32,000 nucleotides of DNA from Candidatus Saccharimonadota bacterium (GTDB lineage: Bacteria > Patescibacteriota > Gracilibacteria > BD1-5 > UBA6164), in contig OZ245768.1 of assembly GCA_965227835.1 (NCBI GenBank), positions 1,200,001 through 1,232,000 on the forward strand, given 5' to 3'. How positions within the stretch are numbered: the first letter of the stretch is position 1; each line of letters starts with the position of its first letter. A program made the position numbers and the translations under genes. Below are positions 1 to 32,000 of this stretch, in pieces. Below the pieces are notes generated by a model. The model had not been told where the DNA came from, searched no databases, and was given only the letters and a program-made list of their open reading frames with translations.

Positions 1-1193
1 ATTAACATATTATTAACCTTTTTGCTATAATAAGCATTCTTTTGCAATGTAGGATTTGAATTTAGTTTTTTAACTACCTTTGATATATTAGTATAGTTAT
101 AATGCAATAATTCTTGTTTATACTCTCCTGTTTTTTCATCTTTTTCAAAATTTCAGTATTTATCTAGTTTTATCTTAGTAAAGTTTTTTCCTATTATACC
201 ATTTATTTCATTTATTATTTTTTCCGAGCTTATACCACTAATATAAAAATTGATTTTTACATTTACTTGTATTATATCATTTGATTGTCAGCTTTTTAGC
301 AAGAAATTTTTCAAAGAATAATCTTGTGTAGATCTTTTTTCAGAAGATGAGTCTATATAATCAGAAATACTAAATGTATCTATTTCTGCCAATTGTGATA
401 TTTCTCCATTTTCATTACTAAAATCAAAATCATTTTCCACAAATTCTACTGCTCAAGAATTTTTTACATATCTTAAAAAATCAATTATTCATATTTTGGT
501 TCAAACAAGCTCTAAATCCAGAGGTATATAATATATATCATCATCAGAATTTATAACATCACTTGTAGCAGGTATGATACTTTTAGCTCAAATAACACTC
601 TTAGTTTTTAAATTAAATTTTTTAAGTAGTATCTCCAAAGAATTTACAAATTCTAAATCTGTAAGTCATTCTTTAGAATCAAGTTCTACATAACTTGAAT
701 ATTTGGGAAGAACCAAAGAAAGATTTCATTTTCTCTTATTAAATTTTTCAGAATTTTTTACTTCTAAGAGTCTCTTATCAATATCATCTAAATGATCTAT
801 AAAAGATGAATTATTGTTTTCAAAACCTTCATATCATCAATCATATATAGCTCCCTCATAAAAAGATTTATCAACCATTTTATAAACTGATTTATAAAAC
901 TGTGAGTTTATAGATTCATACAATTCTTCATCTACATATATATCTTCTCATGTGGAAGGATCTGTTTGTTTTCATCAATAAACAGAATTTAGTAGTTTGA
1001 ATTCTACAAAATTAAATCATTTTTTATTCAAAACACTATATCTATCAAGCTTTTCAGATAGACTAACCTTTCTATCTTCTATGTCCAAAACACTTGGATA
1101 TATATATTTAACTATAGTTAATCAAAATCATGCAAATACTGCTATAGCTAAGATTAATCATATAATTGCTTGTTTTTTTTCTCTATATTTCAT
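1..1193 (-). CDS. hypothetical membrane-anchored protein (start present, 3' end runs off the window)
   Basis: ATG at 1193-1191. I checked the frame codon by codon down to nt 3 and found no TAA/TAG and about 17 in-frame TGA read as Gly. The N-terminus MKYREKKQAIIGLILAIAVFAGFGLTIV is one TM helix and the rest is hydrophilic. No family recognised. Confidence 0.6.
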
Positions 1194-1202
1194 AATATTT
1201 AA

Positions 1203-2045
1203 TTATAAAGATAAATCAGCCCTACCATATTCAAATTTTATCTTAAAATCTGTTTTATATGTATAGTTTCATTCTCAAAAATAAGGTTTACTTTCAAAAG
1301 TTTTTTGTCTATCAAGAAGCTTAATATCGGGTATTTTGGATAAGTAATTTATGAAACTACTTGCTAAAGAAATGGATGTTCATTGTATAGTGTTTATTTT
1401 GTCTCAATCTATTCAAGGTATATTGTCATACCAAAGAGTTGAAAAAGCACCACATTTTGCTTCAAACACATTTCAAGTTATGGTAATACCATCACATTGT
1501 ATTTTTTTCTTATCAACAGAAGTAAACTCATTTATTATTTTGTCAAATTCATTGAGTATATAATATGGATCATTTTTATTTCTATATTTATCTATTATAA
1601 ATATAGATTCTTTAGAATTTTTTACATTATCTATTTCATAGGTTTTTTGTAGTATTGATATAATGCTTGTTAAATAGTCTTTTTGTAAACCTTTAATTTG
1701 ATCATCTACCTTTTTTGTAGAAACAGACAAAGCAGAACAAGTCTCTGAATAAGGAATATTTCAATTTAAAATCGAGCATACAGGGGCTAGATATTTTTGA
1801 TCTTTTAGAAACTCAGCATTTGTATTTTGCAAAAATATGTATCAAAGTCATAAACTTATCACTATAAACATGGTATAATTGAAAAACCTTAAAACATTTC
1901 AAAATTTATCTAAGTAATAAAAAATATCTTTTTTTATAGAACTTTCTAAATTATCAAAGTCTTTTTTGGTTTCCTCATCTATTTCAAATTCATCAAAAAT
2001 GTTACTAGTATTTACCTCTTCTTCTTTTTTTTCTATTTCTGACAT
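1203..2045 (-). CDS. hypothetical protein, 280 aa, acidic N-terminus plus one TM helix
   Basis: ATG at 2045, TAA at 1205-1203. It shares its frame with track ORF 1473..1730 and continues through TGA codons (checked codon by codon from 1475 to 1203). It lies 9 nt upstream of the next minus-strand gene, which suggests an operon. Confidence 0.6.
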
Positions 2046-2304
2046 AGTTTTTTGGTTAAATAAATATTTATAATTTCCAACTAAGATATGGGTATTATTT
2101 AATATTTATAATTGTAGCACTTAATAAAAGTAAAAACAAAAAATTAAGCTTTACAATTAAAAAAAACATATTTTGAAAAATTGAAAAATAAATTTTCATA
2201 TTAAAAATAATTTTAATATTTATTTTTTGGTTATTTATGAATAAGTTTATTGAAATTAATATAATTTGGTTATAATGGAACAAATTTATGATAATAAGAA
2301 CTCA

Positions 2305-2937
2305 ATGAAAAAACTTTTAACTTATATACTAATAGCATTTTTTAGTTTTTTGTTTACAAACTTTACTTTAGCCAACTTTGATTCTGACAAGGTTTCTTTT
2401 CTTATAAAATATGTAGATGATAAAATAAGTGATTTAGAAAAAATAGGTAAAAAATATGATATAGAGAATGATGATAAATTTATTTCTAGAGTAAGAAAAC
2501 TTGAAGAAATAAAAAAAATCCTTGTAAGAACAAAAAGGACTTGAGAATATAATAAATATATAGCAAAAATAACTGAGCAGTTAAAAGAAAATAACAATTT
2601 GATAAAAACTGAACTGAAAGAAAAAATAAACATTCAAAAAAATGAAGCATTAAAATATTCTGACCTGTATTATGATAAGGTTAGGGTAAAAATTAAAAAA
2701 ATAGATAAAATCATAATAGATATAGCAAGAAAGTTAATGGAAAAAGAAAAGCTAAGCGATAAAGACAAACAAATAGTTTGATTACTAAGTTTGGCTAAAC
2801 AAAAACTTGATGATATTAAGGATATAAAGAAAAGAAACTGGAATTCAAAAAATGAAGTTAAGCAATATATAATATCAAGCTTCAATCAAATAGCTTATAA
2901 TTTTAAGCAAATAAGAAGTATAGTTATGAGTAGGTAG
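2305..2937 (+). CDS. secreted coiled-coil protein, hypothetical
   Basis: Track ORFs 2266..2544 and 2599..2781 are in one frame, joined through TGA 2542 and TGA 2779. Stop is TAG at 2935-2937. MKKLLTYILIAFFSFLFTNFTLA looks like a signal peptide and the rest is K/E-rich and helical. An alternative start lies at 2266. Confidence 0.6.
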
Positions 2938-2983
2938 AGAAAACTAAGAAATTCTTTCGATTAAATTTTCTTGAAATTAAAAT

Positions 2984-3017
2984 AAAAATAAATATTATTC
3001 AGATAATATTTATTTTT
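2984..3017 (+). terminator. perfect 15-bp AT hairpin, terminator-like
   Basis: aaaaataaatattat (2984-2998), tcag loop, ataatatttattttt (3003-3017). It lies 47 nt after the stop at 2937, and the right arm ends in a T run. Confidence 0.4.
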
Positions 3018-3031
3018 GAAATAAAAATTAT

Positions 3032-4231
3032 ATGTATAAAAGAAACATTGAGAATAAGTTTTTATCTTGGTTAGATAGAGATGAAATACTTATAGTAACA
3101 GGTTCAAGACAGGTTTGAAAGAGCAGTTTTATGAAAAGTATTCAACGAAAACTCAAACAAAAAAATATTTTTTTTAATTTAGAAGATTTTGATATATTAC
3201 AAACATTTGATGAAACACCAAAGAATCTTATTAAAATTCTAGATGAAAAGTTTTGATTAGAAGAAAAAATATATGTTTTTATTGACGAGATACAGTATTT
3301 AAAAAAGCCAAGTCAATTTTTAAAATACATATATGATGAATATAAAAACAGTATAAAACTTATAGTTTCGGGTAGTAGTGCTTTTTATATTGATGAAAAA
3401 TTTGATGATAGCCTAGCTGGAAGAAAAAAAATTTTTTATCTAAGACCTCTTGATTTTAAAGAATTTTTAATATTTAAAGACGAGGAAAGACTTTGAGAAA
3501 AAATAATAGAATTTGATGAATTAACAAATATAACTAAAAATAAAATATATAAATATCTTGAAGAATTTCTTATTTTTTGATGATATCCTAAAGTAGTCCT
3601 AGAGAGAGATAAAGAAATAAAAAAAGAACTTATATGAGAAATAGTTAATTCTTATTTAAAAAAAGATATTTTAGAGTCAAAGATAGAAATGCCTGAAAAG
3701 TTTTTCAAGCTTTATAAAATATTATCAAATCAAAGCTGAAAATTAATAAATGCAAAAGAATTATCAAATACACTGGATATTAGTACAACATCTATAAATA
3801 GATACTTACATGTACTTAAAAAAACTTTCCACTTTTATGAAGTAAAACCTTTTTTTCAGAATATTAGAAAAGAAATCACTAAAATGCCCAAATTTTATAT
3901 TCAAGACCTTTGAATAAAAAATTACTTTGAAAAAAATTTCAATAAAATAGAGTATAGAGTTGATTCTGGAAGTATTTTTGAAACTTTAGTTTTTCATGAA
4001 ATAATAGGAAAAACTCATTTAGATAGTATAAATTTTTGGAGAACTCAAGATAAAAAAGAAATAGATTTTATAATTGATAAAATTCCATATGAAGTAAAAT
4101 TAAGGTATGATTGAAAAAGAATTAATGTAATTGAATATTTTAAAAGAAAATACTTTGAGGAATGAAGAGTAATAACATTGAAAAAAGCTGATAATTCTAA
4201 ATATTTACAATTATACCCTTGGGAAGTTTAA
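3032..4231 (+). CDS. AAA+ ATPase of the AAA_14 / DUF4143 type
   Basis: 399 aa with TGA=Gly. Walker A is TGSRQVGKSS (GGT at 3101 is in frame). Walker B-like is VFIDEIQYL. C-terminal part is YLHVLKKTFHFYEVKPF...WRTQDKKEIDFII, typical of DUF4143 proteins. Start and stop (TAA 4229-4231) are in the same frame. Confidence 0.75.
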
Positions 4232-4348
4232 CGAGTTATCAAGAAAACCCTGAAGAATTCATTTAAAAGAAAAAGAATTATTTAGTTTAATGTTTCAATT
4301 TCTAAAGTTGGAATATTATTTAAAAATTTAAGTAATTTTTGAAAAAAT

Positions 4349-5110
4349 CTATAATTTCTTAAAGATAAATAAATGTTCATGCATAATCAGTAAAAAATTA
4401 GCTTCTTTAGATTTTTTCACCCAAAATCAAGTTGCTTTACAGTTATGCTGTACTTTTATAATATCTTCTTTTAGGTAGAATCAAACATTCAAAAATCTTT
4501 CCATTACTTTAAAAGCAATGGGTTGATACATTTTATTTCTTCTTGTATCTCACATCAATACAGCACAATATTTTCATGGTTTTAATACTCTATAACTCTC
4601 TTTTGCTACTTTTTCTATCTCGTCACAAAATTTATCTATATCATGAATATTTGATAAATCTTCTTTTATTTTTCCATCACTATATTTTATAATATCAGCA
4701 TAAGGAGGATGCATTAATACAAAATCAATACTTTCTTTTTTTAAATCTTTATTTTTTTCGGTGGCATTATATTTTTTTACTATAATTTTAGGTTCCTGTG
4801 ATAAATAAGAGGTTTCAAAATCAAGTAAGTTTTCTGTGAGTTTAATTGCATCAAGATTAATATCATAACAAAGCAAATTTCTATTGAGAAGTTTTGCCTC
4901 AATTGCCGTTGTTCCTCATCAGATCATAGGGTCAAGTAAAAAGTCTCATTCTTTGGAATATCTCAAAATAAGGTTTCTCACTACTTCCGGAGACCAGTTT
5001 CATCTATATTTTGAATTATGTGTCATCCAGTTTCATCTTCTCGGGAAAGACCAAACGGAAGAACATTCTTGTTCAAATTCTGTTGGGGGAAGTTTAAGTT
5101 TTTTAGGCAT
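4349..5110 (-). CDS. DNA amino-methyltransferase (N6-adenine or N4-cytosine), motif I before motif IV
   Basis: 253 aa. N-terminal WSFPRRGNWMTHNSKYRGNWSPEVVRNLILRYSKEGDFLLDPMIGGGTT (AdoMet motif I). HPPY motif IV at 4700-4711. C-terminal GDTRRNKMYQPIAF...IIKVQHN. It extends track ORF 4574..4876 in both directions through TGA. Stop is TAG at 4349-4351. Confidence 0.8.
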
Positions 5111-5420
5111 TTTTCTCAATAAACATATAAAGTTCTACTTCATCTAAAAAATCTAAATATTCAAATTCTTGCCCTACTAAGACAGACTTTGAAAAATAAA
5201 TATTTTCAAGTTTTTCTATTTGTTTACTCCCATTATTTTCTGAAAAGTACCAATCAAAATTTCTTCTTCAAACAGTTAAAAAGTTATTCATATTTATTTT
5301 TTTAATGTCTTTTTCTGATAATCCTTCTTGAAAAACCGGTATACAAAATATTTCTCTAACTTTCAATGTGTCTTTAATTTTTTCAAGCTGATGATAATAA
5401 ACTTTTTTTAAAGTTTTCAT
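5103..5420 (-). CDS. 105-aa ORF of unknown function between the controller and the methyltransferase (candidate small nuclease or toxin)
   Basis: ATG at 5420. The stop TAA (5103-5105) overlaps the methyltransferase ATG (ATGCCTAA), which suggests translational coupling. One in-frame TGA. No motif recognised. An alternative ATG at 5291 would give 62 aa. Confidence 0.45.
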
Positions 5421-5610
5421 TTTTTTCTTTTAATAAAATAATAATTTCAAGTCAAAGAAAATTAAGAATTTTTTGCAAAGTTGGGTTATCAAAATTTTTT
5501 GTTCTTATAGATTTATAAAAATTTTGTTTTGATATTTTTAATTCATTATAAATATCACTTTGCTTTAAGTTTCGTTTTTTTAAAAATTCTTTAATTTGTT
5601 CCTCTAACAT
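5374..5610 (-). CDS. XRE-type helix-turn-helix protein, candidate R-M controller (C) protein
   Basis: 78 aa: MLEEQIKEFLKKRNLKQSDIYNELKISKQNFYKSIRTKNFDNPTLQKILNFLGLEI. This is the classic HTH layout (LKQSDI..ISKQNFYK). Frame checked codon by codon. Its 3' end overlaps ORF 5103..5420 by 47 nt. Confidence 0.6.
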
Positions 5611-5635
5611 TCTTATTTTATTAATTCTTTAAATT

Positions 5636-5658
5636 AAGTCAACTAAATTAGTTTACTT
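5636..5658 (-). promoter_or_regulatory. C-box-like operator palindrome overlapping a -35 element
   Basis: aagtcaactaa-a-ttagtttactt is a 23-bp palindrome with one mismatch, 26-48 nt upstream of the HTH ATG (5610). On the minus strand TTGACT (5642-5637) is followed by 16 nt and then TAAAAT (5620-5615), which ends 4 nt before the ATG. No SD is visible, which suggests a near-leaderless transcript. Confidence 0.4.
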
Positions 5659-5747
5659 TTTGTATATTAAAGATAGACCATTAGAAAATTACTAAATTTA
5701 ATAATAATGTTAATATTTTTCATAAAAAGGTATTTTAAAATATAAAC

Positions 5748-6617
5748 TTATGTAACTAAATCATTTAAAATACCTTTTTTAAGCATTTCAATATTATAAA
5801 TATTTCAATCCATTTTATTGTAAGCTTCTTCTAATGGTTTACTAGCTTCATTCCATCATAACCCATCAGTAATCCAGTAAAATGATATATTTTGATTTTG
5901 CATAAAAGCATACAATCAGGCAAATTCTCAAGCTACTGCTTTTAATTTACTACCTCCTCATCAATAGTAATTTACTTCAAACAAATATAATTTATGATTT
6001 TCACTATTATAAACTGCAAAATCAAATCTTCTACTAGATTTATCTAATTGAACATCAATTCACCACTCTTTTTTCATAAAAATAGTTGTTGCTTGCTGTT
6101 TATACTCAAGTCATGGATTTCTTTCACATAAATCTTTTACAAATTCTTCTACTAACTCTTCCATTAAATCTCATGTTCTGTTTTTTCTCGCATTAGAATC
6201 AAGTCATGTTTCTACTCAAAAAACATAGTCATTTAAATTTGATATATTTTTATTCTCAAAAACATCTTTTAAACCGGATTCTCTGAAAAATAAAAGCATA
6301 TCAGAATCTTTAAAATCTTTTTTGCTATTAAATAAGTGTCTTACTTCAGATACTTCTAGAGTATTTTTATTAAGGATTTGCTTATCAAAATCTCTTACAG
6401 CTATTAAAATAGGTAATATCTCTCTTGTTTCAGGATATTCTTTCAAAATACTTAAAAGCTTATCCTCTATATTATTTTCTCATAAAAGAGAATTTAATAT
6501 ATTTAATTGAACTTTTATTTTAAAAGTATTTTCTTTAATTTTATTAAAATCTGAGAAATAATCCCAAGAAAATATAGAAGATTGCAATGTGGTTATTAGA
6601 TTTTGAAAATTTTGCAT
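5748..6617 (-). CDS. type II restriction endonuclease, DpnII/MboI family (GATC-type by family)
   Basis: 289 aa. Core YVFGVETGLDSNARKNRTGDLMEELV...RRFDFAVYNSENHKLYLFEVNYYGGGGSKLKAVAGEF matches my memory of the DpnII family signature. It extends track ORF 6216..6446. Start, internal stop and final TAA (5748-5750) are all in one frame. Confidence 0.85.
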
Positions 6618-6621
6618 ATTA

Positions 6622-8364
6622 TTAAATTTTTACTTCTTTTAATTCTTTGTTTAAATAATCAGAAAAATCTTTTGATTTAGCTGTATGTACAATATTGTCA
6701 ATTCACTTTTCCGGAGACTTATCATATGAATCTAATATTTTTAACAAAATTCGTAATCAACTATTAAAAACCTCTGTAGATAAATCCTCTAATTTAATTC
6801 ATTTAATTTCAATAAAAGTATAATCATATTTTTGTAAAACAATAACTGTTGTAATTAACATTAAATGAAAAGTAAAATTTCTTATAGAAACTCAATAATT
6901 ATTACTTATTAAATCTTCTTCCATATTTATAATTGAACCATTAACAAACTTATTAATAATACAAACTTTCAAATAAAGTTCTAATGGGACTTTATAATTA
7001 AATATTTTTTTATATGTCTCTGCATCTTTTACTAAAGATGTAGGATTTGCCCTAGCAGTTCAAGGACTTTTAAATAAAACTGTCTCAATATATTGAGCAA
7101 CTTTAGGAATATCAAATATTTTATTTCTGTCTTTATTTAAATTTTTATAATAATTTTTTCTTCTATCATAAAAATAACCTTCAGAAATAAAATATTCTTC
7201 AATATCTCTTTGTAGTCAATCAGTAGCTTTTAGATCAGCAGGTCTAACTGCTGTTTGACTATTTGTAGATTTTATAATTTTATCAATTACTTTTAAATCA
7301 TTACTTTTTATTAATTTTATTAATATGGTTCTCTTTTCATCTTTTAATAAGCTATTATTTTCAGTGAAAAAATTAAAAATTGAATAACTAGTTTGTAATC
7401 AATTTACAATTTGTGAATTTTTTAATCTTAATTTTTTTCATGGTAAAGGAGTTACTTCATCATTAATTATAGTAATTCAATTATTTAACCACAAAAATTC
7501 AATATTTGAATCCTCTTTTAAAGTTTCATAAATGTTATTATTAACTTCAACATTTCATTGCCAATGTCTTACATTATTTTCAAGCATATGTTCTTTAATT
7601 TTTCAGTTATCTCAACTAATAAAATTAAAATAATCTTTTATTTTTGCTTGAACAATATAAGCAACTTTTTCATCGTCTCATCAAAAAACTGTATTTATAT
7701 CATTTTCATATTTTAATATTAATTCATTATCTTCTTGCATTAAATATAATTCTCTTAATTTATGCCTTCAAATAATTGATATTTCAACATCCGTTGGGAT
7801 TTTATCTTTTATAAATCTACACAAAATACCAGATTTATTTTTTACTCACTCTGAAATATTACTTTCATTTCACTTAGAAATATAAATAATATTTATTTTA
7901 ATTTTATTTGTATATATTGGGAAATTATCTAATCATTTTTTTACCATATCAAATTTTGAAATTAATCCTTTATTATAATTTTTTTCTTCTAATTTATCAT
8001 CAAAATAATTATGAAAAGTTGCAATTAACTTATCAAAAGTAATCTCTTTAAAACTATCTGAATCTTTATTTTGAATGAAATATATTTCAAAAGTTGTATT
8101 TTTATTAATCTCTTTATTAGTAATTAAGCTATCTAATTCATCTTTTGTTAAAATAAACTTATCGTCAACTAACAATATTATTGAATCTATTCAACCATCA
8201 GATCATTTATCAACTATTGAAAAATAAATATCTTCAATGTTAATGTTTTTATTTTTTAAAATTTGAGAAATTGAGAAAACATCAAATAAGTTTTTTGATG
8301 ATAAACAATTATTTTTTCAAAATTGAGTTATTATTGAATCAATTAATTTAATATCTATTCACAT
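6622..8364 (-). CDS. AIPR-family (abortive infection phage resistance) protein
   Basis: 580 aa. N-terminal FDVFSISQILKNKNINIEDIYFSIVDKGSDGGIDSIILLVDDK, central WLNNGITIIND and SQIVNGLQTSYSI, all typical AIPR motifs. Same frame as track ORF 7933..8175. It starts 17 nt after the Dam stop and ends 4 nt before the endonuclease ATG. Confidence 0.8.
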
Positions 8365-8381
8365 ATATTTATTATTAAAAA

Positions 8382-9344
8382 CTAATAATTAACAACCACA
8401 ACCTCTTCAATTTCTCCTCTTCAACTCCCATTACTATTTACATTTCTTCTAGCTTTCACTATTTCAAATCTAAATCACTTGTATAATTCTCTTATAAAAG
8501 GAGTATTATGGTTTGATAACATTACATAAACTCATTTTTTATCTAATGCTCTAAATACCTTCGCTAATTTAGATTGCATATCTTGTCAAAATCATGAACT
8601 ATCATAAGAAGTGAAATTTGCACTTGTAGAAAGTACATCATAAGGAGGATCAAAATAAACAAAATCTCATTTTTTTGCTTTCGTTAAGACTTTTTCAAAA
8701 CTTTGTAACTTTATTTCTGCTTTAGTATTATTTAGTAACCTTGAAGTATTTATAATATTATCTCTTTGAATTATATCTGGATTATTATATTTTCAAAAAG
8801 GCACATTAAATTCTCCTTTTGAATTTACTCTGTATAAACCATTAAAGCAAGTTCTATTCAAGTATATAAATCTTCAAGCTCTCTGCAAAGAAGAATATTT
8901 TTTTTGAAAATTCTGTTCTCTGTCCCAAGCTCTAATTTCTAAGAATTTTTCTTTTGAGTATTCTAAAGACTCTAAAAAAGTAATTAACTTTTTAGGTTTT
9001 GTTTTAATTGTTTTATAAACATTAATAAGTTCTTCATTTACATCAGATAAAAAACTTTTTTCTCTCTGCAAGTTAAAAAAAACTGCACCTCATCACAAGA
9101 AAGGTTCAAGATAATCATTAAAATCTTGAGGATATAGTTTTTCAAACTGTGAAATGAGCTGTCTTTTACCTCAAACCCACTTTATGAAAGGCTTTGCTTT
9201 TATCGTATCAATATTTTCTTCAAAGAATTGTTCTCAAGATTTTAAATCATTAAAAAATCATCTCTTAAACCAAGATTGCACAACTTGGATACTGATTCAA
9301 AACTTATTAGCTAATTCTAAATTTATTAATGTAATACTTGCCAT
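8382..9344 (-). CDS. dam: Dam-type (D12 class) N6-adenine DNA methyltransferase with an N-terminal HTH-like extension
   Basis: 320 aa. KPFIKWVGGKRQL (TGA=Gly at 9171-9173), FLGGGAVFF, DVNEELINVYKTIK, NRTCFNGLYRVN, and DPPY at 8640-8651. Same frame as track ORF 8874..9071. An in-frame TAA lies just upstream of the ATG at 9344. Confidence 0.9.
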
Positions 9345-9420
9345 ATTGATTATTTTGCTTTTTTAAACAAGTTCCTAGTTTTTGTTCTAGAAAACTTTTA
9401 ATCCTTCACAAAACCAACTT

Positions 9421-11343
9421 CTAAACCTCCGTAATCATAGCTATAACCATAGGTTCTCTATCAATCTTTCTAGACATAAAAGACTCTAAATCTGTCCTTA
9501 TAATCTTTAATAAATCCTTTTCAGGAATATCAGGAACATCTTTTATAGTATTTTCATAAGTTTCTCTAGATTTTTTTATCAAACTTCTATGCACATTTTT
9601 AACTTCATCTAAATAAACAAGACCTCTAGTTTCAAGTTTTATATGCCCAATTATAGCTCTTGTTTTTTTATCTGCTCTATAATTTATAACCAAAACACCT
9701 GCTTCCATCATCTTCTCCCTAGCTTTCAACACATGTGATCAAGCTATACTCATAGCATATCAATCAATAACTATTTGCTGTATAGGAACCTTTATCTTAG
9801 ATTTGAATATATCTCAAGTATGGGGAGCAAAATCAACTATCTGACCATTGTCTAACAAAAGTATATTATCTTGAGGAAATCAAATACATGTAGCTGTTTT
9901 TCAGTGAATAGTCCTAAAATATAAATCTCAATAAACAGGCATAAAGTATTTTGGTTTTATCAAGTTTAAAAATATTTTTTGTTCTTCTTGAAAAGCATGT
10001 CATCAAGTATGATATTCTCAATCATCTTTTGTTAAAACATTTGCTCAAAGTTTTATCAGTTTATTTATAATGGCAACTACACTTCTATCATTACCCGGAA
10101 CTACACTTGATGAGAAAACTATAGTATCTCACTTTATTATCTCAACTGCACTGTGTGTTCATTCTGCCATCCTAGAAAGAGCTGAAAATTGTTCTCACTG
10201 ACTTCAAGTAGTTATTATAATTTGATTATGAGGAAGTATTCATTCAGTATTTTTAGGTGTCATTTTTTTTACAATACCAAGTTTAATATTTAAATAACCA
10301 AGTTTTCTAGCTATTTCGACATTTTCAATCATACTTCTTCAACTTAAAAATATGGTTTTTCAGTATTTATCAGAAATATCTATAAGTTGCTGTACTCTAG
10401 ATATCCAAGACGAAAAAGCAGCTATTATAAGTCTTCATCTTTTGTGATTTTTAACTATCTCATCAAGAGCTTCTCAAACATTTTTTTCACTCATAGAATG
10501 TCACTTCCTAGGAGAACCTGTAGAATCAGATAAAAAAAGAGTTATTCATCTAGATCATATTTCTCAAATTCTATCTAAATCAGCTGGAGAATCTATAGCT
10601 GGATTTAGATCTATTTTAAAGTCTCATGTATGTACAAATTTAACTCAAGTAGGAGACTCCATATAAAATCAAGCACAATCAGGAACAGAATGATTTACCT
10701 TGAAAAATTCAAAGCTAAGTTGTCATATTTTATGTCTTTTATTACTTCAAGCATCTACTTCTATAAGCACTGCTTTGTCCAAAACTCAAGCCTCTTCTAA
10801 TTGTTTTTTTACAAAACCTATTGTCAGTTTAGTTCAATATAAAGGAGGAAAACCCATTGCAGGATATACATGTTTTAATGCTCAAATATGATCAAGATGA
10901 GCATGAGTAATAACAAAACCTTTTATTTGTGATGTATATTTTGTAAGAAAAGAAACATCGGGTATAGAGTAGTTTACACCCGGTAAGGTATGATCAGTGA
11001 ATTGAACTCAACAGTCTATAAGTATAATATCTTCCCCGTATTGTATCATACTCATATTTTTAGAACCTGTTTCATCATTACCTCAAATAGGTATATATCT
11101 AGTATAACCTTCTCTAATAGTAGGAAGATAAAATTTAGTTTCTGGAAATTTTGATATAAATTTTTCTTGATAATTTATCTGATTTGTATTATTTCTATTG
11201 TTTTGATTACTTTGATTTGATATTTGGTTTTTATTATCTTGTGTATTTTTTGATATAGTTTGGGAAGAATCTTTTTTAAGATTCTCTGATCACAAAAGCA
11301 TATCGTCTAGTTCATTATCTAGCTCATTTAAAATATCTGTCAT
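9421..11343 (-). CDS. rnj: ribonuclease J (beta-CASP metallo-beta-lactamase RNase)
   Basis: 640 aa. THAHLDHIGA at 10879-10908, with the Gly encoded by TGA 10882-10884. Also VHTGDFK, ITTGSQGE and HTGGHA motifs. The C-terminus equals track ORF 9421..9732. Confidence 0.9.
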
Positions 11344-11658
11344 ATAGTTAAATATTAAGGTTTATAAAATTTATTGATAAAATTGGAACAAACAGTCATT
11401 AGAAAAAAAGACAAAGTTATTGAAACTAAAGGCAGTTAATGATAAAATTTTTTATCTTACTTGAATTTTAAAATAGAATCTTTTTGTTTATAGGTCTATG
11501 ATATGATTGTTTTTGAAAGAATTTTATTAAAAAGGAATTTAAAAAATTTATTTTCTTTTATCTAAAACAATTATATTGTTTTTTGTAAAAAATGCAAAAA
11601 ATAACAAAAAAATGTGGGATTAAAAAAATTTAACAATCAAAAAAGTATAATAAAATAT

Positions 11659-14058
11659 CTAGTTTTTTATAAAAAATGGTGTTATGATTCAAGAGAAATC
11701 AAAGGTTATAAAATAAGAACTCTTTATTTCTTCTAAATCATCTAAAGATATTTTTCATATATAAAGATCCTCTAGTTTTCATCAATTTTTTATAAAATCA
11801 TCTAGCTTAAAAAATCAGTTAACATATAGACTATCTTTTGTGAAAATTCATTCATCTGAAAAACTACCCATTCATCTTTTTAGTCTGAGTATGTAGTTAA
11901 AAACTTTTTCTAAATCTCAATTATAATATTGAATCATTTTTTCTAAAAGGTTTTTGTAGGAATTATTCAAAGCATAGCTTAAAAAATAGTATCTTTCAAA
12001 TATAGAGTAAAATTTCCTATCAGATTTTCAAAGAAATCTATTTTGGTTATATATAGCGACAGCCTCTTCTATTTCTAAATAGTTAGCAGTTCAAGAGCTA
12101 AAAATTTTATACTTTATTTTTTTTCAATTAATTCTTCTAAGATAGTGTCATTCTATTTCATGTGCTATTATACTTCTAAGTTCTTTTTTTCAGACTTTAG
12201 CTCAATTTCTAACATAAAGTATATTTCATTTCATCACAAATCTAGCAACTTTCAAACCTTTTTTTAGTTTTATATCTATTTTATAAATATGATTAAATCT
12301 CTTTATAAAATCATTTATTTCATTGAAATTTAGATATTCTTCTTCAACAATCAGAGGCTTTTTTTTATTTATTAAACTATCACAATAATCAAGACTATCT
12401 AGGTTTATATTACCATACAATTTAAGAGAATAGTTTGTAAAAGACTTGTAATCTTTGTTTTCAAATGCTCTCAAAAACATTATTTTATTTTTTATTTCGC
12501 TGTGTTTTCTTTTGTATAGTGAAGATAAAGGAATATCTGATATTTCTATTTTATTGAGTTTTTTTTCAAGCTCATCTAAATTTATATCAAGTTTATTATA
12601 CTCAAATTTGGGTATATATTTTCAAGAAGATTCTATGAATTTGTTTTTCTCTGTTAATATATTTTTTGGTTTTACAGATTCTATTATATTTAGTTTTTTG
12701 TCTATGTTTACTATATCATTATCAATGTTTTTCAAAAGTTCTTCATAGTTTCTTTTTATAGCTATATTTTTTGTTCACTGATTGTCTCAAAGGCTTCAAA
12801 TAGGAAATTCTCATTTTTTATATTTAAATGGATCAAGCAAAAATCATCTAAGAGATATTAATCATAATATTATGTTGGTTTTTCATAAATCATTTATAAT
12901 AAACTTTGTCTTCTTTTTTTCTCAAAGTAGAATTAAATCTAGTTTAATGCTTCATTTTGATATTTGAGAATCACTTAGCTTCAATACATTTTTAGCAAAA
13001 TCTATATCTATACAACTTTGTAAAACACTTGGCTTTATCTCAGAGATGTATTTGTATGTTTTATTTTCATAAATTATATGTAAATATTCTCTAGATCATA
13101 AAACTTTTTTTCATGAAATGCTTTTAATTTTATCTTCTATATCTCAAGAAAAAAGATCTCTTCAGAGTCTAACTCATTTTTCTACACTGTTTACAAATAT
13201 TCCATCAACTTTTTTTAGTCTATCTTTTAAAGGAGACAAATTTGCCATTTGTAGTTCTAAGCCAGGTCTTATATTAAGTTCTAAAACTAAAGGTCATTTA
13301 TTTTTATCCAAAACTATATCACAACCTAAGTATCATATCTTGCTAACTTGCTGGGTTTTTACTGCAAGAGACAATGCTTCTTCCCAATTTGGCAGTTTTA
13401 GTCATCTTACATCTCAAATACCAGGTATTGATTTTATAATATTTGTATTACTTGTTATATAGGTTAGTTTTCAAGTACCTATATCAATTCCAACTCAACA
13501 TGCTCAAGAGTGTATATTTGCTTTTCATTTAGAAAGTTCAGTAGGAACTCTAAGCATAGCCATCACAGGGACCATATTAAAAACTATTACCCTAATATCT
13601 GGTAGTCAATATTTTCATAGTAGCTCTATTTCTTCATCTAGCTCAACCTTTTTTTCTATTATTATCTTGTCTCTGTTTCAACTTAAAGAATAAAATCAAT
13701 CTAGTATATTTGAAAAATGTGATATCATATCTTTTTTTTCAAAATATTCATAATTGTTTGTAATATATTTACCTTGTGATGAAATTTGAGTAAAAATAAG
13801 TATTCATCTGCCACCAAAGCCCCCACTTGGTTTTACCACAAATGGAGGAATTAGTTTATCAAAAATACTATAATCAAGCATTTCATGGTTATCTAAAATC
13901 TCTATTGTATCTGGAGTTTTTATAAGATTTGTTTTTAAAAATCTTTTAGTTTTTATTTTAGAATCTGCCAGATTTTTCGCTATTTTATTATTATATCATT
14001 TTATATAATCTAGATTTCTAGCATTTTGACCTAAAAGTCAGTATGTTTTGAAAAACAA
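11659..14058 (-). CDS. fusion protein: alpha-L-glutamate-ligase-like ATP-grasp domain plus DUF1704 (QEGLA / MATCAP-like carboxypeptidase) domain
   Basis: 799 aa. N-terminal half has LLGQNARNLDYIKGYNNKIAKNLADSK, VVKPSGGFGGRGILIF, DIRVIVFNMVPVMAMLRVPT..SKGKANIHSGACGVGID and GCDIVLDKNKGPLVLELNIRPGL. C-terminal half has IIAHEIEGHYLRRING and ANYLEIEEAVAIYNQ. Same frame as track ORF 12226..12480. The first in-frame ATG is codon 60, inside the conserved region, so I infer a TTG start at 14058. Confidence 0.7.
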
Positions 14059-14063
14059 AATAA

Positions 14064-14969
14064 TTAATTATTCAAATATTTTTTAGATGAAAAATATCAA
14101 CTAAATGCTCAAATTGTTATGAACAGTAATAATTCCAGAGGAAATATTTTTGAAGCATTTTCAAGTACAAATTCCAAAGAATAGTCTATTCAAAATAGCT
14201 TTGGAATTCATAGTTTTATAAAGAAGTAAAAAACACTAACACTAATACAAAAGGCTATTATGGAATATATAGCTCATTGAAGGCTGAAAGGTCAATATAT
14301 AAACGCTTTGCTTCATCATACTAACTTAGTTATATATATTTCTTCTCTGTAATAATATATAAAATTTCATATTATAGAGTATGTTATTATTCATATAGCA
14401 AAAACAAAAATTCAAATTATAACATAAACTCATATTCCTAAAGATTTTAGTTTTTTTATAACTCATGTGATTCTAGAGTATTGTGATTTATAACTTGAAA
14501 ATATATCATTTTTTCTATTAATTTGGTCGTCTCAAAACAAATAAAGTTTTCATTCTATTATATAGTTTATTTTTTCATAGTCACTTAAAGGTATTTGGCT
14601 TATTGTAATAGTATTTGGAAGGGGATTTTGTTTTTCTAAAATTCTTACAAGTTCTATATCTTGTTTTTTTATATCTTCAAGGACTTCTTCTTGTGATCTA
14701 TATTTTATTTCTGAAAAAGAAGATTCTTCTCTAAGTTTTGATATCAAATCTATTACATCTTTTGAGTTTTTATCATATTTGGAATCTAGGTATAAAGATA
14801 TACTCATCTTATTGTTTACATAATTTATAAGTTCAAAACTTGTGTGGTGTAAAACAAGAAGTAGGTTTATAAAAAACATAAGCAAAGTAAGAACAAGTAT
14901 AGAAGATATACTTAAAAATTTATTTCTTAATATATTTTTTATGGAATATTTCAAAATTCTTTTAAACAT
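14064..14969 (-). CDS. ftsX: cell-division ABC-type permease-like protein FtsX
   Basis: 301 aa. Track ORF 14550..14969 forms the N-terminus (TM1 plus periplasmic domain). It continues through TGA into ITKLVGGSKAFIYGPFSLQGAIYS and three further TM helices. Stop is TAA at 14064-14066. Confidence 0.8.
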
Positions 14970-15171
14970 ATTTTTTAGTTAGTTTTTTTGTTATTTTAAT
15001 ATTCTATTTTGTTTTGGGCTTTTTGCAAGAAGTGAGAGAACTTATTAAAGGGGCCTCTGCAAAATTAACATCTATTAAAAAGTAATCTTTTTTCCTAATT
15101 TTCACCAGAGAAATTTTTGGCTTAGAATAGCTAAACAAAAAGTTTTATTCTTATAAAAAATAAGATTTTAG

Positions 15172-16113
15172 CTAAAATTCTGTCTTTATGTCATCTTTTA
15201 TTATTTCTAGCATATCTTTTTTTAATGGAGCTACAAACTTATCTTTTTTTCAGTAAATATCAATATCAATAAAATAAGCATGAAGGGCTTGTCTTTTTAA
15301 TCAATAAGTATTTTCAACTTGTTTGTTAATTTTTGTATTTCAATACTTTTTATCTCAAATTATTGGATAACCTAGTCATGATAAATGTATCCTTATTTGG
15401 TGTGTTCTACCTGTTTCTAGTTTAAGCATAAGCAAACTATATTTGTTATCTATGTGTTTTAAAAATTTTCAATGAGTAATTGCTAATTTGGGATTTATGG
15501 GGTTATCTAGAGTCATTTTCTTTTTATCTTTAGAATCTCTACCAACATAACTTTCTATTTTGAATTTTTTTTTATTAAATAAAGGACTAACAATAGCCAA
15601 ATAGTATTTTCAAATCTTTTTTTCTTTTATTTGTTTTGATAAACAAGACATCATTTTGTCGTTTTTCGCTACCATAATTAAACCAGAAGTATCCTTATCT
15701 AATCTATGAACTATACCAGGTCTTTCAACTCCGTTTATACTGGGTAGATTTTCTCCACAGTGATGTAATATTCAGTTAACCAGAGTAGAGCTCTTGCCTC
15801 ATTCTCAGGGAACAGGATGAACATTTATTCATGAGCCCTTATTTATTATAATAATATCTTTATTTTCAAATATTATATCTAAGTCCATTTTCTCAGGAAA
15901 AACTCAACTTAAAGAATTTATTATTATTTCAATATCAATCTGATCTCTATCTTTAATTTTAATATTTTTTGTAACAATTTCTCAATTAACCTTAATTTGT
16001 CATTTATCTATTATGTTTTGAATGTAGCTTCTAGAAAAATCCTTAAAAAGAGCAGATAAATACATATCTACTCTTACTTTATTGTCTGAATATACACAAA
16101 AACTGTATTTCAT
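15172..16113 (-). CDS. rluD: RluA/RluD-family 23S rRNA pseudouridine synthase with N-terminal S4 domain
   Basis: 313 aa. [10 protein letters not shown] (S4-like), [20 protein letters not shown] (catalytic Asp motif), [12 protein letters not shown] and LHAY. Start and stop are in the same frame. Confidence 0.85.
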
Positions 16114-16201
16114 TTTGATTATTCCTTAATATCTCATCTAAAGGAAGACAAAAAAGATTTAAAAGAAAAAGAATTATTCAGGTTGTAATTAAATTTACTG
16201 C

Positions 16202-16606
16202 CTACAATCAAAGGTTTTTCTTTATTTCTTCTTCTTTAGCTTTATCTTCTTCTTCTTTAGCTTTATTTTCAGCTTCTGATTTGTATAAGTCTCATAGTTG
16301 TAACCATTCTGTTTGTTGCTTTGTAAGCAATTTCTTGATGTCTTCAGGGTGTTCTTTTGCTAGTTCTTTAAACTTCTCTCTTTCTTCTACAAAAACTTTT
16401 TTTAGTTCATCAAATTGAAACTGACTTAAGGTAGGAACAGCATCAACTACCCTTTTTTTCTCTTGGGTATTTAAAGATAAACTATGTTTTAAGAGGTCAA
16501 GAAACTCTTGTACATCTAGAACTATTTCTGCTCAATGTTTCTTTAATAGCTCTAAAATTATTATATCAACTTCTTGTTCTGTTATTTGCAATCATGAATC
16601 TGACAT
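16202..16606 (-). CDS. hypothetical acidic helical protein, 134 aa
   Basis: ATG at 16606, TAG at 16202-16204, four in-frame TGA. K/E-rich C-terminus. No family recognised. Confidence 0.5.
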
Positions 16607-16702
16607 AAACTTGAAAATTATTTTTTAAACATTAGCATTATACTAATATTTTATCTATTGCAATTTTTTAAAGAAAAAAACTTAAAAATAAGGTTTCAAA
16701 AA

Positions 16703-17269
16703 ATGTCAACATTTAAAGATTCAGCTATTGTTTTAAAGTTACACAAAAGGGAAAAAATGAATTTTACCTATCAGTTATTAAGTGAAAAATTTGGAAAAAT
16801 ATTAGCAACAAAAAAAATAAGTTCTAGAGAAAAGATTATTGATTTATGATATTATATAAATTATGAGATAGAAACAAAAGGTGAAAATGGAGCAAATAAA
16901 ATGAAAAATGTAAAAATACTAAGACAATTTAACTATGAGAGCAAAAGCTTTGATGAGATAAATTGGTTTTTGTTAATGATATCAACAATATTAAAAAAAA
17001 TAGAGTTTGGTGTAGATAATATAAAAATAAATGATGTAATAAAAGAAATAATAAGTTATAAAAAAGATGATTTGATAGAAAAGATAGTTTTAGCAATTTT
17101 GAAAATAATAAACTTACTTTGAGAACTTAATATATATCACAAAAATATAAAAATAAAAAAAATACTTCTTTTTTTAAATAATAATAATTTTAAGGAAATA
17201 TTAAAATTGTCATGAATAGATGAGGAAACAAAAAAAGAGCTACAATCAGTTGTTTATAAATTTTTGTAA
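16703..17269 (+). CDS. recO: short RecO-like protein (tentative)
   Basis: 188 aa, formed by joining track ORFs 16658..16849 and 16901..17122 through TGA. The N-terminus FKDSAIVLKLHKREKMNFTYQLLSEKFGKILATKK resembles the RecO OB-fold start, and a later AILKIINLLGEL helix fits. No Zn-finger region is present. Confidence 0.4.
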
Positions 17270-17431
17270 TAGTTAGTAAATTTGAAGGTTTATTTTATTG
17301 TTTAATGAAGTTGTACAATTTTCATAAAAAATATTAAAATTTAAAACAATAAAAATAACATAAAATTACCTCAAATATCCTTATTTCTCCTATATTGGTT
17401 TTATAAAAGATGAATAATTTTGAAAATTTAT

Positions 17432-17459
17432 TTGACATTTATGTTTTTGTTAATATAAT
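17432..17459 (+). promoter_or_regulatory. consensus sigma70-type promoter
   Basis: TTGACA (17432-17437), 16-nt spacer, TATAAT (17454-17459). It lies about 200 nt upstream of the ATG at 17663. Confidence 0.5.
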
Positions 17460-17465
17460 TTAGTA

Positions 17466-17662
17466 TAGTTTTAGGGGGTAACAATCTACACTTAATTTAT
17501 AATAATATAAATATAGTTATAATTAAGAGTAGATATTCTACTTGCTAAACCGATTCGAGAAACCAATATGCTAGTAAAGATTTTTATTAACAGATTGGTT
17601 TCTCGAATAATCGAGTACCACAATCAATTATCTAAACATTAAATTTCAAAAGGAGGTAAACC
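17466..17662 (+). promoter_or_regulatory. long structured 5' leader (candidate cis-regulatory RNA, class not recognised)
   Basis: Perfect 15-bp stem attcgagaaaccaat (17553-17567) with attggtttctcgaat (17594-17608). GTAGAT at 17529-17534 can pair either with ATCTAC at 17484-17489 or with TCTAC at 17537-17541, which are mutually exclusive helices. A G-run lies at 17474-17478 and SD AGGAGG at 17651-17656. Confidence 0.35.
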
Positions 17663-18106
17663 ATGTTTGGAATAATAATAGCTATAGTTATTGCAGTATT
17701 TACAATTTTCGTCAGTAGCAATACTATGGAGGTTGGTTTCATTTCTGCCCTAGATTTTCTTTGGGTATGGTACTGGATTTGGACTGTATTGCAGGGGCTT
17801 ATCATAGCATTTATTATGCTGATCATTACAGGGGTTCTGACTTTCTCTGGAGCTAATATCCTAAGCTCAAAAGCTGGTGCTTTTTTGGGGATTGCGGCAG
17901 GTGGAGCATTATCAATATTATTTGTTACAAAACTCGCAATAAGAAGTATATTATTATTAGGTGGGGTTTACCTACTAATGACATCAGGAAATGCAGAAAT
18001 GACATTCTCTGAATTTGATAATACAAAGCTGATCTTTGGGGCAATTTTGCTTCTAATAGGTCTAATTATGTCTAAAAACTCCAGTTCATCTTCTTCTAGC
18101 AATTAG
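17663..18106 (+). CDS. small polytopic membrane protein (4-5 TM, Ser-rich tail), unknown function
   Basis: An intact 147-aa ORF even under the standard code. It has a strong SD, a consensus promoter and a strong terminator. There are 14 Gly codons, none of them TGA. Confidence 0.8.
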   Translation: MFGIIIAIVIAVFTIFVSSNTMEVGFISALDFLWVWYWIWTVLQGLIIAFIMLIITGVLTFSGANILSSKAGAFLGIAAGGALSILFVTKLAIRSILLLGGVYLLMTSGNAEMTFSEFDNTKLIFGAILLLIGLIMSKNSSSSSSSN

Positions 18107-18123
18107 GATAATTAAACGGTTTT

Positions 18124-18153
18124 AGAGTGGCACCGTAAGCCACTCTTTTTTTT
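18124..18153 (+). terminator. rho-independent terminator
   Basis: agagtggc (18124-18131), accgtaa loop, gccactct (18139-18146), then T7 (18147-18153). Confidence 0.8.
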
Positions 18154-18368
18154 GTCTGAAATTCTAGTATATAATTCAACATACACTAAAAATTAATATG
18201 ACAACTAAAATCAAACCCGTGTGATGTAATATTTTAAGTATTAGTTAATGGAAATAATTAATAATCATTTTTATTTTAATATTTTCTAGAATGTCAACAT
18301 TTTTTACTTCTATATTTTTTAAACTTATGATAAAGTTAATACAGATATATTTAAAACAAAAACAAAAA

Positions 18369-21200
18369 ATGTGAAATAAAAAATTTAATATAGTTTTTTT
18401 CAGCTTAGTTTGATACTTTTTTTTAATTGCTACAAGCTTTGCTTGAGCTCTTTCATGAACATCAAGATACAGTCAAACTCAAAACAAAAAAGAAGAAACC
18501 CAAGAAGTATGACTTTTAGAAACCATCAAAGACTTCTTTTTCAGCTTAGTGAGTTGGATATTCCTATGAATAATAATATTTCTGCTTTTTTATATTATTG
18601 TAAAAACGATAAGAGTAGCTTTTGAGGTATATTATGCAAAAAATATAAGATATTTGAAGATAACTCTACCAAGAGCAGACTCAAAACTAGATAAAGAACA
18701 AGAAACAAAAAAAGATTTTAAAGAAAAACTAGGAATGATGAGTATGTTTTACAAAGCTATACATAAACTATCTGAAGCTGGACTAAAAGATACATTTTTA
18801 AATACAATATTTTGACATTCAAAAATATCCCTAGAACTTGTTTATGACAAATGAGAAGTTTGCTTTTTTATAACAACATATACAAACTATGTAAGTCTAG
18901 TAATGCAACATCTAACCTCTGTATACAACAACGCAGAAATAATAGTATATGAATGAGTAAAAGACTATGTTAATCTAAAAGAAGAATGATACAGTCTGAG
19001 AGCTGCCTCTCTATGAAAAGAAAAAGATGATTTTTTTCCTATCAAAACCTATAAATACTTAGAAGATGATGCCATAAATAATTTCACAAATGTTTTTTGA
19101 TGATTAAACAAAGATGACAAGGCTGTTTTTCAAATGGTAATAAAACCTGAACCATCTAGTTATAACAAAAAAGCAAAAGAAGCAGCATCAAAAGTAGCAA
19201 AATGAAAGTACAAGGCAAACAAAAAATCAACTTTACAATTTTTATGGAAACCCTTTTGACTTCTTTTTAACCCAATAAGAATAATTTTTGAATGATCAGA
19301 TGCTGCAGTAGCAGATCAAAATAATGCACCATGAGCAAGCCAATGAGATTCTTATAAGATATTCAACCAAGCTGAAACAGAAAGTCAAAAATTGATGTGA
19401 GAAGCTGCTAGCCAACCTGTTTTTGAAACCAGCATAAGAATACTTGTTTCTAGTAAAGACAAACAAAAATCAGAAGATTGAATACATGCAATAGTTGCAG
19501 CTGCTTCTATATTTACAGATGAGTACAATAATGCTTTGGATAACCCTCAAATAATAGAAGATGCTATACCTTGATTGATAACAAAAATAAGATATTTTGC
19601 TTTTAAATACAAACTTGTATGATTTTTACAAAATATATCTTATCTATCAACGGATGAAATAACAACGATTTATCATATGCCTGATATAACTTATAATAAA
19701 TCCCCTATTATAAAATGGCTTGATTATAAAAAACTAGCTCCCCCTCATAATTTAAAAATACCTAAAGAACCTACTTATTTGACAAAAAAAGATCCAAAAA
19801 CAGGAGAAACAAAAAAAATACATATGCACCTCTGAGGTTTTCCAGTTTACAGTGATGGTGTTTTATTGGGATGGAATGAGTATAGAAACAAAAAGACACC
19901 TATATATTTTTCAAAAAAAGACAGAGGAAGACACCAGTATGTTTTATGAAAATCTGGTTGAGGTAAATCTGTATATATAGGTTATCTAGCTAGACAAGAC
20001 CTGCGGAATTGAGAATGATTTTGTGTAGTTGATCCTCATGGAGATTTAGTAGAGGATGTATTGGCATATACACCAAAAGAGAGGGCTAAAAATATTACTA
20101 TTTTTGATCCTGCTGACACAGAGAGACCTATGGGACTTAATATGCTTGAAGTAATATCTAAAGATCCAGATGCTAGAAAAAGAGAAATGGATAGAGCCGC
20201 AATGGATGCAACAGAGATATTTATAAAAATATTTGGTGATGAAATATTTGGTCCAAGAATACAGCATTATTTTAGAAATGGTTGTTTGACTTTAATGGAA
20301 GATAGTGAAGATGGATGAACACTTATAGATGTACCTAGACTTTTTGTAGATGATGCTTTTATGAAATACAAAGTTTCTAAAGTAAAAAATCCTGTAGTTA
20401 AATCATTTTGGGATCATGAATATGCAAATACTTGAGATAGAGAAAAACAAGAAATGATACCTTATTTCTCTTCTAAGTTCGGTCCTTTTGTAACAAACAC
20501 AACTATAAGAAATATAATATGACAACCTAAATCTGCTTTTAATATAAGAGAGTTAATGGATAACCAAGGTGTTTTACTTGTAAATCTTTCAAAAGGTAAA
20601 ATAGGAGCTTTAAATGCTCAGTTACTTTGACTTATTTTCGTATCAAAGATAAATATGGCAGCTATGAGTAGGGCAGATATACCTCAAGATCAAAGAAAAG
20701 ATTTTTATTTATATGTAGATGAGTTTCAAAATTTCGCTACAGAAACTTTTTGAGAAATATTGAGTGAGGCTAGAAAATATAAACTAGCGTTGATTATGGC
20801 TCATCAATTTATAGCTCAAATTTGATGAAATTGATCACAAAAATGAGATAAACCTTCTATTAAAGATGCTGTTTTTGGTAATGCTTGAACACTACAATCT
20901 TTCAAAGTATGAGCAGATGATGCTGAATATTTAGAAAAAGAATATGCCCCTTCTCTTTCTCAGCAAGACATAATAGGTGTTGCTAACTTTACTACGTATG
21001 TAAAACTAAACATAGATAATGCATCAAGTAGACCTTTTGATATAAAAACAATTTGGGATCAGGCTTATGAATATGAAAAAGCTAAAAATGGTGTAACAAT
21101 AGCTGAAATAGTCAGAGAATACTCTAGAAAAAAATACTGAAGAAGAAAAAAGTTTGTGGATTTAGAAATAGAAGCAAGGCTTTGAATAAAATCCGAGTAA
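18369..21200 (+). CDS. membrane-anchored P-loop ATPase, type IV secretion coupling-protein-like (VirD4/TraD/TraG-like)
   Basis: 943 aa. Two N-terminal TM helices. Walker A GKSGGGKS at 19947-19970 (two Gly are TGA), followed by CVVDPHGDL. Walker B YLYVDEFQNFAT (DE at 20718-20723). ARKYKLALIMAHQFIAQI. It runs through track ORF 20061..20318 in the same frame. Stop is TAA at 21198-21200. Confidence 0.7.
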
Positions 21201-21270
21201 CAATATTTTGAAATTTTTTAAATAAAGTGTTATTATTTGGTTGATGTATAAATTTTTAAGAAATAAAAGT

Positions 21271-22257
21271 ATGAAAAACAAAATAAAAAAAATATTTATC
21301 TGTTTAAGTTTTTTAGCAATTTACTTATTATGTTTTTTTGGTGTATCAAATAACTATACTTCAGCAAATATAGACGAAAACATAAATATAAATTTAGTAG
21401 ATGATTGAGATAAAGAAAGAAACAAGGAATTAAATAAATTTTGAAAAAGTGAAGATGGTTTTTTTGGTCTATGAAGTAGACAATGATGACAATGAATTTT
21501 TTATACTTTGGTTGAAATAGCCCAAAGTTTGAAAAATATGTTTTTTATATTAGCTACCTTGTTTTACTTAATAGTTTCTATAAAGCTTTTAGTAGCTGAA
21601 AACACAGAGGAACAAGTTAATAAATTCAAAAAAGCAATTATATGGGTAACTATAGGACTTATTATAATGCAAATAGCTTATTCTTTTACTGTAACACTAT
21701 ATGCAAAAGAAGTTTGAAGCTCTCTAGCTTTCAGTTTTATAAACAACATAGTAAATCCTTTAATATGATTAATGGAAGTACTTGCTTCTATGTTTTTCAT
21801 AGCAATAGCAATATTTGCTTTTTATAGAATGGTTACAGCAAATGGAAAAGAAGAAGAAGTAACTAGAGCTAAAATGTCTATAGTATATGCTATTATTTGA
21901 TTTATTTTAATAAAAGTAGCAAAAATTATAGTAGAATGAGTGTATGGAAAATTAGAATGTGAAGAAACAAGTATAGCAGGATTTAACATAACTACAACTA
22001 GTTGTATATGAGACGCTCAACTAAATACTCTAAGTTTTACTTTTATGCAAATAATAAATTGGGTAAACTCATTTGTGTGAATAATAACAGTACTTCTTAT
22101 AATATATGCTTGATTTAATATACTTTTCTCTGCTGGAGATGATGAAAAAGTTAAAAAAGGTAAAAACACTATAATATATATAGCTATTTGATTATTACTT
22201 TTATCTATAAACTACCTTTTATTAACTTTCTTTATAGTTCCAGAAACAACTATATAA
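21271..22257 (+). CDS. secreted/membrane protein with three tandem VirB2/TrbC-like (T4SS pilin-like) two-helix modules
   Basis: 328 aa. Signal peptide MKNKIKKIFICLSFLAIYLLCFF. Three repeats of the pattern TM helix, small acidic loop with K-rich motif, TM helix. The loops are LVAENTEEQVNKFKKAI, VTANGKEEEVTRAKMSI and FSAGDDEKVKKGKNTI. Same frame as track ORF 21508..21717. An alternative in-frame ATG lies at 21244. Confidence 0.6.
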
Positions 22258-22327
22258 ATAGTTTTTAAAACAGAATAAAAAACAAAATTAGTCTTACCTG
22301 AAAATTTTAATTCTTTTATTTAAAAAA

Positions 22328-23239
22328 ATGAAAAAAAGATACCTAGTTTTAATAGTTTTAGCAATAATTTCTCTTAGTTTATTTTGAGAAACTTTAGCAT
22401 GATATGGAAATATATTGTGATGAGATGAAATTAAAAAATCTTCTATAAATATAGAAGAAAAAATGGATGCTTGATGAGATATAGTATGAAGTATAAATAA
22501 TGTTTGATTTAGTGCTCTTTCTGTAATAAAACTTATTATCCAAGGTTTACTTGTAATATATATAGTTTATGTAGGAGCACAAATGGTTTGGGCTATGTGA
22601 GAAGATGAAGAGACATTAAGTAGTGCAAAAAGACAGATACGGTACAGTGTTATAGCTTTGCTTTTTATAAATATACCTTGAAGTATATATAGAGCTATAA
22701 ACCAAGATAGTTACTCTAAGGTATGAGAAAGGATTAGTAATGATAATTTTTTGGATAAATGAACAGAAACAAATATGTTTTTTGATGTATTTAATTTTTG
22801 ATATACTTTTTGAGATCAGGTAGTCTGATTTTTAGAAGTAACTATTTTAGCTATAGCTATAATAATAATTATATATGAAGGAATTAAACTTATAACAAGT
22901 AGATGAAGAGAAGAAAGAATAACTGAAGCTAAAAACAAAATAGTTTATGGTGTGCTTGCTTTAGTTTTTGTATGAATAATAGAAGCATGGAAGAATTTTG
23001 CTTTTTCTTTCAAAGTTTCTGAAGCAAGGAATATATTTAGCAATTTAGCTGATTTAGCTTTATTTTTCGCTGCTCCTGTTGCATTTTTCTTTTTAACAAT
23101 AGCTGCTTATTATTACATAACTTCAGCTTGAGATGAAGAAAGAATAAAAAAGGCAAAATCTATTGTAATAAATACCATTTTAGCTACACTAATTTTATTA
23201 GCAGCATACACTTTCTTACTTGATTTAGCTGAACTTTAA
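22328..23239 (+). CDS. second protein with three tandem T4SS pilin-like modules
   Basis: 303 aa. Signal peptide MKKRYLVLIVLAIISLSLF. Module loops are WAMGEDEETLSSAKRQI, ITSRGREERITEAKNKI and ITSAGDEERIKKAKSIV, each flanked by hydrophobic helices. Start and stop are in frame. Confidence 0.6.
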
Positions 23240-23264
23240 AAAAATAAATTTTAAATAAATAAAA

Positions 23265-23702
23265 ATGAAAAAAATAGTTTTGTTTGTTTTTGTATTAATA
23301 TTTACATGTTTTTATTCTTCAAATATTTATGCTGAAGATACAGGTACAATAAAAGTAGAAGTTCCAATTAATTTCTCTTGAGTTTTTGGTTCTAATGAAG
23401 AAGGTGGAGTAAAATGTAGCGATACTGCTTGAGATAATGGTAAATATTATTGTAATGTACCGAAATGAACTTCTTGATTTCAAGTTGTTCTTGCTTGAAT
23501 TATTAAGTATTTAATTTTTATAGCAAGTTTAGCTTGAGTTTTATTTATAGTAATAAATGGGATACTTTATACTATGTCTGGTATAAATGATTCTTTAAAA
23601 TCATCAGCAAAAGAGAGGATCATAAAAACTCTTTTGTGAATTATTCTTTTGATTATGAGTTGAGTTATCTTAAATATAATAGCTCCTTGGGTTTATAAGT
23701 AG
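23265..23702 (+). CDS. single-module T4SS pilin-like protein
   Basis: 145 aa. Signal peptide MKKIVLFVFVLIFTCFYSSNIYA, a Cys-containing ectodomain, then a helix, MSGINDSLKSSAKERI, and a second helix. Stop is TAG at 23700-23702. Confidence 0.6.
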
Positions 23703-23735
23703 ATGTTATAAATATTTTAATTTTTTGATTTTAAT

Positions 23736-23781
23736 AGATATTGAAACAATTTTAGTAAAAAATACTTTCAATATCTTTTTT
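23736..23781 (+). terminator. rho-independent terminator of the pilin operon
   Basis: Perfect 11-bp arms agatattgaaa (23736-23746) and tttcaatatct (23766-23776), followed by a T run. It lies 34 nt after the stop at 23702. Confidence 0.55.
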
Positions 23782-23981
23782 AGTTTGAGTTAATATTAAT
23801 TAATCTTTTTTATAACTTTTAGCTGTATAAGATAATTGCTAATTCTTATTTCTAATACCAAAAATGTGTGCTAAAAAAATTTATTATTTTGTCAAAATTG
23901 AAGAATTCTTTAGTCTTTACTTAAAAAGAAATGAAAACAATAACTATTGAAAAAGAATAATATATTTCTTAAAAATTTCAT

Positions 23982-25379
23982 CTAAAAATTAACAACTCAT
24001 AAAAACACAGTGATAAAAAGTATAAAGAAATTTAAAATAAGACTAAAAACTCATCTGCTGAAATAAATACAAAAATAAATCAAAGAAAAAACTAAAAAGT
24101 AAAATACTCATCTATAATTTAAACTTTCTTCAAAAATTATATTTACTCAATAATAGTTTAAATTGGTAAAAATTATAAAAATCAAACTATAAAAAAGAAC
24201 AACAAAAAACAAATAGTTACGCATATTTTTGAAAAATCTAAATATTATATCAAGAAAAAAATCAAAACCTTTTATAACTCTAGTATAAGAGAATATTTTT
24301 CCTTCTAGTTTAGCTTTAAAAAGATATATATTTTGTTTTATTACTCTTCTTCTAACTATCAAATCTTGTTTTTTTGAAATATTTTTCTCTCAAGGAAGAA
24401 TAAAAACAAATATATTTTTTAAAATTTGAGAATTATTTTGTTTTAGTTTTTGTTTATATTTATTTAAAAATATTATTGTTTTTAAATATTCATGACTTGT
24501 TTTGTCTGAACTTCAAACTCATTCTTTTTTTGGCTTTTTATTTTGTTTAATTAAATCTTTAAAAAAGGCTTTCATTCAAAAAAGTACTTTTTCTGCTTGT
24601 TTTTTTATATCTTTATCATCTGGTATAAACTTTTTTTCACTTCAAATTTGCTTTAAAAGCTTATTTGTCTCATTTAAAAGTTCTAAAGTTTTTTCGTCTT
24701 TTGTAGATTCTAAATATCAAAGCTCTATTTCTCATATTTTCAAAAGTACACTTTCTCATACTTCTCTTAATTTTGAAATATTGGTAGAAGATTTTATTTT
24801 TATTAAACTATTATATAGATTTTTTAGTTTTATTTTTTTCTCTTCATCCAATTTATATTTATCTTCTCATAGTAAATTATTTACTTTAGATAATACAAAA
24901 TCTATAAGTTTATAGGTTTCTTCAAGTTCTTTTTTTAAATAAAAGCTATCTATATTTGTTTTTTCTTCTTGTTTTTCTTCTTTATTTTTTGTTTTTTTCT
25001 CTTCTTTTTGATTTAAAGCATCATAATATTTGTATTGCTCTTCTAATTCTTTCAATACATTTTGTTTGTATATATCATCTTTTTCTTCATCTAAACTAGA
25101 ATAAAGAGATAAAACTTTGTATCAAAGCTCTTCTCTTAGTTTTAGATAAATTTTAAAAATATCTTCTCAAACTACTTTTCAATTTTTTTCTTCTCAATTT
25201 TTTTCTCACCTAAAAACAAAACTTTTTTTATTTGTATCTAAAGTATCAAATAAAGAAATAGATAAAATAGAATATCCATCGTCATGAATCCTTTTTTTTG
25301 CGAGTTTCTCATTTTCTTCACTTATAACAAAAGTGTATTTTTTTTGAGATTTACTGGCTGTTATTTTGTATTTTGGCAT
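23982..25379 (-). CDS. hypothetical coiled-coil protein with C-terminal TM helices
   Basis: 465 aa. It joins track ORFs 24867..25055 and 24147..24362 (same frame) through many TGA codons. K/E-rich central region and a hydrophobic C-terminal third. Stop is TAG at 23982-23984. Confidence 0.55.
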
Positions 25380-25392
25380 ATTTTAAGAATTA

Positions 25393-25602
25393 TTAAGACA
25401 CCTTTTTTAAAGGTAATAGTTCTTCTAATTTTTTAACTATACAATCATTATTTTCAGGAGATTCCAAAAATTGTTTTATTTCAATATGAGGTTTTATAGG
25501 TATTATGTCAGGATTTGTATCAGATAACTGATCTGAAAATCAATAAAGCTCATCTTTTGTTTCAAGCTTTGGGCTACATTTTGGTTTATCTATTTTGGTC
25601 AT
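25393..25602 (-). CDS. hypothetical 69-aa protein
   Basis: ATG at 25602, 4 nt after the stop of the upstream ORF. TAA at 25393-25395, 13 nt before the next ATG. Operon context is the only support. Confidence 0.35.
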
Positions 25603-25606
25603 TTTT

Positions 25607-25918
25607 TTATATATTATTTATTAAAAAAGAGAATGCATTTATATCTTTTTGTTTTTGTATTGCTTCTTTTTTTTGCATTCAAGCTACATTTATATAATTA
25701 TTTTTTGAAATATCTTCTAGTCTATTCATTTCTATTTTTTTGATAAACTGAGTTAATTCTTCATACATAATATCTAATCAATCTTTATCAAGCATATTTA
25801 AAGCTTCTAAAAAAAGTTTTTTTTGATTATCTGGTACATTTAGAGAATTTATCAAAAAACAAGTAGTTTTTTTCTTTTTTTCAAATTCCTTTTGTTTTCT
25901 AAAAAAATCAAAAATCAT
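25607..25918 (-). CDS. hypothetical 103-aa protein
   Basis: ATG at 25918. Frame checked codon by codon to TAA at 25607-25609. Two in-frame TGA. It is the first gene of a three-gene minus-strand operon. Confidence 0.4.
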
Positions 25919-26339
25919 ATATATTTAATGTTTTGTAATTAATTTATTATATTTTACCATAAAAAACTTTTTAAAACAATTATTTTGATACATAAAAAAT
26001 AAACTCTTTATAAATTTATAAAAAATAATATTAAAGTGAAGTGAAAATAAAATTAAATGTTAATTTCTTATTTATATATTTAAATAAAAAAATATTAATA
26101 TATTATTATTAATAAAGTTTTTTGTTAAAATGTTAAAACACTTATAAAAAGGGAAAAAATAATCTTTTTTATCTTTTTATAAAAACAAAAAAATAAAATT
26201 AATGTTTTAAAATAAACAAAAACAAGTGTTTTTATCATATTTTTTACTTTGATTCAAAAAATATATTGACTTGTTTTTTTCTCAAAAAAAAATATCTTAT
26301 TTTTCATAAAATAATTGTTTTAAAAAATTTTTGAATTTG

Positions 26340-27692
26340 ATGAATAAAATAAAAAATGATAAAAAAAATATAAGTTTTAGCTTTTTTTTAACAAGTATTT
26401 TAATATTTTTTTTCATTTGAGTATTTTTATCTGAATATATAGCAAATATTTATGTAAAAAACTTGAAAAAAAGTGATATTAATACTTTTAATTCCATAGA
26501 AAAAAAAGATTTAGATTTATCTAAATTTTGGGATACATATAGTCTTTTAAAAGAAAAATATTATAGTTTAGAATGAATAAATAAATCAGATTTAGTTGAT
26601 TGAGCTATATCTTGAATGATAGAATCTATTTGAGATAAACATAGTGAGTTTATGACCAGTAGTGAAGCTACTATTTTCAATGATACACTAAATTGAGATT
26701 TTGAGTGAATTTGAGCTGTTGTCGAAAAAATTCCTCTTTGAGTAATGATAGATAGAATACTTAAATGATCACCTGCTAAAAAATATTGATTAAAAAAATG
26801 AGATATAATAATAGAGGCAAATAATGAAAAACTTCAAGATTTAAATATAACTCAAGCTGTAAATAAGATAAAATGACCTTCTGGTACAAAGGTGGTTTTA
26901 AAAATAATTAGAGCATGAGAAGATGAACTAATTGAAAAAGAGGTTTTTAGAGCTAAAATAAAAATACCAACGGTTGATATAGATGAGCTAGAATGAGAAG
27001 AAATTTGATATATTTCTCTCAATATGTACTGAGAAAATTCTTCTAAAGATTTTAAAGAGGCTCTTTTTTCTTTTAAAAATAAAAAAGGTATAGTTATAGA
27101 TTTGAGAGATAACGGATGATGATATTTAATATCTGCTGTTGAAATTCTTTCAAATTTTATAGAGAAAAATGAAAAATTAGTACAAGTAAAATGAAAAGAG
27201 CTTTTAAATAACATTTCTTATTCTAGTTTGAATTCTTGAGAAATATATTCTTGAAAAATAGTTGTAATTATAAATTGAAACTCTGCATCAGCTTCTGAAA
27301 TAACTGCATGAGCTTTGAAAGATTACAACAAAGCTATTCTAGTTTGAACTAAAACTTATTGAAAATGAAGTGTCCAAGAACCTTTTTCTTTCTCTGATTG
27401 AAGTCAAGTGAAATTTACTACTTCAAAATGGTTTACTCCAAAATGAGTTAATATAGATGAAAATTGAATAGAGCCTGATATTGAAATAATTTTTCAAAAA
27501 CAAGATTATGATTTTGAAGAGTGTATAAAATTAGGTGTTTGTGAAAAAGATTTAGAGGAAAAAGACTTTGTTTTTTATGATAGGCAACTTGAAGAAGCAA
27601 AAAATATACTTAAATTTTTTATAAAATATGGGTCAAGGAATATAGCTATATCTAAATTTTTGAAAGAAAATAGTAACTATATTAAAAATTAA
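26340..27692 (+). CDS. ctpA: S41 family C-terminal processing peptidase with PDZ domain
   Basis: 450 aa. N-terminal TM helix, GMIESIGDKHSEFM, PDZ-like GSPAKKYGLKKGDIIIEAN, DLRDNGGGY, INGNSASASEI and GTKTYGKGSVQ. Very many TGA=Gly codons. Confidence 0.85.
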
Positions 27693-27741
27693 AAAATTTA
27701 CATATGAATTATAACTACATAAAAAAATTAATTCTTTATAT

Positions 27742-27795
27742 TTAGCATAAAATTAATTTTGAATTTAATTTTTCAAATTTTGTCTTTTATGCTAA
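27742..27795 (+). terminator. hairpin, terminator-like, downstream of ctpA
   Basis: 11-bp arms ttagcataaaa (27742-27752) and ttttatgctaa (27785-27795), with a further short inner stem, followed by TTT. Confidence 0.4.
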
Positions 27796-27894
27796 TTTAC
27801 TCTTTCCTTTAAAGTTTTAAAAAAAGAGGTTTTTATATATAAAAGATAAAAATATTACTTAAATTTTTTACTTCCAATAATTATATTAAAAATT

Positions 27895-29124
27895 ATGCTA
27901 AAAAATAATGATAAAATCTTGGCAGAATTAATAGAAAAAGAGACTTATAGACAAGAAACCGAAATAGAACTTATAGCTTCTGAAAATTATGTTTCTAAAG
28001 ATGTACTTGAAGCTATATGATCAACTCTGACAAATAAATATAGCGAATGATACCCTTGAAAAAGATATTATTGATGATGTGGTGTAATAGATGAAGTGGA
28101 AAATTTAGCTATATCAAGAGCAAAAGAATTATTTTGAGCTGAACATGTAAATGTTCAACCTCTTTCTTGAAGCCCAGCTAATATGGCTGTTTATATGTGA
28201 TTGCTAAAGCCTTGAGATAAAGTATTAGGATTAAGTTTAGATCAATGATGACATTTAACACATGGTCATCCTTTGAATTTTTCTGGTATTTTATACGAAG
28301 TAATACCGTATTTCTTAAATAAAGAAACAGAGATTATAGATATGGATTTAGTTGAAAGTCTTGCTTTGGAACACAAACCTCAAATGATACTTGCTTGATT
28401 TTCTGCTTATTCTAGGAATCTTGATTGGAAAAGGTTTCGTGAAATAGCAGATAAGACTTGATCTATACTTTTTGCAGATATAGCTCATATAGCATGACTT
28501 GTTGCTTGATGAGTTTTAGAAAACCCTGTTTGATACTGTGATGTTGTCAGCTCTACTACACATAAATCTCTTAGATGACCCAGAGGTTGAATGATAATGT
28601 GTAAAGAAAAGTATGCAAAAATAATAGATAGAGCTTTGTTTCCTTGAATTCAATGATGACCTCATGAAAACTTAATAGCTGCAAAAGCTGTTTCTTTTTG
28701 AGAAGCTTTAAGACCAGATTTTAAAAAATATTGTGAACAGGTAATAAAAAATGCTCAAACTCTTGCAAGTGAACTATCTTCTTTTTGATTTAAAATAGTT
28801 TCAAATTGAACGGATAATCATTTGCTTTTAGTAGATGTTTATAGTAGTTTTGGTGTTAGTTGAAAAGAGGCTGAAAAAGCTTTAGAACAGGTTTGATTAT
28901 CTACAAACAAAAATATGGTTCCTTATGATAAAAGACCTCCTATGGATCCAAGCTGAATAAGGATATGAACTCCTGCTGCTACAACTAGGTGAATGAAAAA
29001 AACAGAGATGAAAATTATAGCTAAGATATTTAAAGAAGCTATTCAAAATAAAGATAGCAAAGATAAGTTAGTTGATTTAAAAAATGAAGTTTTGGTTCTT
29101 TGTAAAGCTTTTCCTATACCGTAA
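27895..29124 (+). CDS. glyA: serine hydroxymethyltransferase
   Basis: 409 aa. [38 protein letters not shown], with all five Gly in GS/EGYPG/YYGG encoded by TGA (28018, 28048, 28057, 28072, 28075). Also GGHLTHGH and [13 protein letters not shown]. Stop is TAA at 29122-29124. Confidence 0.95.
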
Positions 29125-29158
29125 AATATTTTACTTTTTTGTAGTTTTTAAAAAAAGA

Positions 29159-29182
29159 ACCCCCGGTCAAGAGACCGGGGGT
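29159..29182. terminator. bidirectional GC-rich rho-independent terminator
   Basis: acccccggtc, aaga loop, gaccgggggt (perfect 10 bp). An A run lies upstream and a T run downstream. It sits between convergent glyA and the small minus-strand gene. Confidence 0.8.
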
Positions 29183-29188
29183 ATTTTG

Positions 29189-29383
29189 TTAGTTTTGCTT
29201 CTTGATTAAGGTTTTATCAATATGTGATTTTATTGAGCTTCCAACCTCTTCAACTGCTATAAGTATTGCAAGCCCAAAAAGGAATATTGCTGGTACAAAC
29301 ATATCAAATTCGTAAAAAAAACTTGAACATAAAAAAAGGAATAAACAAGAAGCAAAAATTGAAGCTCTCATTGACTGTTTCAT
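29189..29383 (-). CDS. 64-aa two-TM membrane protein
   Basis: ATG at 29383 preceded by AGGAGA at SD distance (the track ORF starts at an upstream TTG). MKQSMRASIFASCLFLFLCSSFFYEFDMFVPAIFLFGLAILIAV. TAA at 29189-29191 and no TGA. Confidence 0.55.
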   Translation of the reverse strand: MKQSMRASIFASCLFLFLCSSFFYEFDMFVPAIFLFGLAILIAVEEVGSSIKSHIDKTLIKKQN

Positions 29384-29493
29384 AAAATATCTCCTGATAA
29401 AAGATAGCAAAACTATACGAAATATATAGAATTGCCATTTAATTGTTTAAAGGTTAAAACAGAAAAAGACAAATCTTCTATTTTTGTGACACC

Positions 29494-29521
29494 ACTATAA
29501 TTATAATATTTTTAATGTCAA
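29494..29521 (-). promoter_or_regulatory. sigma70-like promoter for the 64-aa gene
   Basis: On the minus strand: TTGACA (29521-29516), 16-nt spacer, TATAGT (29499-29494). Confidence 0.4.
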
Positions 29522-29562
29522 ATTTTTTATACTGAAAATAACATCTTTTTTAATTTTTATAA

Positions 29563-30963
29563 TTAACTACATTCTCTCTTATATAAATCAATTAAAGATT
29601 TACATAAATCTCACCTACTACACCAATATCATATATGTTTATTTTCTACATAATAAGACAAAGTATCTTCTATACTTTCTCATGATCAATTTTTTCTACA
29701 TATGTCCGCTCCATATTCTACAAGAAATTCTGCTAGCTCAATATTATATACACCTGAAAAGAAATCCCATCTACTAATATCAACTCAATATTCTATCAAC
29801 AATTTTACTTCTTCTACTTTTTTAGGTTTATAGTTTATTGCTGATTTTTTTAATATATGTGTTTTTATAACTCAAGTTCAAAATTCCATATTTGGATCAG
29901 CTCATTTTTCAAGAATAGTTTTTATTCTCTTGGTTTTATTATCATTATATGTATTTATAGCTCTTGATAATAATGTTTGTCCATTTTCATCTTTAATATT
30001 TATATCTCATCATTCTTCTAGAAACTTATCAAGTCTTTCTTCAAACTCTTCAAAACTATTTTTACCGTTTATATAAGACATTTTAGCTTGTATAGGATTT
30101 TCTAGATTATACTTTTTTCTTTCTTCTTCTTTTTTTCTTTTATCACCTTCAGGATCAAAAATATGTACTAGCCTTGATGATTTTTTGTCTCAATTTATTA
30201 ATAATATATTTGCTTCTCACCCTCTTTTCGCTACTACATATCAACCATCTGTTATATCTATTATTTCTGAAGGATATTCTTTGTCTTCCATATAGTTAGG
30301 TCATATACACTTTTCAGAAACATAACATTGCTCATAAAAATTTGTTCATAGTTCTTTAGGTAAAGGTCTTATAAGTCAGTCTGTATATAGACCATAAGGT
30401 GTTATTCTTTCTTTTTGTCATACCATCATATATAAAGGTTTATTATGCCATTTTAATACTGGCCCAAAAAGCACTGATTTTAGTTTTGCTATACTTTCAT
30501 CTGGTTTTTCCACTAAAATTGTTGCTGTATTTGATTCTTTAACTACAAGCTTATCATTTTCCAACACTAAAAATCTTAAATAAAAAGAAACATATCCTCA
30601 ATGTTTTTTTGATAAGCTAAATTTATATGTATCTTTTCTTTCTATATCTATTTCTCTGTTATTCATTCAATTTAAAACTGTTACAAACCTATATCAACTT
30701 TCTTCATAGAAATATATTTTATCTTTTAGTTCATTAATTTTAAAAACTACTTCTTCTCATGGTTTATATACTTCTTTATCTGTTGAAATTTCTACCCAAT
30801 TATCTTTTTTGTTATAATCTTTTTCTATAGAATCTAAATCTAAACTAAATTCATTTTTGATAATTTTGCCACTTTGAGAAAAAATACCTTTATTATTTCA
30901 ATCATAGGAACTACATCAATTTAAAATAAAAATTAAAATGAAAACAAATATTGTTTTTTTCAT
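29563..30963 (-). CDS. probable lipoprotein with C-terminal ankyrin-like repeats
   Basis: 466 aa. MKKTIFVFILIFILNGCSS is a signal peptide plus a lipobox-like LNGC. C-terminal DENGQTLLSRAI...ILEKGADPN, LLIEYGVDIS and FLVEYGADICRKNGSGESIED resemble ANK repeats. Start and stop are in frame. Confidence 0.55.
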
Positions 30964-31004
30964 GAATTAGGATAATTATAAAATAAGTTGTTAGTTATAG
31001 TTTA

Positions 31005-31675
31005 TTTCAACACATCGGGATAAAAACCCCTATCTTTAGATAGTTAAGACACCGAAGGTGTAAGTGATAGAAATTGAATAAATGAGATGTGTTGTGACAT
31101 AGGGTTTTAAACCCCGTTGCCTTCAGGCCGATTCTAAAGAAAAAAGTGTAAAAAATCAATAGAATAAATAAAATAGTGTTAAAAACTAACACTAGAGAGA
31201 ATGAAATACCAAAAAAGTAGTCATGCGACATATGATGTCAGATACCATATAGTATGGATAACAAAATACAGAAATCCATTCATGACAAAAGAGATACAAG
31301 ATAGATTGGAAAAGATCATAAGATGAATAAGTAAAAAGCTATGAGTAATAATAATAAAGATATGAATGGAAGAAGATCATGTACATATGTATTGTAGGAT
31401 ACCGTTAACTAAACCAATATCTACAATAGTATGACATATAAAGTGAGAAAGTTCTAAGGCAATAAAGAGGTATTTTTACAAAGAAATTAAGAGATGGTAT
31501 TGGAAGACATGAAATATATGGTGAGTATGATATTTTGTATCTAGTGTATGAGAGATAAATTGAGAAATAATATCTAATTATGTGGAACAACAGTGAGAAG
31601 AAGAGAATAAGATTGAAGAGATAGAGCTTTAAATTTCAGTACAAATAAAAGCCCCGTGCCTTCAGGCCGGGGTAG
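31005..31675 (+). mobile_element. IS200-type (IS200/IS605 family, tnpA only) insertion sequence; ends approximate
   Basis: A HUH transposase gene is flanked by related GC-rich subterminal hairpins: cg-tt-gcc ttca ggc-cg at 31115-31130 and ccccg-t-gcc ttca ggccgggg at 31652-31672. The left end also carries a long-range 9-bp stem, 31008-31016 with 31086-31094, enclosing two small hairpins. Confidence 0.6.
31201..31632 (+). CDS. tnpA: IS200/IS605 family transposase TnpA (Y1 HUH)
   Basis: 143 aa. SHATYDVRYHIVWITKYR, EEDHVHMY (HUH) and GVGYFVSSVG (catalytic Tyr region). It has eight in-frame TGA read as Gly. Stop is TAA at 31630-31632. Confidence 0.85.
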
Positions 31676-31819
31676 AAGAAAAGCTAAAACTTTTTACTTT
31701 TAAAGTGTTTTTGTCAAATTTGTGAATTTTGAATTAGATGCTAAGATATAAAATTTAATTTTTAAAACTAGGATTGTTAACAAATAAAGCAATAAAAATT
31801 TTTTATTTATAAATGAAGC

Positions 31820-32000
31820 TTAGAAATTATCTTCAACGTACTCTATTAACAATAGATAAAATAATCATATATCTCCTTTTCAAATACCATCTTTTTCTAA
31901 CTTTATATATTTTCAATCAATTTTAAATATAAAGTCTTTATATTTATGTGTAGTGTTATTACTTAATTCAATTTTGTAGTTAAGCATATACAAAAAATAA
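31820..32000 (-). CDS. possible 3' end of a gene entering from beyond the window (weak)
   Basis: The frame is open for 59 codons from the window edge to TAA at 31820-31822, with three TGA=Gly. The sequence ...KIDGKYIKLEKDGIGKGDIGLFYLLLIEYVEDNF looks protein-like. No family recognised. Confidence 0.3.

Follow-up and report, generated by a model that had tools for sequence, protein, structure and literature searches.

An AIPR gene between the methylase and endonuclease genes of a code-25 bacterium: a Type II restriction-modification operon that looks like a docking site for swappable defense genes

The locus analyzed here raises a simple question. Is an AIPR-family defense gene, found between the methylase and the endonuclease genes of a small restriction-modification (R-M) operon, a partner of these enzymes, or is it the present occupant of a position that other genes could fill as well? 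With only TAA and TAG read as stops, the window (the whole stretch of 32,000 nucleotides that was analyzed) displays three long minus-strand ORFs where the preliminary description had placed them, and the ORF calls bear out that they are separated by 17 nt and 4 nt only (Table 1). Read with table 11, the same region is fragmented into ORFs of at most 103 aa. The in-frame TGA codons, 14 in M1, 22 in the AIPR gene and 12 in R, stand in the AIPR alignment at invariant or near-invariant glycine columns (G58, 28/29; G270, G296 and G322, 29/29) and never at tryptophan columns; in M1 they are located in the KWVGGKR and PFLGGGAV motifs. TGA thus encodes glycine in this locus, as in code 25. Of the 20 window genes that were tabulated, 18 have TGA at 61-94% of their glycine codons, the exceptions being orf105 (0.25) and the HTH ORF (1.0). 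With a TGA share of 0.81 and a GC3 of 0.09, the AIPR gene falls inside the range spanned by the window's housekeeping genes or at its edge. Its codon usage is fully host-adapted and the module is resident in its host, as had been proposed. The observed-to-expected ratio of GATC is ~0.63 in the window.

Table 1. Coordinates of the features of the locus (positions in the window)
Feature	Position	Strand	Remarks
M1, Dam/DpnM-class (D12) N6-adenine DNA methyltransferase, 320 aa	9344..8382	-	First gene of the unit
Spacer M1-to-cargo, 17 nt, TTTTTAATAATAAATAT	8365..8381	-	Left edge of the variable slot = cargo ATG
AIPR/AbiU1-type single-gene defense protein, 580 aa, slot-A cargo	8364..6622	-	Pfam AIPR, PADLOC AbiU
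R, DpnII/MboI-family Type II restriction endonuclease, 289 aa	6617..5748	-	4 nt past the AIPR stop
Terminator-like hairpin over the R stop codon	5724..5779	-	16-bp A/U-rich stem, 3' arm ending UUUUU
Slot-B insert, 633 bp, between R and M2	5115..5747	-	Not present in L081
HTH ORF, 78 aa, slot B	5610..5374	-	Pfam HTH_26 1.7e-5; PADLOC PDC-M69A 1e-6
orf105, slot B	5420..5103	-	Overlaps the HTH ORF and M2
M2, second DNA methyltransferase, 253 aa, N6_N4_Mtase family	5110..4349	-	Last gene of the conserved scaffold
AAA_14/DUF4143 ATPase, candidate defense gene outside the operon	3032..4231	+	Convergent with M2

Profile searches agree with the families proposed at the outset for the three genes. M1 matches Pfam MethyltransfD12 (6e-66, residues 56-301), PADLOC MTase_II (1e-100) and TIGR00571 dam (6e-90, 301.5 bits for a cut-off of 114.85), and its translation carries the FxGxG and DPPY motifs as PFLGGGAV and FDPPYD. 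Its catalytic domain is preceded by a 50-aa N-terminal extension without any Pfam match. R covers positions 1-277 of the 278 of the Pfam DpnII profile (PF04556; 3e-90, 302.7 bits) and matches PADLOC REase_II (8e-94); its homologues fall into more than 100 clusters, several of which bear the source name Candidatus Gracilibacteria or Absconditabacterales. From family membership, M1 would methylate GATC and R would cut unmethylated GATC, like DpnII and MboI.

The product of the middle gene aligns with Pfam AIPR (PF10592; 1e-38, 134.3 bits for a cut-off of 25) over residues 261-512, and almost from end to end with PADLOC AbiU (1.3e-146, 487.9 bits; residues 6-577 of 580, profile positions 4-536 of 537). 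The profile searches returned only the AIPR family, together with a partial match to MzaE, also of this family, far below cut-off. The protein is composed of an N-terminal domain (residues 1-255) with invariant acidic and QxK residues, an AIPR core (~256-512) and a helical C-terminus. It matches 41/41 of the columns that are invariant over 52 homologues, among which are F27, D52, D56, G57, I59, D60, Q98, K100, E107 and N131 in the N-terminal domain and N264, R266, N321, L323, Q324, R401, R402 and K403 further on. In AF2 models (pLDDT 85.9 and pTM 0.79 for the AIPR protein), D60 stands just before strand 61-66, and strand 91-100 finishes with Q98-x-K100. AbiU-1 has been assigned in the literature to the PD-(D/E)XK nuclease superfamily. 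Foldseek gave no significant match, either for the N-terminal domain (Rpb5 N-domain, E = 0.04; HamA, 0.19; Shedu, 0.9) or for the full-length protein (ParB-N 5k5d at the top, E = 0.066, probability 0.5-0.6), and a PDB sequence search with the protein gave no match. By hhalign, the AIPR core reached a probability of 2.6% against a DGQHR protein and of 0.3% against a GmrSD N-domain. An N-terminal HEPN domain has also been stated for AIPR (PMC3506569). Judged by conservation, this reading is not supported, as the region shows no conserved Rx4-6H motif and no invariant Arg or His.

Co-transcription of M1, AIPR and R, which had been suggested from their spacing, is plausible. RNA folding detected no structure where M1 meets AIPR (minimum free energy -3.1 kcal/mol) or where AIPR meets R (0 kcal/mol), with z > 0 in both cases. 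At the R stop codon, an inverted repeat with 27-nt arms, 81% complementary, folds at -15.5 kcal/mol (z = -3.2), and 2/200 shuffles fold equally well; this hairpin is probably a terminator that forms the 3' end of the M1-AIPR-R transcript. Because the internal junctions are unstructured and a hairpin lies on the R stop codon, a single transcript is predicted. A promoter-like site was noticed at 5642-5615, but the promoter scan performed no better than chance.

The neighborhood was compared in 11 independent loci from the same Gracilibacteria/Absconditabacteria-type lineage, which have M1, R and M2 in common at 63-93% identity (M1, 63-87% in 7 related loci; R, 64-87% in 9; M2, the best conserved gene of the scaffold, 76-93% across 9). 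M2 matches Pfam N6_N4_Mtase in two stretches (1.2e-25) and PADLOC MTase_II PDLC03376 over its full length (1e-82), with a permuted motif order in which motif I precedes HPPY. Locus L081 is colinear with the window, at 78% nucleotide identity over 8477..5748 and 77% over 5114..4335, and skips 5115..5747. Since M2 thus directly adjoins R in L081, the comparison points to M1-AIPR-R-M2 as the unit. Within the insert (slot B), profile searches found no family match for orf105, relatives of which lie just upstream of M2 in L088, L090, L096 and L102. At the same place, an REase_II-like ORF is found in L091 and a weakly REase-like one in L102. It may be that M2 is part of another R-M system.

The comparison of the interval between M1 and R (slot A) is what best answers the question. 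Clustering of its content gave 8 cargo types and 9 alleles in the 11 loci, and an empty slot was seen in none of them. The order M-AIPR-R is kept in L081 and L085, whose AIPR orthologues are 71-72% identical to that of the window, and the remaining loci carry another cargo. The latter is a GmrSD in L090 (Pfam GmrSD_N 5e-35, GmrSD_C 2e-14; PADLOC HEC-06 1e-83) and a second GmrSD, just 28% identical to it, in L095; a Thoeris pair in L088 (ThsA-Macro, 5e-42, and ThsB-TIR, PADLOC 1e-62); a PIN_8 protein with a 227-aa TM ORF in L096/L097; an OLD/AriA-like ATPase (PADLOC Old 1e-52) with a 147-aa ORF in L098; a 173-aa TM protein with a DGQHR/DndB-like protein (Pfam 6e-10, DpdB 5.5e-16) in L099-L101; and proteins of no known family in L089 (436 aa, TM) and L102 (705 aa). 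In every locus the cargo, 1.3-2.1 kb long, lies between M1 and R on their strand, with spacers of 2-29 nt and 1-20 nt.

The scaffolds most similar to each other carry different cargos. To illustrate this, M1, R and M2 of the window each show 87% identity to those of L095, and one locus encloses AIPR, the other GmrSD; L088 and L090, whose scaffold genes are 88/92/90% identical, enclose Thoeris and GmrSD, respectively. L081, more distant from the window (R 75%), still shares AIPR (72%). By these sequence comparisons, cargo type does not track scaffold phylogeny. The homology between L088 and L090, the closest pair, continues through the M1-cargo spacer and ends at the start codon of the cargo, and a spacer resembling that of the window also follows M1 in L085 (AIPR), L088 (Thoeris) and L090 (GmrSD). 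With breakpoints at the cargo ATG and ~5 nt before the R ATG, the boundaries of exchange coincide in the alignments with those of the ORFs. We only infer how the exchange takes place, since no mosaic recombination signal was found within M1 or R. Altogether, the operon has the look of a docking site at which defense genes are swapped, and not of an AIPR-specific machine, because the same slot is filled by other immune genes in related genomes. We give a probability of roughly 0.6 to the reading of this locus as a Type II GATC-type R-M operon of a code-25 bacterium, with M1 and R split by a hypervariable cargo slot and AIPR as its present occupant.

One could also assume that AIPR has no operonic or evolutionary link with the R-M genes and that they merely cluster in a defense island. 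Clustering is general among defense genes, and the window offers an example next door, an ATPase matching Pfam AAA_14 (6e-29), DUF4143 (6e-31) and, over its full length, the PADLOC candidate PDC-S01 (1.5e-86). However, the cargo stands between cognate genes of one R-M system, on their strand, with gaps of 17 nt and 4 nt and no hairpin. The order M1-cargo-R is found in all 11 related loci despite a differing flanking genome context, and with AIPR it is kept over ~25-30% protein divergence (L081, L085). Plain adjacency is for these reasons most improbable.

The same three families, that is, a D12/Dam methylase, a second methylase of the N6_N4 family and a DpnII endonuclease, form the classical systems DpnII from Streptococcus pneumoniae, LlaDCHI from pSRQ700 and MboI. 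The classical cassettes are contiguous or overlapping, in the order M1-M2-R on pSRQ700 and on a Staphylococcus aureus plasmid, and M-R on Psychrobacter and S. thermophilus plasmids. The earlier statement that the slot after the Dam-type methylase classically contains a second methylase was thus correct for pSRQ700/LlaDCHI and the S. aureus plasmid, but AIPR does not replace this enzyme in the window, where M2 is present downstream of R and the order is M1-AIPR-R-insert-M2. The order of the MboI genes is M1-R-M2, which is that of the bare scaffold in L081. AIPR adjoins DpnII-type cassettes in two further unrelated lineages (L050/L064; L080), and BLAST detected no similarity between the M2 of the window and the second methylases of L050, L064 and L080. 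The DpnII-type neighbors of AIPR in these two lineages hint at an affinity more specific than a model in which any cargo would do predicts.

AbiU (AbiUi/AbiU1 from Lactococcus lactis pND001; PF10592) resembles the window protein by the full-length match to its model and by the family-invariant residues, all kept. The window protein is ~31-36% identical to plasmid-borne firmicute copies, and differs by its TGA glycine codons and its embedding between M and R, whereas the sampled plasmid copies (3) and chromosomal copies are solo. In other species, 67 of the 70 immediate upstream neighbors of AbiU-like AIPRs are unrelated genes, and DpnII is the sole recurrent defense family among the 70 (3/70, in different species). 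Lactococcal AbiUi confers resistance alone and delays phage transcription (PMC13064643). Most likely, AIPR is an autonomous and co-transcribed second layer of defense in a hypervariable embedded slot; its autonomy is suggested by its mostly solo occurrence elsewhere, by the fact that AbiUi works alone and by its intact invariant residues.

On the other hand, a coupling gated by methylation could be imagined, in which AIPR would be a DNA-directed effector that reads the m6A-GATC made by M1 as a mark of 'self'. It would turn on the host chromosome if M1 were missing; in the presence of M1, its target would be phage DNA that has escaped R and is either unmethylated or modified in another way. Owing to the order M1-AIPR-R, the protective methylase would be the first of the three to be made. 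This hypothesis comes from the comparison with AbiR, whose dependence on a methylase had been stated correctly: the AbiR loci flank the LlaKR2I R-M system, require its methylase and are toxic without it, and AbiRii resembles the ParB-domain nuclease 5K5D (PMC13064643), which is also the top, though weak, Foldseek match of AIPR (E = 0.07). It is also favored by the rank of DpnII as the sole recurrent defense family immediately upstream of AbiU-like AIPRs, by the three separate AIPR clades that adjoin DpnII-type cassettes, and by the other cargos of slot A that read DNA modification or are of the DGQHR type (two GmrSDs and the DndB/DpdB-like protein). However, most AbiU-like AIPRs have no adjoining methylase, lactococcal AbiUi is functional when expressed alone, and the same slot harbors Thoeris, an OLD/AriA-like ATPase and PIN_8, none of which is known to read DNA methylation. 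A kinship of AIPR with ParB or DGQHR proteins was not found either, with hhalign probabilities below 3% and non-significant fold matches. We thus consider gating by methylation unlikely. The specific AIPR-GATC coupling initially suggested loses ground, since sister slots contain other cargos and AbiU-type AIPRs are mostly solo elsewhere, but the DpnII-type neighbors in two unrelated lineages still speak for it. AbiR/LlaKR2I, on the Lactococcus plasmid pKR223, is similar to the window in that Abi genes are interleaved with R-M genes and one AbiR component is ParB-like. It differs by its three genes without detected similarity to AIPR, and its methylase dependence is experimental. LlaKR2I recognizes GATC and is of the Sau3AI type, not of the DpnII type.

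A parallel can also be drawn with PrrC, which lies inside the EcoprrI Type IC locus and becomes active when the T4 Stp protein inhibits EcoprrI; such R-M 'guardian' systems are a recognized class (PMC12707154). AIPR would likewise be kept inactive by contact with M1 or R until a phage anti-restriction factor frees it and abortive infection follows. The tight embedding and the likely co-translation would match the stoichiometry of such a complex, but no single set of R-M proteins could accommodate all these unrelated, interchangeable cargos, AIPR is mostly solo elsewhere, and there is no sign of its co-variation with M1 or R. Moreover, M and R of Type II DpnII-type enzymes are separate proteins, so that no holoenzyme exists to mask a partner. 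Only embedding is common to PrrC and the window AIPR, and a guardian role appears very unlikely.

The docking site also resembles the embedded defenses described by Payne et al. (2024), in which unrelated defense genes stand between those of a host immune system and mostly point the same way (96.7% of the cases there); the window AIPR, on the same strand between its cognate M1 and R, is embedded in this sense. Embedded examples are PrrC in EcoprrI, TgvAB and DarTG2 in Type I R-M systems, BrxU in BREX and HECs in Hma; TgvAB and DarTG2 set a precedent for defenses that are embedded and yet act independently. GmrSD-like proteins are frequent occupants, and a potential hotspot of recombination has been seen in the hsdS-hsdR site. 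The text of Payne et al. mentions embedding only in Type I R-M, BREX, DISARM and Hma, whereas the host system is here a small Type II operon. In contrast to the earlier cases, the slot splits a methylase from its endonuclease, it is occupied in 11/11 loci, and the hosts are code-25 Patescibacteria-type bacteria. In the pneumococcal dpn locus, alternative DpnI, DpnII and DpnIII cassettes occupy one chromosomal site (PMC12707154). There too, cassettes are exchanged within a population at a fixed site between conserved flanks, and all concern GATC; but in the dpn locus the cassette is a whole R-M system flanked by housekeeping genes, whereas in the window the R-M genes do the flanking and other immune genes form the cassette.

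If the docking-site reading is right, M1, AIPR and R would be made from one transcript ending at the hairpin on the R stop codon. M1 would methylate GATC, R would cut it where unmethylated, and AIPR would act alone, as a second layer that meets the phages restriction has not stopped, probably as a nuclease-like effector by analogy with lactococcal AbiUi. Homologous recombination, for which M1 and R would provide the arms, would exchange cargos within the population, and the R-M pair, costly to lose, would stabilize and co-express whatever its genes enclose.

A quite unlikely extension, by analogy with AbiR/LlaKR2I, would be that the M1/R pair is a dedicated acceptor scaffold and that m6A-GATC is the shared 'self' signal for interchangeable DNA-reading effectors (AIPR, GmrSD and DGQHR), AIPR being toxic without M1. 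If this were true, a single epigenetic mark would be shared by a whole rotating set of nucleases. New defense systems obeying the same logic would then be represented by the uncharacterized cargos, namely the 705-aa protein, the TM protein of 436 aa, PIN_8 with its 227-aa TM ORF and the 173-aa TM partner of DGQHR.

The AIPR family owes its name to its frequent occurrence in R-M operons, and its association with R-M genes has been described since 2008. This association can thus not be called uncharacterized, as had been supposed, and the window locus is another case. What is new is a Type II R-M operon in which a defense cassette, rapidly exchanged, always separates the M gene from the R gene. 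It warns that tight operonic embedding is not evidence for a bespoke mechanistic coupling. It also provides a compact anchor, easy to search for, that may lead to new defense genes, namely a D12 methylase gene lying no more than ~3 kb from that of a DpnII endonuclease; 4 of the cargo sets include proteins of no known family. One would wonder why selection keeps the cargo between M and R, and co-expression, stabilization by an addictive pair or delayed expression of R after transfer are possible answers. Finally, it brings 'defense embedding', known from large systems (Type I, BREX, DISARM and Hma), to a minimal one of Type II, and to alternative-code bacteria of the Gracilibacteria/Absconditabacteria type, whose immunity has been little studied.

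In the region 4000-11500, translation table 11 yielded nothing but fragments of at most 103 aa. With TAA and TAG as sole stops, the Dam-class methylase (M1), the AIPR/AbiU-type protein (AIPR) and the DpnII-family endonuclease (R) were recovered at exactly the coordinates of the preliminary description, and profile searches matched them unambiguously to the D12/dam, AIPR/AbiU and DpnII families, respectively. The spacing was also as described, with 17 nt between M1 and AIPR and 4 nt between AIPR and R. In a 31-sequence AIPR alignment, TGA falls at the invariant or near-invariant Gly columns G58, G270, G296 and G322 and never at Trp; judged by this alignment, it is read as Gly and not as Trp. 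The window has a GC content of about 24%, and some close homologues of R carry the source names Candidatus Gracilibacteria or Absconditabacterales. A tRNA scan and an Rfam scan of the window returned no matches, so that no tRNA-Gly(UCA) can be added to the evidence for code 25 (TGA read as Gly). The public record P0001 corresponds to the AIPR sequence of the window with Trp at the 22 TGA positions, and this record and that of R (P0121) each share 96% identity with the correct translation under code 25. On sequence comparison, both records are code-4 mistranslations (TGA read as Trp) that place Trp on invariant Gly positions. The share of TGA among the Gly codons of AIPR is 0.81 and its GC3 is 0.09, values that fall inside, or just at the limit of, the spread shown by housekeeping genes of the window, which bears out the view that the module is resident and not freshly imported.

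On the other hand, the proposal that AIPR had taken the slot of a second methylase had to be discarded, since the second methylase of a two-methylase GATC system (M2, N6_N4 family) is present downstream of R. The housekeeping gene for RNase J lies upstream of M1, and a 78-aa HTH_26 ORF and a 105-aa ORF (orf105) precede M2 on the 3' side of R. Considering the PDC-S01 match of the ATPase convergent with M2, the stretch 3032-9344 forms a small defence island. The M-AIPR-R order was found again in homologous loci: L081, a relative from a different sample that is colinear with the window at 78% nucleotide identity and whose AIPR is 72% identical, reads M1 end-AIPR-R-M2, and L085 reads M1-AIPR. As R abuts M2 in L081, the window has a 633-bp insertion at 5115-5747 between R and M2 (slot B). 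The content of slot B varies, this interval being empty in L081 and otherwise holding the HTH ORF with the orf105 family, a family of 170-180-aa ORFs, a REase_II-like ORF or a PD-Lambda-3_A-like ORF. Relatives of orf105 (83-127 aa) lie directly upstream of M2 in L088, L090, L096 and L102. The HTH ORF and orf105 may represent either a controller-protein/small-gene pair or what is left of another R-M system belonging to M2. Given the REase-like and PD-Lambda-3_A-like occupants, M2 may be part, as the methylase, of a second R-M unit that is often degraded.

Elsewhere in the window, a 740-aa protein (11659-13881, minus strand) fuses a sugar-transfer-type ATP-grasp (ATPgrasp_ST, 3e-50) to a MATCAP-like carboxypeptidase (1.8e-29), which is an unusual combination. 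A possible secretion or DNA-transfer module at 18291-23702 (plus strand) comprises a 969-aa protein that carries a GKSGGGKS Walker A motif and, after it, three proteins of 337, 303 and 145 aa predicted to be membrane-bound or secreted. A 143-aa ORF (31201-31632, plus strand) starting MKYQKSSHATYDVRYHIVWITKYR resembles by eye an IS200/IS605-family Y1 transposase (TnpA).

We then compared the interval between M1 and R (slot A) from the R side, drawing on close R homologues (63-87% identity) found in metagenome contigs and by contig look-ups. These loci are of low GC, contain sense TGA and have M1, R and M2 in common, and what they hold between M1 and R, hereafter the cargo, differs (see the table). 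The 11 independent loci gave 8 cargo types and 9 alleles, and an empty M1-R slot was seen in none of them. In every locus the cargo has the orientation of M1 and R and lies 2-29 nt past the M1 stop and 1-20 nt ahead of the R start; the chromosomal genes flanking the scaffold of M1, R and M2 differ from locus to locus. Because TGA-Gly codons are abundant in the cargo genes themselves, the cargo pool circulates within code-25 lineages. Components of no known family occur in the cargos of L102, L089, L096 and L099, which guilt-by-embedding makes candidates for new defence systems. Downstream of the cassette, L088 also encodes (8230-9627) a 465-aa protein largely built from a tandemly repeated unit (KPIRVGSNFYDKPFYVGQKPVYKTKYYL-PKTIK) of about 40 aa.

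Features of the operon in the window and occupants of the M1-R slot (cargo) and the R-M2 slot (slot B) in related loci
Locus	Feature	Coordinates	Strand	Description
Window	M1	9344..8382	minus	320 aa, 14 in-frame TGA; MethyltransfD12 6e-66, TIGR00571 dam 6e-90
Window	M1 N-terminal extension	9344..9195		residues 1-50, ahead of D12 domain; conserved in L088 and L090
Window	AIPR (cargo)	8364..6622	minus	580 aa, 22 in-frame TGA; Pfam AIPR 1e-38, PADLOC AbiU 1.3e-146 full length
Window	R	6617..5748	minus	289 aa, 12 in-frame TGA; DpnII 3e-90 over whole profile
Window	HTH ORF	5610..5374		78 aa, Cro/C1-type HTH, HTH_26; 81% identical in L088
Window	orf105	5420..5103		105 aa, no known family; overlaps HTH ORF
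Window	M2	5110..4349	minus	253 aa, N6_N4-family methylase
Window	AAA_14/DUF4143 ATPase	3032-4231	plus	convergent with M2; PADLOC candidate defence family PDC-S01 1.5e-86 full length
L081, L085	cargo			AIPR
L090	cargo			GmrSD; GmrSD_N 5e-35, GmrSD_C 2e-14
L095	cargo			second GmrSD, only 28% identical to that of L090
L088	cargo			ThsA-Macro (5e-42) and ThsB-TIR (PADLOC 1e-62), complete Thoeris pair
L098	cargo			OLD/AriA-like ABC ATPase (PADLOC Old 1e-52) and 147-aa ORF
L096, L097	cargo	L096 4082-5999		PIN_8 protein and 227-aa membrane protein
L099-L101	cargo	L099 4490-5993		173-aa membrane protein and DGQHR DndB/DpdB-like protein
L102	cargo	3877-5994		705-aa protein, no known family
L089	cargo	125-1435		436-aa membrane protein, C-terminal TM helices, no known family
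L091	slot-B REase_II-like ORF	625-1221		PADLOC 5e-23
L102	slot-B 175-aa ORF	6874-7401		weakly PD-(D/E)XK-like, EVK...GGGGS motif
L093	slot-B PD-Lambda-3_A-like ORF	124-435		5e-12

At the level of sequence identity, cargo does not track scaffold relatedness. M1, R and M2 each show 87% identity between the window and L095, which carry AIPR and GmrSD, respectively. L088 and L090 are 88, 92 and 90% identical (M1, R and M2), with Thoeris in the former and GmrSD in the latter; L081 is more distant from the window (R 75%, M2 79%), yet has AIPR in common with it. When L088 and L090 were aligned base by base, homology was seen to span the M1 stop and the 17-18-nt spacer, to end at the cargo ATG and to restart about 5 nt ahead of the ATG of R. 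Sliding-window nucleotide identity revealed no recombination mosaic in M1 and R, L095 being closest to the window up to both junctions, and neither direct nor inverted repeats that would suggest transposition were found flanking the cassette. The simplest reading, for a mechanism that we infer, is that cargo would be exchanged within populations as an allelic cassette by homologous recombination, with near-identical M1 and R as arms. The pneumococcal dpn locus offers a comparable case of cassette exchange (PMC12707154).

A 16-bp hairpin (-15.5 kcal/mol, z = -3.2) lies across the stop codon of R, and the M1/AIPR and AIPR/R junctions are without predicted structure. This arrangement fits an M1-AIPR-R transcript ending past R and favours the co-transcription proposed earlier, the single transcript remaining a prediction. 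Scanning 4000-9800 for sigma-70 promoters and terminators gave 45 promoter-like sites for 45.9 expected and is thus uninformative in this 22% GC DNA. When a conserved operator was sought, the 160 nt upstream of M1 proved not to be conserved across loci, save for the pair L088/L090, and the N-terminal extension of M1, although HTH-like by eye, had no Pfam match; we therefore make no claim of an HTH or of autoregulation for M1. From di- or trinucleotide composition, about 75 GATC sites would be expected in the window, and 47 are present (O/E about 0.63); for the other adequately counted 4-mer palindromes (GTAC, CATG, CTAG, AGCT) O/E is 0.83-1.11, and the 5-kb operon has only 4 GATC sites. Such an under-representation is in keeping with a long history of exposure to an enzyme that cuts GATC.

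Concerning AIPR itself, the AF2 model, obtained with the TGA=Trp sequence P0001 and a 52-sequence alignment and in which 22 modelled Trp should be Gly, is confident (pLDDT 85.9, pTM 0.79). The family-invariant residues of its N-terminal domain (1-255) are D52, D56, D60, Q98, K100 and E107; D60 stands ahead of a strand and Q98-x-K100 at the end of the next long strand, a pattern that, as modelled, would be typical of PD-(D/E)XK nucleases. By conservation only, no Arg or His of residues 1-255 fits a HEPN Rx4-6H motif. Foldseek gave no match at E <= 0.001 with the full-length or N-domain models. Sub-threshold matches of the N-domain model were to the Rpb5 N-domain, HamA and Shedu; the full-length model matched ParB-N 5k5d, likewise short of the threshold. 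Three profiles searched against PDB sequences returned nothing useful, and hhalign detected no significant similarity between AIPR and DGQHR or GmrSD sequences. Recent papers state that AbiUi "resembles a nuclease" and assign AbiU-1 to the PD-(D/E)XK superfamily. We regard AIPR as a likely nuclease-like effector.

We also surveyed AIPR in other organisms, with one genome per species and the best 80 AbiU-like loci retained (29-46% identity). Among these best 80 loci, the immediate neighbours of AIPR are mostly unrelated housekeeping genes, and DpnII is the sole recurrent defence family among the upstream ones (3/70). The three DpnII-linked loci (L050, L064 and L080) also encode two methylases, one Dam and one canonical N6_N4, and AIPR comes last in their gene order (M1-M2-R-AIPR in L050 and L064, M2-M1-R-AIPR in L080). 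In an NJ tree, the AIPRs linked to DpnII are spread over three distinct clades. The nearest relatives of the window's AIPR clade, at about 50% identity on Firmicutes-type contigs, are in different contexts, beside an AAA_5 and DUF2357/PDDEXK_7 pair that looks McrBC-like, beside a GmrSD_N protein, or alone. Plasmid copies are solo in 3/3 cases (S. epidermidis, L. cremoris, K. pneumoniae), and lactococcal AbiUi confers resistance by itself, with phage transcription delayed (PMC13064643).

The main rival explanation is that methylation would gate AIPR on the model of AbiR, a system that depends on the LlaKR2I methylase and is toxic in its absence (PMC13064643). The recurrence of AIPR beside DpnII-type cassettes in three AIPR clades would agree with such a gating, as would the fact that several slot cargos are readers of DNA modification. 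However, the same slot also carries Thoeris, an OLD-like ATPase and PIN_8, and a partner methylase is absent for most AIPRs. ParB-N 5K5D, the best, non-significant, PDB fold match of AIPR, is also the entry to which a 2026 review likens the structure of AbiRii, which is part of the methylase-dependent AbiR system (PMC13064643).

The best-supported reading is that, in this lineage, a GATC-type Type II R-M operon would serve as a scaffold, with an M-R slot always occupied by cargo that would be rapidly exchanged, AIPR being the present occupant, co-transcribed with the R-M genes and acting as an autonomous second layer. The preliminary interpretation stands in part, for the three families, their spacing and their residency, but neither for the replaced second methylase nor for an uncharacterised association, the link between AIPR and R-M being already known. 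In classical DpnII-type cassettes on annotated plasmids the genes are contiguous, whereas here M and R are split by cargo, so that the layout of the window is a real departure from the norm. This locus is an instance of defence embedding, already known for PrrC, TgvAB and DarTG2 in Type I R-M and for BrxU in BREX; the host systems in the systematic survey of Payne et al. 2024 were limited to Hma, BREX, DISARM and Type I R-M. The embedding principle is thus known, and what is new here is a Type II operon, from code-25 bacteria, with a hypervariable slot, this M-R slot being a practical handle for discovering new defence genes.

Follow-up and report, generated by a model that had tools for sequence, protein, structure and literature searches.

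How does a gene whose glycines are all written with standard codons come to lie in a genome that uses TGA as its main glycine codon? The question is raised by a small membrane-protein gene in a 32,000-nucleotide stretch of bacterial DNA (the window), where it appears as a single-gene unit with predicted expression signals of its own (Table 1). The initial annotation had offered two answers, namely recent acquisition from a standard-code donor such as a host or a phage, which would be a rare crossing of the code barrier, or selection against TGA decoding in a very highly expressed gene.

Table 1. Features of the unit in the window.
Feature	Position	Strand	Description
Sigma-70-type promoter (predicted)	17432-17459	+	-35 TTGACA 17432-17437, 16-nt spacer, -10 TATAAT 17454-17459
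5' leader of ~200 nt with two long hairpins	17460-17662	+	Arms 17484-17497/17521-17534 (hairpin 1) and 17553-17578/17583-17608 (hairpin 2)
Shine-Dalgarno AGGAGG	17651-17656	+	6 nt upstream of ATG
Open reading frame, 147 aa	17663-18106	+	Four-helix integral membrane protein (predicted), Ser-rich C-terminal tail
Intrinsic terminator (predicted)	18124-18154	+	8-bp stem with 5 G-C pairs (18124-18146), 7-nt loop, T-run

Genetic code and codon usage

The window has a base composition of ~24% GC. Reading TGA as sense rather than as stop raises the total length of open reading frames of at least 80 aa from 1,662 aa to 11,363 aa, an approximately sevenfold gain. The 969-aa open reading frame at 18291-21200 encodes a type IV secretion coupling protein (Pfam T4SS-DNA_transf). 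When this protein is aligned to GC-richer orthologues, its TGA codons stand opposite glycine in 101 of 149 cases and opposite tryptophan in 0 of 149, and code 4, in which TGA encodes tryptophan, was therefore dropped. The coupling protein is 57-90% identical to its counterparts at 80 loci from GTDB genomes labelled Gracilibacteria, 'Peribacteria' or Patescibacteria. Given the gain in open reading frames, the alignment of TGA with glycine and the relatives of the coupling protein, the host of the window is a code-25 Gracilibacterium in which TGA encodes glycine.

The unit lies between a hypothetical gene and a secretion-gene cluster. The upstream gene (16574-17269) has no match in Pfam, and its candidate assignment as RecO-like was dropped for this reason. 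Downstream of the coupling-protein gene are three pilin genes (Pfam T4SS_pilin), which also encode membrane proteins and use TGA freely, with TGA/GGN counts of 14/9, 18/5 and 8/7. No tRNA gene was found in the window, and no phage or recombinase gene adjoins the unit; an IS200-like transposase gene (31201-31632; Pfam Y1_Tnp) lies 13 kb away. Of repeats that could mark an insertion, only weak, low-complexity, AT-rich pairs were found around the unit in the window.

Against this background, with genes called by a simple longest-ORF rule, the gene stands apart as the initial annotation had described. Its 14 glycine codons are all GGN (4 GGA, 5 GGT, 5 GGG) and none is TGA, whereas the other 24 window genes together hold 391 TGA and 146 GGN codons, a TGA fraction of 0.73. 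The probability of drawing no TGA in 14 is ~1e-8, or 3e-8 with a second pooled fraction. The gene ends in TAG, with an in-frame TAA two codons further on, and since it contains no in-frame TGA both codes read it identically. Its GC content is 0.356, compared with 0.19-0.30 in the other 24 genes, and its GC3 is ~0.29 (0.288-0.293), compared with 0.09-0.25.

These deviations persist when amino-acid composition is controlled for. We simulated the gene by drawing its synonymous codons afresh according to the usage of the other window genes, with the protein it encodes unchanged; the simulation expects 10.2 TGA codons and a GC3 of 0.157, and relative to it the gene deviates in GC3 (z=+5.5), total GC (z=+7.7) and codon log-likelihood (z=-8.4). 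The gene is the strongest codon outlier in the window, and no other gene exceeds |z|=3.5 for GC3. The next GC3 outlier, the IS200-like transposase gene, reaches z=+3.4, yet all 11 of its 11 glycines are encoded by TGA. The over-use of CTG and GGG reported earlier was borne out (CTG, 3 of 21 leucine codons compared with 2% in the background; GGG, 5/14 compared with 2%), and ATC (4 of 22, compared with 3%), AGC and TTC are likewise over-used relative to the window background.

The G+C-rich island had been taken to extend over the whole unit. It does span ~17550 to 18153, covering the second leader hairpin (GC 0.32), the open reading frame (0.36) and the terminator region (0.36). The promoter (0.14) and the first leader hairpin (0.13) fall outside it and are AT-rich like host intergenic DNA, the flanks having a GC content of 0.16-0.18.

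Expression signals of the unit

The promoter was scored against the E. coli-type consensus and is, as first reported, a perfect match, the sole 12/12 site in the 32 kb. By our own estimate from base composition, ~0.17 such matches would be expected in the window by chance, so what gives the promoter weight is where it lies and the fact that homologues conserve it. The AGGAGG ribosome-binding site of the initial annotation is also present, and no other copy of this sequence in the window precedes a start codon. The GC-rich terminator is likewise present and is the sole terminator-like site between 12 and 24 kb of the window. It is not unique in the window as a whole: a stronger terminator, whose stem contains 8 G-C pairs, lies at 29182-29159. 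This second terminator belongs to another unit with strong signals, located on the minus strand, in which a TTGACA-16-TATAGT promoter at 29521 (11/12) and a CAGGAG ribosome-binding site precede a 64-aa hydrophobic open reading frame (29383-29189). Since the window holds a second unit of this kind, strong signals alone are no mark of a foreign gene.

The leader contains inverted repeats of 14 nt and 26 nt, with 93% and 88% complementarity respectively. Its predicted fold has an energy of -57.6 kcal/mol, with z=-7.2 relative to shuffled sequences (z=-5.9 in a second run). A search of Rfam returned nothing at the gathering score and, at permissive E-values, only hairpin-shaped chance matches; a riboswitch or other known RNA was dropped on this basis. 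Neither hairpin is followed by a T-run, which argues that the leader is not an attenuator. The arm sequence of the second hairpin occurs nowhere else in the window, and a repeated palindromic element or MITE was accordingly set aside. A leader peptide or an antisense gene was also rejected, the only candidates being short open reading frames that lack translation signals. The leader may instead stabilise the mRNA, provide a 26-bp stem for processing by RNase III, or act as a palindromic operator. The leaders of homologues are mostly 38-72 nt long (38-210 nt across the family) and differ in sequence; only one homologous locus, L004, has a similarly long and structured leader, and it is unrelated in sequence.

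A membrane-protein family of CPR bacteria

To what family does the protein belong? A word-indexed family search returned only six relatives, at 36-59% identity; three more came from a metagenome scan. When 1.84 billion representative proteins were searched with a profile, 253 members emerged at E<=1e-3, 131 of them at E<=1e-10. Nearly all members are ~135-170 aa long (typically ~145 aa) and match over their full length. The family is marked by a W-rich conserved second helix, G-rich motifs and a Ser-rich tail. An AlphaFold2 model built from 69 sequences places helices at residues 2-16, 22-67, 70-107 and 120-137 with a pLDDT of 92.6. The protein is a member of an unannotated, CPR-wide family of small four-helix membrane proteins. 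Four members carry an organism name (Paceibacterota, Nomurabacteria, WWE3 and the Parcubacteria group), and all four names are of standard-code CPR lineages.

The protein was described at the outset as uncharacterised, and this remains accurate. Searches of Pfam, NCBIfam, PHROGs, PADLOC and PDB sequences gave no match, and Foldseek searches with two AlphaFold2 models (the better being that with pLDDT 92.6) gave nothing significant in PDB (E>4) or BFVD (E>=1.8). A function assigned from the fold and a role as a defence effector were therefore dropped, the first on the Foldseek result and the second on that from PADLOC. In its length of ~145 aa, its several hydrophobic helices and its polar C-terminal tail the protein resembles holins, SMR transporters, Fluc/CrcB channels and bacteriocin or superinfection immunity proteins, but it has no sequence or fold similarity to any of these. 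No relatives were found in viral contigs (IMG/VR), 50,697 phage genomes (INPHARED), plasmids or PHROGs, and an origin from a phage or plasmid was dropped on these results.

In a neighbour-joining tree the window protein falls in a clade with P0002, P0003, P0004 and the proteins of loci L015-L017. The four nearest relatives are 54-59% identical to it. On the homologue contigs TGA is absent in frame from every called gene and serves as the stop codon of many, which identifies these contigs as standard-code; all clade-mates of the window copy lie on such contigs.

Composition at these loci is often uneven. The GC3 of the family gene is 0.73-0.76 in L001, L011 and L013, compared with roughly 0.2-0.5 in neighbouring genes; in L015 it is 0.74. 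The protein of L010, P0005, branches just outside the clade, and at this locus the gene has a GC3 of 0.83 on a contig of mixed composition with neighbours from 0.42 to 0.90. In L004, on the next branch out (P0006), the gene is AT-richer than its flanks, and L017, at 57% GC, is the only locus of the clade where the gene matches the composition of its genome. The gene of this clade and its nearest neighbours in the tree is thus repeatedly out of step with its surroundings, and several copies form GC-rich islands. At the WWE3 locus (L102) and the Nomurabacteria locus (L103) the gene is at or near local composition and carries the same strong signals. The genes found near family members vary and include tRNA genes (L010 and L016), an HTH and HEPN-AbiU2 defence pair (L011) and an integrase with an IS1595 transposase (L100); the neighbours of a Paceibacterota member include a tyrosine recombinase, an IS1595 transposase and a P63C-domain gene.

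We compared expression signals at thirteen family loci, the window included. The -35 box is TTGACA at ten of the thirteen and TTGACT at the other three, each with a good -10 box, and 12/12 promoters occur at three (the window, L099 and L100). Most homologues have a GGAGG or AGGAG ribosome-binding site at the same place and are followed by GC-rich terminators comparable to that of the window. Near-consensus expression signals are thus a trait of the whole family. Because they are common to every host examined, they do not mark foreignness. High expression of the gene is probable, since near-consensus promoters accompany the family throughout. The most likely role of the protein is that of an abundant envelope component that works on its own in the membrane.

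Origin of the unit

We collected ±10 kb around the coupling-protein anchor in 80 related genomes (~1.3 Mb). In this sister sequence no homologue turned up when seven family proteins were used as tblastn queries under code 25. A subclade-motif scan of 185,579 GTDB species genomes also returned no relative; it relied on one peptide motif and would miss divergent members. The family members from WWE3 and Nomurabacteria were not recovered by the scan; as aligned in A2, their sequences depart from the motif. The coupling-protein and pilin genes are syntenic in 45-70 of the 80 sister loci. Upstream of the secretion cluster, where the unit lies, gene order is conserved in no sister genome, and the closest coupling protein is only ~90% identical; since the upstream order is nowhere conserved, no empty site can be shown.

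The sister loci also provide a measure of how often genes of this lineage avoid TGA. Among 430 genes with at least 10 glycine codons, drawn from sister loci in which TGA makes up at least 55% of glycine codons, only eight lack TGA. TGA-poor genes fall into two classes. The first comprises native genes with high expression, namely EF-Tu, L19, TypA, EF-G and a large surface protein, all of which keep a normal, low GC3 (z about 0). EF-Tu copies have 0-10 TGA, 26-32 GGT and 0-3 GGG codons (no GGG in five of the seven copies) and a GC3 of 0.08-0.14, while L19 has no TGA among 10 glycine codons and a GC3 of 0.10. The second class has a raised GC3. To it belong the window gene (z=+3.1), two genes homologous to each other in L096 and L063, whose GC contents of 0.44-0.45 compare with 0.25 for their loci, and also a gene with a DapB_C domain (L033) and a gene fragment (L093).

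Selection against TGA in highly expressed genes is therefore real in this lineage, and the earlier proposal that it shaped the window gene was right about the effect itself. It leaves the GC3 and the GGG codons of this gene unexplained. Like EF-Tu and L19 of code-25 bacteria the gene is strongly depleted in TGA; unlike them, where glycine is almost exclusively GGT and GC3 is low, it uses GGG, GGA and GGT about equally and has a GC3 about twice that expected. As selection yields GGT-rich, AT-rich genes and the window gene does not fit this codon choice, import is favoured.

We consider horizontal acquisition to be the best explanation, with a probability of roughly three in four that a standard-code donor, most probably another member of the CPR, passed the unit to the code-25 Gracilibacterium. 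This explanation accounts for the GC3, the use of GGG, the standard-code relatives and the missing homologue in the sister loci searched. In this respect the initial annotation is upheld, with relatives at 54-59% identity on contigs with TGA stops and a codon pattern that looks foreign rather than optimised. Its choice of a host or phage as donor is not, as the viral, phage, plasmid and PHROG searches gave no match and the named members are all CPR bacteria. What moved would have been a self-contained, single-gene unit comprising a consensus promoter, a structured leader, a strong ribosome-binding site, the open reading frame and an intrinsic terminator. The gene would have no TGA glycine codons because its ancestors, under the standard code, could not use them, and it would since have drifted only partway to the AT-rich, TGA-rich codon usage of its host. 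Transfer from the standard code to code 25 would need no recoding.

If the donor gene was as GC-rich as those of the clade-mates, we infer that it has moved about three-quarters of the way to host GC3 and yet gained no TGA. Amelioration without TGA would therefore imply an AT-richer donor, a slow step from GGA to TGA, or selection against TGA. Such selection may help to keep the gene TGA-free, and we regard transfer as primary and selection as complementary. Some observations run against import: the best relative is only 59% identical, no mobility gene adjoins the unit, and the motif scan leaves room for divergent native copies in other Gracilibacteria.

Could the gene be native after all, inherited vertically within the CPR and kept TGA-free by translational selection on very high expression? 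The family is CPR-wide and Gracilibacteria are CPR bacteria, the promoter, Shine-Dalgarno and terminator are strong, and TGA avoidance is seen in the five native genes of the first class; by our own calculation, if TGA made up ~15% of glycine codons, as in EF-Tu, the probability of finding none in 14 would be ~0.1. We nevertheless find this reading unlikely. Optimised genes take GGT and low GC3, where this one has five GGG codons in 14 and over-uses CTG, ATC and AGC; no copy was found at the 80 sister loci or in the GTDB motif scan; the clade-mates all lie in standard-code genomes; and the neighbouring pilin genes, membrane proteins too, use TGA freely. A separate reading, somewhat less likely still, makes the family a mobile, self-expressing cassette that works under either code, circulates among CPR bacteria and is held TGA-free in the Gracilibacterium by selection for expression or onward transfer rather than by recent arrival alone. 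Were this so, an abundant envelope protein would benefit episymbiotic cells, for example through membrane protection or exclusion. That TGA is missing by mere chance, or through an amino-acid composition effect, has next to no probability: the gene is short and membrane proteins are skewed in composition, but the probabilities of ~1e-8 to 3e-8, the gene's position as an outlier with its amino acids fixed and the rarity of TGA-free genes in the comparison set all speak against it.

Morons of lambdoid phages classically place an autonomous promoter and terminator around one open reading frame of deviating composition. The unit shares with them its own promoter and terminator, a single open reading frame, composition and codon usage unlike those of its neighbours and a patchy distribution among relatives, and some family members adjoin tyrosine recombinases, an IS1595 transposase and a P63C-domain gene (L100, L102). 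It differs in that the window contains no recognisable prophage and no recombinase adjacent to the unit, and in that viral homologues were not found. Whole phage genomes that are TGA-free and code-11-compatible, with closely spaced alternative stops, are predicted to infect Gracilibacteria and Absconditabacteria (mBio 2023, PMC10746230). The window gene resembles these in lacking in-frame TGA, in its close non-TGA stops (TAG then TAA) and in reading identically under codes 11 and 25; those are whole phage genomes, whereas here we find a single chromosomal gene of a cellular CPR family. That the gene is moron-like cargo left by such a phage, or by an integrative element working under both codes, is very improbable, with no relatives in any of the viral, phage or plasmid collections, no phage or recombinase gene flanking the unit and no convincing flanking repeats.

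Acquisition from a standard-code CPR bacterium would be a clear example of a known process, and none of these results on the gene overturns current understanding. The description of such an event as a rare crossing of a code barrier was overstated. For a standard-code gene that arrives in a code-25 cell, the change of code matters only where the stop codon is TGA, and the event is not rare, as 4 of the 430 comparison genes (~1%) in TGA-preferring sister loci show the same signature of absent TGA and high GC3. Less expected, in our view, are the family itself and its uniform near-consensus signals. As a marker of genes flowing out of standard-code bacteria and into a lineage with code 25, the gene is clean and can be dated, the missing TGA glycine codons providing a second clock beside GC amelioration. 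The ~1% of genes with the same signature, together with native TGA avoidance, bear on how complete the reassignment of TGA to glycine is and what it costs. The family, unannotated and CPR-wide with 253 representative clusters, has a fold that is predicted with confidence and finds no counterpart in PDB or BFVD. With a near-consensus promoter at all thirteen of the thirteen loci, the family is a reasonable place to look for an abundant envelope protein of these uncultivated cells.

Glycine codons in highly expressed, transposase and defence genes

Native, highly expressed genes of the Gracilibacteria, namely those for EF-Tu and L19, strongly avoid TGA as a glycine codon and use GGT instead. In the EF-Tu genes of sister loci L024, L037, L038, L041, L048, L053 and L059, glycine is encoded by GGT 26-32 times and by TGA 0-10 times; the L19 genes in this comparison came from sister loci L030 and L039. 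This preference suggests poorer decoding of the reassigned codon. Our literature searches turned up no report of TGA avoidance by highly expressed Gracilibacteria genes.

The window also carries a gene for an IS200-like Y1 transposase, and its GC3 is raised (z=+3.4). All 11 of its 11 glycines are encoded by TGA and none by GGN, the reverse of the pattern in the target gene (17663-18106). A defence cluster was also observed in the window, where the Pfam check applies to DpnII and AIPR only. Every gene of this cluster is TGA-rich, and the defence genes are therefore either long resident or derived from code-25 donors.

A second expression unit and a conserved downstream block

A second small, self-contained unit lies in the window, and its ORF has a GC3 of 0.23, with both of its two glycines encoded by GGN. 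Pfam and Rfam searches with this unit returned no match.

In L001 and L011, two of the standard-code contigs bearing homologues of the target gene, nucleotide identity of about 75% does not end with the family gene but runs on for approximately 270 nt beyond its stop codon and terminator. The two contigs are unrelated apart from the family gene and the block that follows it, and gene calls on both placed no gene inside the block.

Features of the window, sister loci and standard-code contigs
Feature	Position (window unless stated)	Strand	Detail
399-aa gene	defence cluster, 3032-9344		ATPase by our reading
N4/N6 methyltransferase gene	defence cluster, 3032-9344		by our reading
DpnII endonuclease gene	defence cluster, 3032-9344		Pfam
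AIPR abortive-infection protein gene	defence cluster, 3032-9344		Pfam
Dam-like methyltransferase gene	defence cluster, 3032-9344		
Coupling-protein gene, then three T4SS_pilin genes	18291-23702		
Promoter TTGACA-16-TATAGT	second unit, 29159-29521	minus	11/12 consensus match
Ribosome-binding site CAGGAG	second unit, 29159-29521	minus	
Hydrophobic ORF	29383-29189	minus	64 aa
Strong GC-rich terminator	second unit, 29159-29521	bidirectional	10-bp stem, 8 G-C; common to glyA
Y1 transposase gene	31201-31632		
Conserved block	L001 1674-1944; L011 about 1745-2008		~75% nucleotide identity
TGA-free, GC-rich gene	L096 2595-3524		309 aa
TGA-free, GC-rich gene	L063 1041-2081		346 aa
DapB_C-domain gene	L033 8874-9830		

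The secretion cluster and TGA-free genes in sister loci

The order of the coupling-protein and pilin genes is conserved and syntenic in 45-70 of the 80 sister loci, and the DNA upstream of this cluster differs in every genome compared. Sister loci L096 and L063 carry genes homologous to each other, with a GC content of 0.44-0.45 against 0.25 for their loci and with glycine encoded by TGA 0-1 times and by GGN 15-23 times. The pair are thus TGA-free, GC-rich islands like the target gene; the L096 protein, the one scanned against Pfam, matched no family. In sister locus L033, the gene directly upstream of and adjoining the coupling-protein gene encodes a DapB_C domain and uses TGA for 0 of its 19 glycines, in a genome where 71% of glycine codons are TGA. 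The region upstream of the coupling-protein cluster may have repeatedly taken up foreign genes.

Follow-up and report, generated by a model that had tools for sequence, protein, structure and literature searches.

A four-gene block lies within the 32-kb window, by which we mean the whole stretch of DNA analyzed. Read with table 11, the region yields short ORFs only and the genes are broken up under the standard code; once TGA is no longer counted as a stop, the longest ORF in the window grows from 149 to 981 aa. UGA sits at invariant glycines, such as those of a Walker A motif (GKSGgGKS) and the SHMT signature (EgYPgKRYYggCG), and the source DNA therefore uses code 25 (UGA = glycine); its lineage is of the Gracilibacteria class. 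Under this code, four codirectional genes encode an ATPase and three further proteins (pB, pC, and pD), exactly where a previous sequence-only reading had placed them. The gaps between them are, in order, 40 to 70, 70, and 25 nt. The ATPase start at 18369 agrees with the N termini of homologs (an alternative ATG upstream, at 18291, would give 969 aa), and pB likely starts at the ATG at 21271 or 21244. UGA codons are used in the cassette as in the host genome. The features are as follows, in window positions.

18124 to 18146, plus strand: G+C-rich terminator behind an unrelated upstream gene, 5' boundary of the transcription unit
18369 to 21200, plus strand: T4CP-type ATPase, 943 aa, with membrane anchor, DUF8128, and VirD4/TrwB-like P-loop motor
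18384 to 18602, plus strand: membrane anchor (sequence inspection, motif positions)
18651 to 19736, plus strand: DUF8128 (PF26449), aa ~95 to 456 (precomputed Pfam on homologs and neighbors)
19947 to 20822, plus strand: motor-domain motifs (motif positions; TrwB alignment)
21241/21271 to 22257, plus strand: pB, 338/328 aa, three pilin-like hairpin modules (PF18895, 1.4e-21, three stretches)
22328 to 23239, plus strand: pC, 303 aa, three pilin-like modules (PF18895, 1.4e-13, three stretches)
23265 to 23702, plus strand: pD, 145 aa, one pilin-like module (PF18895, 6.2e-4; clade HMM, hhalign)
23736 to 23781, plus strand: intrinsic-terminator-like hairpin at the 3' operon end (perfect 11-bp stem, 19-nt loop, T5)

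The hairpin that had been proposed to end the block is real. Its AT-rich perfect 11-bp stem (23736 to 23776) is followed by TTTTT (fold z = -2.3), and the sole reason that a consensus terminator scan did not report it was the scan's G+C filter. Of 28 related loci, 23 have a similar hairpin with a T-run behind the third pilin gene. The gene upstream of the ATPase is conserved at that place in 0 related loci. Housekeeping genes (RluD, FtsX, RNase J, S41 protease, and SHMT) form the immediate flanks of the cassette and vary from genome to genome; no relaxase, integrase, or replication genes adjoin it. All remaining ORFs in the 32-kb window were scanned with Pfam, without a match to VirB4, VirB6, a relaxase, or a peptidoglycan hydrolase, which upholds the absence claimed previously. 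Elsewhere, the window carries a restriction-modification and abortive-infection island (3032 to 9344) and an IS200-type transposase (31201 to 31632).

The ATPase begins with two hydrophobic segments, at aa 6 to 28 and aa 56 to 78 (TM2), joined by an external loop of ~27 aa; the first could alternatively be a cleavable signal peptide. No other part of the protein is as poorly conserved as this anchor (median identity, 30%). The sequence-only reading had described a P-loop ATPase of 943 aa with two TMs and VirD4/TraD-like motifs, and all four motifs that it quoted are present: Walker A GKSGGGKS (aa 527 to 534; 19947 to 19970), VVDPHGDL (aa 553 to 560; 20025 to 20048), Walker B YLYVDEFQNF (aa 780 to 789; 20706 to 20735), and ARKYKLALIMAHQFIAQI (aa 801 to 818; 20769 to 20822). 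HMM classification agreed with this description. In Pfam, the protein matched T4SS-DNA_transf (E = 9.5e-11), DUF87 (1.5e-6), and TrwB_AAD_bind (1.5e-4), all above the gathering thresholds, and gave no match to FtsK_SpoIIIE; NCBIfam returned partial TraD-type matches. TrwB was the sole PDB sequence match for both the ATPase and its family profile, in an alignment spanning Walker A with the DPxGD motif and Walker B with the RK...Q motif. Plasmid NBD homologs (30 to 35% identity) are annotated as [quoted passage not shown] and the closest non-CPR NBD relatives lie on mostly nonmobilizable plasmids without annotated T4SS neighbors. Judged by these matches, the motor domain is that of a VirD4/TrwB-type coupling protein (T4CP). 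The AF2 model was poor (pLDDT of 53), and Foldseek with this low-confidence model ranked full-length TrwK at the top, with HerA among the weaker matches. The ATPase also resembles VirB3-VirB4 fusions in layout (membrane segment, ~400-aa N-domain, ~450-aa P-loop domain). It differs from TrwK/VirB4 proteins in that its NBD classifies by sequence as that of a T4CP, and related genomes carry a separate, genuine VirB4.

Between anchor and motor lies the large N-terminal domain that had been described as of unknown function. The domain is there, and it now has a name, Pfam DUF8128 (~360 to 400 aa). We found it in 766 cluster representatives (E ≤ 1e-3), and T4CP-type C-terminal matches were present in 10 of 10 distant members scanned (24 to 34% identity in DUF8128), with TraG-D_C in 9 of 10. 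As far as profiles indicate, DUF8128 is common to hundreds of T4CP-like proteins. It had no sequence match in the PDB, and its profile comparison with the VirB4 N-domain was negative.

The three downstream proteins are, as previously suggested, predicted secreted proteins built of two-helix pilin-like modules: three in pB (about 21493 to 21714, 21715 to 21954, and 22006 to 22254), three in pC (about 22484 to 22693, 22778 to 23011, and 23006 to 23236), and one in pD (about 23463 to 23699), behind an N-terminal ectodomain that contains Cys. Both pB and pC matched the pilin profile PF18895, and the match of pD lies under the gathering score. NCBIfam NF045849 (the Mbov_0395 family of pilin-like conjugal transfer proteins) matched three stretches of pB (1.5e-14; 53.5 bits, above the cutoff of 40) and scored just under the cutoff with pC (36.9 bits). 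On these scores, the repetition of PF18895 within pB and pC is far beyond chance. A clade HMM detected three modules in each pC ortholog. By hhalign, module pairs were mostly homologous (probability of 86 to 99%), with B1 as the main exception; pD aligned to the other modules at 92 to 95%, except for B1 (9%) and B2 (54 to 65%). pB has a predicted signal peptide and six hydrophobic helices, and the AF2 model of a pB homolog consists of three helix-loop-helix hairpins with ~35-residue helices and 4-residue loops. Neither canonical VirB2/TrbC (PF04956) nor any solved pilin was detectably related to the modules in sequence, and Foldseek with the modules gave no matches; the pilin assignment is based on PF18895, NF045849, and topology. 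We know of no T4SS pilins built as three fused hairpins per polypeptide.

Next, we considered the conservation of the block. The ATPase has >460 homologs, the best 120 of which share 68 to 86% identity along the entire protein. We located the cassette in 80 GTDB species loci, every one of the Gracilibacteria class and with one cassette per genome. The exact 3+3+1 module layout is kept in 30 species-level loci that form a single clade of the ATPase tree, and pB, pC, and pD stay with the ATPase throughout. Within these loci, the median identity is 73% for the ATPase (85% for the NBD; 29 species) and 45 to 49% for the pilin proteins. Three extra single-module genes occur in some loci (L048, L051, and L076). 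The four-gene operon is a real, strongly conserved cassette of UGA = glycine Gracilibacteria. The level of ATPase identity across the class argues for vertical descent under strong purifying selection, and the cassette is chromosomal and appears to be vertically inherited; pB had no match among 72,556 plasmids.

The ATPase tree agrees with the context classes, and synteny with PF18895 pilins and VirB4 extends across three of them. In L027, L064, and L069, the gene order is T4CP, three pilin genes, RadA, SpoIIE, and VirB4, and in 18 loci it is T4CP, SpoIIE, and VirB4. The neighbor in the VirB4 position matches solved VirB4 4AG5 (E = 8.8e-41) and Pfam P-loop_TraG/AAA_10. Compared with the window ATPase, the VirB4-adjacent protein is 65% identical and a second paralog in that genome 40%. 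In the 3+3+1 clade, no VirB4 was found within ±7 to 10 kb of the 30 loci. Since an orthologous ATPase stands beside a genuine VirB4 in sister clades, the operon is tied to a dispersed T4SS.

The type of system is already known, as Patescibacteria T4SSs, T4CPs far from virB4, and VirB2-like arrays were published in 2023 to 2025. A phylum-wide survey of Patescibacteria reported VirB4 in 2,417 of 3,035 assemblies, 5,713 T4CPs mostly far from virB4, VirB2-like pilin arrays, a lack of relaxases, and the absence of VirB6 homologs in Gracilibacteria (Quinonero-Coronel et al. 2025, PMC12102498). In the saccharibacterium S. epibionticum, the T4SS genes and VirB2-like pilin array are essential (PMC12857230, review), but the T4CP homolog is not (PMC12102498). 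The statement in the sequence-only reading that the composition of such an apparatus has not been characterized experimentally thus fails for S. epibionticum and stands for Gracilibacteria.

Like the Patescibacteria T4SS of the phylum-wide survey and of the S. epibionticum ML1 locus, the window cassette is chromosomal, lacks a relaxase, has PF18895/VirB2-like pilins in a multigene array in a monoderm, and presumably serves an epibiotic life; T4CPs there are likewise usually away from virB4. What sets the cassette apart is that its pilin modules are fused in threes within a polypeptide, form a constant 3+3+1 set, and follow the T4CP immediately in a single operon, at a locus without VirB4, VirB3, and VirB6 that uses UGA = Gly. 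The ATPase shares the N-terminal anchor, P-loop NBD motifs, and Pfam membership of VirD4/TrwB/TraD/TraG coupling proteins (R388 TrwB, PDB 1E9R). It differs from them in its very low sequence identity to TrwB (21 bits), the DUF8128 insert between anchor and NBD, the absence of a relaxase partner, and conservation like that of a core gene rather than a mobile-element gene. With VirB2/TrbC/TraA pilins, the three proteins share a signal peptide, two long hydrophobic helices with a short charged loop between them, and genomic association with T4SS ATPases, but two of the three are tandem hairpin triplets. Through the pB match to NF045849, a family of mycoplasma ICEs, the modules are linked to a monoderm system of the MPF_FATA type. 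The mycoplasma proteins, in contrast, fit an 80-position profile, pointing to one module per protein, and come from a mobile element whose transfer function is of the relaxase type.

We propose, with a probability of about 0.7, that one sub-cluster of the chromosomal T4SS of Patescibacteria takes, in Gracilibacteria, the form of this block. Sec-type signal peptides would direct the export of pB, pC, and pD and their insertion as N-out/C-out hairpins, with the conserved loop, G-(D/E)-E-E-x-(I/V)-x-x-(A/G)-K, toward the cytoplasm. A VirB4 presumed to be encoded elsewhere in the genome would extract them and assemble an extracellular tube or envelope-spanning conduit. A T4CP hexamer at the cytoplasmic mouth of the channel would use ATP to drive a macromolecule, either nucleic acid or protein, through it. 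The machine probably serves host-cell contact, exchange, or uptake and not conjugation, because a relaxase is missing and bacteria of this group are obligate epibionts or predators.

The strongest alternative, though an unlikely one, is that pB, pC, and pD are polytopic membrane proteins (6, 6, and 2 helices) forming a channel or assembly platform that replaces VirB6 and docks the T4CP. The covalent hairpin triplets of pB and pC, with six TM helices each, are unlike any characterized T4SS pilin, the modules lack similarity to solved pilins, and VirB6 homologs are reported to be absent in Gracilibacteria (PMC12102498). The fixed module count in 30 species also suggests a defined stoichiometric complex and not a variable surface array. 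However, the modules all belong to the same family as the array-forming single-module pilins of other Patescibacteria (PMC12102498), the pilins diverge far more quickly than the ATPase, a pattern expected of subunits exposed at the surface, and the extra single-module genes suit a variable pilin repertoire. Both hairpin ends are predicted to be outside, so tandem fusion would be topologically compatible with polymerization.

Less probable still is a stand-alone DNA/RNA uptake machine that works without VirB4 and imports host nucleic acid like archaeal Ced/Ted or ComB. T4CPs are nucleic acid translocases in conjugation, and RadA, found between the pilin gene and SpoIIE-VirB4 in three loci, is a recombination and transformation helicase. 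Ced/Ted, with a VirB2-like pilin and an FtsK/HerA-superfamily ATPase for import, offers a functional analogy, and VirB4 is missing around the 3+3+1 loci. Nucleotide synthesis is missing in Patescibacteria, one cultivated member of which imports host RNA via tubular structures that have been proposed to be T4SS pili (bioRxiv 10.64898/2026.06.21.733656). On the other hand, adjacency of the orthologous ATPase and VirB4 in sister clades favors a single shared machine, CedA-like proteins were not identified, and the weak NCBIfam match to the archaeal DNA-translocating ATPase CedD reached 19 bits against a cutoff of 600. The transport direction and substrate of the ATPase are only putative, and the phylum already has ComEC-dependent competence driven by type IV pili, with comEC loss leaving the viability of S. 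epibionticum unaffected (PMC12857230).

The sequence-only reading had named as its own refutation a scenario in which the ATPase would be an FtsK/HerA-type general translocase with no relation to secretion; we consider this very improbable. DUF87, the HerA central domain, passes its gathering score, HerA appears in Foldseek, and plasmid NBD homologs are often just "DUF87 domain-containing protein" in non-T4SS contexts, but T4SS-DNA_transf and TrwB_AAD_bind score better or also pass, TraG-D_C recurs in distant relatives, FtsK_SpoIIIE is absent, and synteny with pilins and VirB4 persists across three context classes. An ordinary conjugation T4CP with accessory genes in an integrated conjugative or mobilizable element is scarcely credible: T4CPs and pilin-like families, including the mycoplasma-ICE family NF045849, typify such elements, and the window holds a defense island and a transposase, but the housekeeping flanks, the lack of adjoining mobility genes, the single copy per genome in 80 species, the congruent ATPase tree, the high identity across the class, the host-like UGA use, and the absence of pB from plasmids all speak against it.

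Our preferred reading thus remains a sub-cluster of the Patescibacteria T4SS. Because the T4CP homolog of S. epibionticum is nonessential, exaptation of the T4CP for another role is possible. Searchable literature contained no description of tandem-fused pilins, a T4CP-pilin operon, or the DUF8128 domain, and what appears to be new here is the fused pilins, the operon, and the extra ATPase domain, in a cassette whose function we infer to be host contact or macromolecule transfer.

We read the four genes at 18369-23702 as the substrate-motor and pilin components of a dispersed, chromosomal, nonconjugative type IV secretion system (T4SS), with a probability of roughly 0.7. The three hairpin proteins (pB, pC, and pD) would be exported and then inserted into the membrane, a VirB4 encoded elsewhere would assemble them into an extracellular or envelope-spanning tube, and the membrane-anchored type IV coupling protein (T4CP), a predicted hexamer, would energize macromolecule passage. 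An earlier sequence-only reading had called this block a T4SS-like cluster; the observation was correct, and our analysis supports the interpretation.

Under the standard bacterial code, the region yielded short open reading frames (ORFs) only. Once TGA was read as sense, the longest ORF in the window grew from 149 to 981 amino acids (aa), and in-frame TGA codons sit on invariant glycines, both in a Walker A motif (GKSGgGKS) and in the serine hydroxymethyltransferase (SHMT) signature (EgYPgKRYYggCG). Code 25 (UGA=Gly), the genetic code of Gracilibacteria and Absconditabacteria, is therefore the one in use in the window, and we discarded the standard-code ORF calls in favor of code-25 translation. 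The G+C content of the window is ~24%, and UGA accounts for 53 to 78% of glycines in the four operon genes. Translated in this way, the block was borne out at its proposed coordinates.

Genes of the operon and the terminator upstream of it
18369-21200, + strand: ATPase, 943 aa in code 25; start agrees with homolog N termini
21241/21271-22257, + strand: pB, code-25 ORF
22328-23239, + strand: pC, code-25 ORF
23265-23702, + strand: pD, code-25 ORF
18124-18146, + strand: G+C-rich terminator, ends an unrelated upstream gene

All four genes lie on the same strand, 25 to 70 nt apart, and an alternative upstream ATG at 18291 would make the ATPase 26 residues longer. Each of the four ATPase motifs quoted by the sequence-only reading is found in the code-25 protein, and the 3' hairpin it described is an 11-bp perfect A+T-rich stem (23736-23776) followed by T5. 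A consensus terminator scan overlooked this hairpin because the scan demands G-C pairs. Since the upstream gene is closed by its own terminator, the four genes form a separate unit.

The recoding also affects the database copies of these proteins. Ninety-two of the 120 listed ATPase homologs (database entries P0001 to P0120) carry Trp in place of each UGA-encoded glycine (code 4, not 25), as do all but 5 of the pB homologs of ~300 to 370 aa that we checked (P0121 to P0216, Trp at UGA). Apart from Trp at UGA positions, entry P0121 equals pB. It and P0495, the latter matched by length (969 aa) and contig only, look like code-4 mistranslations of the window genes. Most database copies are thus mistranslated (UGA=Trp) or fragmented, which hides them from surveys and corrupts their glycine motifs.

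The proteins encoded downstream of the ATPase belong to a T4SS pilin family. PF18895 (T4SS_pilin) matched pB in three stretches (E = 1.4e-21; 76.7 bits; Pfam gathering score [GA], 26.6) and pC in three stretches (E = 1.4e-13; 51.1 bits), both above the GA; pD matched in one stretch at 20.2 bits, under the GA, and is tied to the family through a clade HMM and hhalign. The proposal that these are pilin-module genes is upheld on this basis. All seven modules fit one pattern, namely, a hydrophobic helix, a G-(D/E)-E-E-x-(I/V)-x-x-(A/G)-K loop, and a second hydrophobic helix, and most module pairs are homologous with a probability of 86 to 99% in profile-profile comparison, the exceptions chiefly involving the first pB module. 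Hydropathy, the module alignment, and AlphaFold2 (AF2) secondary structure agree on two hydrophobic helices paired in a hairpin across a short polar loop; the AF2 model of a pB homolog (pLDDT, 68) has three hairpins with ~35-residue helices and 4-residue loops. By inspection only, a Sec-type signal peptide is apparent at the N terminus of each protein. As for the narrower claim of VirB2/TrbC likeness, the PF18895 matches and two-helix hairpins agree with it, but canonical VirB2/TrbC (PF04956) had no match at E ≤ 1 in pB, pC, or pD, and the module profile searched against PDB sequences returned noise and no pilin. Fold-level proof was sought with Foldseek on the six-helix model, and the hits were 14-3-3, ABC-transporter, and SNARE noise only. 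pB also exceeded the cutoff of NF045849, the NCBIfam model of the "Mbov_0395 family pilin-like conjugal transfer protein" of mycoplasma integrative and conjugative elements. Going by this match, MPF_FATA-type monoderm systems may not lack VirB2-like pilins altogether, although the literature generally states that they do.

A PF18895/VirB2-like pilin would be expected to be a small single-hairpin subunit, whereas pB and pC have three hairpins in every ortholog, and pD is the only single-hairpin protein of the three. The polytopic triplets could instead form a VirB6-like membrane platform. VirB6 has gone undetected in Gracilibacteria, in which TrsD and VirB3 are unlinked from virB4 (PMC12102498); on the other side stand the pilin-family scores of pB and pC and the 441 published arrays of PF18895/VirB2-like pilins, with 2 to 11 pilin genes each (PMC12102498). 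We consider a platform unlikely, if the best surviving of the alternatives.

The pilin reading is accompanied by a conserved gene order. We scanned one genome per GTDB species and obtained 80 loci, all from metagenome-assembled genomes of the class Gracilibacteria and all but one in code 25. An HMM built from the seven window modules and run over these loci found the exact order of ATPase, three-module gene, three-module gene, and one-module gene in 30 of them, the window included, so the genes are conserved as a cluster. A hairpin and T-run follow the third pilin gene in 23 of 28 loci, and flanking genes vary among genomes. More than 460 ATPase homologs were found; the best 120 of these are 68 to 86% identical over their full length, and those named among them are from Gracilibacteria. 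Across 29 species compared with the window, median identity was 73% for the whole ATPase, 30% for its membrane region, 69% for DUF8128 (PF26449, the domain between the anchor and the nucleotide-binding P-loop domain [NBD]), and 85% for the NBD, with 45% for pB, 49% for pC, and 47% for pD. These values are those of a strongly constrained cytoplasmic motor with fast-evolving, probably exposed, partners. Three loci of the 3+3+1 clade (L048, L051, and L076) carry three extra single-module pilin genes on the opposite strand at ~12.1 to 13.4 kb, for a total of ten modules in six genes.

The gene contexts of the orthologs fall into three classes congruent with the ATPase tree, two of which include a further ATPase of ~650 aa.

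Context classes of the ATPase orthologs
Class A, 30 loci in one clade, window included: T4CP, pilin×3, pilin×3, pilin×1
Class B, about 24 loci: T4CP, pilin×3
Class B, loci L027, L064, and L069: after pilin×3, RadA, SpoIIE-type membrane phosphatase, ~650-aa ATPase
Class C, 18 loci in one clade: T4CP, SpoIIE, ~650-aa ATPase, prepilin-like protein, RluD

Family and PDB searches identify the ~650-aa ATPase as a genuine VirB4, with the Pfam domains P-loop_TraG and AAA_10 and a match to the solved VirB4 4AG5 at E = 8.8e-41. A class C genome (locus L083; GCA_002747975.1, PDRA01000009.1) has two DUF8128-T4CP paralogs on the same contig: the one beside VirB4 shares 65% identity with the window ATPase, and the second (810 aa; 10001-14169 region) shares 40%. 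From this difference, the window ATPase is the ortholog of the VirB4-linked T4CP. The second paralog has a triple-module pilin of its own in front of it and an unannotated, secreted-looking 319-aa protein behind it, which gives at least this genome two T4CP-pilin modules. In the window, the distance from RluD to the operon downstream of it is 2.2 kb, and RluD is likewise upstream in class B.

Two further genes occur beside the VirB4 of related loci. RadA/Sms, identified by inspection only from an N-terminal zinc finger and RecA-like sequence, lies between the triple-pilin gene and SpoIIE-VirB4 in L027 (10954-12432), L064 (10998-12323), and L069 (10969-12294), a placement that is a possible hint of DNA processing tied to the system. 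In 21 loci (L026, L031, L037, L066, and others; at 8775-9980 in L084), the gene between the T4CP and VirB4 codes for a membrane-bound SpoIIE/PP2C-type phosphatase of ~400 aa (Pfam E = 1e-39). This phosphatase is absent from the window and is a candidate T4SS regulator.

The sequence-only reading had seen no VirB4, VirB6, relaxase, or peptidoglycan hydrolase in the window, and a Pfam scan of all other window ORFs likewise found none. The operon could accordingly be viewed as a VirB4-independent nucleic acid importer. Published counts put only 148 of 5,713 VirD4-like T4CPs (2,918 genomes) near virB4 (PMC12102498), and in the sister classes the orthologous T4CP does stand beside VirB4. For class A genomes, we infer a VirB4 encoded elsewhere from its published presence in 2,417 of 3,035 Patescibacteria assemblies (PMC12102498); among the matches listed, a VirB4 search yielded close relatives of its query clade only. 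An importer of this kind is less likely still than the platform.

In the T4SS reading that we prefer, the ATPase is the coupling protein, as the sequence-only reading had proposed, and the family searches agree. The ATPase matched PF02534 (T4SS-DNA_transf) at residues 520 to 858 (E = 9.5e-11; 41.6 bits; GA, 20.1) and PF10412 (TrwB_AAD_bind) at 21.2 bits (GA, 20.5), and DUF87 was likewise above its threshold. R388 TrwB was the sole solved structure matched by sequence, in both single-protein and family-profile searches, with an alignment spanning Walker A plus DPxGD and Walker B plus the RK...Q motif. NCBIfam TraD coupling-protein models matched partially and far under their equivalog cutoffs; CedD reached 19.2 bits against a cutoff of 600, over 76 residues around Walker A only. 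None of the VirB4-specific families CagE_TrbE_VirB, AAA_10, and P-loop_TraG matched, nor did PDB 4AG5. A HerA/FtsK-type translocase without a role in secretion is highly improbable. In its favor, DUF87 scores above its threshold and HerA appears among the structural hits to the ATPase, ranked behind VirB4; against it, the coupling-protein families pass their thresholds and FtsK_SpoIIIE did not match in Pfam.

The N-terminal anchor of the ATPase consists of hydrophobic segments at aa 6 to 28 and 56 to 78, between which runs a short external loop. Segment one might alternatively be a cleaved signal peptide, and the NBD is predicted to be cytoplasmic under either reading. The AF2 model, made from 28 correctly translated homologs, is poor (mean pLDDT, 53; DUF8128, 60 to 85; NBD, 30 to 50); the ~245 residues between Walker A and Walker B, where a coupling protein would carry its all-alpha domain, are mostly helical in it, with a pLDDT of 30 to 50. 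The closest non-CPR relatives of the NBD (30 to 35% identity) are carried by mostly nonmobilizable plasmids without annotated T4SS neighbors, contexts that offered nothing informative. Given this plasmid setting, the label T4CP needs caution.

DUF8128 occupies residues ~95 to 456 in the precomputed annotation of homologs. Searched alone, it retrieved 766 cluster representatives at E ≤ 1e-3, and the distant full-length members scanned (10 of 10; DUF8128 identity, 24 to 34%) had T4CP-type C-terminal matches, so the DUF8128-T4CP architecture is widespread rather than a local peculiarity. The DUF8128 profile matched nothing among PDB sequences. With its membrane segment, ~400-aa domain, and P-loop domain, the ATPase resembles VirB3-VirB4 fusions in layout. 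In Foldseek searches of the PDB with the ATPase model, the top 13 matches were full-length TrwK (VirB4; E, 6e-6 to 1e-3; ~600 to 850 columns), ahead of the coupling protein DotL (336 columns only) and HerA, with TM-scores of only 0.14 to 0.24 from a query model with a pLDDT of 53. Aligned by hhalign with 18 Gracilibacteria VirB4 N-domains, DUF8128 gave a negative result (probability, 1%). That comparison has little power because the shallow profiles give even the NBD pair, the only part detected between the full-length ATPase and VirB4 profiles, a probability of just 58%. We keep a VirB4-N-domain-like DUF8128 as a lead only.

A mobile element is the least probable explanation of all: despite an IS200-type transposase gene elsewhere in the window, no integrase or relaxase lies beside the cassette, and the distribution is not patchy, with one copy per genome in 80 species and clade-congruent context; pB had no match among 72,556 plasmids. 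The other window ORFs identified with Pfam include the housekeeping proteins RNase J, an ATP-grasp/MATCAP fusion, FtsX, RluD, S41 protease, and SHMT.

Other features of the window
3032-9344: defense island, restriction-modification plus abortive infection (Pfam)
11659-14058, - strand: sugar-transfer-associated ATP-grasp plus MATCAP (tyrosine carboxypeptidase-like) fusion, 799 aa
17432-17459, + strand: promoter-like site, perfect TTGACA-16-TATAAT, flanks the 147-aa gene
17663-18106, + strand: 147-aa polytopic membrane protein, directly upstream of the operon
31201-31632, + strand: IS200-type Y1 transposase

The upstream 147-aa gene and a downstream 465-aa gene on the opposite strand were rejected as parts of the system, having no homolog beside the ATPase in related loci. 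None of the 14 glycines of the 147-aa protein is encoded by UGA, and its gene has a G+C content of 36%; among the 26 other window genes, UGA encodes 53 to 100% of glycines in 25, and G+C content is 17 to 30% in all. The protein had no family match and no homolog in related loci, and the terminator at its 3' end is the sole G+C-rich one of the region. The gene may have been acquired recently from a standard-code organism, or it may avoid UGA. An RNA gene in this G+C-rich upstream region was discarded, as Rfam gave a subthreshold chance match only. The defense island contains an AAA_14/DUF4143 ATPase, an N6_N4 DNA methylase, an HTH protein, and a DpnII endonuclease (E = 3e-90); between this endonuclease and a Dam-type D12 methylase sits an inserted AIPR abortive-infection protein. 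The IS200-type element is fully adapted to the recoded genome, since 11 of 11 transposase glycines are encoded by UGA.

Systems of this kind have been known since 2023 to 2025, and the locus is a class-specific variant. The Patescibacteria VirB4 clade nests in MPF_FATA (Quinonero-Coronel et al. 2025; PMC12102498), and relaxases are nearly absent or rare across the phylum (PMC12102498). In S. epibionticum, the T4CP is nonessential, and other T4SS genes and the pilin array are essential (PMC12102498). A 2025 review calls the systems unique among monoderms and speculates that uptake from the host runs through a pilus acting as a conduit (PMC12857230); a 2026 preprint describes a cultivated member that takes up host RNA and has tubular structures suggested to be T4SS pili (bioRxiv 10.64898/2026.06.21.733656). 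Multimodule fused pilins, a T4CP-pilin operon, and DUF8128 go unmentioned in these publications; a full-text literature search returned nothing on DUF8128 and found PF18895 named in two works only. What distinguishes the locus is its tandem-fused pilin modules (fixed 3+3+1), direct DUF8128-T4CP coupling, and very high ATPase conservation. As a long shot, more doubtful than the plain importer, DUF8128-T4CP might be a core, possibly essential hybrid motor with a VirB4-like N-domain, a surviving intermediate between both T4SS ATPase families. With the covalently triplicated pilins, it would form a noncanonical conduit pulling in host nucleic acid or other macromolecules, and in the 3+3+1 clade this might bypass the classical VirB4-dependent pathway.

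Much of bacterial diversity belongs to the Patescibacteria, which live on other cells; no T4SS before theirs had been shown to be essential to the organism that carries it. In the UGA-recoded Gracilibacteria, few proteins of the system are as conserved as the coupling-type ATPase (NBD, ~85% across species), which is genetically tied to pilin genes as well as, in sister clades, to VirB4, RadA, and a SpoIIE-type phosphatase. Concrete targets are the role of DUF8128, polymerization or processing of the fused pilins, and the phosphatase as a possible regulator of the system.

Follow-up and report, generated by a model that had tools for sequence, protein, structure and literature searches.

Classical pilins of the TrbC/VirB2/TraA type (PF04956; F-pilus, T-pilus) and the archaeal CedA1/TedC pilins consist of two long hydrophobic helices and a short charged loop, and the classical forms are single hairpins of ~70-120 residues, sometimes cyclised, with no three-hairpin form described; however, in the 32-kb stretch of DNA analysed here (the window), two consecutive genes, A and B, each encode three such hairpins. 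The question that this locus raises is whether these are real genes and, if so, whether their products are cut into pilin monomers, assembled into a fibre, or retained in the membrane.

Genetic code and gene map of the locus

The gene map of the window was rebuilt with genetic code 25, in which TGA encodes glycine. With table 11 the A/B region splits into short ORFs, and reading through TGA increased the coverage by long ORFs to 36.5 kb, compared to 3.7 kb before. TGA was also found to encode conserved glycine positions in a Walker A motif (GKSG-G-GKS), in SHMT (YYGGC and GGHLTHGH) and in Dam (FLGGGAV). Because of this gain in coverage and the presence of TGA at conserved glycine positions, TGA is a sense codon in the window. 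The database copy of the gene A ORF (P0001) is mistranslated, with Trp at 14 of 14 TGA codons; for AF2 models and representative searches, ortholog P0041, which is translated correctly, and members of the family from the database were used as stand-ins. The resulting features are listed below, and the coordinates of genes A and B are identical to those of the preliminary description, which had been made from the sequence alone. An alternative TTG start for gene A was observed at 21241.

18124..18146, + strand: terminator-like hairpin after the upstream gene (8-bp stem, 5 GC pairs, T-run)
18291..21200, + strand: VirD4/T4CP-like ATPase, 969 aa, with hydrophobic segments at the N-terminus and a long N-terminal domain (DUF87, TrwB_AAD_bind and TraG-D_C matches)
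21271..22257, + strand: gene A, 328 aa (code 25), signal peptide and three pilin-like hairpins
21271..21366, + strand: predicted signal peptide of A, aa 1-32 (MKNKIKK, hydrophobic core, TSA, then N; sequence by eye and hydropathy scan)
21493..21717, + strand: A module 1, aa 75-149, loop AENTEEQVNKFKKA (PF18895 30.8 bits, E 3e-7)
21718..21960, + strand: A module 2, aa 150-230, loop ANGKEEEVTRAKMS (PF18895 39.9 bits, E 4.4e-10)
21961..22008, + strand: predicted outside linker between A modules 2 and 3, aa 231-246, bracketed by the Cys pair aa 230/245
22009..22254, + strand: A module 3, aa 247-328, loop AGDDEKVKKGKNT (PF18895 35.0 bits, E 1.5e-8)
22328..23239, + strand: gene B, 303 aa (code 25), predicted signal peptide (aa 1-24) and three pilin-like hairpins
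22493..22702, + strand: B module 1, aa 56-125, loop GEDEETLSSAKRQ (PF18895 22.8 bits, E 9.6e-5, under cut-off)
22778..22993, + strand: B module 2, aa 151-222, loop RGREERITEAKNK (PF18895 27.2 bits; weak PF04956 match, 17.2 bits, E 0.006)
22994..23236, + strand: B module 3, aa 223-303, loop AGDEERIKKAKSI (PF18895 29.6 bits, E 7.5e-7)
23265..23702, + strand: gene C, 145 aa, predicted signal peptide (aa 1-23) and one hairpin (aa 69-145, nt 23469-23699)

An assembly error, a frameshift or misread TGA stops could have falsely fused three small pilin genes, as A carries a TGA exactly at the junction of modules 1 and 2 and another in the linker between modules 2 and 3, and public databases apply the wrong genetic code to the source genome; however, this reading is refuted, and its probability is negligible, because housekeeping genes in the same window use TGA for conserved Gly, because locus L085, scored as standard-code, carries a three-module ORF without any in-frame TGA, and because the identical architecture recurs in 80 independent assemblies, while TGA codons also lie within the modules and the junction position between modules 1 and 2 of A is occupied by Ser, Asn or Thr in homologs.

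The gene order is ATPase, A, B and C. The terminator-like hairpin probably marks the start of a separate transcription unit of these four genes, on the weak evidence of a scan of 17300-24100 that returned one site, with a mean of 1.5 in shuffled sequences; a promoter scan found sites that were no more numerous than in shuffles. A membrane protein of 147 aa upstream and another of 465 aa downstream were considered as parts of the system and rejected, as neither has a counterpart in loci L001 and L002. A mobile-element origin was likewise rejected, since the surroundings of the block contain no integrase or relaxase and synteny is preserved between species.

Pilin homology of the modules and their origin by fusion

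PF18895 (T4SS_pilin; gathering cut-off 26.6 bits) matched three separate stretches of A (76.7 bits, E 1.4e-21) and three of B (51.1 bits, E 1.4e-13). When scored singly, five of the six modules exceeded the cut-off, B module 1 being the exception, and 73 of 76 A-family members matched the same family. The pattern that marks PF18895 was found in both proteins, with a signal peptide (by eye), two hydrophobic helices and a short charged loop (hydropathy, AF2 and charge); its size, a single hairpin of ~100-150 aa, was found in C and not in A or B. None of the modules of A, B or C reached the gathering score of PF04956 (TrbC/VirB2; 27.9 bits), and B module 2 alone gave a match, the weak one listed above. 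The NCBIfam family NF045849 (Mycoplasma ICE pilin-like; cut-off 40 bits) also matched A (51.5 bits, exceeding the cut-off) and B (36.9 bits, just under it) in three stretches each, at the level of the domain. This Mycoplasma ICE Mbov_0395 family belongs to monoderm conjugation systems, consistent with the origin proposed for the Patescibacteria system; however, its members are single hairpins (80 profile positions) on a mobile element, whereas in A and B three hairpins are fused and the block is chromosomal and conserved. The code-25 ORFs and the PF18895 matches thus bear out the preliminary description of two consecutive genes, each with a signal peptide and three pilin-like hairpins, and of a single-module pilin gene after them. 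Its six quoted loop motifs all occur verbatim. It had not noted the close linkage to the VirD4-like ATPase, the second paralogous system of Gracilibacteria, the origin by fusion or the proteins of 5-8 modules elsewhere, which are described below.

Profile-profile comparisons of the module families gave E-values down to 1e-12, with column-reversed controls scoring a median of 4 and a maximum of 24. The best partner of A module 3 was B module 3 (E 1.2e-12); B modules 1 and 2 matched each other with E 2.6e-10, and both A module 3 and B module 1 matched the module of C with E 1e-6. By these comparisons, the A and B modules are homologous to one another and to C. The modules within A, and those within B, are old and strongly diverged, and a distinct signature is conserved at each position.

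Gene C scored 22.8 bits against PF18895 in its single module, under the Pfam cut-off, and had 7,704 representative relatives at E <= 0.001. In its product, a small, beta-rich ectodomain carries an invariant Cys pair and the C-terminus, APWVYK, is likewise invariant, and the AF2 model of a C ortholog showed three strands and two long helices. Comparison of the A and C family profiles gave a probability of 93% (E 2.8e-7, 91 columns), and the Cys loop and third module of A aligned with the Cys-pair ectodomain and hairpin of the C family, which is the whole of mature C. A gene-fusion origin is therefore indicated, and the alignment points to fusion as the way in which the three-module architecture arose.

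Conservation across Gracilibacteria and the neighbouring ATPase

Homologs of the tri-hairpin proteins were nearly all from Ca. Gracilibacteria, in agreement with the earlier assignment of the DNA to the CPR. Exactly three modules were counted in each of the 110 complete multi-hairpin ORFs from 80 species-level Gracilibacteria genomes, and the same number was found in 94 of 96 database homologs and in all 32 B orthologs; B itself is 49% identical to the syntenic gene at L002. An ATPase of the same family adjoins the tri-hairpin gene in 73 of 75 informative loci, and the ATPase has been duplicated together with one tri-hairpin gene as a pair, yielding a second, paralogous system in Gracilibacteria. 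The tri-hairpin gene is the sole pilin-like ORF (up to 6 kb on each side) in 44 loci, 12 of them with the ATPase and A only and 32 of type II. Because the pair is duplicated and these 44 loci have no other pilin-like ORF, the minimal conserved unit is the ATPase and one tri-hairpin gene.

The ATPase is 72% and 60% identical to the syntenic ATPases, and its orthologs are annotated with PF26449 (DUF8128), which is the long N-terminal domain, and with PF02534. It showed weak matches to the coupling proteins TraD and CedD, and a match to TrwB around Walker A (E 6e-4). There is no VirB4-type gene in the 32-kb window, where this VirD4/T4CP-like protein is the neighbouring ATPase, and genes for VirB3, VirB8 and a relaxase are likewise absent from the window; PF18895 genes elsewhere are found in a T4SS cluster near virB4, a setting that does not occur within these 32 kb.

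VirB2-like pilins in a monoderm lineage are regarded as the most surprising feature of the Patescibacteria T4SS, which is essential to epibiotic life in the one species tested. In Ca. Southlakia epibionticum, a cultured species of Saccharibacteria, PF18895 genes lie in the T4SS cluster and are essential, and PF18895 genes occur near virB4 in 1,135 Patescibacteria assemblies (PMC12102498, PMC10633639). The VirB2-like pilins form arrays, with six essential genes in Ca. Southlakia epibionticum and 2-11 genes in the survey of Quinonero-Coronel et al. 2025. Similar to A and B, the array pilins have a signal peptide, a helix, a short charged loop (sAGdEEk..kAK type) and a second helix, and, as with A, B and C, divergent copies are encoded side by side on the chromosome of a monoderm without a relaxase. 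However, the array pilins are separate genes near virB4, whereas A and B each have three units fused in one polypeptide in fixed order, next to a VirD4-like ATPase, so that the hairpin count of A, B and C is 3+3+1. The literature searched reports arrays of separate VirB2-like genes and no fused or multi-module pilins, and within it the earlier statement that this architecture is undescribed holds.

A predicted membrane platform and the alternatives to it

Six spans were predicted for A and for B by hydropathy scan and from AF2 helices. The AF2 model of the syntenic ortholog, of moderate confidence (pLDDT 72, pTM 0.50), has six helices, each 31-40 residues long, that form three hairpins. The density of K+R per residue was 0.19-0.30 in the hairpin loops versus 0.04-0.09 in the linkers, a charge pattern consistent with six spans and with N- and C-termini that are both outside. 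Junctions carry conserved motifs, [YF]-D-[KR]-G-V-[GS]-x-x-L-A in A and G-x-I-E-A-W-K in B, and the A-family Cys pair is conserved in 100% of members at aa 230, which closes module 2, and in 97% at aa 245.

The reading that we favour, tentatively and at close to an even chance, is that A and B are fixed, uncleaved polytopic subunits of the membrane that work with the ATPase and pilin C. Each would be a six-span protein of the cytoplasmic membrane, derived from the fusion of three VirB2-like hairpins. Removal of the signal peptide would leave the N-terminus outside, and each hairpin would then enter and leave the membrane with its charged loop in the cytoplasm and with the inter-module linkers and C-terminus outside, which is the orientation of classical and archaeal pilins in the membrane pool (ends outside, loop inside). 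Uncleaved A and B would form a membrane-embedded platform or pore, partnering the adjacent VirD4-like ATPase, and the single-hairpin pilin C may be added to this platform or pass through it. The machine would be a chromosomal envelope apparatus derived from type IV secretion, probably serving a host-dependent lifestyle and not conjugation. In favour of a platform are the fixed number of three modules, the position-specific signatures, the conserved junctions, the linkage to the ATPase and the contrast in charge between loops and linkers; against it, the ATPase resembles coupling proteins and not VirB4, and proteins with 5-8 hairpins in other CPR (Patescibacteria) bacteria and in archaea, whose near-identical modules vary in number and which have no ATPase close by, are better suited to fibre or anchor roles, fusion alone not implying a platform.

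Proteins of the VirB6/TrbL/CedA/TedA type are, similar to A and B, polytopic with five or more spans and encoded beside a T4SS ATPase and pilin. The channel protein CedA has an N-terminal region homologous to the pilin CedA1, and the resemblance of VirB6 to VirB2 is weaker (PMC9905601). A and B have six predicted spans, adjoin the ATPase in nearly all informative loci as counted above, and, through the match of the A and C families, share homology with the cognate pilin. However, they differ from VirB6-type proteins in having no large hydrophilic domain and in that all three hairpins are pilin-like, not the first alone. VirB6 homologues are reported to be absent from Gracilibacteria (PMC12102498), and the VirB6-type role is therefore vacant there.

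Profile, PDB and fold searches found no sequence or fold similarity of A or B to VirB6, TrbL or PrgH, and the platform role is therefore predicted from gene context and by analogy. The A-family profile did not match a TrwI-type VirB6 profile, which is shallow with members >50% identical (probability 0.3%, E 0.21). Against single sequences (for R388, from NC_028464) it gave E 0.37 for TrwI and E 0.21 for PrgH, in a comparison of low sensitivity that also left the VirB2 control TrwL undetected. None of the 76 A-family members matched PF04610, the A-family profile had no relevant match among PDB sequences, and a fold search with the whole six-helix model returned generic helical proteins (best E 0.63) and no VirB6 or transporter fold.

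A more specific form of the platform, fairly unlikely as it stands, is that the six distinct hairpins of A and B, with twelve helices, make a pseudo-sixfold membrane ring that docks on the hexameric VirD4-like ATPase and is the missing VirB6-equivalent of Gracilibacteria; at loci with a lone tri-hairpin gene, a homodimer would serve. If true, the ring would show, in a present-day system, a secretion pore made from pilins, as proposed for CedA and VirB6. It would also imply, on the Rosetta stone logic of gene fusion, that the arrays of divergent pilin genes elsewhere in the CPR encode one hetero-oligomeric assembly and not alternative or antigenically variable pilins.

A somewhat unlikely alternative, though a live one, is a role of A and B as true fibre subunits, so that a filament of pre-linked trimers, alone or with C, has a fixed three-hairpin repeat. 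Every A and B module is a PF18895 hairpin, and a single-hairpin model superimposes on the solved conjugative pilins CedA1 (8dfu; TM-target 0.68, rmsd 2.9 A, 75 columns) and VirB2 (8exh; TM-target 0.56), although neither Foldseek match was significant (E ~2). In the F- and T-pilus structures, a VirB2-type hairpin has its two ends on one side, which makes head-to-tail linking geometrically possible. The third unit of A is a complete C-like pilin, and proteins of 5-8 near-identical hairpins occur within pilin gene arrays of other CPR bacteria. However, old, diverged and position-specific modules suit a fixed heteromeric assembly better than equivalent positions in a fibre, and many loci encode the ATPase and one tri-hairpin gene without a single pilin. 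Moreover, VirB4-type ATPases extract pilins from the membrane, and the ATPase here is of the coupling-protein type. Of the fibre or channel with a fixed 3-subunit repeat that had been suggested at first, the channel or platform version is the one preferred.

It is distinctly unlikely that the pilin label itself misleads, with PF18895 being a two-helix membrane module in general use among ultrasmall bacteria and archaea, A and B serving outside secretion, for example in anchoring or scaffolding, and their linkage to the ATPase stemming from another process. For PF18895 proteins, pilus formation has never been demonstrated in the literature searched, and the lack of VirB4, VirB3, VirB8 and relaxase genes in the window would fit such a role. 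Poly-hairpin proteins elsewhere are joined to PKD or Cys-rich ectodomains and are encoded amid housekeeping genes, archaeal contigs included, where the surrounding 9 kb contain no T4SS gene. However, some poly-hairpin relatives exceed the PF04956 cut-off (P0200, 91 bits; P0251, 51 bits; P0278, 109 bits), the Gracilibacteria trimers nearly always adjoin a T4SS-family ATPase, and the proximity of PF18895 genes to virB4 and their essentiality in Ca. Southlakia epibionticum, as cited above, argue for a role in secretion.

The preliminary description had also suggested that the linked pilins are processed into monomers. As polyprotein precursors, A and B would each be cut by a peptidase into three pilins, giving variants at a fixed 1:1:1 ratio, but this is very improbable. 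VirB2 and TrbC pilins are processed at both ends, the even-numbered spans would run from inside to outside as signal peptides do, which would in principle expose the junctions to signal peptidase, and the residue at position 153 of A is always small (A or G). However, across the family no junction of A or B has a conserved signal-peptidase-type pair of small residues at -3/-1, although weak sites may exist, and many members have Glu as the -1 candidate. The residues that flank the junctions are conserved like structural motifs, the linker between modules 1 and 2 has just ~6 residues between predicted helices, and the conserved four-gene block has no dedicated peptidase gene. These short, structured junctions and the position-specific signatures of the modules leave processing into monomers unsupported.

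A class-wide, fixed fusion of three pilin units that is linked to an ATPase provides natural evidence that different pilin paralogs function side by side in one structure. A six-span protein made of pilin units, where VirB6 is not found, bears on the published idea of a common origin of the VirB6-type pore and the pilin, and A and B offer a simpler target for structural biology, with defined stoichiometry. The locus also flags a wider, unreported set, the proteins with 5-8 hairpins in CPR bacteria and archaea.

Gene order and three-module architecture of A and B

At a G+C content of about 24%, the window yields only short open reading frames (ORFs) under the standard bacterial code; once TGA is read as sense, the total length lying in ORFs of at least 100 codons grows from 3.7 kb to 36.5 kb. 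TGA encodes conserved glycines in the Walker A motif GKSGGGKS, the SHMT motifs YYGGC and GGHLTHGH, and the Dam motif FLGGGAV. Because these TGA codons sit at conserved glycines of housekeeping proteins in the window, the code was assigned as table 25 (TGA = Gly), which is in use among Gracilibacteria and Absconditabacteria. Read in code 25, four consecutive genes lie on one strand:

18291-21200, plus strand: ATPase gene, 969 aa
21271-22257, plus strand: gene A, 328 aa (alternative TTG start at 21241)
22328-23239, plus strand: gene B, 303 aa
23265-23702, plus strand: gene C, 145 aa

In the public database, A (P0001) is this ORF read under code 4, so that all 14 TGA codons appear as tryptophan. 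Mistranslation of this kind weakens domain matches and could distort structure predictions. Code-4 translation affects this genome's proteins in public databases generally, and those of many relatives likewise (e.g., P0001, P0097).

The preliminary description had proposed that A and B each contain three pilin-like modules and are followed by a conventional single-module pilin gene. This layout was borne out: each protein has three distinct hits to PF18895 (T4SS_pilin) (full-protein E of 1.4e-21 for A and 1.4e-13 for B), all six loop motifs listed in that description occur verbatim, and gene C encodes one hairpin. Searched singly, all six modules of A and B matched PF18895 (E 4e-10 to 1e-4), and five passed the gathering cut-off. 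NCBIfam NF045849, which describes a pilin-like protein from integrative conjugative elements of Mycoplasma, matches three stretches in A and three in B. An ungapped helix/charged loop/helix core is common to all seven modules of A, B and C in an in-register alignment. Module-family profiles built from 33 genomes were compared with one another, using column-reversed profiles, which preserve composition and hairpin layout, as controls. The comparison gave E of 1e-12 for A3-B3, 5e-11 for A2-A3 and 3e-10 for B1-B2, with A1 and C the weakest links; 13 of 21 real pairs scored above 27, against a control median of 4 and maximum of 24. Because most real module pairs outscore every reversed control, the repeats are homologous units rather than generic hydrophobic helices; together with the PF18895 matches, this speaks against the concern, raised at the outset, that the segments lack pilin similarity.

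Among about 5.8 billion proteins searched, 96 homologs of A were recovered, nearly all of 300-345 aa, with identity down to about 30%; those that are named belong to Ca. Gracilibacteria. Exactly three modules are present in 94 of the 96; the remaining two sit on contigs about 1-1.5 kb long. Relatives are encoded in 209 genomes (one genome per species), the best 80 of which are labelled Gracilibacteria, Peribacteria or Patescibacteria group. With a broader module HMM, the loci of these best 80 contain 110 ORFs with three modules, 42 with one and two with two, both of the last truncated by a contig end. Where the window has a TGA-coded junction residue in A, other members carry Ser, Asn or Thr, and one locus scored as standard-code (L085) carries a three-module ORF free of in-frame TGA. 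An assembly error or false fusion, also considered in the preliminary description, is excluded, as three-module ORFs recur across the 80 loci, L085 included. The tri-hairpin architecture is robust and class-wide.

Predicted topology and the ATPase neighbour

Sequence reading predicts a typical Sec signal peptide at the start of A, B and C. The AlphaFold2 model of P0041, a correctly translated syntenic ortholog of A, shows three hairpins, six helices in all, each 31-40 residues long, in agreement with the six transmembrane helices per protein anticipated earlier; at a pLDDT of 72 and pTM of 0.50, the packing of hairpin against hairpin is not reliable. Lysine plus arginine per residue is 0.19-0.30 in hairpin loops versus 0.04-0.09 in linkers, a charge pattern consistent with loops in the cytoplasm and linkers outside. 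The M2-M3 linker of A, predicted to lie outside, contains a Cys pair with 97-100% conservation. Members of the gene C family combine one hairpin with a small, beta-rich ectodomain that carries an invariant Cys pair, and their C-terminus, APWVYK, is likewise invariant; the family is very conserved for a pilin, with VLFIVING invariant in helix 1 and a three-stranded ectodomain. The A-family and C-family profiles match at 93% probability (E 2.8e-7), over an alignment that pairs the Cys loop and module 3 of A with the Cys-pair ectodomain and hairpin of C. A thus ends in a complete mature pilin of the C type, which suggests that A arose when adjacent pilin genes fused.

The gene preceding A encodes a VirD4/coupling-protein-like ATPase: it matches Pfam DUF87, TrwB_AAD_bind and TraG-D_C, aligns with TrwB around the Walker A motif and weakly matches NCBIfam TraD and CedD, and its orthologs carry PF02534 and PF26449 (DUF8128). 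Loci were surveyed in the best 80 of the 209 species-level genomes. The order ATPase-A-B-C (type I, as in the window) was found in 29 of 80 loci and in three others truncated at the ATPase end, and ATPase plus A only in 12. In 32 of 80 (type II), the immediate downstream neighbour of an A-like gene (33-39% identity) is a second ATPase, about 815 aa in size, with a third ATPase upstream in 10 of these 32. All ATPases of these loci have an N-terminal motif and coupling-protein domains in common, and a family ATPase adjoins the tri-hairpin gene in 73 of the 75 loci uncut at the relevant end. Since loci lacking B and C showed no further pilin-like ORF within up to 6 kb on each side, the smallest conserved unit consists of a single ATPase and a single tri-hairpin protein, and it has undergone duplication.

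A second system, in other Gracilibacteria (L059-L076; e.g., L076:3119-9231, L060:3171-9315), places a tri-hairpin gene between two additional paralogs of this VirD4-like ATPase family, of about 860 and 815 aa, with no single-hairpin pilin nearby. Six type I relatives (L006, L007, L008, L012, L023, L031) have an extra single-hairpin PF18895 gene on the minus strand, about 4-5 kb downstream of C, and L002 has another downstream on the opposite strand (14477-14905); an HMM of the window's seven modules found no counterpart in the window.

Candidate roles and multi-hairpin relatives

We infer the function of A and B, and tentatively favour a reading in which they would be uncleaved six-span membrane subunits, each a fusion of three pilin hairpins, acting as partners of the VirD4-like ATPase and in concert with pilin C. 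A live alternative, to which we give distinctly less weight, is that they are covalent-trimer subunits of a fibre. The single-hairpin model overlaps 8dfu, the conjugative pilus subunit of Aeropyrum pernix (TM-target 0.68, rmsd 2.9 Å over 75 columns, E ~2), and 8exh, Agrobacterium VirB2 (TM-target 0.56, E ~2); at such E values the overlap is compatible with a pilin fold and not discriminating. The classical TrbC/VirB2 family matches, weakly, module 2 of B alone among the window modules; poly-hairpin relatives exceed its cut-off (51-109 bits), which ties PF18895 hairpins to classical VirB2.

It is unlikely that the hairpin module serves a non-secretion role. With the single-hairpin profile, 7,704 representative proteins scored E <= 0.001, and the best 150 include proteins with 5-8 matched stretches; Pfam gave 5-8 PF18895 domains in all eight checked. 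Examples are:

L003:1777-3435: six-hairpin protein inside a pilin array, uncultured bacterium; gene translates under the standard code
L086:4904-6655: seven-hairpin protein, uncultured bacterium
L087:9001-11463: eight-hairpin protein, uncultured bacterium
L088:40-3180: seven-hairpin protein, uncultured bacterium
L004:2544-4235 and L005:2541-4232: five-hairpin protein with Cys-rich C-terminal domain, archaeal contigs

Three of the first four pass the classical TrbC/VirB2 cut-off and some of their repeats are nearly identical; PF18895-PKD fusion proteins neighbour some multi-hairpin proteins. The archaeal gene sits among housekeeping genes (Spt4, ribosomal proteins S24e and S27e). Since it was recovered three times, on contigs from JGI, from Logan and from one further block, all separate sources, poly-hairpin pilin-like proteins also occur outside bacteria. 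No T4SS ATPase was found within 9 kb of the 5-8-hairpin proteins. Multi-module proteins of this kind have a fixed three hairpins in Gracilibacteria and 5-8 in the relatives found elsewhere, archaea included; module number in the latter is variable and repeats are often near identical, whereas the Gracilibacteria trimers are fixed and old.

Processing of A and B into monomer pilins, the first option of the preliminary description, lacks support and is improbable: the junctions carry conserved motifs ([YF]-D-[KR]-G-V-[GS]-x-x-L-A in A, G-x-I-E-A-W-K in B), and family alignments contain no conserved small-residue pair at -3/-1.

The N-terminal region of the channel protein CedA is homologous to the CedA1 pilin, and the same kind of homology, weaker, links VirB6 to VirB2 (Beltran et al. 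2023, PMC9905601); VirB6 was not found in Gracilibacteria (Quinonero-Coronel et al. 2025, PMC12102498). Homology to VirB6 was therefore tested directly. The A-family profile detected no homology to TrwI and PrgH sequences or a TrwI-type profile (E 0.21-0.37), PF04610 matched none of 76 A-family members, and neither sequence nor fold searches of the PDB gave a VirB6-type match. This negative result is weak, because the VirB6 profile is shallow and the VirB2 control, too, escaped detection in the single-sequence test; as no homology was detected, membership of A and B in VirB6 cannot be claimed.

A Patescibacteria type IV secretion survey (PMC12102498), a 2025 FEMS review (PMC12857230) and a Tn-seq study of Ca. 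Southlakia epibionticum (PMC10633639) describe arrays in which the VirB2-like genes are separate and do not mention fused modules, and literature searches under several descriptive terms found nothing relevant on fused or multi-module pilins. Many tri-hairpin proteins are already in public databases, labelled 'pilin' or 'hypothetical protein', so the sequences are known, while the architecture, as had been suspected, and its ATPase linkage appear to be undescribed. These results bear on two open questions: what multiple CPR pilins do, and how pore and pilin are related.

The rest of the window

Outside ATPase-A-B-C, the window holds housekeeping genes and a restriction/defence island; no relaxase gene occurs in it, nor does an integrase gene lie near the cluster. 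The 147-aa and 465-aa membrane proteins that flank the cluster are not conserved beside it. The latter (23982-25379, minus strand), directly downstream of C, is Lys/Glu-rich with C-terminal membrane helices, and it has no family match and no counterpart beside the cluster in the syntenic relatives L001 and L002. Other features are:

4349-9344, minus strand: restriction/defence island
4349-5119, minus strand: N6_N4 DNA methylase
5748-6617, minus strand: DpnII restriction endonuclease
6622-8364, minus strand: AIPR abortive-infection protein
8382-9344, minus strand: Dam-like methylase (motif only)
29563-30963, minus strand: putative lipoprotein, 466 aa, ankyrin repeats, adjoining the transposase
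31201-31632, plus strand: IS200-like Y1 transposase

A 799-aa fusion protein (11659-14058, minus strand) joins a sugar-transfer-type ATP-grasp domain to a MATCAP (tyrosine carboxypeptidase-like) domain, an unusual pairing of ligase with peptidase.
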